In this document: positions 1 through 64,000 of the stretch, piece by piece | How the letters are laid out: the number at the start of each line of letters is the position of its first letter | Position numbering within the stretch: the stretch's first letter is position 1 | Assembly: GCA_977017645.1 (NCBI GenBank) | Contig: OZ360222.1 | Location: 68,448,001-68,512,000 of the forward strand | Direction: 5' to 3' | Length of the DNA stretch: 64,000 nt | Origin: Torpedo marmorata | Taxonomy: Eukaryota | Notes under the pieces: generated by a model | Told to the model about the DNA's origin: nothing | Database searches by the model: none | What the model saw: the letters and a program-made list of their open reading frames with translations, nothing else | Made by a program: the position numbers and the translations under genes

Positions 1-474
1 GGAGAGCATTCTGGCTGGTTGCATCACTGCCTGGTATGGCGGCGCCAACTCCCAGGACAAGAGTAAACTCCAGAAGGTTGTTAACTCGGCCTGTGACATC
101 ACAGGCACCAAACTTCACTCCATCGAGGACATCTACATGAGGCGGTGTCTTAAAAAAGCAGCCTCTATCCTCAAGGACCCCCAGCACCCAGGCCATGCCC
201 TCTTCACTCTGCTTCCATCGGGGAAAAGGTACGGGAGCCTAAAGACAAGCACTCAACGGCACAAGGACAGCTTCTTCCCCGCTGCCATCAGATTCCTGAA
301 TAATCAATGAACCAAAGACACTACCTTACTTTTCGTGCACTATTGTTTATAATTTTGTATAGTAATGTCGTTAGATGGTTAATATGAATGTTAATTGCAC
401 TATGATGCTGCCGCAAAACACCAAATTTCATGACTTGTTCATGACAATAAATTCTGATTCTGATTCTGATTCTG
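1..474 (+). mobile_element. Rex1/Babar-type LINE 3' end
   Basis: Translates ESILAGCITAWYG...KDPQHPGHALFTLLPSGKRY...SFFPAAIRFLN (Rex/Babar ORF C-terminus); ends GACAATAAA+(TTCTGA)n. Confidence 0.85.
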
Positions 475-475
475 A

Positions 476-1280
476 AATGTGAGGTGCTACATTTTAGTAG
501 GATTAATCAGCAAAGGTCATACATGTTAAATGGAAGACAATTGAGAAGTGCAGTAGAACAGAGGGATTTAGGAATACTGGTACATAATTCCCTGAAAGTT
601 GAGTCACACGTAGATAGGGTGGTGAAGAAAGCATTTGGTATGTTGGCCTTCATAAATCAGAGTATTGAATATAGGAGTTGGGATGTCATGTTGAAGTTGT
701 ATAAGGCATTGGTGAGGCCAAATTTGGAATATTGTGTGCAGTTTTGGTCGCCGAATTACAGGAAGGATATAAACAGAATAGAGAGAGTACAGAGGAGATT
801 TACAAGAATTTTTCCTGGGTTTCTGGGTTTGAGTTACAGGGAAAGTTTGAACAGGCTGGGACTTTATTCCCTGGAGCGTAGAAGGTTGAGGGGTGATTTG
901 ATAGAGGTATTTAAAATTATGAAGGGGACAGATAGAGTCAATGTGGACAGGCTTTTTCCATTGACAGTGGGGAAGATTCAAACAAGAGGGCATGGATTGA
1001 GATTGAAGGGGGAAAAGTTTAGAGGAAACATGAGGGGGAATTTCTTCACTCAGAGGATGGTAGGAGGATGGAACGAGCTTCCGGCCGAAGTGGTAGATGC
1101 AGGTTCAATTTTAATGTTTATGGAAAGGTTGGATAGGTATATGGACGAGAGAGGTGTGGAGGGTATGGGCCGGGTGCGGGTCAGTGGGACTAGGTGGGAG
1201 AATGTGTTCGGCATGGACTCGAAGGGCCGAACTGGCCTGTTTCTGTGCTGTAAATGTTATATGGTTATATGGTGATATGG
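476..1280 (+). mobile_element. CR1 LINE 3' fragment (family A)
   Basis: ORF 484-1275 carries CR1 RT C-terminal motifs LVRPNLEYCVQFWSP, LYSLERRRLRGDLIE, FFTQR; tail (TATATGGT)n. Confidence 0.92.
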
Positions 1281-4200
1281 ATCATTGGGATCTCTTCTTG
1301 GGAAGGTCTGGCCTGCACAAAAAGGAGCTGTTGGGGAGGGTTTAAACTAGTTTGGCAGTGGGGTGGGAATCAGAATGTGATTGCAGAGATTAGGGTAGAA
1401 GGACAAAAGCATGATGCTATGTGCTCTGAGTTGGTGAGGAAGGACAGGCAGGGGACAAAACATAAAGGTAGCCAGTTAGAAGGATTGAAATGTGTCTATT
1501 TCAATGCGAGGAGTATTAGGAATAAAGAGGATGAACAGAGCATGGCTCCATGACTGCAGTCGGCTCCGCACAGTCTTTGAACGGCCCATTGAGGGAGCCG
1601 ACAGTGGTTTTATTTGAGATCCTGCGACCGCGGGGTCTGCGCCCAAGATAGCAGCACCTATTAATCAGCAGCAGCCACGAGGGGCTTCAGACTCCGGGGA
1701 GGCGGGGGACTGGAGCAGGGCACCAGAGGACAGAAAGATCACCCCCCGTCTGAGAAGGAGAAGCGGAGGAGATGACCCACGGGACGGTGACCACGGCGGC
1801 GGACCGGTGAGGGGCTCTGAGGCTGAAGGACCAGTGCATGCGGCGGGCTGCTGGCGACTCAAGGCGAGGAACCCACAGAGGCTGTGGGCTGCTGGAGACT
1901 GCTGTCGGGAGACACGCGCCGAGCTGCGGACTGCTGGAGACTGGTTCGAACTGGCTGGAGGAGTACCAGGTATCGGAACCGGGATGTGAGGGGGTGCCGA
2001 GGGCGCCGAAGGGTTCCTGACCGTGTCGGAGGTTCGGATCTGGAGCTCGGGTTGCTGATGGTTTGGACTGGACTCTGCGTGGCTGTGGAGGCTGCGGAAG
2101 CGCTGGAGGCGAATCTACGGACACTCGGTGACTCTGGGGGGACTCTCTTTTGCTTCTCTTTCTCTGACTGTAAGGAATGCTAGAGGCGTTTAGGCAATTT
2201 CTGCCAGTGGCGAAAATGTCTGCCTTGCAGCAGGCAAAAAGAAATTTCATGTGATATGACACTATTTTATTACTATGACAATAAATTGAATCTTGAATCT
2301 TGAATCTTGATAAGTACGTGGAACTACGATGTTGTGGCCGTTACTGAAACTTGGCTGGAGGAAGGGCAAGATTGGCTGATGCAGGTACCGGGGTTTGGGT
2401 GTTTTAAAAAGAATAGGATGGGAGGTAGAAAAGGTGGGGGACTAGCATTACTGCTCAGGGATAGTATCACGGCTATAGAAAGGGAGGACGCTGCAGAGGG
2501 AGTGTCCACTGAGTCGGTGTGGGTGGAAGTCAGAAATAGGAAGGGAGCTATCACTGTGCTGGGAGTAGTCTATAGGCCCCCAAATAGCCCTCGGGATACC
2601 GAGGAGCAGATAAGCAGGCAGATTTTGGAATGGTTCTGGAAATACAGGGTTGTAGTTAAGGGTGATTTTAACTTCCCTAATATTGACTGGCACCTACTGA
2701 CTGAAAGAGGGATAGATGGGGCTGAATTTGTCAGGTGTGTTCAAGAAGGATTCCTGACACAGTATGTGGACCGGCCGACGAGAGGAGAGGCCATATAAGA
2801 TCTGGTTCTGGGGAATGAACCTGGTCAGGTGGCAGACCTCTAGGTGGGGGTGCATTTTGGTGAGAGTGACCACAACTCCCTTAGCTTCAACATAGCTATA
2901 GAAAAGGTTAAAAACGGTCAAAATGGGAAAGTGCTTAACTGGGGAAGAGCTAATTATGAAGGGACGAGGCAGGAACTAGCAAGAGTAAATTGGAAACAGA
3001 TGTTTAAGGGTGAAAGCACAGAAGTAATGTGGAGGAAGTTTAGGGACCACTTGTGCAGGGTTCAAGATAGGTTTGTCCCACTGGGACAAGGAAAGGATGG
3101 TAGGAAAAGGGAATCGTGGCTGACGAAACAGGTCAGGCAACTAGTCAAGCGGAAGAAGGAAGCATACATTAGATATAGGAAGCAGGAAACAGGAAGGGCT
3201 CATGAGAAGTATATGGAAGCCAGGAAGGAGCTTAAGAAATGACTTAGGAGAGCTTGAAGGGGACATGAGAAGGCCTTGGCATGTAGAATTAAGGAGAACC
3301 CCAAGGCGTTCTATGCGTATGTGAAGAACAGAAGGATGACGAGAATGAAGGTGGGGCCGCTAAAGGATAAAGGAGACAACATGTGCCTGGAGGCGGAGGA
3401 GGTTGGGGACGTCCTAAATGAATACTTTGTGTCAGTATTCACAAAAGAAAAGGACCTTGATCACGATGAGGTCGAAATTGAACAGGCCTGTGTGCTGGAC
3501 AGTGTGGATATTAAGGAAGTGGAAGTGTTGGATCTTCTTAAAAACATCAAGATTGATAAGTCCCCGGGGCCGGACGCGATATACCCCAGGCTGCTGTGGG
3601 AAGTGAGAGAAGAGATAGCTGAGGCAGTAGGTATGATATTTGAATCCTATTTGGCCGCAGGGGATGTGCTGGAGGATTGGAAAATGGCAAATGTTGTTCC
3701 CTTGTTTAAAAAAGATAATAGGGAGAATCCTGGGAATTATAGACAGGTGAGTCTTACGTCAGTGGTGTGCAAACCAATGGAGAGGATACTTAAGGATAGG
3801 ATCTATGAGCATTTGGATTAGTACAGTCTACTCAAGGATAGTCAGCATGGCTTTGTGAAGGGAAGGTCATGCCTCACGAGTCTAATTGAGTTTTTTGAGG
3901 AGGTAACAAAAGAATTTGATGAGGGTAGGGTGGTAGATGTGGTCTACATGGATTTCAGCAAGGCATTTGACAAGGTCCCCCATGAGAGACTCATACAGGA
4001 AGTCATGAGGCATAGGATCAGTGGAACCTTGGCTGTGTGGATAAAAAAATTGGCTTGTAGGAAGAAAGCAGAGAGTAGAGGTGGAAGGAAAGTATTCTGC
4101 CTGGAGGTCTGTTCTGGGACCCCTGCTCTTTGTGATTTTTATAAATGACCTTAATGAAGAGGCGGAAGGATGGGTCAGTAAGTTTGCGGATGACACAAAG

Positions 4201-5073
4201 GTTGGAGGAGTTGTCGATGGAGCTGAAGGTTGTAGAAGTTTACAAGAGGATATAGACATGATGCAGAGTTGAGCAGAAAAGTGGCAGATGGATTTCAATC
4301 CGGATAAGTGTGAGGTGATGAATTTTGGAAGGACAAACCAGAAGGCTACTTAAGAGTGTGGATGAACAGAGGGACCTTGGTGTTCAAATCCATACATCCC
4401 TCAAGGTCACCGCACAGGTAGATAGGATAGTTAAGAAGGCCTATGGGATGCTGGGATTCATTAATAGGGGGATTGAATTCAGGAGTAGAGAGGTAATGTT
4501 GCAACTCTACAAATCTCTGGTGAGACCACGCTTAGAGTATTGTGTTCAGTTCTGGTCACCTCATTATAGGAAGGATGTGGAAGCTATGGAGAGGGTGCAG
4601 AGGAGATTTACCTGGATTGGAAAACAAGTCTTATGAGGCAAGGTTAGCAGAGCTGGGACTTTTCTCTTTGGAGCGTAGAAGGATGAGAGGAGACTTGTTT
4701 GAGGTCTACAAGATTATGAGAGGCATAGATAGGGTGGACAGCCAGCACCTGTTTCCAAGGGCAGGATCAGCAAACACCAGAGGACATATGTACAAAGTTA
4801 AGGGAGGGAAGTTTAGGGGAGACATCAGGGGTAAGTTTTTTTCACTGAGAGTTGTGGGTGCCTGGAATGCCTTGTCTGGGATGGCGGTGGAGGCTGAAAC
4901 ATTGGGGGCATTTAAGAGACTCTTAGACAGACACATGGATGAAAAGAAAATAGAGGGTTACAAGGTAGGGAGGGCTTAGTACTTTTTTTTTAGGAAGGAA
5001 TATATGGGTCGGCACAACATCGAGGGCCGAAGGGCCTGTACTTTGCTGTATTGTTCTATGTTATGTCTATGTA
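1281..5073 (+). mobile_element. CR1 LINE (family B): ORF1 end plus disrupted ORF2, interrupted at ~1551-2310
   Basis: DHWDLF (ORF1 end); YFNARSIRNK joined to ISTWNYDVVAVTETWL across the insert; YRPP, GDFNFP, KSPGPD, YMDFSKAFDKVPH, FADDTK; several stops and frameshifts. Confidence 0.92.
1551..2310 (+). mobile_element. GC-rich non-autonomous retroposon, copy 1 (5'-truncated)
   Basis: Near-identical to four other copies; ends GACAATAAA(TTGAATC)n; splits the CR1 endonuclease coding region. Confidence 0.85.
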
Positions 5074-5777
5074 ACATAACATAAACATAAATTTGACGCT
5101 GCAGTGGATATTATGGAACATTTTAAATTCCTTCAGTGGAATTTTTGAGGGTGTAAAATAAAGAGCTACTGGGAGCCAAAGAACAGTTGTAAGCATCACA
5201 CTTCTGAAAGTTTGGAATAGATTTCCAGAGACTGGGATGAAAAAGGAGAAAGCAAACAGCAGTGTGAAAAATGAATGTTTTCCTTTCCCATCGTTGAGTG
5301 GTTGAACTTTCATTCAATGAATGGAGCTGCTGATCCCTGAGAAATATCACGGTTGCAGGCAAATTTACAGGCTAATCTCAATGAACTTTTACATCCTTCA
5401 CTGCAATTTCTCCAGAAGCTGCTTCTTAAACCTCGCCAAGTTTGTAGCATCAGCACGTGCCAAAAATAAGACCTTTCCAGCTCCAAATATTTGCTCTTTG
5501 TGCAGCTGTAACCCTATAGTCTCTGATATTTTGGAGATGTACCACTTTGGTCATAAATTACTGAATGAAAAGGAACACAAATTTGTTCAGAATATTTGCC
5601 AGAAAAAATTTGCTTGAAATCAATCCATGTTTTGTCGCATTATGTCTTAAGGAAGACTGATCCAATCATTAAGCACCATGAAGAATGGTGCAGGTTGCAA
5701 AGAAAATAACTGTTTATTTCACTAAAATGTTCTGCCTTCTGCACCAAAAGGCAGTGATCCATGAGGAGATCATTGAA

Positions 5778-6605
5778 ATGGCGGCACTGCTGGAGCCGCT
5801 GTAGCGGCAGCGCTGCCGCTGGTGTGGACCCGCGGGGAGCTAGGGAGCGAAGATGCAGCGCTCCCGCGGGGTCCAGCCACCCAATCGACTGCCGTCGGTT
5901 CCGCACGGGCTTTGAGAGGCCCATTGAGGGAGCCGACGGTGGTTTTATTTGAGATCCCGTGACCGCGGGGTCTGTGCCAAAGATGGCAGTGCCTTTTAAT
6001 CGTCAGCAGCCACGATGGGCTGCAGACTCCGGGGAAGCAGAGGACTGGAGCAGGGCACCAGAGGACGGAGAGATCACCCCCCCCGTCTGAGGAGGAGAAG
6101 CGGAGGAGATGACCCACGGGACGGTGACCACCAGTGAGGGGCTCTGAGGCTGAAAGACCAGTGCATGCGGCGGGCTGCTGGCGACTCGAGGCGAGGAACC
6201 CGTGGAGGCTGTGGGCTGCTGGAGACTGCTGTCGGGAGACTTGCGTCAGGCTGCGGACTGCTGGAGACTGGCTCAAACTGTCTGGAGGAGTACCAGGTAT
6301 CGGGACCGGGATGCTTAGGGGTGCCGAGGGCGCCGAAGGGTTCCTGACCGTGTAGGAGGTTCGGATCTGGAGCTCGGGTTGCCGATGGTTTGGACTGGAC
6401 TCTGTGAGGCTGTGGAAGCGCTGGAGGCGAATCTACGGACACTGGGGGGACTCTCTTTTGCTTCTCTTTCTCTGACTATAAGGAATGTTAGAGGCGCTTA
6501 GGCAATTTCTGCCAGTGGCGAATCTGTTTGCCTTGCAGCAGGCAAAAAGAAATTTCATAGTAATAAAACAGTGTCATTTTACATGACAATAAATTGAATC
6601 TTGAA
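5778..6605 (+). mobile_element. GC-rich non-autonomous retroposon, copy 2
   Basis: Starts ATGGCGGC; tail interrupted by an L1 insertion and resumes at 8503-8523. Confidence 0.85.
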
Positions 6606-8502
6606 TTTTTTTTAAAAAATATTTTATTTAAAATTTTTAAATCACACAGTACACAGTTTAAAATGCAAATTTCTCAAATTACATGTGATACATTTTCACC
6701 CCCCCTCCCTCCCTCCCTCCCTCCCCTCCCTAACCCTCCCAAAAAGAAAGAAAGAAGAAGAAAAAGATAGAGTAAGGAGAATGTCAATCTAAAAAGAACA
6801 ATTATAAACTGATTTTGTTGTGGAGGATAGGTTCGCCAGCCAGATCCGATGTCCAGAGATCTTCAAATCCTTAAACCAACAGTTTTTATATATGGGCTCC
6901 ATACTTTCAAAAAGAAATGACACTTGTCACGTAGATTATATGTAATTTATATATAATATATATATAATGAAAGACAAGTTTAGTGTAGCAAATAATACAA
7001 TCTTTGCTTACTATCAAATTAGGGCATTTTTATTTGAAAGGTTGAGTCATGGTTTGACCTTACCAAGACAGACTGAATTGGAATTATTAGTTACTAATGG
7101 AGGTGTGCCTAAATTTATTTCTCAAATGTACAGATTGTTACAGAGGAAACTTCCTAAAACAGGAATTTATAAATCAAGATTAAATTGGGAAAAAGATTTG
7201 AATGTAACAATAGATGAAGAACACTGGAAAAAATTATGTAAACAAAGTATGACGAAGATTATTAATGTTAGATATAGATTGGTGCAATATAATTTTTTTC
7301 ATCAATTGTATTTAACGCCTAAAAGACTAAAGAAATTTAATCCGACGTTATCTGGTTTATGTTTTAGATGTAACAGTGAGGAAGGTTCCTTTGGACACTC
7401 CACGTGGTTTTGTCCAAAAGTGTTTGATTTTTGGTTGAAGGTTAAAAAGTTTTTGGATAGGGTACTGGGAGTTACACTCCCAATGGATCCTATGATATTT
7501 TTGTTTGGAGATATTGAGGGAACCAGTGTTAAAGTGAAATTAAATATGTATCAGACAGAATTTTTACGTATTGCTTTAGCAGTTTCATGGCAGATGGAGT
7601 TTAATGCTGATAAGTGTGAGGTGCTTCATTTTGGAAAGAAGAATCAGAACAGGACATATGTAGTAAATGGGAGAGCATTGATGAATACAGAAGAGCAGAA
7701 AGATTTAGGAATAACGGTGCATCGTTCCCTGAAGGTGGAAACTCATGTGAATAGGGTGGTGAAGAAGGCTTTTAGTCTGCTGGCCTTCATCAATCAATGC
7801 ATAGAATATAGGAGTTGGGAAGTGATGTTGAGATTATATAAGGCTTTGGTGCGGCCTAATTTGGAGTTCTGTGTGCAGTTCTGGTCGCCAAATTATAGGA
7901 AGGATATCAACAAATTGGAGAGAGTGCAGAGAAGGTTTACCAGAATGTTACCTGGGTTTAAGAATTTAGAGTACAAGGAGAGATTGAACAGATTAGGTCT
8001 TTATTCTTTGGAGCGTAGAAGGTTGAGAGGGGATTTGATAGAGGTATTTAAAATTATGAAAGGGATAGACAGAGTGGATGTGGATAGACTATTTCCATTA
8101 AGAATAGGAGAGATTGAAACAAGAGGACATGAGCTAAGAGTTAAGGGGCAGAGGTTTAGAGGTAACATGAGGGGGAACTTCTTTACTCAGAGAGTGGTAG
8201 CGGTGTGGAATGAGCTTCCGGGAGAAGTAGTGGCAGCAGAGTCAATTTTAGTATTTAAGAAAAAGTTGGACAAGTATATGGATGTGAGGAAAGTGGAGGG
8301 TTATGGGCAAGGTGCAGGTAGGTGGGACTAGATAGGAATGTTTTGGTTCGGTGCGGACTGGAAGGGCCTAATGGCCTGTTTCCGTGCTGTAATTGTTATA
8401 TGGTTATATGGTTATATGGTATTGCCATTACATGGAAGTCGGATGTAGATTTAGGGTTAGAAAGATGGCATGCAGAGTTGCGTTCATGTTTACCACTCGA
8501 AA
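6606..8502 (-). mobile_element. L1-clade LINE 3' fragment with 5' inversion
   Basis: 6606-6948 is the minus-strand ORF2 end (KITYNLR...SPYIKTVGLRI*) plus 3'UTR/polyA; 6967-8502 is the plus-strand upstream part ending LPLEK; TSD AAATTGAATCTTGAA at 6591-6605 and 8503-8517. Confidence 0.88.
7588..8420 (+). mobile_element. CR1 3' fragment nested in the L1 piece
   Basis: WQMEFNADKCEVLHFG...FFTQRVV; (TATATGGT)n tail; L1 sequence resumes IAITWKSD. Confidence 0.9.
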
Positions 8503-9359
8503 AAATTGAATCTTGAATCTTGATCTCCAGTTACATCGTGTCAGTTTCTCTCTGGTTATGTGGGTAAAGCTGTTACCCCAGTAAGATGACAACATTGCCA
8601 AGCGAGCAAATTTGGTTGGTGGGTGGGGAGGAAAGAGAAATTGGCAAACTAAGAAGAAACTGCATAATGAGATCCATGTATTAGATCGGCAAGCCCCAAT
8701 TTTCTTAAGCGCTTTAACTTGGTTGACATTATACCAATAATCATTTCTGGATGGCATTGGATGCTTCAGGAAATTGAAGTTTTGTTCACATTAGTGTATC
8801 TAATGTGAAATTAACAGCATTACTGTTTGCACAATGCCCTATTTCCACTCTTACTGAGAAAAGCGAGAGTTTTGAATACTATATGTGAATGTATGGAACC
8901 ATCACAGCACACCCATGAGCATGTCACTCTGCTTGTTGAATTTACCTTCATTTAAAAGGGACACCTGGGAGCCTTTAGTGGAAAGCTTCAGAACTGACTG
9001 CAAACTGCTCAATTTTCAACCACAAAATTCACTTTGACAATCAGTGAATACTTTCTCCATCATCCCTCAGACTCTCTCCCTCCAAACTTTGCCCTCCCCT
9101 CTTGCACACTCTCACTTCCCCATCTTCCTTCCATGCATTGGGTTTCCCCTCCCCTCCCCCTCGCTTTCTCTGGTTTTCTTCACACTTCCTTTTCTCCCCC
9201 CCTCATCCATCCCCAAACACTACCCATGCCTATCTACCTTGCTTTCTGTTCTGAGAGAAACCAGATGCACCATTGTTAAGCAGCATTCTCTCCGCAATGG
9301 GTCACATCAGAGTCCGGGGCAATTTTTGGCAGCAGCCTTGTGGCAGTCGGGAAGAAGTT

Positions 9360-12020
9360 AGAGGGCTGGATGAGGAATATTCATCACATTAAGGTGGGTG
9401 ATGGAACATTGCAGGAAATGTAAGGGATTCATGACGAGGACATCAAATATGAGTGAAGTCAAAGGCGAACCAACCCAAAATTTACACAGATTCTAAAACT
9501 CCATTGTAATTCTTCAAAGGGCAGTGAATTATGCACTGAAACCAAAATTGGAAGCAGAATTTGATAGGCTTCTCAGAGAGAAATTAATTGAATGAATGGA
9601 GTACTCTGAAACAGCAATACCCATTTTGTCACTGTTAAAGCATATTGGATATGCGAGGACTTGTAGAGGTTGTAGATAGACTGTTAATGAAGCTTCATCC
9701 TTAGCAGACCATACCATTCCTGGAATGAAAGGCTTATTTGCAGTCTTGTCTGGAGGACAACATTAAATTGAATATCTGCATATCAATTACCGTATATTTC
9801 GGCGTATAAGTCGAGTCTTGAAACCCTCAAAAATCTCTCAAAAATAGGGGTCGACATACGCCAGATATACTTTTGAGACCTTAAATTCAACTCAAAAAAA
9901 CGCTGGACACCGATTCGGCATATAAGTCAACCCTTGAAAACCGATTCGGCGTATAAGTCGACCCTTGAAAAACCAAAAAATACTCCAACTACCACAAATT
10001 CTCATTGAAAATTTTATTGAAAAAACACATTTAGAATCCTTCAAAATCACTATCACTATCATCGTCTGAGGCAAAGATCGCGGCAAGCACATCCGGGGTC
10101 TCACTGTTTAAACAGTCATCATATGGGTCCCAGTCTGTATCTGATGAGGCGGCTTCAGCTTCGTCGTCAGTGTCCCACAATAAATCATCTTCTGTACCAT
10201 CCATTGCACAAGAGACACCGCACTTTTTAAATGATTTTATTACAGTCTCTACTTTCACTTTGTCCCATGCTTTGAGAACAAAGTCATACAGCACATCAAG
10301 TGATGCAGCACGCATTTCCCCGCCTTTTGTAAATGATTTTTCTGCACTCTTCATCCAAGTATTCCATTCTTGACACACATGGTCTTTGAATGGCTTGTTC
10401 AAGCAGACATCGAGAGGTTGCAATAGAGACGTCAAACCACCCGGGAAACTGCCATGTACGTATTATTTAATGCTAATCTACTTTTAGTGTTCTCAGTTAA
10501 GTGGCTACGAAACATATCCCAGACCAGCAAACTCCGTTCCTTGTGTAAACCGCCTGGCCGCCTGTTCCACACATTGTCTATCCATAGTTTTACACCATTT
10601 TCATCCATCCATCCTTTTTCATGAAAATGTACAAAAATACCTGCTGAGAATTTTATTTTAGGTTTTATTTTGTGTTTGAAGATTACCATGGGTCTTAATT
10701 TCATCCCGTCGGCCATGCATGATAACACCACGGTAAACCTGGTCCGTTCATGTCCTGTACTCCTGGTTTGCACAGTTTTCACACCTTTCCATTCCACTGT
10801 TCTATTGCCTATCATGTCAAAATTCATGGGGGTTTCGTCCATGTTTCCAATATTTGCCAATGCAAACTTGTGTTTCTGCCGGTTACGTAAAATAAACTAG
10901 TGAAAACTTATAACTTTATGATCAAGATCTTTTGGTAGTTTCTGAGCAATTTTTGTTTTTTGTCGTAATACCAGATTTTTCCTGTTCATGAAATGGTTGC
11001 ACCAGCCTACTGTAGCTTCAAAATCATTACTGAGTTCTGGGTGCGACTTTGCCCACTTCAGTGCAAATGTTCTTATTTTATTTCGGGTGACTATGTAGCA
11101 ATCTTGCCTCTGTTCACGTACCCATGCTGTGACATGATTTTCCAACTCTGGCCAACGAGTGATTCCTCTTCTCATCGAACATTGCCTTTTTGGTATTTTT
11201 CTTAGAGTCTCTTCTTTCTTTCTCCAATCTCTTACCAACTTCTCATATACATCAAATTTTCTTGCAGCAGCACAGTTGTTGGTTTTCTTGGCCATGTCTA
11301 TTACTTTTAACTTAAAACGTGCTTCATACTTTCATCGTTTTGATGGAGCTTCCATGATAACAACCACCTTCAGCCAACGCCCAACAGCTCAGTCATCGCG
11401 ATTTTTGGGGTCATACGCTCGATATATGATAAAACCATTAAAATGAGGCTGAAAAATGAGGGTCGACCTATCTGCCGATCGACTTATACGCTGAAATATA
11501 CGGTAATAGTGTTGGGGGATGAGCCCGGAAAACATGAGCACAAGAAAACAGAAACAGGAGTAAGTTTGTCAGCCTTTTAAGTCAGCCCTACAGTTCAATG
11601 TGATCATTGTTTATCTGCCCCAGTCCTTATCGCCTCTTCTCTTCCAGTTCCCATAACCTTCAATTCCCTGATCTTTCATGTATCTACCTCATCTTTTATG
11701 AGCTACAATGATCTATCCTCCAAAAGCCTCTGGGATGGAAAATTCCAGAAAAGTTTTTGACTGTCAACACACACAAGGGCTTGTTCACATATGATTGATT
11801 ACCTTTTGAAGTTTTGTCTGTGCCTGCTATATCTCAGAGAAATATACAGATTTCTGCAGGGCATTCCCAGGAATGCTGAATGCTTGGATAATGTCCTGGT
11901 TATGGGAGTGTTGAGAGATGAACTCCTGTAGAATCTGAAAGAAACATTGAGCAGAATAAAAAAGGCAGACCCACATATAAAGACAAGTGTTCTTTGGAAA
12001 CCACAAGGATGCTAAAGATC
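9360..12020 (+). mobile_element. Ancient Gypsy-type pol remnant interrupted by pogo and a CR1 scrap
   Basis: Degenerate RT motifs: LFAVLSGGQ (~9735), TVNTHKGLF...LPF...PAI (~11760), LDNVLV (~11884). Confidence 0.55.
9790..11503 (-). mobile_element. pogo-family (POGK/Passer-like) DNA transposon, defective copy
   Basis: TIRs CCGTATATTTCGGCGTATAAGTCGA flanked by TA; transposase broken into ORFs 10897-11295, 10432-10860, 10031-10435. Confidence 0.93.
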
Positions 12021-12034
12021 TGCAGCTTGATCAA

Positions 12035-12900
12035 TACCATAATCCCAAGCAAACACATCCTCAAACTTAGGGAACAAGACCTCTGTACCCTTCCTCAGCA
12101 TTGATCATTGACTTCCTTCTAACAGACTACAATCAGTGAAGATGGGTAACAGCATCTCCTCCATTATCACATTCAACACCTGCGCTCCTCAAGGATATGG
12201 ACCAGTCCCATGCTTTACTCCCTATATACCCACGAATATACACCCAAATACCATTCCAACTCTATCTTTAGATTTGCTAATGACACCACAGTCATTGGCC
12301 AGGTGTCAAATAATGATTTGATGGAATGCAGAAAGGAGATTGAAAGACTAGTGGGATGGTGCCAAGATCCCTCTCAATGTCAATAAGATGAAGGAGATGA
12401 TCATACACTTCAGGAGAGGGGCAGAGTCCATGCTCTTGTCCACCTCATGAGTAGATAGGTTCAAGTTCTTTAGAATAAATGTTTCCAATGAACTGATCTG
12501 GATCGATCACGTTGACACAATGGTCTAGAAAGCACACCAACAACTCTACTTTCTACTAAGACTAAGGAAGTTCAGAATGCTCTTCCATGTCGCTCAACAA
12601 GTTCCACAAGTGCACTGTATATCATTTGCTGGATGTATCACAATGTGTATCATTGCTCTGCTCAAGATAGTTAGAAGTGACAGAGGTTGGTGAATCACAC
12701 AAACTTCCTTCTCTCCCCAACCCCCCCTCCCCCACCCCCCCACCCATGGACATCTCACGCTGGCTAGGAAAGGCAGTCAACATGCTGAAGGACCCATCAC
12801 ACCCCGGACACACTCTCTTTTTCTTCTAATGGGGGAGGAGGCTCAAATGTATGTTTAAAGGGAGTTTCTTCCCAGCAGCTCTCAGGCTCCTGAATGAACC
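12035..12900 (+). mobile_element. Degenerate Rex/Babar LINE fragment
   Basis: Remnants of APQG, FANDTTV, KDPSHPGH, SFFPAALRLLN. Confidence 0.7.
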
Positions 12901-12913
12901 CCACGCAGTGCTC

Positions 12914-13128
12914 NNNNNNNNNNNNNNNNNNNNNNNNNNNNNNNNNNNNNNNNNNNNNNNNNNNNNNNNNNNNNNNNNNNNNNNNNNNNNNNNNNNNNNN
13001 NNNNNNNNNNNNNNNNNNNNNNNNNNNNNNNNNNNNNNNNNNNNNNNNNNNNNNNNNNNNNNNNNNNNNNNNNNNNNNNNNNNNNNNNNNNNNNNNNNNN
13101 NNNNNNNNNNNNNNNNNNNNNNNNNNNN
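12914..13128. other. Assembly gap (215 N)
   Basis: Run of N. Confidence 1.
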
Positions 13129-13929
13129 TTACCACATCTTTTTGAACCTTTGGTTGCAGGTAAAGATTTGATGACATATATAATTTCCCAATACAATTCA
13201 TTTTAACTAATGTTAATTAATTTCAAATCCACATTCGCTCAAGCCTGTTGTTTTCAACTATTGATCAGAATCATTGATTGCATTTCTGTCCCCATTGATA
13301 CTGGTTGATCTGCTCACCTCTTCCAATATCTTCCTTTTATTTGGATTTCCTGTCATTGCAGTTCTTTGCTTCATTGTATTCACAAGCTTAGGTTTTCCCA
13401 AAGCTCTCTCCAGAGAGGCAGGTGACTTTCAGCTGCTTGTTCTTACCTGTTCCCCTCTCTGTGTGAAGGACACGTTTACATTGACTCTTGGCTTCCTCAC
13501 CTCAGATTCTCTGCAAGTGGTTGCAACAGATCTCTGCCATGTTTCTTGTTGTTGTGTTAGATAGATCATCCCGGCCGGATCTGTATTCACGAGTTATGAA
13601 TTGATCGACATTGATTTTAACAAAGACTAGATGGTTTCTTGAACACTCGGGTGTGGCAATATTGCTGGCTCCGGGTGGGTGGAGACTATTATGGCCCATC
13701 AGATTTTCCCTTATTCACCTGGGCATTTTTCAAGAAGAGGAAGATTTCTACTCACTCAGGTGGCACAGACATTTGGGAATTGTGAGAAGAATTTCCTGAT
13801 GGTAGGTACCATGTTTCCAGGAAGTAAACAGGACTTGTTCATCCTTGGAGAGTTCAAACTGAAGGTGTTTTTATCAGGTGGGCAAGATTCTCTGCGCTGC
13901 TGGTTCCTCACACCTGTACAATTTCCAAC

Positions 13930-14522
13930 TACGTCATCTGACATTGAAAACCTTGGCAAACCTCTACATCATGGCCTGGTATGGGGGCACCAATATCTCT
14001 GAGCAGAATACCCTGCAAAAGGTAGTGGATACAGCCCAATGCATCGCAGGCAAAACCCTCCCAACCATCGAGAACATCTACATGGAACACTGCCATCGGA
14101 GAGCAGCAGCAATCATCAAAGACCCACACCACCCAGGAAATGCTCTGTTCCCGCTGCTGCCATCAGGAAAGAGGTATAGGTGCCACAAGACTCGTACCAC
14201 CAGGTTCAGGAACAGTTGCTATCCCTCCACCATCAGACTCCTAAACAACAAAGTCAATCAGAGACTCATTTAAGGATTCTTACTTTGCACATTATTTATT
14301 ATTGAATATTTATTTTCTGCATTGCACAGTTTGTTTGCACATCTTTCTTGTTTACATTTCTCTCTTTTATATATGTATCTTTTCTTGAGTACAGTTTTTT
14401 TGGCACTACCAATAAATAGAAATTCTGCCTGGCTTGCAGGAAAAAGAATCTCAAGGTTGTATGTGATGCCCTGTCTGTACTCTGACCATAAATCTGAACT
14501 TTGAACATTTTGAACATTGAAC
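13930..14522 (+). mobile_element. Rex/Babar LINE 3' end
   Basis: IMAWYG...IIKDPHHPGNALFPLLPSGKRYR...FRNSCYPSTIRLLN; (TTGAAC)-type tail. Confidence 0.85.
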
Positions 14523-14947
14523 AATGAGAACCACACACATTTCTGAATAGCTGTTGAATACATCATTGAGCTTCCAAAGTTTCTTTTCTGTGCAGTACAT
14601 ACCAACCAGGTGTGGAGACTGTGTCATTGTGTGCAGCACATGCTGTACAACTTAACAATAAGAAGAGAGTAGCTGTCGCTGGTGGAGGAACACCATATGG
14701 ATCAGAGCCAGAGGTGCAAGAGGATCAGGAAGCTGAAGAAAGCCAGAAGAAAACACCAGCATCATCTCCTGACAGAAAGGGCAGGGAGCATTGATTGCAT
14801 AGGATATTTGCGATCCCACACAGAGATGTTCTTTTTTCATAAGAAGGTTGCCAAATCGTTTTACTAAATGTAAACAAAGTCACCTCGACAGTACCATATT
14901 CATGCTGACAATGTTCAGCAATGACCAGCTGAGTGACCACAAAAAAC

Positions 14948-15824
14948 TCAAGATAATTTCAAGATCAAGATTTTCAAGATTCAATTTATTGTCATAGTAA
15001 TAAAACAGTGTCAAATTACATGAAATTTCTTTTTGCCTGCTGCAAGGCAGACAGATTCGCCACCGGCAGAAATTGCCTAAACGCCTCTAACATTCCTTAC
15101 AGTCAGAGAAAGAGAAGCAAAAGAGAGTCCCCTCAGAGTCACCGAGTGTCCGTAGATTCGCTTCCAGCGCTTCCGCAACCTCCGCAGCCACACAGAGTCC
15201 AGTCCAATACATTGGCAACCCGTGCTCCAGATCCGAACCTCCGACACGGTCAGGAACCCTTCGGCGCCCTCGGCACCCCCTCACATCCCGGTTCCGATAC
15301 CTGGTACTCCTCCAGCCAGTTCGAGCCAGCCTCCAGCAGTCCGCAGCCCGGCGCGCGGCACCCGACAGCAGTCTCCAGCAGGCCACAGCCTCCGCAGGTT
15401 CCTCGCCTCGAGTCACCAGCAGCCGCCGCATGCACTGGTTCTTCAGCCTCAGAGCCCCTCACTGGTCCGACGCCATGGTCACCGTCCCATGGGTCGTCTC
15501 CTCTGCTTCTCCTTCTCAGAAGGTGGGATGATCTTTCCATCCTCTGGTGCCCTGCTCCAGTCCTCTGCTTCCCCAGAGTCTGCAGCCCCTCGTGGCTGCT
15601 GCCGATTAATAGGCGCTGCCATCTTGGGCGCAGACCCCGCGGTCGCAGGATCTCAAATAAAACCACCGTTGGCTCCCTCAAAGCCCGTGCGGAGCCGATG
15701 GCAATCGACTGGGCGGCTGGACCTCGCGAGAGCACTGCATCTCCGCTCCCTCGCTCCCCGCGGGTCTGCACCAGTGGCAGCGGCAGCTCTGCCACTACCA
15801 GTGGCTCCGGCAGCGCCGCCATCT
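14948..15824 (-). mobile_element. GC-rich non-autonomous retroposon, copy 3
   Basis: Reverse complement of copies 1/2; starts AGATGGCGGCGCTGCCGG; TTGAATC-type tail. Confidence 0.85.
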
Positions 15825-15954
15825 CTCATAAGTCCTCATATGTTCCTTTGCAGTATCAACTGCATTGATGATAACATTTCAATGAGTGAATCCTGAATTA
15901 TTTACTAAAATTGCTCACTTCAATTCTCACAGCAGTGAACATTTGACCCTGATA

Positions 15955-16657
15955 TTTCATGTGTGGACTTCAGGAGGAAATCAAGAGAACACAAACCAGT
16001 CCTCATCGAGGGGTCAACAGTGGAGAGGGTCAAAAACTTCAAATTCCTGAGTGTCAACATCTCTGAGGATCTGTCCTGGAGCCTCCATGCCGATGCAATC
16101 ACGAAGAAAGCTCGCCAGTGGCTATACTTTGTGAGGAGCTTGAAGAGATTCAGTATGTCACCAAAGACTCTCGGAAACTTGTAAAGGTGTACCGTGGAGA
16201 GAATTCTGGCTGGTTGCATCACTGTTTGATATGGAGGTGACAGCGCTTAGGGCAAGAAAAATCTCCAGAGGGTTGTTAACACGGCCTGCGACATCACGGG
16301 CACCAGTCTGCACTCCATCGGGGACATTTACAAGAGGCGGTGACTTAAGAAAGCAACCTCTATCCTCAAGGACCCTCACCATCCAGGCCATGCCCTCTAC
16401 CATTGGGAAAAAGATATTGGAGTCCGAAGACGAGCACTCAGCGGCACAAAGACAGCTTCTTCCCCTCGGCCATCAGATTTCTGAATGAATAATGAACCAT
16501 AGACACTACCTTACTTTGTCTTTTACTTTTTCTTGCACTTTTTAATTTATTTTGTAATGTGGTTATATAAATGTTTGCACGGTGATTGCTGTCACAAAGC
16601 AATGAATTTTGTGACATGTTCATGACAATAAATTCTGATTCTGATTCTGATTCTGAT
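15955..16657 (+). mobile_element. Rex/Babar LINE 3' fragment
   Basis: VERVKNFKFL, KKARQWLYF, KDPHHPGH; (TTCTGA)n tail like that of 1-474. Confidence 0.85.
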
Positions 16658-18329
16658 TAGATTTATTTCTGCTTGCTTGAATGTGTGGGGATTCTCACAG
16701 CTGGGGGAGCCAGCTGGGATCACTGCATCCCAGGCTCTGCAGTGGCCTGGTTGTTTCCCTGAACCCCTTGACATGTGTATTCTTTATGAGGATTTCAATG
16801 ACCCTTTCATTAAATCCAGGGTTTCTCTCTCTCTTTCTTGCAGCCTCTCCTTCCTGTGTATCATTTATATCCCATGTGATTCATGTTTGACTCCCATGTA
16901 GAATGTGTCATTAAGGTTAATGCCCTTTGCCAGATTACTGCATGGTAAAGAATCAGAAGCAATTTTCAGATGACCCTGATCCAGTCAGGAATAATGCAAG
17001 TCCTGTTTAGCTAATGTATCTGGGGAAATGCTGTTTCAAATATCTTTGTTAAACTTCACGATTTTTGTGGGGAAGATCAGATTTGGTGTTAGTGTTGCAT
17101 ATAGTACACATTTAAGCAGCAAAATTAATGCAAAGTACAACATCTAAGCAATGCTATAATAATCTTAAACATGGGCTGAAGGGCCTGTACTGTGCTGTGA
17201 TGTTCTATGTTACCGATTAAAAACAAAACATTTATCTGCATGTTTCTTTCAAGATTTTAATGGATATCAATTCTTTACTCTATCTAAAAGTAGTGGTAAT
17301 ACAAGTATTCATGGCTAATTGTGTAAACTATGTTAAAATTGAATGGGTTAGCTCATTCTTCATTTGTCTAATTCAGGTTATCCCTCTTCCCACTGAATCT
17401 ATAGAAGTAACCATCAAAAAGCTCTGAAGTCATCAGAGGTTAACAGACAAAATTCCTTTTCAGATTACTCAAGATGTATTTCCAAAACTGCATTTTGTAA
17501 TTCTATGTAAAGATAAAGACTTACAGCTGAAAGACAAAATTGTTCTAATCCTTCAAAGCACTGGAACACAATAACAATCTTAGCAAGTTCCTATTTTCCA
17601 TTATATTTAGATTAAAAATTACTTTTATTCCAGATAAATTTTCTCTTTTAACAACACTGAAATTTATGTACATACTTCCAATAAACATGGACACCATTGA
17701 TCAATACGTGCTTGTTTATCTCAAAGTGGCTTCTGCTAGTACGCTTACGTAAATGTAAAGACACAGCTTCCATCCACTTCAACATGTGAGCTTTATTTAT
17801 GTGATGAAAATAAATGATTCAGAGCACAGCAACTACCAACTAACAAAGGACAACATCTCCCTTTATGTTGATCAGGATATTCAGTCCTGGTAAAGACTGC
17901 TCATTTACAGAAATTAAAATGGACAGACGAGGTACCAGCTAAACAAAACTCGTTGAATAAAACCCTCAGATTCCCACATACTGTACAATTCCACAACCTG
18001 AGATGGATATGCTAAGTATGTTCAGCAAGAAAACATCCATCCCGCCAGCTCTGGCTCTGGCTTCACTGGTATGTGAAATGTGGCAGTGTTGGGAACTAAG
18101 CTGACTTGGCAGCCTTTCCCCCCCCCCATGTGTTTGCTTAGCCTGGTGTCAGGTCTCGGTGCATGACAGTGGCTCTCTTTCTCCCACACTGCTCCTGTGT
18201 TCCTGTGAGAAGTTGATGCAGGTTTGCTAAAGTGGGGAGGAACTTGCAAGAATCTGTGCAGAATGAAAGGATACTGCAAAGTGCAACCCTTGTCTAAACT
18301 CACAGAGACAGCCAGGTTTTCAGACTAAA

Positions 18330-18575
18330 TTTTAAATTAAATTTAGACATACAACACAGTAACAGGCCCTTCCGGCCTATGAGCCCGTGCCACCCAATTA
18401 CACCCTATTAACTTACAACCCCCGTACGTTTTGAAGGGTGGGAGGAAACCAGAGCACCTGGAGGAAACCCATGCAGACACAGGTAGAACTTACAAACTCT
18501 TTACAGACAGCGCTGGATTCAAACCTCTGTTGCTGGTGCTGTAACGGTGTTGCGCTAACAGCTACGCTAACCGTG
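18330..18575 (-). mobile_element. tRNA-derived SINE (V-SINE/HE1-like)
   Basis: Minus strand has B-box-like GGTTTGAATCC, central TCCGGTTTCCTCCCAC-like core, CR1-like 3' end GGGCC...GGCCTGTT..GTGTTGTATGTCTAAA. Confidence 0.75.
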
Positions 18576-18697
18576 AGATTTGGGAATAAAGTTAGAAATG
18601 AAATATTTGAAGAAGAAAATCTGTGTCAAGTTTTTATTTTTTATTAAGTTGCTGTTGAAAATTGAGACATTTTGCAAGCACTGAAACCAGGGTTGAA

Positions 18698-19050
18698 ACA
18701 CAAAAGTCTGCAGATGCTGTGATTGTAGTAAACACACAAAAATGCTGGAGGAATTCAGCAGGTCTCACAGCGTCATAGGAGGAAAAGATACAGTATACAT
18801 TTCAGGCACGAGGCCTTCTTAAAGATATGAGCAAAAAGCAGGCAGGTGCCTGAATAAAAAGGCTAGGGGAGAAGGGAAGAAAGGGCAGGGGAGGAGCACA
18901 GGCCAACAGAGAAAAGGTGATAATTGGACGTATAGGAGGACAGGAAAGGTGAGAATTGATCAGAGAGAGAGAGAGCTAGAGGAAAGGAGAAATAGGGATG
19001 GGGAAGGGGAGAGACAAGGGGGGGGAATTATTTGAGAACAGGTTTGGTCA
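18698..19050 (-). mobile_element. Penelope-derived 3'/pseudo-LTR fragment, degenerate
   Basis: Similar to 61950-62230 (CTCAGCAGGTC...TTTC.GG...GAG.CC.TTC, purine-rich tract). Confidence 0.55.
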
Positions 19051-19107
19051 TTTATAAGATGTTACTCCATCTGGTGGTATTTCAAATCCTAAGTAACAGC
19101 ACATTTC

Positions 19108-19625
19108 GTTCAAGTTTATTCTCATTCGATTGTATAAGTACAACTGGACGAAACATCGTTCTTCGGTCCTCAATGCAAAAACATGCAAACACATATACAG
19201 ACATAGCACACGTATTTACAAATGATTCATATGCAGTACATATACTGTTCACATATATATATAAATAAATAATTATTGTTTAATAAATAATGGAGTCTCA
19301 GAGTGTTTGTATGAGCAGTTCATCAGTCATTCAACATTCTCACTGCCCATGGGAAGAAACTGTTTCTCAGCCTGGTGGTTCTGGCTCTGCTACTTCCGTT
19401 ATCTCTTTCCCGATGGGAGTAGCTGGAAGATGCTGTCTGCAGGGTGGTAGGGGTCCTTAACGATTTTGCGAGCCCTCTTCAGACAATATCTTCAGATGGT
19501 AAATCACATCGATGTGGGGGAAAGAGACCCCAGTGATCCTCTTACCACTCTTATGGTCCTGTGGATTGACGTCCGATCCAATGCTCTACAGTCTACAGCA
19601 ATCATACCACACTGTGATGCAGCCG
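19108..19625 (-). mobile_element. Rex/Babar-like LINE 3' fragment
   Basis: Minus strand: KDPYHP...FQLLPSGK.., TTRLRNSFFP; AATAAA tail. Confidence 0.65.
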
Positions 19626-20255
19626 GGTAGTCAAGGGTAATTGATAAATGACCTTGTTTCAGCACTATGTTAAACAGTCTAGATATTTATTGCATCATTA
19701 CTTCTATATGTGTTACACTTGTCACAGTGCCTGGCCAAATACAATAAATAGTTCACCACTTGAAAAAAACAGCCTCTGAAAAACTGGCACTGTGAGTTTC
19801 TGTGAAAGTGTGTCTCATCACTAACTGATATATCTGGCAATGTCACCAGTGACTGAGATATTTGAAAATGAAAAACAATACTGGGCAATAAGGTGTTAAC
19901 AAAATAAAACAAAATCCATGCCTTGTAATTGCACAAGACCCCAGCTTCCATTTCAGTTTCAAGTTAACATCTCAAGTAGCTTGATTGGAAAAGATAAGAG
20001 TGGGCTTTGAAATTGGGGAAAATTAGACAGCATTCTTATTTGTTATCTAGCAACTCTATTTAGAAATTCACTGGAGTTTGAGGAGATTTGGTATGTCCGC
20101 AAAGACTCGCAAATTTCTACAGGGGTACCGTGGAGAGCATTCTGACCGGTTGCATCACTGTCTGGTATGGAGGGGCCAATGCATAGGAGAGGAAAAGACT
20201 ACAGAAGGTTGCAAATTCAGCCAGCACCATCATGGTCATTAGTCTTCTCTCCATT

Positions 20256-23200
20256 TATTTTTTATTTTTTTATTTTTATTTTATTTAAACTTTTAAATCA
20301 CAAAATACATAGAGTAAAATATAAAATTATCAAAATACATGTGATATATTTTCGCCCCCCCCCTCCCTTCCTTAACACCCCCATCCCCACTAATCTAATA
20401 ATAAAGTAACAATAAAAAATAAAAATAGTAAAAAAGAAAAAATAGAATGAGGGGAATATCATCTATAAACTAAATCTATTACGGAGGTCAAATTTGCCAG
20501 CAGATCCGATATCTAGAGATCTTCAAATCCTTAAGCTCACAGCTCTCATATATGGGCTCCAAATTTTCAAAAAGAAATTATATTTATTACATAAATTATA
20601 AGTAATTTTTTCCAGTGGTATACACGAACGGAGTTCTGCATGCCATCTTTCTAATCCTAAATCTAAATCAGATTTCCAAGTAATAGCAATGCATTTTTTT
20701 GAAACTGCTAAAGCAATTCGTAAAAATTCTACTTGAAACATATTTAATTTCTTTTTAATACTAAATTTTCTAATATCTCCAAATAAGAATAACATAGGAT
20801 CCATTGGGAATGTAATATTAAATACTTTATCTAAAAAAGTTTTAACTTTCAACCAAAAATCTTGAATCTTTGGACAAAACCATGTAGAATGTACAAAAGA
20901 ACCTTCCTCATTATTACATCTAAAACATAAACCTGATAGTGTCGGATTAAATTTCTTTAATTTTTTAGGTGTTAAATATAATTGATGAAAAAAATTGTAT
21001 TGTACTAATCTATATCTAACATTAATAATCTTCGTCATACTTAATTTACATAATTCTTTCCAATGATTCTCATCTATTCGTATATTCAAATCTAATTCCC
21101 ACTTTAATCTTGATTTATGAATTCCTGCTTTAGGCATTTTCCTTTGAAACAATTTATACATTTGAGAAATAAACTTATTAACTTCTCCATTAGTAACTAA
21201 TAGTTCTAATTCATTTTGTCTTGGTAAAATCAAAGCATGACCTAATTTCTCAATTAAAAAAGTTTTAACTTGATAATAAGCTAAAAATGTATTATCTAAT
21301 ATATTAAATTTATCTTTCATTCTTTGAAACGTAATAAATCTTCCAGCTTCAAAACAATCATTAATCTTCTTAATACCTTTTTGAAACCAAATTCTAAATA
21401 ACTGATTGTTAATAGTAAATGGAATAAGTCCATTTTGATATAAAGGCATATTTGAAGAAATTAATCCTCTTCCACCTATCTCTTTATCCAACTTACCCCA
21501 TATTTCTAACAAATGTTTGATAATCGGTGAATTTTTCTTTTTTACTGATATTAATTTAGAATCCCATTTATAGATAATCTCTTCTTTATAACTCTCTCCT
21601 ATATTATTTAATTCTATTTTAATCCAAGCTGACGTTTTATTTGAATCAAAAAATTCATTAACAAATTTTAATTGAGCTGCTTTATAATAATTTTGAAAAT
21701 TAGGAAGTTGCAATCCTCCTAACTCATAGTTCCAAGTTAATTTTTCCATACTTACTCTTGCTAACTTTCCTTTCCACAAAAATTTCCTAACAATAAAGTT
21801 TAAATCTTTAAAAAATTTTTGAGGAATTCCAAAAGGAATTGATTGAAAAAGATATTGAACTCTTGGAAAAATATTCATTTTAATACAATTTACCCTTCCC
21901 ATTAAAGTTATAGGTAAATCTTTCCAATTCTCTAAATCTTTCTTTATTTTCACAAATAATGGTAGATAATTTAGTTTATATAAATTTTCCAATTTTGTAT
22001 CAACCTTAACCCCTAAATATTTAATTCCCTCTTTAGCCCATTTAAATTGCGTTACTTCTTTACATCTAGTATAATCACCTTGAGATAAAGCCATTATTTC
22101 ACTCTTATCTGAATTAATTTTATATCCAGATACTTCACCATATTCTCTTAGTATAATAGATAATTGTTGAAGTGACATAATAGATTTTGTCATATATATC
22201 AATACATCATCTGCAAACAAACTAATCTTATGTTCTTCCATACCAACTTTAATACCTACTATTTTAGGATCTTTTCTAACTAATTCGGCTAAAGGTTCTA
22301 TTGCCAAAACAAATAATGCTGGTGATAGGGGGCATCCCTGTCTCGTAGATCGTGTTAAAGAGAATTTTGACAATGTTTGTCCATTTGTAACCACTTTATC
22401 TGATGGTTCTTTATATATAGTTTTAATCCAATTTATAAATATATTAACAAAACCAAATTTTTCTAATACCTTAAATAAAAAATTCCATTCTAATCTATCA
22501 AAAGCCTTTTCAGCATCTAATGTTACAACTAATGGTAAATCCTCCTTCTTTTTGTTCAAACCAATTAAACTAATTAATCTAGCTATATTATCCTTTGAAT
22601 ATCTATTTTTAATAAAACCAGCTTGATCTAAATGTATCAAATCTGGTAGATATTTAGCCATTCTATTTGCTAAAATTTTTGCCATTATTTTATAGTCTAC
22701 ATTCAACAATGAAATAGGTCTATATGATTCAGTTTTTAATACATCTCTATCTTTCTTTGGTATAACTGTAATTATAGCATTTAAAAATGTTTTCGGTAAT
22801 AAATGAGTTTCTGTAATTTGATCTAATACTTCCATATACGGAGGTATTAATAAATCTTTAAATTCTTTATAAAATTCTGATGAAAACCCATCATCACCAT
22901 TCTTCAACGATGAAAAAACTTCAGTAACTTCCCTCATTGTAAAAGGTAAGTCTAAAGAATCTCTACTCCGATCATTCAATTTAGGTAATATAATTTTAGA
23001 TAAAAATCTATTAATTTTAGAATCATCTTGATCAATCTGTGATCTATATAAATTCTGATAATAATCTTTAAAAGATTCATTTATTTCTTGAGGTTTATAA
23101 GTTATTTCTCCAGTATTCTTCTTCCTTATAGCATTTATAGTTTTAGAAACTTGTTCTTTTTTCAATTGCCATGCCAAAACTTTATGTGCTCTTTCTCCTA

Positions 23201-24175
23201 ATTCGTAATACCTTTGTTTAGTTTTCTCAATTAATTTTTCCATTTTATATGTTTGCAATAAATTATAATGTAATTTCTTCCTTGTTAAACAGTTTCTTTT
23301 TTGAATTGATCTATTTCTCTGTAAGTCTTTTTCCATAAGTTCAATCTCCTTCTCTAATTTTTCTGATTCTCTAAGATAATCTTTCTTAATTTTAACTGAA
23401 TAACTTATTATTAAACCTCTTAAATAAGCTTTTAAAGCTTCCCATACTATAAATTTATCATTAATAGAGTTAGTATTTATTCGTAAAAATTCTTGAATTT
23501 CTTTTCTTATATATTCACAAAAATCTTTCCTTTTTAATAACGATGAGTCAAATCTCCAATTATATATAGTTTTTTCTCTTTCCGGAATTATACAAGACAA
23601 TAACAAAGGCGAATGATCAGAAATTACCCTCGCTTTATAAGATACTTGCGATATTCTATCTTGAACTTGTGATGATAATAGAAATAAATCTATTCTAGAA
23701 TATGAATCATGTCTAAATGAATAAAATGAATAATCCTTTTCCCTTGGATTCAATCTCCTCCAAATATCTATTAAATTTAAATCTTTCATCAAACTAAGAT
23801 TTTTTTTCACAATTTTAGGTCTGACAGATGATCTTGAAGTTCTATCCATTATTGAATCTAGACAACAATTGAAATCTCCCCCAATTAAAATATTCTCATT
23901 AGCATCTGATAAATGTAAAAAGGCGTCCTGAATAAACTGCTCATCATCTGGATTTGACACATATAAATTCATAAGCGTCCAAAATTCTGAATAAATTTGA
24001 CAATGTATCAAAACATATCTTCCTGCTACATCTGTAATTACTGATTGTATCTTAAAAGGTAATTTTTTATTAACTAATATAGCTACACCTCTTGCTTTAG
24101 AATTAAATGAAGAAGACACCACATGACCAACCCACTCTCTTTTTAATTTTTGATGTTCCAAATCTATCAAATGAG
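20256..24175 (-). mobile_element. AT-rich L1-clade LINE, 5'-truncated, young
   Basis: A-rich tail; 17-bp TSD TTAGTCTTCTCTCCATT at 20239-20255 and 24176-24192; TT/AA-type site. Confidence 0.95.
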
Positions 24176-24191
24176 TTAGTCTTCTCTCCAT
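20523..24191 (-). CDS. L1 ORF2 (partial APE endonuclease + RT + C-terminal Cys/His motif), open throughout
   Basis: GGDFN, SRID, SDHSP, YRPISLLNVDYK, LDAEKAFD, RQGCPLSP, LFADD, YLG, CFRC..H..WFCP; no stops; expression not shown. Confidence 0.8.
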   Translation of the reverse strand: MERRLTHLIDLEHQKLKREWVGHVVSSSFNSKARGVAILVNKKLPFKIQSVITDVAGRYVLIHCQIYSEFWTLMNLYVSNPDDEQFIQDAFLHLSDANENILIGGDFNCCLDSIMDRTSRSSVRPKIVKKNLSLMKDLNLIDIWRRLNPREKDYSFYSFRHDSYSRIDLFLLSSQVQDRISQVSYKARVISDHSPLLLSCIIPEREKTIYNWRFDSSLLKRKDFCEYIRKEIQEFLRINTNSINDKFIVWEALKAYLRGLIISYSVKIKKDYLRESEKLEKEIELMEKDLQRNRSIQKRNCLTRKKLHYNLLQTYKMEKLIEKTKQRYYELGERAHKVLAWQLKKEQVSKTINAIRKKNTGEITYKPQEINESFKDYYQNLYRSQIDQDDSKINRFLSKIILPKLNDRSRDSLDLPFTMREVTEVFSSLKNGDDGFSSEFYKEFKDLLIPPYMEVLDQITETHLLPKTFLNAIITVIPKKDRDVLKTESYRPISLLNVDYKIMAKILANRMAKYLPDLIHLDQAGFIKNRYSKDNIARLISLIGLNKKKEDLPLVVTLDAEKAFDRLEWNFLFKVLEKFGFVNIFINWIKTIYKEPSDKVVTNGQTLSKFSLTRSTRQGCPLSPALFVLAIEPLAELVRKDPKIVGIKVGMEEHKISLFADDVLIYMTKSIMSLQQLSIILREYGEVSGYKINSDKSEIMALSQGDYTRCKEVTQFKWAKEGIKYLGVKVDTKLENLYKLNYLPLFVKIKKDLENWKDLPITLMGRVNCIKMNIFPRVQYLFQSIPFGIPQKFFKDLNFIVRKFLWKGKLARVSMEKLTWNYELGGLQLPNFQNYYKAAQLKFVNEFFDSNKTSAWIKIELNNIGESYKEEIIYKWDSKLISVKKKNSPIIKHLLEIWGKLDKEIGGRGLISSNMPLYQNGLIPFTINNQLFRIWFQKGIKKINDCFEAGRFITFQRMKDKFNILDNTFLAYYQVKTFLIEKLGHALILPRQNELELLVTNGEVNKFISQMYKLFQRKMPKAGIHKSRLKWELDLNIRIDENHWKELCKLSMTKIINVRYRLVQYNFFHQLYLTPKKLKKFNPTLSGLCFRCNNEEGSFVHSTWFCPKIQDFWLKVKTFLDKVFNITFPMDPMLFLFGDIRKFSIKKKLNMFQVEFLRIALAVSKKCIAITWKSDLDLGLERWHAELRSCIPLEKITYNLCNKYNFFLKIWSPYMRAVSLRI

Positions 24192-26351
24192 TAAGGACAC
24201 CTTTAAGATGCAATGTCTCAAGAAAGCAGCCTTTATCCTCAAGGACCCTCACCACCCAGGCCATGTCCTTTTCTTACAGCTACCATCTGGAAGGAGGTAC
24301 AGGAGACTGAAGACTAACACCCAACATTACAAAAACAGCTTCTTCCCCACCACCATCAAATTTCTAAATGGACAATGAACCTTCAGACACTACCTCACTT
24401 ATTTCTCTTTTTGCACTAATTATTTATTTTAAATATTGTATTAACGGAACTGAGATTTTTAGCAATTTTTGCACCTGTAATGCACAATACTGCTGCCACA
24501 AAAGAACAAATTTTGTAACACATTCATGACAATAAATCTGATTCTTATTTTGAATCTGGATAGTTTCATGGTTTATACTAAATTCATCCATCATTCCTTC
24601 ACTCATCACCCCTCCCCAACTTAATCACCACTGCTTTCACTTATTAGCTGGATCCCATCTTTTTTTGTAACATATTTGGTCTGTCAAACCATGTTGATTT
24701 GTTTTCCATCAGCTTCATTCCTCCTTGGACTTTTCCTGGAGCTTTAACTAAATATATACCTTGGTGGTCTCTTGTTATTTCCTTAAGAATTGGAACCGAA
24801 ACCCTCCATTCAGCCAATCAAGTGTACCCCGGCAATCCATTCACTCATGTATTTCTCTGTAACCTTTTCTCTCACATGACCTCACCCCACCCCCCTTATC
24901 ACCACCCCAATTCTTCCACCAGCCAACCACAATTAGAGTAATGCACAGTAGCTGATTATCTTTAGAACCAGCACATCTTTGGAATGTAGGAGGAAACTAG
25001 AGTACGCAGGTCTGCTGCTGTCTGTGTGGCCACATGGTGAATGTGCAAAGCCCACACAGAGAGCAGCAGATATCAGAATTAAACCTAGGCCACTGGATCA
25101 GTGGGAGAGCTCACCACCTGTGGTGACACCCTGTCACTCACTAGTTATTTAGCCTAAATGACTTCCAAACAGTGGCACAGTGATGAAGTGTTTTGAGAGG
25201 CCGGTGTGAAAGCACATCAGCTCCTGTCCGAGCAGTGACATGGATCCATTCCAATTTGCCTACCGCAGCAACAGGTTTTCGGCAGATGCTACCTCACTGG
25301 CTCCACCATCATCCCCTCAAAACTGATCAGTAAACTCCAATACCCCACTGTGTAATTGGATCCTGGATTTCATCACCTCCAGACTCCAATCAGTGCGGAT
25401 TGGCAAGAACATCTCCTCCACAATCTCCATCAGCTCAAGAGCACCACAGGGCTTCATTCTTATCCCCCTGCTCTACTCGCTTTACACCTATGACTGCGTG
25501 GTTCGGTACAACAATTACATCACCTATAAATTTGCTGATGATACCACTGTAGTGCGTTGCATAAAAAGGGGTGATGAGTCAGCATACAGGAGGGAGATTG
25601 AAAACTTAGCTGAATGGTGTACTAACTACAACCTCACACTCAATGTCACCAAAACCAAGGAGCTGATTGTAGACTTTAGGAATGGAAAACCAGCCATGTA
25701 TGATCCAGTGATCATTGGGGATCAGAGATGGAAGGGTGTACAAATTTAAGCTCCTGGGAGTTACTATCTCAAAGGAACTTTCCTGGACCCAACACACGAA
25801 TGTCATCGTGAAGAGAGCAAGACAGCTCCTCTATTTCCTCAGGAGTTTGCAGAGGTTTGGTATGACATCGAAAACCTTGGCAAACTTCTACAGATGTGTG
25901 CTGACCGGCTGCATCATGGCCTGGTTTGGGAGCACCAATATCTCTGAGCAGAAAGCCCTGCAAAAGGTAGTGGACACAGCCCAGTACATCACAGGCAAAA
26001 CCATCGAGAAAATTCACATGGAACACTGCCGTCGGAGAGCAGCAGCAATCATTAAGGATCCACACCACCCAGGACATGCTCTGTTCTCGTTGCTGTCATC
26101 AGGAAAGAGGTATAGGTGACACAAGACTCATACCACCAAGTTCAGGAACAGTTGTTACCCCTTCACCATTAGATTCCTAAACAACAAATTCAATCAGAGA
26201 CTCAATTAAGGACTCTTACTTTACACATGATTTATTATTGAATATTTATTTTCTATATTGCACAGCCAGTTTGTTTACATTTCTTTCTTTGTTTACATTC
26301 TCTCTTTTGCATACGTATCTATTCTTGAATATAGATTTTGCACTACTGATA

Positions 26352-27649
26352 CAATGCCCACCATAATGTTTGGGACAGTCACTTTTTAACTTTATTTGCC
26401 ACTGTGGTCCACAGTTTTTAAATTTGTAATCAGACAATTCACATGTAATTAAAGTGCACATTCCAGATTTTATTCAAGGCTAATTTACAGCGCCAGCGAT
26501 CGGGACCGGACCTGGGTTCGAATCCCGTGCTGTCTGTAAGGAGTTTGTACGTTCTCCCCGTGTCTGCCTGGGTTTTCTCTGGGGGCTCCGGTTTCCTCCC
26601 ACCCTTCAATGGGGTGTAAATTGGGCGGCATGGACCCGTAGGGCCGAATTGGCCTGTTACAGTGCTGTATGTCTAAATTTTAAAATTAAATTTGTATACA
26701 TTTTGGTTTGACCATGTAGAAATTACAGCACTTTTTATACATCGTCTCCTCATTTCAGGGCACCATAATATTTGGGACATTTGACTTCACAGGTGTTTGA
26801 GAGTATTCAGGTATGTTTAATTGCTTCATTGGTGCAGGTATAAGAGAGCTAAACTTGCTTCTAAGCTTTTGATCACCTTTGGTGTCTGTAGTTACCATTT
26901 TTCAACATGATGACCAGAGTTGTGCCAATGAAAGTCAAAGAAGCCATTATGAGGCTGAAAAACAAGAATAAAACAGTAAGAGATATCGCCCAAACATTAG
27001 GATTACCAAAATCAACTGCTTTGGAACATCATTAAGAAAAAAGAGTATACTGGTGAGCTCAGAAATCGCAAAGGGACTGGTATTCTAAAGAAAACCTCCA
27101 GTGCGGATGACAGAAGAATTCTCATCATAATGAAGAAAAATCCCCAAACCTATATCCAACAGATCAGAAACACTCTTCAGGAGACAGGTGTGGGTGGATA
27201 TGAAATTGGCTACTGTCTGCAGAAGATTTCATGAACAGAAATACAGAGGCTACACTGCAAAATGCAAACCATGCCAAAGGTGGTATGCTTTGGATCTTGG
27301 GCAGTTCCTTTACGCCTCCACACTTTGCTCTTGCCATCACTCTGATACAGGTTAATCTTGATCTCATCTGTCCACAAGATCTTTTTGTCCAGAATTCTGC
27401 AGGCTATTTTACATACTTCTTCAGAAGGCATGTGTGGATATGTCAATGACTACTGTCTGCAGACGACTTCATGAAAAGAAATACAGAGGCTACACTGCAG
27501 GATGCAAACCATTAGTTAGTCACAGAAAGGATGGCCAGATTACAGTTTGCTAAGAAGTATTTAAAAGAGCCTGCAAATTTAAAACTGTGGAGCACAGGGG
27601 CAAATAAGGAAAAAATCTGCCTTTGTCCCAAACATTATGGAGGGCACTG
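26352..27649 (+). mobile_element. Tc1-family transposon, internally deleted and rearranged
   Basis: TIR CAATGCCCACCATAATGTTTGGGACA / TGTCCCAAACATTATGGAGGGCACTG; left TA; inner DR ~26759-26780; HTH TVRDIAQTLGLPKST; ILWTDE present on the opposite strand. Confidence 0.85.
26484..26692 (+). mobile_element. tRNA-derived SINE nested in Tc1
   Basis: B box GGTTCGAATCC, core CTCCGGTTTCCTCCCAC, CR1-like 3' end. Confidence 0.8.
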
Positions 27650-30645
27650 GCAGGGGGGTAGGAATCAGAATGAGAAAGCAGAGAGTAGGGTAGAAGAACA
27701 CCTAGATTTGAAGGAAGAGAGGAACCAGAATGTTAAAGTTAATGAAGGAGAGGGTAATCAAAGGAGTGTATGTGGGGGACATTCTCTCAAGTGTATATAT
27801 TTCAATGCAAGGAGCATTGTTAGAAAGGTGAATGAGCTTAGAGTATGGATTGATACATGGAAATATGATATTGTAGCCATCAGTGAAACTTGGTTGCAGG
27901 AGGGGCATGATTGGCAGCTAAATATTCCTGGATTCCGTTGTTTTAGGCGTGATAGAACAGGGGGGATAAAAGGTGGAGGAGTCGCAGTGCTTGTTAGAGA
28001 AATTATTACAGCGGTGCTATGGCAGGATAGATTGGAGGGCTCGTCCAGTGAGGCTATTTGGGTGGAATTGAGGAATGGGAAAGGCATGAAAACACTAATG
28101 GGAGTGTATTATAGACCACCGAATGGGCAGAGGGAATTAGAGGAGGAAATTTGTAAGGAGATAGAATATATGTGTAATAAACATAAGGTGGTGATTAAAG
28201 GTGATTATAACTTTCCACACATTGACTGGGACGCCCATACTGTAATAGGGCTGGATGGGTTGGAGTTTGTCAAATGTGTTCAGGAAAGTTTTCCAAATAA
28301 ACACATAGAAGAACCGACTAGAGAGGGGGCAGTATTGGATCTCCTATTTGTGAACGAGATAGGTCAGGTGACAGAGGTTTGTGTTGGGGAACACTTTGGG
28401 TCTAGTGATCATAATACCATTAGTTTTAGGTTGATAATGGAGAAGGATAGGGCTGGGCCTATGGTTGAGATTCTTGATTGGAATAAGGCAAATTTCAAGG
28501 AGATGAGGAAGGATTTAGAGGGTGTGGATTGGGATAATTTATTTTCAGGGAAGGACGTCACAGATAAATGGAGGATATTCAAAGGGGAAATTTTGAGAGA
28601 ACAGAGTTGGTTCGTCCCTGTGAGGATTAAAGGAAGAGTTAGAAAAAATATAGGGAGCCTTGGTTTTCAAAGGATATTGGGAATTTGGTTCGGAGGAAGA
28701 GGGATGTGTACAACAGGTATAGACAGCAGGGAATAGATGAGGTCCTTGAGGAATATAAGGAGTGTAAAAAAAATCTTAAGAAAGGAATTAGAAAGGCTAA
28801 AAGGAGATATGAGGCTGCTTTGGCAGGAAAGGTAAAAAATAAATCCAAAGGGTTTCTACAGGTACATTAAAAGCAAAAGAATAGTGAGGGATAAAATTGG
28901 GCCCATTGAGGATCAGGCGGGGAGGCTATGTGAGAAGTCAGAGGAGATGGGGGAGATTTTAAATGAATTTTTTTCTTCAATATTTACAAAGGAAAGAAAT
29001 ATTGAGCCAGGTGAAGTAAGGAAATCTGGCAGTGATGTCATGGATAATATAAAGATTAATGAGGAGGTAGTATTGGCTATTTTAAAGAGTATAAAGGTGG
29101 ATAAATCTCCAGGTCCTGACAGGATATTCCCGAGGACCCTGAGGGAGGTTAATGTACAAATAGTGGGGGCTCTGACATAAATATTTAAAATGTCACTGGC
29201 CACAGGGGAGGTGCCGGAGGATTGGAGGATAGCTCATGTCCCGCTGTTTAAGAAGGGCTCCAAAAGTAAACCTGGAAATTATAGGCCTGTGAGTCTGACA
29301 TCGGTGGTAGGTAAATTAATGGAGAGTGTTCTTAGAGATGGTGTATACAGTTATTTGGAAACACAAGCATTAATTAGGAGTAGTCAACACGGTTTTGTTC
29401 GTGGTAGATCACGTTTAACAAATCTCATAGAGTTTTTCGATGAGGTTACTAAGAAGGTTGACGAGGGGAAGGCTGTGGATGTTTCCTATATGGACTTTAG
29501 TAAGGCATTTGACAAGGTTCCGCATAACAGGCTAGTTAAAAATGTTCAAGCATTAGGTATTAACAACGAAGTAGTGAAATGGATTCAACAATGGTTGGAT
29601 AGGAGATGCCAGAGAGTAGTGGTGGAAAATTGTTTGTCAAATTGGAGGCTGGTGACTAGTGGTGTGCCTCAGGGATCGGTACTGGGTCCATTGTTGTTTG
29701 TCATATATATTAAAGATCTAGATGATAGGGTGGTAAATTGGATTAGTAAGTATGCAGATGATACGAAGATTGGTGGTGTTGTGGACAGTGAAGAGGGATA
29801 TAAAAGTTTGCAGGGGGATATAGGACAGTTAGAAGAGTGGGCGGAAACATGGCAGATGGAGTTTAATACTGATAAATGTGAGGTGCTACATTTTGGTAGG
29901 ATTAATCAGCAAAGGTCATACATGTTAAATGGAAGACAATTGAGGAGTGCAGTAGAACAGAGGGATTTAGGAATTCTGGTACATAATTCCCTGAAAGTTG
30001 AGTCACACGTAGATAGGGTGGTGAAGAAAGCATTTGGTATGTCAGCGTATTGAATACGGGAGTTGGGATGTCATGTTGAAGTTGTATAAGGCATTGGTGA
30101 GGCCAAATTTGGAATATTGTGCGCTGTTTTGGTTGCCGAATTACATGAAGAACAGTGCAGAGGAGATTTACAAGAATGTTGCCTGGGTTTCTGGGTTTGA
30201 GTTACAGGGAAAGGTTGAACAGGCTGGGACTTTATTCCCTCGAGCGTAGAAGGTTGAGGAGTGATTTGATAGAGGTATTTAAAATTATGAAGGGGACAGA
30301 TAGAGTCAATGTGGATAGGCGTTTTCCATTGAGAGTGGGGAAGATTCGAACAAGAGGGCATGGATTGAGATTGAAGTGGGAAAAGTTTAGAGTAAACATG
30401 CATGGTAATTTATTCACTCAGAGGGTGGTGGGAGGGTGGAACGAGCTTCTGGCCGAAGTGGTAGATGCAGGTTTAATTTTAATGTTTAAGGAAAAGTTGG
30501 ATAGGTATATGGATGAGAGAGATGTGGAGGGTTATGGGCCAGGTGAAGGTCAGTGGGACTAGGTGGGAGAAGGTGTTCGGCATGGACTAGAAGGGCCAAA
30601 CTGGCCTGTTTCTGTGCTGTAAGTGTTATATGGTTATATGGTTAT
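27650..30645 (+). mobile_element. CR1 LINE family A, nearly full ORF2, disrupted
   Basis: YFNARS, ETWL, YRPP, SDHN, KSPGPD, GVPQGSVLGP, YADDTK; frameshifts; (TATATGGT)n tail. Confidence 0.95.
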
Positions 30646-31122
30646 AAGTAGAAATTCTGCCTGGCCCACAGGAAAAAAAATCTCAGGGTTGTATGTGATG
30701 TACTCTAACAATAAATCTGAACTTTGAACTTTATTTAGGGTATGGGCCTGACTAGTCGTAACTCAGTACGGAAATATTATATTAGAGGAATGAAAATTTT
30801 AAAAATTAATTGTTGCCAGGAAGTCTGAAATAAAAACAAAAAAGGCTGGAAACACTCGGCAGAAAATATTGTTGGTAAACAAGTAATTCTGCAGATGCTG
30901 GGGTCTAGTGCAGTACACTAAAGTTCTGGAGAACTCAGCAAGTCACACAGCATTCGTAGGAGGTAAAACGTAGTCCACATTTCAGGCCTGAGCCTTTCCT
31001 GACCAAAGGGCAGCATGTACAAAAGTGCCATGCTTCCACATTATGGAACTGAAATGCCAAGTTATTTTTGAATTGGAACTTGAACCCACAATAACGAAAA
31101 GAAGCTCTCGAACCAGATGAAT

Positions 31123-31976
31123 ATGGTGGCATTGCCAGAGCCGCTGTAGCAGCAGCGCTGCCACTGGTGCGGACCCGCGGGGAGCGTGGGAGTGGAGATA
31201 CAGCATTTCTACGGGGTCCAGCCGCCCAGTCGACTGCTGTCGGTTCCGCACGGGCTTTGAACGGCCCGTTAAAGGAGCCGACGGTGGTTTTATTTGAGAT
31301 CCCGCGACCACGGGGTCCGCGCCCAAGATGGCAGCACCTTTAACTGGCAGCAGCCACGAAAGGGCTGCAGATTCCAGGGAAGCGGAGGACTGGAGCAGGG
31401 CACCAGAGGACGGGAAGATCAACGCCCGTCTGAGAAGGAGAAGCGGAGGAGACGACCCATGGGACGGTAACCACGGCGGCGGACCGGTGAGGGGCTTTGA
31501 GGCTGAAGGACCAGTGCATGTGGCGGGCTGCTGGCGACTCGAGGCGAGGAACCCGCGGAAGCTGTTGGTTGCTGGAGACTGCTGTCAGGGGACTCATGCC
31601 GGGCTGCAGACTGCTGGAGACTGGCTCGAACTGGCTGGAGGAGTACCAGGTATCGGAACCGGGATGCGAGGGGGTGCCGAGGGCGCCCTGACCGTGTTGG
31701 AGGTTCGGAACTGGAGCTCGGGTTGCCGATGGTTTGGACTGGACTCTGTGTGGCTGCGGAGGCTGCGGAAGCACTGGAGGCGAATCTACGGACACTCGGT
31801 GACTCTGGGGGGACTCTCTTTTGCTTCTCTTTCTCTGACTGTAAGGAATGTTAGAGGCGCTTAGGCAATTTGTGCCGGTGGCGAATCTGTCTGCCTTGTA
31901 GCAGGCAAAAAGAAATTTCATGGAATATGACACTGTCTTATTACTATGACAATAAATTGAATCTTGAATCTTGAAT
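31123..31976 (+). mobile_element. GC-rich non-autonomous retroposon, copy 4
   Basis: Full length from ATGGTGGC to (TTGAATC)n. Confidence 0.85.
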
Positions 31977-33998
31977 AACCTGTGGACTTTACATATTGGA
32001 AGTGGCAGCTGAACTTGTAGTCATGAACAAATTAACTTGTCCGTTTACGTATAACTATTTTCAAACCCAAAATTCTGAAAATCTATCATATGCAGTCTTT
32101 CTCTCTTCCCTCAATCTACAAGCTCAAGTTTAGTGTCTTCTTATCAATGAATTTGAAATAATTTATGTGTATTTAGTCTTTCCACCCTTGGAGATGTTCT
32201 ACACCATGAGACTTCACCCATGTCTCTTAATTTGACATAAAATCGATAAGTGACACAGAAGAGAAGGAAAACTTTGAAGCATCCTTGCACCAAACATATT
32301 TACCTTAAATAGCATTATACGAATTTCAGGAAAAGCTTTTAATGTACATATTGGGATGAAATAGCTTTAAAGGAGAAACTTTCTGAAACTGGTGAACTCC
32401 ATTTTACTGCTTTTAACGATGGATGTAATATTCATGACAGAACCAAAGTGAGCTGTATATCTTTGTACAGGAAATAGCATTTTTTGGCGGGGATGAAGAA
32501 TGAGACATCAGGGCAAAGGTTGATGTCAGATGTTCAACAAAAATGGAAATCACAGTCTGCAGCTTGAAGTCTGTATATGACATTGTAAGTTATCCAAACC
32601 AAAAATAATTCCCCTTAAAGCAGATTTAATGAACCATCTGGACTGAATATATTTATAGGCTAGGAATTCTAATGTTGTTGTAGAATTCTCAGACTATTGG
32701 GCTCCTCCATATTTTTTAAAGAATAATTTCGAGTTTAGTGCAAATTTCCAATGAAGCTTAACTGTTTGAGGACTGCTGCGACATTTCGACAGGCAAACTC
32801 ATTTCAAAGAAGCAGTTAGCAGATCGTAAACATATTTTCATTCTGATCTTCATATCAAGGAAACTTGACTGGTCAGTGACAGAGGTCATGGTCAATGTCC
32901 CAGACTGATTTTCTTCAAGTGGTGGGGACTGATCAAAAATATGAGACAAGGAAACGTGTGTGGAATGTTTTTCTCTTGTGGGACACAGTCCACTATTTCA
33001 GTGGCATTATGTGCACCCACATTGCATCAAGCGTAGCCAACTCAAAATAATATCAGATCAGTTTATTTGTTACTATCAGAACATTGAACATGACGAACAG
33101 CAAGCAGCCACAGGCTCAAGAGCCTGAACATAGTTTATGCATGTGTTGCAGTACACAAAAGAGCTGGCAAAGTTCGGCAGATAATACAGCATCCAGAGTA
33201 AGTAAAAGGCAGTTGATGTTTCAGGCCTGAGCCCTTCCTCAGGCACTCCTGCAGATTTTCTTATTTACCTCCCTTATATATGTGTTATTTGTGGCATATT
33301 TCTAGAAGACCTGGCCTTCCAAAGTACACCTTTGCCAACATCAGGGGCCAGAAATTGATGAAAACATGATGCTTTCCTTAAAAAATTGCTTTCTAAAAAT
33401 GCTGTTAATTTTACAGTAAACAAAATTTCCTTTAGCGCATAGTTCAAGGTCATGGAGCCTAGGCTTACTTTTGGAAGTGGAGGCTGACACACGTGGAGAT
33501 GGCTCTGAATTGTTGGATGTATGCATGCAGCTTGGTGCAGCTTGGTGGAGCTTTTAAGCTGAATTGAAATGAAGTCTGGGGACATTAAGTGGCATGAGCT
33601 TTGTCAACATGCGTGTTCTTGATGTAAGATGTTCAGAGAGCAAGAAATCTCTCTCAATAGGATTAGGGACATTGACTTGGACATATCTAAACAGCAGAAT
33701 GTGTCACAAGAAAGACCAGAGAAGGTGGAGAGTTGAGTTACCTTGCTTGCCAGACTTTCAGCAGTTGGATGCATAAACTTGCAATCACAAATTCATTCAG
33801 AATGACGTGACATCATTGTGATCTTTCAGCAGATGCAAATTCTGAGATACAGAGGTTTACAATGCGAGATTTCAGTTGTGGCCTTGGTGGTGTTTTTTAT
33901 CTATATTTGCAGCTTTGTATACTGGTTATCTTCAGGTTGCCATCCAAGTGAAACACCCCAGAATATTCACTTGAACTTTTTCTCACAGTTTTTGAGTA

Positions 33999-35866
33999 CC
34001 GTATATTTCGGCGTATAAGTCGACCGGCAGATAAGTCGACCCCCCTTTTTCAGCCCCATTTTAATGGGTTTATTGTATATCCGGCGTATAAGTCGATCCC
34101 CAAAAATCGCGATGCCTGAGATGTTGCGCATTGACCGGCGTATAAGTCGACCCCCAAAAATCGCGATGATTGCGCTACTGAGCGTTGACCGGCATATAGG
34201 TCGACCCACAACGATCGCGCTGATTGAGCTGCTGGGCGTTGGCTGGAGGTGATTGTTATCATGGAGGCTCAATTGAAACGACGAAAGTATGAGGCGAGTT
34301 TTAATTTAAAAGTTATAGAAATGGCCAAGAAAACCAACAACTGTGCTGCTGCAAGAAAATTTGATATATACGAGAAGTTGGTAAGAGATTGGAGGAAGAA
34401 AGAAGATACTTTAAGAAAAATACCAAAAAGGCAATGTTCGATGAGAAGAGGAATCACTCGTTGGCCAGAGTTGGAAAATCATGTCGCAGCATGGGTACGT
34501 GAACAGAGGCAAGATTGCTACATTGTCACCCGAAATAAAATAAGAACATTTGCACTGAAGTGGGCAAAGTCGCGCCCAGAACTCAGTAATGATTTTGAAG
34601 CTACAGTAGGCTGGTGCAACCGTTTCATGAACAGGAAAAATCTGGTTTTACGACAAAAAACTAAAATGGCTCAGAAACTACCAAAAGATCTTGATCATAA
34701 AGTTGTAAGTTTTCACCAGTTTATTTTACGTAACCGGCAGAAACACAAGTTTGCATTGGCAAATATTGGAAACATGGACGAAACCTCCATGAATTTTGGC
34801 ATGATAGGCAATAGAACAGTGGAATGGAAAGGTGTGAAAACTGTGCAAACCAGGAGTACAGGACATGAAAGGACCAGGTTTACCGTGGTGTTATCGTGCA
34901 TGGCCGACGGGACAAAGTTAAGACCCATGGTAATCTTCAAGCGCAAACTTAAACCTAAAATAAATTTCCCAGCAGGTATTTTTGTACATTTTCATGAAAA
35001 AGGATGGATGGATGAAAATGATATAAAACTATGGATAGACAATGTGTGGAACAGGCGGCCAGGCGGTTTACGCAAGGAACGGAGTTTGCTGGTCTGGGAT
35101 ATGTTTCGTAGCCACTTAACTGAGAAGACTAAAAGTAGATTAGCACAACATAATACTTACATGGCGGTTATCCCGGGTGGCTTGACGTCTATATTGCAAC
35201 CTCTCGATGTCTGCTTGAACAAGCCATTCAAAGACCATGTGCGTGAAGAGTGGAATACATGGATGACGAGTGCAGAAAAATCATTTACAAAAGGCGGGGC
35301 AATGTGTGCTGCATCGCTTGATGTGCTGTGTGACTTCGTGCTCAAGGCATGGGACAAAGTGAAAGTAGAGACTGTAATAAAATCATTTAAAAAGTGTGGT
35401 ATCTCTTGTGCAATTGATGGTACGGAAGATGATTTATTGTGGGACACTGATGATGAAGCTGAAGACACCTCATCAGATACAGACTGGGACCCGATCGATG
35501 ACTGTTTAAACAGTGAGACCCCAGATGTGCTTGCCGAGATCTTTGCCTCAGACGATGATAGCGAAAGTGATTTTGAAGGGTTCTAATTGTCTTGTTGTTT
35601 TCAATAAAAATGTCAATGAAAATTTGTTGCAGTCGGGTTTTTTTTTGGTTTTTCAAGTGTCGACTTATACGCCGAATCGTGTTTTCAAGGGTCGACTTAT
35701 ACGCCGAATCGGGTTTTCAAGGGTCGACTTATACGCAGAATCGGCGTGGATTGGTTAATGAGCTGATTTTAAGGTCTCAAAAGTATATCCGGCGTATAAG
35801 TCGACCCCCGTTTTTTGAGAGATTTTTGAGGGTTTCAAGACTCGACTTATACGCCGAAATATACGG
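33999..35866 (+). mobile_element. pogo-family (POGK/Passer-like) transposon, apparently intact
   Basis: Perfect 25-bp TIRs CCGTATATTTCGGCGTATAAGTCGA; TA on both sides; single ORF. Confidence 0.95.
34261..35586 (+). CDS. pogo-type DD35D transposase, 441 aa
   Basis: N-terminal Brinker-like HTH, CENP-B/Tc5 HTH (GWCNRFMNR), catalytic NMDET, VWD-35 residues-D(V), acidic tail. Confidence 0.92.
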   Translation: MEAQLKRRKYEASFNLKVIEMAKKTNNCAAARKFDIYEKLVRDWRKKEDTLRKIPKRQCSMRRGITRWPELENHVAAWVREQRQDCYIVTRNKIRTFALKWAKSRPELSNDFEATVGWCNRFMNRKNLVLRQKTKMAQKLPKDLDHKVVSFHQFILRNRQKHKFALANIGNMDETSMNFGMIGNRTVEWKGVKTVQTRSTGHERTRFTVVLSCMADGTKLRPMVIFKRKLKPKINFPAGIFVHFHEKGWMDENDIKLWIDNVWNRRPGGLRKERSLLVWDMFRSHLTEKTKSRLAQHNTYMAVIPGGLTSILQPLDVCLNKPFKDHVREEWNTWMTSAEKSFTKGGAMCAASLDVLCDFVLKAWDKVKVETVIKSFKKCGISCAIDGTEDDLLWDTDDEAEDTSSDTDWDPIDDCLNSETPDVLAEIFASDDDSESDFEGF

Positions 35867-36164
35867 TATGTCATTCGGTGCAGTGCTGCCATTTGTTGCC
35901 ACTTGTGAATCACAAGCTGCGCTGGAGAAACTGATGTGAGAGTGGCAACAAACCCAAGCCAGAGATGAATGCAGTTGGGTGGTGAGGTTAATTAGCTCAC
36001 GACTTTGTTGTCTGTCTGGTGCCTTCTTCCTGCTCAAGTATCTAATCAAGCTCACCAATGGCACAGCTTGTCTTTTTGTTAATTGTGGTGGACAGTCAAA
36101 TAATAATACTAAAGTGGTTGAATTCGACCATGACTTTAAATGGTATTTGACTGATTATGACAAG

Positions 36165-36975
36165 AGAGTCATAGAGTCATGGAGACATACAGCAGAGAAC
36201 AGGACCTTGGGTCCAACTTGTTCATGCCAATTAAGTTGGCATTCTGGGCTAGTCCTATTTGCCTACATTTGATTCATACCCTTCAAAACACTTCCTATTC
36301 ATATATCTGTCTAAATGCCATTTGACCATCATAATTGTACCCCTTTCTATAGCATCCCCTGACAGCTCATTGCAGATAAGGACTACACTCTGAGTGAAAA
36401 AGTTGCCCCTGACATCCCTCTTAAATCTCTCCCCTCTCACTTTAAACCTTCACCCTTTGGTTCTAGAATCATCTACCCTGGGAAAAAAGACTGTGATCAT
36501 TCACTATATCCATGCCCCCCATTACTTTATATACACCTACAAGGTTACCCCTCAACCTCCTATGCTCCAGGGAATAAAGATCCAGCCAATCCAGCCGTTC
36601 CCTGTGACTAAACCCTTCCAGTCCGAACAACATCCCGGTGAATCTATTCTTTCTGATGTTGACTCCTTCCTAAACCTGGGCGATCAGAATTGCACACAGT
36701 CCTTCAAATGTGGCCTGACCAACACCTGGTCACCTGGTACAGCAGTGTCATGATGTGCCAGCTTTTGTAGTCAATACCCCACCCAATGAAAGCAAGTGTG
36801 CCAAACACCTTCTTCACCACCCTGTCCATCTGAGCAATCACTTTCAGGGTCTACCATTTACTGCATAAGTCCTGCTCTGGTTTGATTTACCCATGTGCAA
36901 AACTTCATACTTATCAAAGTTAAATTCCATTTGCCACCACTTGGCCCACCTCCTCAACTGATCTAGATCATTCCT
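36165..36975 (-). mobile_element. Older CR1 3' fragment
   Basis: RGERFKRDVRGNFFTQ on the minus strand; degenerate. Confidence 0.75.
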
Positions 36976-37734
36976 CACTGCCCACCACAGAGTTGGTACA
37001 ACTGAAAGAGCGATAGACCATCAGTTCATTCATCTGCTTCCTGAATTCTTTGCTCTTGCAACAGTGTTTTGGACACAATTACAAGCGCTTTCTAAAAGAA
37101 TAACATCTTAGTAGAACATAGGAAATTGACTGCTGCTTTGAGGATATCACATGGTGGTGACCAGAGGAAAAATGTCCCACAATTAGCAAGCAATTATTCT
37201 GTTAAAAGTTTGCTTTGAACAGGAAGTCATAACCCCAGGAATTAAGATTTCCATTAATAATGAGTGCCAATTCTTCAACAGTAAGGAGAACAGCAATCCC
37301 AGCCCTTTGTTACTCAATGTGCTTCCCATATTACAAATCAAAGTATATTAAGATAGAATAATCAAAATGTGATGTGACATTTCCTGAAACTTAAATTTTC
37401 ATATTGGTTGAGATAGACGAGATTGCCCCCCATTAGGATACCTCCAAGAAGTGACCTCCTGGGTCTTGGACTGGTACCAATGAAAACAAAGAGAACCATG
37501 ATTTTGGACGCACTCACTAATTGATCTGAAGCTAGTGGATGCTGGGAAATTATTCTGCACACAAAACATTCTTTTCCAGGTTACTGCAGCTCCAGATTCC
37601 AGCACAGAAAATTATTTCAAGCTATTTTACTGAAAAAGTAATTGTGACAGTGGCCTACTTTAACATTGGTAAGTTAATCCATAAATAATTAAAGCACGTT
37701 GCATAAATATTTAACCATGGGAAACTTTTTTCCC

Positions 37735-37979
37735 TTTTGCCATCTGGAAGGAGGTACCGAAGCACTTGGCTTCGTACGTCCAGATTGTGCAACAGTTTTT
37801 CCCCCCAAGCCATCAGGCTCCTCAATTCCTAGATATATATGTGTATTAGCATGTTATAGTTTTTTTTTATTGTATTATGATATTTATGTACATCTGCCCA
37901 TGTTCCTGGAGAAACGCTATCTCGTCTTACTGTGTATATGGTAATGAATGACAAATAAAGGTGACTTGACTTGACTTGA
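37735..37979 (+). mobile_element. Rex/Babar 3' end
   Basis: LPSGRRYR...SFSPQAIRLLN-like; AATAAAG(TGACT)n tail. Confidence 0.65.
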
Positions 37980-38099
37980 ACTTTTAATGCCGGATTTTGT
38001 CCTGGACTGAATGAAAAGATTGAGATTTAGATGGAGCACTCTCCAATGTGCATTCAACCCTCAGGATCAAGAAATAAAGGCCTTGTGGCATGTTGAGAT

Positions 38100-38720
38100 T
38101 TTTTTAGAGATACAGCATGGTAACAGGCCCTTCTGGCCAGTGGCGGATTAACCATTAGGCTGAGTAGGCTTACGCCTAGGGGCCCGGAAGGGGGGGGGGC
38201 CGGCAGGAGCGGGAACCTCGGGCTCCCGGCAGGAACGGGGACCTCGGGCTCCTGGGCCGGAGCGGGGACCTCGGGCTCTACAATTCTTTCGACCCCAAAA
38301 GTTCAATCGACCCCCCCGGCGTTTATCGACCCCCTGGCATTTTCTGACTCCTTGGATAGTCCCATCGACCTCCAGGGGTCGATATCGACCACTTTGGAGA
38401 CCCCTAATATAAGTACTTTAACGTAACTTAACAACACTTTATTTTATTCGACGAAGGGTGGAGCAGGAGGCAAGGTCAGGGGGAGCCTTACTAAAGCTCA
38501 GCCTTGGGGCCCGGGTGGTAGTTAATCCGCCCCTGCTTCTGGCCCATGAGCCCATGCTACCCAAATACACCAATAAACCTACAAACCCCATAAATCTTTG
38601 GAACGTGGGAAGAAACCGGAGCACCCAAAGGAAACCCACGCGGACATGAGGAAAACATACAAACTCCTTACAAACAGCGCTGGATTCAAACAGTTGTGCT
38701 AACCATGACGTTAACTATGC
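38100..38720 (-). mobile_element. tRNA-derived SINE interrupted by a hAT MITE
   Basis: Same family as 18330 and 59345; sequence is continuous once 38138-38543 is removed. Confidence 0.75.
38138..38535. mobile_element. hAT-type MITE
   Basis: 15-bp TIR CAG(T/G)GGCGGATTAAC; 8-bp TSD CTTCTGGC at 38130-38137 and 38536-38543. Confidence 0.88.
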
Positions 38721-39042
38721 TGTGTTATGTGCACAAGCATGTTTAATTTATTTGATATAGATATCAGCCAAGGTAGTATTGGAACTTTTGTCTCAATCGG
38801 CTAGTGAGAGAGAAAGTAAGAATCAACAGTCTTAGAAACATTCAGCACAAACACAGGCCCTTTGCTCCTACCTCATCCATGTTGACCTTGATGCCACTAT
38901 GTCAATCTCATTTTCTCACATTAAGCCCATATCCATCAATACCTTTCCCATCCAACAATCTTCTGCCTTCCACCACGTCTTCTGGCAATTCATTCCAGAT
39001 ATTCACCATCTTTTCTGTGAAAATCATATTCCTCAGATCTCC

Positions 39043-41660
39043 ATATATCCATATAACAATTACAGCACAGACACAGGCCAGTTCGGCCCTTCTAGTCCAT
39101 GCTGAAGACCTTCTCCCACCTAGTCCCACTGACCCGCACCTGGCCCATAACCCTCCACACCTCTCTCATCCATATACCTATCCAACATTTCCATAAACAT
39201 TAAAATTGAACCTGCATCTACCACTTCGGCCAGAAGCTCGTTCCACACTCCCACCACCCTCTGAGTGAAGAAATTCCCCCTCATGTTTCCTCTAAACTTT
39301 CCCCCCTTCAATCTCAATCCATGTCCTACTGTTTGAATCTCCCCCCTCTCAATGGAAAAAGCCTCTATCAAATCACCCCTCAATCTTCTACACTCCAGAG
39401 AATAAAGTCCTAGCCTGCTCAACCTTTCCCTGTAACTCAAACCCAGAAACCCAGACAACATTCTTGTAAATCCCCTCTGCACTCTCTCTATTGTTTATAT
39501 CCATCCTATAATTCGGCGACCAAAACTGCACACAATATTCCAAATTTGGCCTCACCAATGCTTTATACAACATGACATCCCAACTCCTGTATTCAATACT
39601 CTGATTTATGAAGGCCAACATAAAAAATGCATTCTTCACCACCCTATCTACGTATGACTCAACTTTCAGGGAATTATGTACCAGAATTCCTAAATCCCTT
39701 TGTTCTACTGCACTCCTCAATTATCTTCCATTTAACATGTATGACCTTTGCTGATTAATCCTACCAAAATGTAGCACCTCACATTTATCAGTATTAAACT
39801 CCATCTGCCATGTTTCAGCCCACTCTTCTAACTGTCCTATATCCACCTGCAAGCTTTGATAACCCTCTTCATTGTCTAGAACACCACCAATCTTCGTATC
39901 ATCTGCATATTTACTAATCCAATTTACCACCCTATCATCTAGATCATTAATATATATGACAAACAACAATGGACCCAGTACCGATCCCTGAGGCACTCCA
40001 CTAGTCACCGGCCTCCAATTTGACAAACAATTTTCCACCACTACACTCTGGCATCTCCTATCCAACCATTGTTGAATCCATTTTACTACTTCGTCGTTAA
40101 TACCTAATGCTTGAACCTTCCTAACTAACCTCTTATGCGGAACCTTGTCAAATGCCTTACTAAAGTCCATATAGACAACATCCACAGCCTTCCCCTCGTC
40201 AACCTTCTTAGTAACCTCCTCGAAAAACTCGATAAGATTTTTAAAACATGATCTACCACTTACAAAACTGTGTTTGTCTTTCCAAATAACTGTATATACC
40301 ATCTCTAAGAACACTCTTCATTAATTTACCCAACTCCGATGTCAGACTCACAGGCCTATAATTTCCAGGTTTACTTTTGGAGCCTTTTTTAAGCAGCGGG
40401 ACAACATGAGCTACCCTCCAATCCTCCGGCACCTCCCCCGTGGCCAGTGACATTTTAAATATTCCTGTCAGAGCCCCCACTATTTGTACACTAAACCTCC
40501 CTCAGGGTCCTCGGGAATATTTTGTCAGGACCTGGAGATTTATCCTCCTTTATTCTCTTTAAAATAGCCAATACTACCTCCTCATTAATCTTTAATCAAT
40601 CACAGATGGTGGCGCTGCCGGAGCCGCTGGTGTGGACCCGCGGGGTGCGTGGGAGCGGAGATACAGTGCTCCCGCAGGGTCCAACCGCCCAGTCGACTGC
40701 CGTCGATTCCGCACGGGCTTTGAACGGCCCGTTGAGGGAGCCGACGGTGGTTTTATTTACGAACCTGCGACCACGGGGTCTGCGCCCAAGATGGCAGCGC
40801 CTTTTAACTGGCAGCAGCCATGAGGGGCTGCAAACTCCGGGGAAGCGGAGGACTGGAGCAGGGCACCAGAGGATGGGAAGATCACCCCCCGTCTGAGAAG
40901 GAGAAGCGGAGGAGACGACCCACGGGACGGTGACCACGGCGGTGGACTAGTGAGGGGCTCTGAGGCTGAAGGACCAGTGCATGCGGCGGGCTGCTGGCGA
41001 CTGGAGGCGAGGAACCCGCGGAGGCTGTGGGCTGCTGGAGACTGCTGTCGGGGGTCTCACGCCGGGCTGTGGACTGCTGGAGGCTGGCTCGACCTGGCTG
41101 GAGGAGTACCAGGTATCGGAACCGGGATGCGAGGGGGTGCCGAGGGCACCCTGACCGTGTCGTAGGTTCGGATCTGGAGCTCGGGTTGCCATCGTTTGGA
41201 CTGGACTCTGTGTGGCTGCAGAGGCTCCGGAAGCACTGGAGGCGAATCTACGGACACTCGATGACTCTGGGGGGGACTCTCTTATGCTTCTCTTTCTCTG
41301 ACTGTAAGGAATGTTAGAGGCGCTTAGGCAATTTCTGCCAGTGGCGAAACTGTCTGCCTTGCTGCAGGCAAAAAGAAATTTCATGGAATATGACACTGTC
41401 TTATTACTATGACAATAAATTGAATCTTGAATCTTGAATATTATCCATGACCTCACTACCAGATTTCCTTACGTCACCTGGCTCAATATTCCTTTCCTTT
41501 GTGAATACTGAAGAAAAAAAATCATTTAAAATTTCCTCCATCTCTTCTGACTTCTCACATAGCCTACCCGTCTGATCCTCAATGGGCCCAATTTTATCCC
41601 TCACTATTCTTTTACTTTTAATGTACCTGTAGAAACCCTTTGGATTTATTTTTTACCTTG
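39043..41660 (-). mobile_element. CR1 family A, interrupted by retroposon copy 5
   Basis: Minus-strand ORFs nearly identical to 28850-30645. Confidence 0.93.
40604..41439 (+). mobile_element. GC-rich non-autonomous retroposon, copy 5
   Basis: AGATGGTGGCG start, (TTGAATC)n end; CR1 is colinear on both sides, no clear TSD. Confidence 0.85.
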
Positions 41661-41883
41661 CCTGACAATTATATTTCTCGTGACTATCTAACTTATCTAA
41701 GGCCCTCATTAATTTACAAATCTCATAAAGGTCATCTATGTTCAAATGAGAATAAAACGAGCCTGTCCAATTTCTCCTTGATAACTAGACCCCTCTATTC
41801 CAGGCAACATCCTGGTGAATAACTACTGCACTCTTCCTGTCATGTGTTTACCAGAGCTATACACAATACTAAAAATATGGCCT

Positions 41884-44706
41884 AAGAGCGGTACCCGCTC
41901 TGTGCAAGCGAACCGGTGCCCGCAATGGCGGCCGCACAAGTACACGTGGCAACAGCAGGGGCCGGCGCAAAGATGGCACCGACCCCCCTACTTCTTCAAC
42001 CAGGAGAAGAAGGACAGGAGACGCGAGAAAGTTCCCATTTTAATGTACAGCTCCCATTGTCATGTAGACGACAGCGATTAAGCGGCAAAGGTCATGTAAA
42101 CGACAGCAATTAAGCTCGCAGCCCTGCGTAAAAGCCAGGGCTGCGAGACCGATTAAACAGTCTTGCTTGCAACCCACCGACTGTGTGTTGTTCTTCAGAA
42201 TTCTGTGTAGCTCACACTACATTGGTGACACCGGCAAGTCCAAACGAATTTGGACCGACAATGACCGACTCCACGGCCATCAGCGCAGTCGCCGTCAAGC
42301 TGCCGACCTTCTGGACCCACCGACCCCATGTGTGATTCGATCAGGCAGAAGCACAGTTTGCACTCCGCAGCATCACCGGAGATGCCACCAAGTACTACTA
42401 TGTGGTCAGCTCACTTGGAGAGGATGCAGCCGCACGGGTGGAAGATTTCCTGCACAGACCACCGGAGGAGGGTAAATACCCCACTTTCAAAGCCCTGTTG
42501 ATGAACACTTTCGGGTTTTCGCGACAGGAGCGGGGTGCCCTCTTGCTGTGGCTGGACGGGCTGGGAGACAGATAGCCCTCACAGCTCATGGACAAGATGC
42601 TGGCCCTCATAGGAGGCCACACGTGCCTTTGCTTCGTGCAGGTTTTCTTAGAGATGATGCCACTCAACGTGCGCCTGGCACTCGCAGAGGCGGATTTCTC
42701 CACGCCCAGGACAGTGGCAACTCAAGTGGACACTCTCTGGGAAGCAGGAGGGTGAGTCAGACAATGGTTGACCAAGTGGTCAAACCAAAACCCCAGCACC
42801 CCAACCCTGCTCGTCCCACCGAACACACAGCCCACGGTAGCAGCAGCGATGACGCCAACCTCGATTGGTGTTTCTCCCACCGTCGTTGGGGCCCTAAGGC
42901 TCGCCGGTGCAGGTCTCCCTGCAAGTTTCCAGGAAACGACAAGGCCAGCCGTCGCTAGTGGCTACGATGGCTGGCCACAGAGACAGCCTACTGTATGTCA
43001 GGGACAAGAATTCCGGACGGCCGTTCCTCGTGGACACAGGAGCCAAAATCAGCATTACGCTCCAAAAACCGTACGGTCACAGGGACACACGCTGCGGGCC
43101 GCCAACGGCAGCTCCATACCGACATTCGGCCCGAGGACGGCATACCTCCGGTTCGGCCATTTCTCGTGGGAGTTCACGCTCGCAAGCGTCTGGCTGCCCA
43201 TCCTAGGGGCCGACTTCCTCAGGGCACACAGCTTACTGGTAGACCTGCAGAGTAAGCGGCTGGTCCACGCACAGACCTTCCAATCCTTTGCCCTGCAAAA
43301 ATCCAATCACCACGCCACCCAGCTGAGATCCGTAGTGCAGCCAGAGGATGATTTCACCCGCTTTCTCGCTGATTTCCCGTCGATTTCCGACCCCAAGTTC
43401 ACGGCAGAGATGCCCAAGCATGGCGTCAGGCACCACATCACCACCCAGGGCCCAGCGCTCCACGCCGGCACACGCCGCTTGCCCCCGGATAAACTCCGAC
43501 TATCCAAAGAGGAGTTTAGCAGGATGGAGGCCTTAGGGATAATCAGACGCTCCGATAGTCCCTGGGCAAGCCACTCCCGACCGCTACCTTGTTCCCGACA
43601 TTCAGGACTTCGCTGCCAACCTGCACGGGGCGACTATATTTTCAAAGGTCAAACTCATCCGAGGTTATCACCAAATCCCGTGCTACTGGAGGATGTGCCA
43701 AAACAGTTTGGTGAGTAATTTTTGGAATTGTAAATTTAGTTTAAAAAGGGCGCTTTTTCGGGCCTCTGTCTATTCAGTTGCGTTGGAGTGTTGGAGTGGG
43801 AGGAGCGACTGGTGACTGGTGCTTGGTGAGTAATTTTTGGACGTAAATTTAGTTTAAAAAGGGCGCTTTTTCGGGCCTAGGGCTACGTTAAGTGGTGATT
43901 AGTGGTAGTAAGAAATTGGGTATTTGAGTTAATTAGCAGTGACCTATAACAGGAAGGGAAGTTAAGAGAGCGGCCCAGTGAGTGAGTGGCATAGGGAAGG
44001 AGTGGAGCACTGAGGCGTTGGCTCAAGAGGCTTCAAAGAGAAGAAGCTGAGGTAGTGCTACCTCAGGTAGTGCGACAGTGGCCCGAGCGCATCCCCAACA
44101 ACCTGCGGAGCTGTGAGTATGTGTTCGTCAGAAGGGGACCACACAGGGCACCACTACAACGGCCTTATGAAGGCCCTTCCGGGTAGTTAAAAATAACGGC
44201 TCCGCCTTCATATTGGACATTGGGGGTAAAGAAGAATGTTTCACAACAGACCGTTTAAAACCAGCACACATGGACTTAACTCAACCTATTGAACTATAGG
44301 CACCCAGACGCAGGGGCCGGCCTCCTAAACAACCGAGAAACTCTAACATCGGTTCTGGGGGGGCATTGTGTAGCGGTACCCGCTCTGGGCAAGCAAACCA
44401 GTGCCCACAATGGCGGCCGCGCAAGTACACGTGGCAACAGCAGGGGCCAGTGAAAAGATGGCACCGACCCCCCTCTTCTTCAACCAGAAGAAGGACAGGA
44501 GACCGCATGCGGAAAGTTCCCATTGTAATGTACAGCTCCCATTGTCATGTAGACGTCAGCGATTAAGCGGCAATGGTCATGTAAACGACAGCAATGAATC
44601 TCGCAGTCCTGCGTAAAAGCCAGGGCTGTGAGACCGATTAAACAGTCTTGCTTGCAACCCACCGACTGTGTGTTGTTCTTCAGAATTCTGTGTAGCTCAC
44701 GCTACA
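41884..44706 (+). mobile_element. Gypsy LTR retrotransposon, internally deleted
   Basis: LTRs ~41884-42221 and 44369-44706; tRNA-Trp-like PBS TGGTGACACCG at 42223; G-rich PPT ~44353-44364; TSD GCCT; gag AVKLPTFW, WCFSH..C..PC; protease FLVDTGA; RT start SDSPWAS; integrase tail PYEGPF...DRLKPAH. Confidence 0.93.
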
Positions 44707-45295
44707 GCCTAACCAATATTTTGTACAGCTGTAAAAGGAAATCCCAAATTCTATACTCGTGCTTCACCCTGTGAATTCAAGTATACCAAATGCCTTTTTC
44801 ACTACCCAATTCAACTGTGTCACTACTTTCAGGGGAGCTATGGATTTTCACTCCAAGGTCCTTCTGTACATCAATGCTACTAAATTCTCTACCATTTACT
44901 CTGTATGTCCAACTTCACAGAGTGCAGAATGTCACACCTTAATGTTTAAACAAAGGTCCTGATGCATGAGTTGTTGGAAGGGCAAGATCGTAATTTAGTT
45001 GGATTGCCTCACTTGTTTAAAAACACAATCAGAGAAGGCTTTGGGCACAAGGAGTTTAAGACTTGAAGTTTTCTTTGATCAGGATCAGGCCATCTATGGC
45101 ATGAGGAGTGAATGACAAAGTTAGAAAAGGGAGTACAGTTGAAGTCCAAAAACACAAATGCCAAAAATCCAGACCACGCGAGAATCCAAACTCTCATACT
45201 TTTCAAATTTCTTTCTTTTTCAATCTTTTTATTGATTTTTATAAGAAATACAGTACAATGAAGAAAAGGGAACGAAATTGAAAATACAACATCAC

Positions 45296-45296
<1 letters not shown>

Positions 45297-45335
<39 letters not shown>
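45297..45335. repeat. (TA)n microsatellite
   Basis: Direct inspection. Confidence 0.95.
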
Positions 45336-45340
<5 letters not shown>

Positions 45341-45695
45341 TAAAACTTCATACAGTATAAATTCGATCCCCCCCTCCAACTGCAATAAGTGACAACATAC
45401 TTTTTAAATTTAGCAGGCTTTTGTGTGTGTGCGTGCGTATGTGCATGCATAAGTGCCACAGATGCACAGCGGTAATACAGCGCTGAATATAGGTAATCTT
45501 ATCACAAAGAAATTCATTTGTATAATGTATTTTTCTTTTACAATGTTCATTTTTAAACATAATTTGAAGCATTATATGCTCTTTTTTTGTAGTGAAAAAA
45601 ATTATGTTTTCATTTTTGTCAAGTGTTAACTTTATTTTTCTTTAAAACTGCTTGATTTGATAAATGAAGCATGCTGTATTTGCTAATAAATAAAC

Positions 45696-46037
45696 TGTAG
45701 CGTGAGCTACACAGAATTCTGAAGAACAACACACAGTCGGTGGGTTGCAAGCAAGACTGTTTAATCAGTCTCGCAGCCCTGGCTTTTACACAGGGCTGCG
45801 AGCTTAATTGATGTCGTTTACATGACCAGTGCCACTTAATCGCTGTCGTCTACATGACAATGGGAGCTGTACATTACAATGGGAACTTTCTGCATGCGGG
45901 TCTCCTGTCCTTCTTCTCCTGGTTGAAGAAGTAGGGGGGTCGGTGCCATCTTTGCGCCGGCCCCTGCTGTTGCCATGTGTACTTGCACGGCGCCATTGCG
46001 GGCACCGGTTTGCTTGCCCAGAGCGGGTACCGCTGCA
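45696..46037 (-). mobile_element. Solo LTR of the same Gypsy family
   Basis: Reverse complement of 44369-44706; TG...CA ends; flanks AAAC/CAAC (imperfect 4-bp TSD). Confidence 0.92.
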
Positions 46038-46656
46038 CAACTATCAAAATTTACCTGTTCATCTCTTCTTTATTCGCCTTATATTTGAATTTTAAAAGTA
46101 CTGCCCGAGAATCCAGAAAATCCGAAAATCTGGTCCAACCCAATCCCCAAGCAGACCGGATTTTAGGACTTATTACTGCCATAAGAAAATATTATTTTAA
46201 AAATTATGCCGGAGATGGATGGCTCCATGATTCTCTGGATTTTTCTCAGTGAGCAGCGGAATCCAAAAGGGCCCTAGAAGGCTTGAGTTTTCGGAGTTCA
46301 CTTGGCAATAGTTATATCACAATTCATCTCAATGCTCCAGAGATAGAGAGAGAACATTAGCCACAGGGAAACTTGAAATGAAAGTGGAATATCTCTCCAA
46401 ATAACATCTTGTCATTTAAATATTGCCAAGAATAAAACCCCAGTCAAAGTTACCAATATATCTTGCCGATCAAATTGAAGATAAATATTTAGGGCTTAAG
46501 CAGCCTTGAGCATTTGGGATTAATTTTAAAATGTATGACTTTTAAAAAGAAGTGCTTTTAAGCTGGCTGTCATGCCAGTGCTGATGGAGAACAGATTGGT
46601 GCAAGGCTCCTCTTGACCTAGGCCTTTTACAAATAAATATAATAATTTACAAACAT

Positions 46657-49086
46657 AAAATTTTAGCAAATAGAGTGGCTAAATATTTACCAGATTTAAT
46701 TCATGTAGATCAAGCAGGTTTTATTAAGAATAGATATTCAAAAGATAATATAGCCAGGTTAATCAGTTTAATAAATGTGGCACAAAAGAAAGAGGAATTA
46801 GCATTAGTATTAACATTAGATGCTGAAAAGGCTTTTGATAGATTAGAATGGAATTATTTATTTAAAGTATTGGAAAAATTTGGTTTTGGAACTACATTTA
46901 TTAATTGGATTAAAACTATATATAAAGAACCTTCTGCCAGAGTGGTGACAAATGGACAAATTTCTTCAAAATTTTTGTTGACTAGGTCGATTAGACAAGG
47001 ATGTCCTTTGTCGCCAGCATTGTTTATTTTAGCAATAGAACTGTTAGCAGAATTAATTAGACAAGATATTAAAATTGTAGGTATTAAAGTTGGAAAAGAA
47101 GAACATAAAATTAGTTTGTTTGCAGATGATGTATTGATTTATATGACAAATCCTATTGATTCTTTAATGCAACTGACTGTTTTATTGAGAGAATATGGGG
47201 AAATATCTGGTTATAAGATTAATTCTGATAAAAGTGAAATTATGGCATTGACACAAGGAGATTATAATAAATGTAAAGAAACTACTCCATTTAAATGGTC
47301 AAATAATGGAATTAAATATTTAGGAATAAAAGTAGATACAAAATTAGGTAATTTATATAAATTAAATTATTTACCATTATTTACTAATATTAAAAAAGAT
47401 TTAGAGAATTGGAAAGATTTACCTATAACTTTAATGGGAAGGGTAAATTGTATCAAAATGAATGTTTTCCCAAGAATTCAATATCTTTTAAAATCAATTC
47501 CTTATGAAATTCCTCAAAAAAAACTTTAAGGATTTAAATTTAATTATTAGGAAATTTTTGTGGAAAGGAAAGTTGGTTAGAGTAGGTATGGAGAAACTAA
47601 CCTGGGATTATGAAATGGGTGGTTTACAACTTCCTAATTTTCAAAATTATTATAAAGCAGCTCAATTAAAATTTATTAATGAAATGTTTGATTTAGGAAA
47701 ATCTTCTGCTTGGATTAGCATAGAATTAAATAATACAGGAGAAGATTTGAAAGAAGAGGTTATTTATAAGTGGGATTCTAAATTATTATTAAGAGGAGAT
47801 AAGAACTCCCCTATTTTAAGGCATTTGTTAGAAATATGGAATAAACTGGATAAGGAGATAGGAGGGAAAGGGTTAATTTCTTGTAAAATGCCTTTATATC
47901 AAAATAAACTTATCCCATTTAATATTGATAATCAATTGTTTAAAATTTGGTTTCAAAAAGGGATTAAAAAAGTAAGTGACTGTTTTGAAGCTGGTATATT
48001 TATTACTTTTCAAAGAATGAAAGAGAAGTTTAATGTATTAAACAATACACTCTTTGCTTATTATCAAATAAGAACATTTTTGGTTGAAAAGTTAGGGCAT
48101 AGTTTGATCTTACCAAGACAAAGTGAATTGGAGTTACTCGTTATTAATGGGGGTATAAATAAATTTATTTCTCAAATGTATAGATTGTTACAGAAAAAAA
48201 TGCCAAAACCAGGAATTCATAGATCAAGATTAAAATGGGAATTAGATCTGAATGTAACAATAGATGAGGAACATTGGAAAGAAATATGTAAACAATGTAT
48301 GATGAAGATTATTAATGTTAGATATAGGTTAGTGCAATATAATTTTTTGCGTCAGTTATATTTAACTCCAAAGAAACTAAAAAAATTTAATCTGAAATTA
48401 TCAGGTTTATGTTTTAGATGTAATAAAGAGGAAGGTTATTTTGTACATTCTACGTGGTTTTGTCTAAAGATATATGATTTTTGGTTGAAAGCTAAAAAGT
48501 GTTTAGATAACGTATTGAGAATTACACTCCCAATGGATCCTAGTATATTTTTGTTTGGAGATATTAAAAGATTTAGTAGTAAAATGAGATTAAATATGTA
48601 CCAAATAGAATTTTTGCGAATTGCTTTAGCTGTTTCAAAGAAATGCATTGCTATTACATGGAAATCTGATGTAGATTTAGGGTTAGAAAGATGGCATGCA
48701 GAACTTGGTTCATGCATACCACTTGAAAAAATTACCTATAATTTACGTAATAAATATCATTTATTTTTAAAGGTATGGAGCCCATATATAAAAACTGTGG
48801 GTTTAAGGATTTGAAGATCTCTTGATATCGGGTCCGACTGGCGAACCTGTGTTCCACAATAAAATTAATTTATAGTTCTTTTTTTTACAATGACATTCTC
48901 CACACTCTATTCTTTTTTCTTTCTTTTCTTTCTTTTTTAGTGGAGTAGAGGGGGTGGGTGGGTTAGGGAGGGGGAAGGGAGGGAGGGGAGGGTGAAAATA
49001 TATCACATGTATTTTGATAATTTTGTATTTTATAAACATGTATTATCGTGTGATTTAAAATTTTAAATACATTTTTTTAAAATAAT
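46657..49086 (+). mobile_element. AT-rich L1-clade LINE, 5'-truncated in RT
   Basis: ORFs 46675-47529 and 47504-48814 (one frameshift in an A run); duplicated flank ATAATAATTTACAAACATAAAAT at 46639-46661 and 49085-49107. Confidence 0.93.
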
Positions 49087-49472
49087 AATAATTTACAAAC
49101 ATAAAATGCAGAAAAGATAAATAGACAAATAAACAAATAGGTTAATTCTCATATTTGACAAATACCATACACATCTCTCCTTTCCCCCTAATCCTCAATA
49201 TTTTCCTTCTGAGGTGTCTACCCACCTCCCTCCAATAAACTGTTCCTATCCAGCTGCACTGCTTCCTTGGAAATTCCATCAAATTTATGCAAGGAAGTGA
49301 AACCATAAACAAGATAGCTCTTGTTAAAACTGTTCTCATCAGACTGACGTTGAGGAAGAATATATTCTTGTCTAGTTTTCTCCCAATAGACTTTGCTTCA
49401 GAGAGTCTTTGAAGAATTTATTGTCCAATTTAATGTTGCTGGAACCTTCAGAAAGCAATATGGTAGTGAATA

Positions 49473-49697
49473 CCATATCAAGTTCTGGGGGCCAATTTTT
49501 CGGGTCAAATTTGGGGGTTTGACTTTCACACCGATAGTAAGTACCTGTGTCATTCAAGAAATCGGGAGCTCAGATTCCTGGGACCAGATGGTAATTCCAT
49601 GTTTGGGGCATTGGGAGCTTGGAGGGGTGGGCGATCGGGGCCAAAAATAGGACGGTCGACTTTTACACAGGATCGACTATTACACTAGTAGATACGG
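49473..49697. mobile_element. Degenerate pogo/Passer-type MITE
   Basis: TA-CCATA start, ...TACGG-TA end, GTCGAC motifs. Confidence 0.45.
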
Positions 49698-49844
49698 TAA
49701 TTACAAGGAGCATCCAACAGAAAGATTACTGATCCTGGCATCAGATGACTGGAAAAGCAATTGCGATATTGGAAGCTCCCTGTGAAGAGTTGCATTTGAT
49801 GCTCTCAGCAAGCACTGGCATTCATTTTATACGCTTGTAGACAT

Positions 49845-50120
49845 TGGACATAAGAACAGAGATGCGTAGGAATTTCTTCAGCCAGAGGGTGGTAAATCTG
49901 TGGAATTCGTTACCACAGGTGGTTGTGGAGGTCAGGTCATTGGGTGCATTTAAGGCAGAGATTGATAGGTTCTTGTTTAGCCAGGGCATCAAAGGTTATG
50001 GGGAGAAGGCCGGGCAGTGGGGCTGAGTGCGAAAATTGATCAGCTCATGATTGAATGGTGGGGCAGACTCGATGGGCTGAATAGCCTATTTCTGCTCCTA
50101 TGTGTTATGGTCTTATGGCT
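49845..50120 (+). mobile_element. CR1 3' end
   Basis: MRRNFFSQRVVNLWNSLP...IKGYGEKAG; TATGGTCT-type tail. Confidence 0.85.
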
Positions 50121-50991
50121 TTGGACATCCCGCCTTTATTTTCACAAGCTTCCTTTGTATTGCTTATGGAATTTAGGGTGGGGATAGCTATGTCATACCG
50201 ATTGTGAAGAGTTGGCTGCAACTGAAATGGTGAGTACTGTGTTCAGTTATTCGAGTCAGAGAGTCATCAGCATGGAACCAAGCCTTTCAGTCCATCAGGT
50301 CCACGCCATTCGCCACTCACTCCCTCTAATCCTGCACTAACCCCATTTTCCTTTCCTCACTAATTCATCATTAATTCCTTACAGATTCTACCCTTATCCT
50401 CACACTACTTATGGAGGCCACTCAATCTGCTGACCCACATACTTTTGGGATGTGCGACAGAACCAGAATATCCAAACCATGTCATTCAAAGCAGAACGTG
50501 CTGACTCACACAAAGAGTTGCAGAGTTCATTATTGGTTCTGCCAGCTGCCCCGATTTTGCGGCTTAATCGACAAGTCGGATGGAATGTCTCAACAATTTA
50601 TGATGTCTGGTGTTCGGAGTTTGGATAATTATTCCTGTTCAGCATGTTTTATGTTTGAATTCCAGTTAGGGTACCGCTTTTTTTGCGTGTATGTTCATTG
50701 TGAACCACAGACTCCTGGAGAAAGAAACTCTTTCTACAATTTCATCAGATACACCAGCCCAGTCTTATTATCCAATATCCACGTGCCTTCAGGAAGTATC
50801 ACTGCACAGAAATGCAGGTAGTTTGTAATTCTACACAATTTGCTCACTCCCAACTGAAGAGTCATTCAGTCCAAGTGATTCAGCACAACCTTACTCATAT
50901 TTTTAACGTTACATAACCCTTCAGGAATTCAAAGGTCAGGCACAGTGTCGAGCAGAATTCAAACAACTTTTTTCAACCTGACACAGAAGAA

Positions 50992-51240
50992 AGCAGCATG
51001 GTTAGTGTAGCGGTTAGTCCAATGCTATAACTACAACAGTGATCTGGGTTTGAAACTAGCGCTGTCTCTAAGGAATTTGTACATTGTCCCTGAATCTCCA
51101 TGGTGCTCCGGGTTCCTCCCATTTTCCAAAGACGTTTGGGGTTATTAGGTTAATTGTTCCTAGGGTGTAATTGGGCGGTGTGGGCTCGTCGGACGGGCCT
51201 GTTATCGTGCTCTAATTTTAAAGAAGTAAAAATTTAGAAA
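50992..51240 (+). mobile_element. tRNA-derived SINE, degenerate
   Basis: tRNA-like head GGTTAGTGTAGCGGTTAG, core CTCCGGGTTCCTCCCA. Confidence 0.65.
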
Positions 51241-51559
51241 TTGCCATCTCCTATTGCATTACCATGAACCCACTTTACTTCCACTTACCTTCTTTCTCAT
51301 GGACATCAAACCAGCTTATTGCCTAAGGTGCATTTGACTCACCAACAGCTCGATTGAGACTGCTCAATAGTAATTTTATTTAAAAAAGATTCAATTGCTA
51401 ATATGCAGAGGAAGCATTCATTCCAGGTAAACAAGAACATCTGCAGATGCTGGGGTCTTGTGCAGCAGACAAAAGTGCTGGAGAAACTCAGCAGGTCACG
51501 CAGCATCTGACATTGCTTTAATGATGCCAGTGTAAATCTGAGAAACAGCATTTCATCTT

Positions 51560-53352
51560 ATAGAACCACAGAACCATAAAACATCTTGGCACAGATACAG
51601 GCCCCTTCGGCCCTTCTAGTCTGTGCTGAACCATTTTCTTTGCCTAGTCCCACTGACCTGCACCCAGTCCATAGCCCTCCATACCTCTCCCATCCATGTA
51701 CCTGTCCAAATTCTTCTTAAATGTTAAAATTGAGCCCACATTCACCACTTCAGCTGGCAGCTCATTCCACACTCCCACCACTCTCTGTGTGAAGAAGCTC
51801 CCCCTCATGTTCCCCCTAAACTTTTCCCCTTTCACTCTTAACCCATGTCCTCTAGTTTGTATCTCACCTACCCTCAGTGGAAAAAGCCTATCTACATTTA
51901 CTCTGTCTAGACCCCTCATAATTTTAAATACCTCTACCAAATCTCCTCTCATTCTTCTACGCTCCAGTGAATAAAGTCCTAACCTACTTAACCTTTCCCT
52001 GTAACTCAGTTCCTGAAGTCCGGGCAACATCCTAGTAAATCTTCTCTGCACTCTTTCTATCTTATTGATATCTTTCCTGTAGTTAGGTGACCAAAACTGC
52101 ACACAATACTCCAAATTTGGCCTCACCAATGTCTTATACAACCTTACCATAACATCCCAACTTCCATATTCAATACTTTGATTTATGAAGGCCAATATGC
52201 CAAAAGCACTCTTTACAACCCTATCAACCTGTGACGCCACTCTCAGGGAATTATGTATCTGTATTCCCAGATCCCTCTGTTCTACCGCACTCAGTGCCCT
52301 ACCATTTACCATGTATGTCCTTTCTTGGTTTGTCTTTCCAAAATGCAACACCTCACACTTGTCTGCATTAAATTCCATCTGCCATTTTTCAGCCCATTTT
52401 TCCAGCTGGTCTAGATCCCTCTGCAAGCTTTGAAAACCTTCTTCACTGTCCACAACACCTCCAATCTTAGTATCATCTGCAAACTTGCTGATCCAATTTA
52501 CCACATCATTGATATAGATGACAAACAACAATGGTCCCAGCACTGATCCTTGAGGCACACCTTTAGTCAAAGGCCTCCAGTCTGAGAAGCAATCATCCAC
52601 CACTACTCTCTGGCTTTTCCCATCCAGACATTGTCGAATCCAGTTCACTACTTCACCATGAATACCTAGCGTCTGAGCCTTCCTGACTAACCTCCCATGT
52701 GGGACCTTGGCAAAGGCCTTACTAAAGTCCATGTAGACAACATCCACAGCCTTTCCTTTGTCACCTTTCCTGGTAACCTCCTCGAAAAACATGACCTAAC
52801 ATGCACAAAGCCATGTTGACTATCACTAATCAGTTTCTGGCTATCCAAATAATTGTATATCTGATCTCTTAGAACATTAATTTACCTGCTACTGACGTCA
52901 GGCTCACCGGCCTGTAATTTCAAAGGTTACTTTTGGAGCCTTTTTTAAACAACGGAGCAACGTGAGCCACCCTCCAATCCTCCGGCACACACCCGTGGCG
53001 AAGGACATTTTAAATATTTCTGCCAGAGCCCCTGCAATTTCTGCACTAGCCTCCCACAAGGTCTGAGGGAATATCTTGTCAGGCCCTGGGGATTTATCCA
53101 CCCTTATTTGCTTTAAGATAGCAAGCACTTCCTCCTCTTTAATTTGTATAGGTTCCATGACCTCACTGCTTGTTTTCCTTACTTCCCACGACTCTGTGCC
53201 CTTTTCCTGAGTGAATATTGATGAAAAAAATCATTTAAGACCTCTCCCATCTCTTTTGGCTCCATACAAAGCCGATCACTCTGATCTTCAATGGGACCAA
53301 TTTTGTCCCTTACTCTCCTTTTGCTCTTAATATACCTGTAGAAACCCTTAGG
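51560..53352 (-). mobile_element. CR1 LINE 3' half
   Basis: 382-aa RT ORF 51644-52792 (YMDFSKAF, GVPQGSVLGP, FADDTK). Confidence 0.93.
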
Positions 53353-54876
53353 ATGTAAGGACATAATATTGAATTTAACAATTTTTGTTGACTGCCCTTT
53401 TATTTTAAACTCCACATAGCTGTGGTTATATCCTTCCATTTCAATTTATTTCTTATTTATTCTTTCTTCTGTTTCTATTTGCCAGTTTTTAAACTGATTA
53501 TTACCTTGACACAAGACCCTGCGGATGTTGTAATCTGGAGCACTAAACAAACTGTTGGAAGAACTCAGCAGGTCAGGCCGTATCTGTAGAAGCAGAGAGA
53601 TGCTCGATGTTTTGGCTCGAGATCCAAAATTTTGACCTTCCCTCTGCCTCAACAAATGCTGCCTAACCTATTGAGTTCCTCTGCAGTGAAACAGGAAAGT
53701 CTGAAGATGCTGTAATTGTAGTTCAATACACGAAAGTGCTGGAGAAAATCAGCAGAACTTGCAGCATCTATAGGAAGCAATGGGAAACCAATTTTTTTGG
53801 GGGCCTGAGCCCGTTGTCAAGGTATCAGCAAAAAGCAGGTAGGTTCCTGAATTCCTCTACAGTTTGTTTTATTACCTTGACTATATTGGTCAGGTCCTCA
53901 TCACTGCCGACTGCTCTGCTCTCTCCATCTGCCCGCTTCTCTGCAATTCAAACCCACACATTTTCTCACTTTTCTAGTTCTGAAGAAATATCCTCACTGT
54001 TTCTCTCCCCACAAGCGCTAACCTCACCTAACATGTGATTGCAGCAGTTTCTGGATTTGTTTTGGATTTTCTGTATTCGCAAGTTTTGGTTCACTTGCAA
54101 CCTGGTGTTTAAAACAGTAATCAAGCAGAAACCTATTGAATATCGAATAGATTGAATCACTTGTTTGTGTAAATCAACATAACTGTCAATGTTGGAAATC
54201 AAATAAAAATAGAAAATGCAGAAATACTCACCAGGTCAGATAGCATCTGTGAAAAAAAACCCAGGGTGAACAATGCATGTCAGAGCCAGTCAAGAGAGAT
54301 AAAGTGTATATTTAAGATTGCACAGAAGATAGTGGGAAGGAAATATCAGTGTGAGTGCGACCAGATTAACTGGATTGCTGGGATAGTTAGAGGGTGATGA
54401 ATGCTTATATAGTATGGAACATGCCAATACAAATGGAGAAAGAAAAACGGAGCCAAAATCACAGATGTGTAACCGACAGCAGATGTGGCTGCTTCTGATA
54501 TAAAAAGAAAAATAATTCAATATTGTCCAAGGCTGCAATGTGCCAAGGTGCGTTCTCAAGCCTGCTTTGGGCCTTGTGATAGCAGTGCTGGAAAACACTG
54601 GCAGAGAGGTCAAGTCAGTCAGGAGTATGTGCATTGTGTGTTATAATTCTAGGTTTCTGCTCTCTATTCCTGATCGGCTGACTGTACAGGCACTGGAACT
54701 CCTTTAGTTTCTCACATGTTTTCTCATCTCACGCTACAGCAGTCCACTTTTGGTGATCTGCGTGCACTCTGAAGAGGGTTTATTTCTTGGCTACTTGAAG
54801 ACAAGGGATACCTGCACTTAAAACATGATTGATAACACTTTTGAGGAACTTTATAAATAAGACCTGATGTTGATAC

Positions 54877-55500
54877 AGGTAATGCTGCAGCTATATGAGG
54901 TAATGTTGCAGCTATTGAGGTAATGTTGCAGCCATATAAGACCTTACTTAGACTCCACGGTATATTGTATTTAGTTCTGGTAATCTCTCTACAGGAAGGA
55001 TGTGGATGCTGTAGAGAGGGTGCAGAGGAGATCTACAAGTATGCTGCCTAGATTGGAGAGCATGCCTCATGAGGGGATAGGTTGAGTGAACTTGGTCTTT
55101 GCTCCTTGAAATGACAGAAGATGAGCGGTGACCTGACAGAGGTGTATAAGATGATGAGAGGCATTGATCATGTGGATGGCCGGAGGCTTTTACCAAGAGC
55201 TGATATGGCGAACCCGAGGGGGCATAATTTAAGGTCCTTTGAAGTAAGTACAGGGGGATGTAAGAGATACGTTTATCACACAGAGAGTGGTGGGTGCATG
55301 GAATATGCTGCCAACAGTGGTGATGGATGCAGGTATAATGGGTTCTTTTAAGAGACTATTATACAGGTACATGGAACTGAGAAAAATGGAGGGTTATGCA
55401 GTAGGGAAATTCTAGGCAGTTGTTAGAGTAGGTTATTAGGTTAGCACAACCCTGCGGGCTGAAGGGCCTGTACTGTGCTGTAGATTTCTATGTTCTAAGA
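54877..55500 (+). mobile_element. CR1 3' fragment with triplicated 5' junction
   Basis: EVMLQ..KTL.R, MSGDLTEVYKMMRG; CR1 3' end. Confidence 0.8.
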
Positions 55501-56136
55501 CATTAAACCAACACAACCGATCAACCTGTGCTACAAGCAAGCCAACAGACCCAGAGGTATCCTTCAATACATGGTTTCCAATGTAGCTGCGGTGTGCTGA
55601 AAAAAGAGCAAGTTGCAGAGCAAAGAATCTCCATTTCCAAGGAAGAAAAGTCTGTGGCAGCAATCATACCAAATTCAGTGCATGCTGGTGGATGGCATTC
55701 CCAGCATCGTAAGCTCCTTCAGGCCATCCATCCAACATCGAGGTGCCCCTTCTTACCACATCCCACCCCTGGTCCCAGGAATGAAGTAGTCTTGTAATAT
55801 GCAGTATATCCTTTTCACAGCAACCCCTCCCTTCTCATAGTTCTGCATCAATTCATGTCCTGACACAAACCAGAAACAATAGATTGAGTTGCTCGACAAT
55901 AAGAATAAATGAGTTACAGTGGTAGATAAATTATTCCAGCAGTTTCAATCAATATCTTCCATCGCCATGATTTTTAAAGGCAAGATTGTGTCCTTACAAG
56001 ATTGGATATGTCATTAAAAGGTGCAGATAAAGCAAATGGCTATATTTTCAGATTCATACAAGTACCACAATCCAAAACATTGAATGAGTAAATTTGAAGA
56101 GGTGCTCCTGCGTTATGTGTATTAATAGTTTCAAAA

Positions 56137-56369
56137 TAAAGGTAAAGGTAAAGGTTCCATTATTGTCATGTAATACTACATTTAGAATGTAACATACATG
56201 AAATTCTTTAATTTTTGTCTACCGTAAGGCAGACAGAGGGTTGCTATTTTGTCCAGCGCCCCTCACAGAAACCTACAGCACCTGGTGTTCCTTGGCGGTC
56301 TCCCCTCCAAGTACTGACCAGTCCTGTGCCTGCTTAGCTTCCGAGATCAGACAATCCCAGTTGTATTCA
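56137..56369 (-). mobile_element. 5S rRNA-derived SINE (SINE3-type) with Rex-like tail
   Basis: 56269-56369 minus reads GTCTGATCTCGGAAGCTAAGCAGG...AGTACTTGGAGGGGAGACCGCC...GTGCTGTAGG (5S-like), followed by TCTGCC...GAATTTCATG...ATGACAATAA and (CCTTTA)n. Confidence 0.85.
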
Positions 56370-56646
56370 AATAATGGAGGAGATTAATCAAGAGAAATTT
56401 ACCCTTGTGGTGGTCAAGGATTAGAGTGATGAATTAAAGAAGAAACATAAAATGACTTGCCAAAAAAGGTTTTGAATTTGAAATTATATCCAATTCATCA
56501 TACCACTCACCTTTCCAAAACTGTTCTCTAAGACGTCAGGTACTTTCCTTTTAAAGACACTGCCACTTGCCTCATAATCATGTATATTTCATAATAGAGT
56601 TGTATGTATGATAAAAATAATTAGAAATTATCAAACTTTTATAGAA

Positions 56647-56743
56647 TACACAAAAGTGCTGGAGAAACTCAGCAAGTCATGCAGTACTTTTGTGTATTGA
56701 ACTACAAATCACAGTGTCTGCATACTCTCTTGTTTAACACAAG
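56647..56743 (+). mobile_element. Penelope-derived fold-back mini-insertion
   Basis: ACACAAAAGTGCTG...CAGTACTTTTGTGT inverted arms; 11-bp TSD CTTTTATAGAA. Confidence 0.6.
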
Positions 56744-58394
56744 CTTTTATAGAACACTGGTTGGAGTATCGATCCAGTTCTGGTTACCACAATGTAGGAA
56801 GGATATGATGGCTTCCGAGAGGGAGCAGGAAAGATTTGTTTGAATGAATCCAGGCTGAAGGGATTAATGCTACAGGAGAAGGCTGCAAAAGCATCATCAT
56901 TCTTCTCAAAGTGATGAAGTAAAGGAGGTATGAGAGAAGTGAGAGAGGGGCCCTAGAGTAAGTGATGAGGAAATTATCTGATTGGTGAAAAAAAATCAAG
57001 AACCAGAGGACAAATTTAAAGGTAATTGAAATAGAAATGAGGAAACACTCTTTTTTTCCAAACGAAATTCAGCAAGCACTCAGCATCTGCAATGAATGGG
57101 GGAAACAAGTCCAGTCATGGCTTCCAAAGGGAACTGAAACAGTGTATGAAATAAAAGAAATAGCAAGATGCTGGGAAAGGTTTGTGGATCGAGACTAGTT
57201 GCAGTGATTTGACAGATGAATGGCCTCCCTCTTTCCCATTATCAAAAATGTTGTTCAAGTACTGGTGACGTTTGCAATCTGAATTTTAATTGAATTGACA
57301 GTTGCCCCATTGAGCTCTGAATGCAAGATGCCAGGTGGCCCTTCCATCCAAAAAATGGCATAAAATGCATAATCCATAGAAGAAAACCTAAATCATGGAC
57401 AAAACAAATTACAAATTAGATTTTAAATAGAGTAAAAAAAATAAAGAAGCTTAACTCTTAAAAATAGTGGGTACAATAACACTCTTGGATTTCCAATGCA
57501 AATGCCTCTCCCCTCGTTCCTCCACTGTCTCAGTTAAGGCCATTTGGTACTGTACATTCATTTTGGAATCAGTCATTAATTCCTTCAAGTGAACATTAGC
57601 AAGGGCAAGCCATGGTCTTGACACTGCTCCCCTTCCCCTTCCCCCATTACAAACATTGTCCATTTGTTGCATTGATTTGTATAATCAGACAACACTGAAA
57701 CAGGACTTTTGGACCACAATTCCATGAGGATCATCAAGCACTCATCTATACAACACTTTCCCCTTGTACCCTCTGAGACCAAATCAAGTGTTTACTACTT
57801 CATTGTCCAATTTGACCATGATCAAAGCTTTCGACCTGCTATTCATTCCACATTCAGTACTGCCCTCATCTTTATCGGTAGCACGGCCCATTGCCAGCTT
57901 TGCTTCAGCTAAATTGTTATTGAAATATGCATCCAGCACACTTCAGCAATTGGTAATGTTCTGGGCTCATGACTTACTCACTCACAAAGGCAAGCATAGT
58001 TAACTGAACCTGACTATCTAGCCGTAACAATAGGAAAAAGGGTAGGGTTTCCATTCATAATGAAGCTCCAGCATCAAAGTAAATATTTCTGGAATTCAGA
58101 GGGTTGGAGTGATATTGAGACACGTTTCACCAGGAGGAAGGTTGGTAACCAAAGGGAGGACACTTAAATAATTGGATTAAACCCAAAGTCATAAAGAAAA
58201 GATTTAAAAATATATATCTTGTGTGCTCAGCCTGAAAAGGATTGTGAATGCAAATTCAATAGTAATTTTGGAAAATGAATTGGAGAACTAATAAAGGAAA
58301 TATTTTCTTGGTTTTGGGAAATGAGCAGAATAAACCTCCATACAGAAGGATTCCAACAAGAAAATGTTTCCTTCAGTTGTTCAGAAATATATTA

Positions 58395-59168
58395 CCGTAT
58401 ATGTCGGCGTATAAGACAACTGGTGTATAAGACAACCTCAGAATTTCCACTTAAAATGTAGGTTTTGTCTGTATAAGGCAACCCCAAGTCTGGCGCTTAC
58501 TGTCCATAGTAAAAACACAATGCTGGAGAAACTCAGCAGGTCAAACAGTGTACTTTATATAGCAAAGATAAAGATAAATAACCAACGTTTCGGGCTTGAG
58601 CTCATTCATCAAGGGGCTCAAGCCAGAAACGTTGGTCATGTATCTTTATCTTTGCTATATAAAGTACACTGTTTGACCTGCTGAGTTTCTCCAGCATTGT
58701 GTTTTTACTTCAATCACGGTGTCTGCAGACTTTCGTGTTTTACCTTAGCTTACTGTCCATTCTGCTACATGCTTCTCTAGAATCTGCCAGTGTGTAGTGC
58801 CTCCTCTCATTGCACATTTATTCCTGGGTATACGGTAACTGGTCACTGCCAGATTTATTGTGATTGGCCTGATGAGGCAGAGCTCTTATTTTAAGGTATA
58901 TTAGACAGGTTTATAATACATTTTTATTGTTTGACTATAATATTACTATTAATCCAACTTCCCAAACGTAAGTTTCAGTAGAAAAATATTTAATGGTAGG
59001 ACCGTAGGAGTTATGTGAGTGTTTTATGCTGTTCTCCATCGCCATGGGGGACACTCTAAACCACAGTGTGTTAAGGTTCAGATTTTATACTTGACGTATA
59101 AAATGACCCCTGGTTTTGGGGTGACATTTTTAAGGTTGAAATACCATTTTATCTGCTGACATATATGG
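58395..59168. mobile_element. Degenerate pogo/Passer-type non-autonomous element
   Basis: TA-CCGTATATGTCGGCGTATAAG left end; degenerate matching right end ...GACATATATGG-TA. Confidence 0.6.
58508..58747 (+). mobile_element. Penelope-derived palindromic mini-element
   Basis: ~200-bp near-perfect palindrome homologous to 61950-62030; 13-bp TSD GCTTACTGTCCAT at 58495-58507 and 58748-58760. Confidence 0.85.
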
Positions 59169-59344
59169 TATTTTAGTGTATAATGTAGGAAAACATGTCA
59201 GGTAATATATCAGCACTTCCAACAATGAGCTAATTTTGTCACGTCTTCATTGAAATATCACATTCTGATTGCAACTTAATTTCTCAGTACAGAGGACAAA
59301 GTAAAAATATAGCTGTTTGAAGGGAGGTGAAGCCTTTTACATTA

Positions 59345-59586
59345 AAAAAAAATTAGACATACAGCACAGTAACAGGCCATTTCGGCCCATGAGTCCGTGC
59401 TGCCCAATTACACCCAATTAACCTACACCCCCGTTACGTTTCAAACAGTGGGAGGAAACTGGAGCACCCGTGGAAAACCCACACAGACACGGGGAGAACA
59501 TACAAACTCCTTACAGACAGCGCGGGATTCAAACCCCGGTTCTGATCACTGGCGTTGCGCTAACCGCTACGCCAACCGAGCCGCCC
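59345..59586 (-). mobile_element. tRNA-derived SINE
   Basis: Minus strand GGCGGCTCGGTTGGCGTAGCGGTTAGCG (A-box-like), GGTTTGAATCC (B-box-like), CR1-like tail. Confidence 0.8.
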
Positions 59587-60799
59587 AACAAGGTAGTACC
59601 ATGCAAGGAAGAACATTGCAGCAGGCAGTAGGCTCCATTAAGGCTCCATTCACAACCCCTCACATAATGAACCAGTCAGGCCCTGAGCTCAAGGCAATGG
59701 TGGGAAGCTACTTGAGGCAGGCAAAAAGTGTCTCCAACAAGAATTAATTCAGACATCTCTTCTTGACCTTCAATTTCAATACCTTTCCAAGTCCCCCACT
59801 ATCAACTACTGAGTGGTTACCATTGATCAGAAAATGAATTGAACCATTTTAAAGGCCAGGTCCAATGTTATTGATCACCCAGAAAATCTTCAACTCATGC
59901 TTTCCCACCTTCAAGACAGATCAGGATTCCAGTGGTATATTCTGCCAACAATCAAGAAGCTTGATATGATACAAAACAAAAGTCAACCTGATCAGTAACT
60001 CATCCATTAAATTAAACATCTTTTCCTTTCAATATTGGCAACCATTGCTGCATGGTGTCCCATCAGCTGGTACAATCTCATACCTCACTAAGGCTCATTC
60101 AAACCTGTGAGCTTCACTGCTCAGAAGGTCAAAGGCATCAGATGAAAAGGAGCATTAAACCAAAGTAAGTCAGTGAGGGGAACATTTTGGAAACAGGCCA
60201 TTCAGGCCACTGAGACTACACCCATTTACACTAATCCTACTCTAATCAGATTTATTCTTCTCTCATTCCCAGCAGCTGTTTCTTTCCCCACTCAACTGCC
60301 CTGGATTCTACACCTACAGTATCTACACAAGGGACTATTTACAGTGGCCAATTAACCCCCCCCCCCCCACCCACCAAATACACATTTTCTGAGATGTGCA
60401 AGGAAGGCAGAGCAGATGGGGGAATCCCTCAAAATCACAAGCAGACAGTGCCAGAGATCTGGATTGAACTCAGGTCTATGGCACTGTGAGACAGTGGCTC
60501 TACTAGCTGCACCTTAATGCATCAAGCCAACACATTGCCCACAATGCACCAATGCCATTCATGTTTCCACCTTGAGCAATACACTCATGAAGCACCTAAG
60601 AAACTTCCACAGGACCAGGTTCTCAATGTTTAATGATGGCAGGACCCTAGTCTGTGCTCTTTCCCCACAGAGCCTTGTTGCATCTTCAGACAACAGTACA
60701 TGAGAGACCCAATTTCCATGACTAGTCACATATTGTGCTGATTGCTGTTACCTCAGATCATTTTCCAACTGTTATCCAACAATCTTTGACAGGAAGTGA

Positions 60800-61900
60800 T
60801 CTGTTTATCAATGTTAGACAGCAGCAATACTCGTTTGTTGTTAATGTAAGAAAGCTATCCCAAAGCAGATACAGAAAATAAGATTGCCACAAAACGGAAG
60901 GAGAGAATATGATGTGAGCTGATTAAATATGTTGACAAACTGTAAGATTTATTTAAATCTTAACGGAAGAAAAAGTGGTGGCAACCTGTAAAGAAAGAAA
61001 GGAAATTCTGGAGATTTAAGCCTGGACAGTGGGATTAAACTGGGAGGCAGATGAGTCCAGAGTTGAACGAACACAATGTTCTTGGAGGGATGTACATGGA
61101 TACGCAAACACGAAGAGTCAGTCCCAGGAAAATTTCACTCAAGGACAAGAATTAGATATTTGAGGAGATTTACGAGATTGTAACCAACAAGGACAAACAA
61201 TGAGATGTTAGACGAGATCAAATTTTTGCATTGGGATTTGAAGAATGGAATAAAAAATAAAAATTTGGTCATGAATGTGTTTCAGTAACAGTTTAGCTGA
61301 AGCAAGGCTGGCAATGGGCCATGCTGCTAAGAAAGTTGAGGGCAGCATTGAATGTGGAATTGGATGGAAGGTCAAAAATTTGATCAAGGTCAAATCGGAT
61401 AATGAGAAAGCAAACATCTTGACCCTCTTCAATTCAGCTGTCCCTCAGTGACATCAAGGTCCAGATGTACACTGGGGTATATATTATATCTTATTGCTCT
61501 AGCAACCACCCCACCGCGCCCTCCCCACTGTTGAATTTAAGGCTATATTTAAGCCACTATGGTCTCAGAAGGTACATTAGGAAGGGGTAATATAGATAGA
61601 TATTTGATGGTCAGCGGGAAGGTCTATTTCTGTATCCTGGACTCTGCAATTCCATGGAACAAATTAACAAAGTTTGTGGTGGTAGTGGAGTGAGGAGTGC
61701 GACAGGACTGTGTCTTGGCCTTCCTAATACTTACTTGCGCGTAAGACATATAGACCTAAATTCAACAGTGGAGAAGCCTAGAGCAATGAGATAAAATATA
61801 TAGACCCAGTGTATATCTGGACCTTAAATGAACTCACTGAGGGAGAGCTGAATAGAAGAGGGCTGATTAATCCTTGGGGACATCAGAGATTGAGTGTGAC
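60800..61900 (-). mobile_element. Old L2-like LINE remnant
   Basis: Degenerate; a related piece lies in the opposite orientation at ~57780-57935. Confidence 0.4.
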
Positions 61901-61904
61901 AATA

Positions 61905-61935
<31 letters not shown>

Positions 61936-61949
61936 ATAGAGTATAGAGT

Positions 61950-63372
61950 ACTCAGCAGGTCAAACAGTGTCTTTTATGTAGCAAAGGTAGAAATACATAA
62001 CCGACGTTTCGGGCTTGAGCCCTTCATCAAAGTATGAGAAAATGCCGGCAGGCGTCCGAACAAAGGAGTGAGGGGGGAAGGGGGGTGGCAAAGGCAGGAG
62101 ATGATAGGTGGAGAAAGGAGGGAGGGGACAGCAGCAAAGAGGGGGAGGAGGGATGGCTGGGTGGGTGGAAAAAAACAGGAAGGACAGGTGAGGGGGAGGG
62201 GAAGGGAACAACAAGCAGGTTTAGTGGAAAGCAGAAAAGTCAATGTTAATGCCATCTGGCTGGAGAGTGCCAAGACGGAATATGAGATGTTGTTCCTCCA
62301 ATTTGTGGGTACTCTGGGTGGGATAGTACATGAGGCCATGGACAGACATGTGAGTGTGGGAGTGTGACCCAGAATTGAACTGGGAGGTCGCTGTTGTTGC
62401 GGACGGAGAGGAGGTGCTCAGCAAAGCGGTCTCCCAATCTACGACCGGTCTCTCCAATGTATAGAAAGCCACAAAGGGAGCACCGGATGCAGTAAATAAG
62501 TCCTCTAGATGTACAAGTGAAGTGTAGTTTCACTTGGAAGGCCTGTTTGGGGCCCTGGACCGTGGTGAGGGGGGAGGTGTGGGCGCAGCTGTTGCACCTC
62601 CTGCGGGCACAGGGGAAGGTTCCGGGGGTGCGATGGGTGGGGAGGGACGAGTGCACGAGTGAATCGTGGAGGGAGCGGTCCCTATGGAAGGCTGAGAGGG
62701 GAGGAGAAGGAAAAATGTGTCTGGTGGTGGGATCCTGCAGCAAGTGCCGGAAATTCCGGCGGATAATGTGTTGGATGCGGAGGCTGGTGGGGTGGTAGGT
62801 GAGGATGAGGGGTATTCTATGTTTGTTGCGTCTGGGGGCAGAGGGGGCCAGGGCAGATGAGCGGGAAATGGAGGAGATGCGGGTGAAGGCTGAGTTGATG
62901 GTGGTGGAGGGGAAGCCACGTTTGTGGAAAAAGGCAGACATTTCAGAAGATCTGGAGTGGAACACCTCTTCTTGGGAACAGATGCGGCGGAGGCGGAGAA
63001 ATTGAGAGAAGGGGATGGAGTCCTTGCAGGGGACAGGGTGTGATGATGTGTAGTCCAGATAGTTGTGGGAGTTGGAGGGTTTGTAGTAAATGTCGGTGGA
63101 AAGCTTGTCTCCCGAGATGGAGACAGAGAGATCCAGGAAGGGGAGAGTGTTAGCGGAGATGGACCAGGTGAGTTTGAGATCGTGGTGAAAGTTGGATGCG
63201 AAGTGGATGAAGTTGACAAGCTCATCGTGGGTGCATGAGGCAGCCCCGATGTAGTCGTCGATATACCGGAGGAAGAGATGAGGGGTCTTGCCTGTGTAGG
63301 CTTGCAGCATGGATTGCTCCACAAAGCCCACAAACAGGCAGGCGTAGCTGGGACCAATGCGGGTACCCATGG
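61950..63372 (-). mobile_element. Penelope-like element (RT C-half + GIY-YIG endonuclease + 3' pseudo-LTR)
   Basis: MGTRIGPSYA, RYIDD, LPFLD, YYKP, GLIYCIRC..C..YIGETGR.L..RF.EH; frameshift near the 3' end. Confidence 0.93.
61996..62036 (-). ncRNA. Candidate minimal hammerhead ribozyme
   Basis: Minus strand CATACT-TTGATGA-A-GGGC-TCAA-GCCC-GAAACGTC-GGTTATG; C3 replaced by U; palindromic ACGU stem III. Confidence 0.6.
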
Positions 63373-63592
63373 GGTCCCAGCTACGCCTGCCTGTTTGTGG
63401 TCCCAGCTACGCCTGCCTGTTTGTGGGTCCCAGCTACGCCTGCCTGTTTGTGTAGCCATGGGTACCCGCATGGGTCCCAGCTGCGCCTGCCTGTTTGTGT
63501 AACCATGGGTACCCGCATGGGACCCAGCTACGCCTGCCTGTTTGTGTAACCATGGGTACCCGCATGGGTCCCAGCTACGCCTGCCTGTTTGT
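63373..63592 (+). repeat. Tandem 26/47-bp repeats at the Penelope inversion junction
   Basis: Six copies of CCCAGCT(A/G)CGCCTGCCTGTTTGTG, the last three preceded by CCATGGGTACCCGCATG. Confidence 0.9.
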
Positions 63593-64000
63593 GGGCTTTG
63601 TGGAGCAATCCATGCTGCAAGCCTACACAGGCAAGACCCCTCATCTCTTCCTCCGGTATATCGACGACTACATCGGGGCTGCCTCATGCACCCACGATGA
63701 GCTTGTCAACTTCATCCACTTCGCATCCAACTTTCACCACGATCTCAAACTCACCTGGTCCATCTCCGCTAACACTCTCCCCTTCCTGGATCTCTCTGTC
63801 TCCATCTCGGGAGACAAGCTTTCCACCGACATTTACTACAAACCCTCCAACTCCCACAACTATCTGGACTACACATCCTCACACCCTGTCCCCTGCAAGG
63901 ACTCCATCCCCTTCTCTCAATTTCTCCACCTCCGCCGCATCTGTTCCCAAGATGAGGTGTTCCACTCCAGATCTTCTGAAATGTCTGCCTTTTTCCACAA
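63550..64000 (+). mobile_element. Penelope-like element, plus-strand arm (continues beyond the window)
   Basis: Almost exact reverse complement of ~62920-63372. Confidence 0.92.

Follow-up and report, generated by a model that had tools for sequence, protein, structure and literature searches.

A GC-rich repeat of a ray genome, probably a Pol II-transcribed retroposon mobilised by a Rex-type LINE

We report five copies of a GC-rich element of about 860 bases in a 64-kb stretch of ray DNA (hereafter the window), recovered by a BLAST search with one copy against the window and by alignment, and we consider it probable that this element is a non-autonomous retroposon, transcribed by Pol II and mobilised by a Rex-type LINE. 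We propose that an internal promoter, rich in CpG and bearing a ATGGCGGC site of YY1-like form, would place the transcription start a few bases upstream and in this way give the copies their common 5' end. The resulting RNA is predicted to fold into three parts: a domain at the 5' end, a central one that a helix of 21 pairs closes, and a hairpin in the tail. Judging from the homology of the tail, the LINE protein would bind the 3' stem-loop together with CAATAAA-(TTGAATC)n, and reverse transcription would be primed at the nick, aided by a short likeness between the target and the tail repeat. The final step would leave the insertions that can be read in the window, with 0-1 base duplicated at two testable sites, extra 5' bases at one of them and a single 5'-truncated copy.

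Copies, boundaries and insertion junctions

The first copy (1546-2309, +) is without about 105 bases at its 5' end and lies inside the endonuclease region of a CR1. The second, with which the search was made (5776-6605, +), has its full length apart from three internal deletions (10, 9 and 11 bases); the third (15824-14947, -) is full-length with degenerate tail repeats; the fourth (31121-31976, +), the reference for the contig alignments described below, is full-length and has a 9-base deletion in common with the fifth (40604-41438, +), which has a full-length start and a deletion near its 5' end and lies inside a minus-strand CR1. Dispersed over both strands and shorter than 1 kb, the copies make up 4147 of the 64000 bases (6.5%) and have a GC content of 58-60%, against 42% GC (CpG observed/expected 0.44) for the window, which bears out the five-copy GC-rich repeat described in an earlier note on this DNA. 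Their pairwise identity is 90.7-93.2%. Copies 4 and 5 are the closest pair (93.2%) and have several substitutions in common besides the deletion, which is real and from which a subfamily had already been proposed. The majority sequence of the five copies is 859 bases long, with 62% GC and a CpG observed/expected ratio of 0.90; the copies diverge from it by 2.9-3.7% outside CpG and by 10-12% at CpG, and on account of these values we regard the family as fairly young and methylated.

In four of the five copies, each with a different flank, the start lies no more than 2 bases from one and the same ATGG(C/T)GGC site, which under uniform truncation would occur by chance with a probability of about 2e-7; 5' ends scattered at random, with sequence running on into an ORF, were not seen in the window. 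In copy 2 the YY1/Kozak-like start motif occupies 5776-5787 (+) and precedes a GC hairpin, which spans positions 5-42 of the majority sequence. The four copies had been said to begin at one motif preceded by AG; the coincidence of their starts is upheld, but the exact ATGGCGGC is found in only two of the four, copies 4 and 5 reading ATGGTGGC, and the AG likewise precedes it in two of four. A second motif, AAGATGGC, lies at 5979-5989 (+), and its ATG opens a frame of 181 codons in the majority sequence that is frameshifted in copy 2; this internal site is present as described, but in its exact form, CCAAGATGGC, only in three of the five copies. The two motifs of the AAGATGGC type agree with the YY1 site given as GCCATCTT in PMC6454616, according to which the 5' ends of mouse L1 cluster near a YY1 site. 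All five copies end in TGACAATAAA(TTGAATC)n, as first noted, with the qualification that 30 tail bases are inverted in copy 2. Where a Tx1/L1 piece breaks off, at 8506-8523 (+), stands a lone (TTGAATC)2.5 that may represent a sixth insertion consisting of the tail only, which would give four full-length copies among six. The region 8421-8523 consists of an 85-base Tx1/L1 piece (8421-8505) between a CR1 end and this lone repeat, and its join sits on a common AAAAATT, resembling a template jump.

Copies 1 and 5 each split a CR1, and comparison with other CR1 copies of the window as empty sites shows 0-1 duplicated base at both, in agreement with the earlier observation of two split CR1s without a clear target-site duplication. 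At the 5' junction of copy 5 there are some 9 additional bases, and the target of this copy resembles the tail repeat. The left flanks of copies 2, 3 and 4 hold tail-like 4-6-mers (TTGAA, TGAG, TGAAT), which may be short duplications, although without empty sites these are indistinguishable from tail microhomology. The junctions are like those of the zebrafish L2 LINE ZfL2-2, for which additional 5' bases, microhomology on the 3' side and blunt joins are described (PMC2666801). At the testable sites we found no TG..CA ends, terminal inverted repeats or duplication of 4-6 bases, and the element is very unlikely to be a solo LTR or a MITE. We also rejected an internal MITE with the 21-base arms of the helix described below as its bounds, there being no flanking direct repeat.

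CR1, Tx1/L1 and other repeats crowd the window; the labels CR1 and Tx1/L1 rest on our own reading of the ORFs. A presumed Tx1/L1-type LINE with an open ORF2 of 1241 codons lies at 20523-24248 (-) and has a second copy, 82% alike, at 46585-49085 (+); further Tx1/L1 pieces occupy 6607-7587 and 8421-8505, one of them directly adjoining the tail of copy 2. A Tigger/pogo-type DDE transposon with an open transposase of 452 codons is found at 34228-35586 (+), with a second copy (91% alike) at 9788-11412 (-). The region 41887-46040 is LTR-retrotransposon-like, with three repeats of about 335 bases (two direct, one inverted) around a gag/pol-like frame, and each of these repeats also contains a AAGATGGC motif. 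At 62246-64000 lies a Penelope-like element with a GIY-YIG domain, present as a 451-base inverted pair (99%) that encloses a 47-base tandem array. Many older repeats, all short and probably 3' ends of SINEs or CR1s, are located at 18325-18855, 26488-26693, 38499-38698, 50997-51508, 53537-53852, 58505-58740 and 59342-59578.

LINE-derived tail and predicted RNA fold

The tail of copy 2 (6518-6605, +) comprises a stem-loop, CAATAAA and (TTGAATC)n. The last 70 or so bases of the element score 52 against the LINE tail at 14423-14492, compared with a maximum of 35 in 500 shuffles, and 33 against a second piece of the same LINE tail at 30644 (shuffle maximum 32); for three other LINE tails of the window the p values are 0.04, 0.10 and 0.16, and the common part is only the final ATGACAATAAA. 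By this likeness, the 3' end of the GC-rich element comes from an autonomous LINE. The LINE in question, our candidate partner family, is represented by a 3' piece at 13863-14509 (+), whose tail is the closest match to that of the element, and by a longer piece at 25327-26346 (+), which is 86% identical to 13964-14409; it encodes a reverse transcriptase (RT) followed by a PF09004 domain, as identified with Pfam. Identity of its RT to four RT+PF09004 relatives is 55-59%, whereas the CR1 RTs of the window reach 27-30%, and 195 relatives were found at E<=1e-20; of the 120 that were listed, those with names are teleost proteins. We tentatively take this LINE to be of the Rex1/Babar type, and RSg-1, which is considered below, to be a Rex-type LINE. 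Rex1 has a conserved 3'UTR followed by short repeats (PMC6274825).

The stem-loop of the tail is predicted to be intact in four of the five copies and in two of five LINE tails, where it stands just before CA(A/C)TAAA; stem-loops mark the ends of those LINEs and SINEs that belong to the stringent type (PMC3747384). The inversion of copy 2 (6557-6586, +) covers 30 bases, 28 of which match the reverse complement of copy 3, and fits a real hairpin at the DNA or RNA level. The body of the element matches no LINE piece of the window, none of the 120 RT proteins of the partner group matches it in any frame, and no full-length partner LINE with the same head was confirmed in the two sequence collections scanned. 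The LINE 3'UTRs of the window are short and AT-rich. An isolated LINE tail of about 90 bases at 30644-30732, of the same family as 14412-14509, is joined to CR1 3' repeats and can be read as an extremely truncated insertion or as tail capture. Other pieces of RT+PF09004-type LINEs, belonging to at least two other families, lie at 1-475, 16026-16656, 20073-20254 and 24034-24558, three of them ending in CAATAAA and an ATTCTG-type repeat.

The sense strand of the element is predicted to fold strongly, a feature absent from the earlier note. For copy 4 the predicted energy of the sense strand is -380 kcal/mol (z -5.5 against 20 shuffles), and the antisense strand has a z of -3.4. In the majority sequence, an ungapped stem of 21 pairs connects positions 312-332 with 704-724, joining a purine-rich with a pyrimidine-rich tract, and a stem of 16 pairs connects positions 112-127 with 154-169, each with four G-U pairs. 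In copy 2 the predicted long-range helix has its 5' arm at 6089-6109 (+) and its 3' arm at 6452-6472 (+), and the predicted 16-pair helix, also with 4 G-U pairs, joins 5887-5902 to 5929-5944 (+). A 21-pair stem was reached in none of 300 shuffles (150 global, maximum 18; 150 local, maximum 19), and all five copies keep 20-21 of the 21 and 14-16 of the 16 pairs. The antisense strand has no stem of more than 12 pairs, and the G-U pattern argues that the sense RNA is the folding strand. Between the sequencing runs described below, 6 of 8 paired sites with a letter other than that of copy 4 stay paired, compared with 6 of 11 other differences from copy 4, in a comparison that covered 37 of about 260 differences and in which two of the six were kept by construction.

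Abundance and relatives beyond the window

Contigs from 4 of 16 matching sequencing runs (9 studies, 8 organism codes), each of the four under a different organism code, were aligned on copy 4, numbering 130,075 (run X1, possibly from the source of the window itself), 39,230, 38,156 and 4,380. The family is abundant in all four runs, which span the element end to end, with the depth dropping to 0-10 in the flanks, and run X7 spans both flanks too. Given five copies in 64 kb, along with the 130,075 contigs of X1, which are not a count, the element is very likely multi-copy throughout the genome; the depth ratios, although depth is no copy number, suggest 1e4-1e5 copies or more. Sibling subfamilies with the same body and diverged last 100 bases are revealed by loose contig ends near 31836-31846, together with joints that rejoin at 31946; a second variant among the loose ends, read by eye, is apparently 9 bases shorter too. 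The summed contig depth near the 5' end (position 43) amounts to 0.17 of the 3' level in X1 and to 0.25 in X11, possibly an RNA run, and increases gradually; this measure cannot rank parts of the element and would be biased by GC content, by changes private to copy 4 and by sibling families sharing the 3' part. It hints that 5'-truncated copies are commoner genome-wide than in the window and that full-length copies are perhaps a minority; the fixed 5' start claimed at first holds for the window (four of five copies), whereas depth gives a weak hint of many truncated copies elsewhere. No upstream loose ends at the 5' edge occur among the 24 listed of 3564 loose ends.

A search with the protein of the open frame of copy 4 matched 3 proteins among 1.84 billion, two of which are gene models of Narcine bancroftii. 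The inserts in the MICAL-like 2a and C19orf25 models of this species translate the repeat with 39-73% identity per stretch and therefore point to diverged relatives of the element in an electric ray; in these models (P0001, P0003 and P0004) the repeat pieces are exonised or mis-annotated. A motif scan of metagenomes gave 6 loci, all of them chance matches of 20-21 bases, and the element was not found in prokaryote and viral scans.

Transcription, origin and relation to known systems

No tRNA gene was found in the element by ARAGORN, and it has neither an A box nor a B box. No Rfam family was detected on copy 4 (E<=3) or on the whole window, and no tRNA, 5S or 7SL match at E<=5 for copy 2 or E<=3 for copy 4; three weak Rfam matches on copy 2 (E 2-4), far below the gathering score, were discarded as chance. 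These results agree with the earlier statement that no tRNA, 5S or 7SL head is recognisable, and its companion, that there is no RT or transposase, is borne out by the finding of no Pfam family in 8 frames of the element. Neither HDV descriptor matches, nor a hammerhead core, nor an Rfam match revealed a self-cleaving ribozyme. The element contains two internal T4 runs. Such runs tend to stop Pol III, and we therefore take them as evidence against Pol III transcription. Stalling of the RT would presumably cut 3' of the 5' hairpin, whereas the copies include this hairpin. The description as a non-autonomous retroposon is thus sustained by the LINE-derived tail, the LINE-like junctions and the missing Pol III head.

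A possible view of a LINE 5' end is offered by one cichlid/killifish family of the partner group, in which four of five N-terminally extended protein models read K-M-A-P with unrelated upstream residues. Hence, at the protein level and for this one teleost family, the LINE seems to begin at AAR-ATG-GCN, with its ORF opening at once. This lends support to a start signal shared by the element and the teleost family; the motif itself is short and common. The internal Pol II-type promoter proposed in the earlier note is accordingly plausible as an inferred feature, given the like motif at the apparent 5' end of a teleost LINE and the T4 runs that count against Pol III. An ORF that starts at the motif itself leaves, on the other hand, little room for a long 5'UTR. 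Of the suggested fusion of a LINE 5'UTR with a LINE 3' tail, the tail stands as LINE-derived, whereas a 5'UTR origin of the body of about 720 bases is unproven.

Most likely, this body arose as a GC-rich, promoter-bearing RNA that was joined to a LINE tail, rather than by plain internal deletion of the partner. The latter route, which is the version suggested at first, would derive head and tail alike from a single autonomous LINE of rays whose 5' region is long and GC-rich. It would account for the LINE-derived tail and for the resemblance of the start motif to the apparent start of the teleost family, and internal deletion is a known route for RTE, Ingi, Vingi and R2 (PMC5786205). We nevertheless judge it unlikely, given the teleost ORF that begins at the motif, the lack of matches to the body among the LINE pieces of the window and the 120 RT proteins of the group, and, as a weak point, the finding of no longer proteins that carry the sense or the antisense open frame.

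Another derivation would make the element the long 3'UTR of a coding LINE, known only from truncated copies that stop at a preferred site. Truncation is indeed seen in copy 1 and in the lone tail at 8506, and the rise of depth toward the 3' end points weakly in the same direction; the four starts within 2 bases of each other in different flanks, the inclusion of the 5' hairpin, the lack of upstream loose ends among those listed, and the short, AT-rich 3'UTRs of the window LINEs make this derivation improbable.

We regard as equally improbable a non-autonomous LINE with a single protein, in the manner of HAL1, HeT-A or Ag-Sponge, whose Arg/Gly-rich 181-codon frame would encode an RNA-binding helper. 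The majority sequence does contain this sense ORF, which begins at the second ATG in a strong Kozak context, together with an antisense frame that is stop-free over the whole length. A sense ATG ORF of at least 181 codons arose in 20-38 of 2000 local shuffles and the antisense frame in 36-50 of 2000 (p about 0.01-0.04 each). The 9-base subfamily deletion keeps the frame, as would the similar shortening of the second variant, and silent changes make up 6 of 14 sites between run majorities versus 30 of 118 among copy mutations, with one of the silent sites probably an indel artefact. However, the frame is open in one of the five copies, namely as a 178-codon ORF at 31328-31864 (+) in copy 4, and its homologs are translated repeat copies only. 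It has no Pfam match; phmmer returned nothing beyond these copies and one chance match, a phage-tail-like protein (P0002) that was rejected; and its Atlas recognition value of 922 is far below that of known families. The antisense frame, equally open, has no Pfam, Atlas or longer-protein match. We conclude that the 181-codon frame is probably a by-product of composition; calling the element non-coding is right as to RT and Pfam families, and has to be qualified for the two open frames of the majority sequence.

That the element is an ordinary SINE with a tRNA, 5S or 7SL head diverged beyond recognition, or else a solo LTR or MITE, is hardly credible: its length below 1 kb, abundance and LINE tail would suit a SINE, and RSg-1 does partner salmonid SINEs (PMC3747384), but copies as young as these (about 3% divergence outside CpG) should show a working Pol III head, none was found, the internal T4 runs speak against one, and the ends and target duplications expected of an LTR or MITE are lacking at the testable sites. 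SINEBase (PMC3531059) asks of a SINE, among other features, that its head match tRNA, 5S or 7SL at 60% identity over 60 bases and that Pol III transcribe it. With ARAGORN, Rfam and the A/B boxes standing in for the SINEBase bank, the element would not be classed as a SINE by this definition, though it would work like one.

Among known systems, the Pol II-transcribed retroposon that we favour recalls the SVA of hominoids, which is GC-rich, composite, non-coding, transcribed by Pol II and mobilised in trans; it differs from SVA in having no VNTR, Alu/ERV part or poly(A), and in its stringent-type tail and little or no duplication. Hominoid SVA is named in PMC5381603, a review whose section on cartilaginous fish, in the text available, names only L2, CR1 and SINEs. 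Like the bipartite non-autonomous LINEs (RIME, NARTc, Vingi/RTE derivatives and R2 internal-deletion elements; PMC5786205), the element encodes no RT or endonuclease, and it resembles them in its LINE-derived 3' end, its probable Pol II transcription and its defined 5' end. In contrast to those, which the available text of that 2018 source reports from RTE, Ingi, Vingi and R2 only, its tail is of the RT+PF09004 (Rex) type, no ribozyme was found in it, and its 5' part resembles a teleost family of the partner group at the level of a motif only. Two bird SINE families with GC-rich heads of unknown origin (PMC5786205, PMC7245038) similarly combine a GC-rich, non-tRNA 5' part with a LINE-derived 3' part in uniform copies, but they carry bipartite RTE sequence, whereas the present element has a structured body of about 720 bases and a Rex-type tail. 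A borrowed LINE tail is also found in SlmI, Hpa I and OS-SINE1, which are tRNA/5S SINEs with tails of RSg-1, and in the HE1 SINE of sharks and rays (PMC3747384), the latter from the same animal group; these, unlike the element, start with a Pol III head, and the partner of HE1 is HER1. Rex1/Babar LINEs themselves (PMC6274825), the likely partner, share the arrangement of a conserved 3'UTR and short repeats, and differ in encoding an endonuclease and an RT. A description of the GC-rich family was not found in the literature searched, a scope outside which most subscription journals, Repbase Reports and Dfam lie, and quite likely an automatic repeat-library entry for it, perhaps unnamed, exists already.

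To our knowledge, nearly every short LINE parasite described so far relies on a Pol III head, and the Pol II exceptions come from few clades. A bolder reading, which we offer tentatively and with more doubt than confidence, is that of an undescribed, very abundant Pol II retroposon of rays that parasitises Rex1/Babar LINEs by copying a YY1-type start and a 3' stem-loop around a structured body; its fold, and possibly a basic protein of 181 residues, would be selected for mobility, and it would perhaps make up several percent of ray genomes. If our interpretation is true, this family, young and abundant, with a tail of the Rex type and a structured body, extends the list of Pol II non-autonomous elements to a LINE clade not listed so far. 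The element would be a clean substrate for asking what the Rex RT recognises, and whether YY1 sets the starts of LINEs outside mammals. It is still a transposon family, of importance to annotation and as a marker of presence or absence: through it, CpG-rich, promoter-like sequence is scattered through ray genomes (6.5% of the window) and enters gene models, as at the two Narcine loci.
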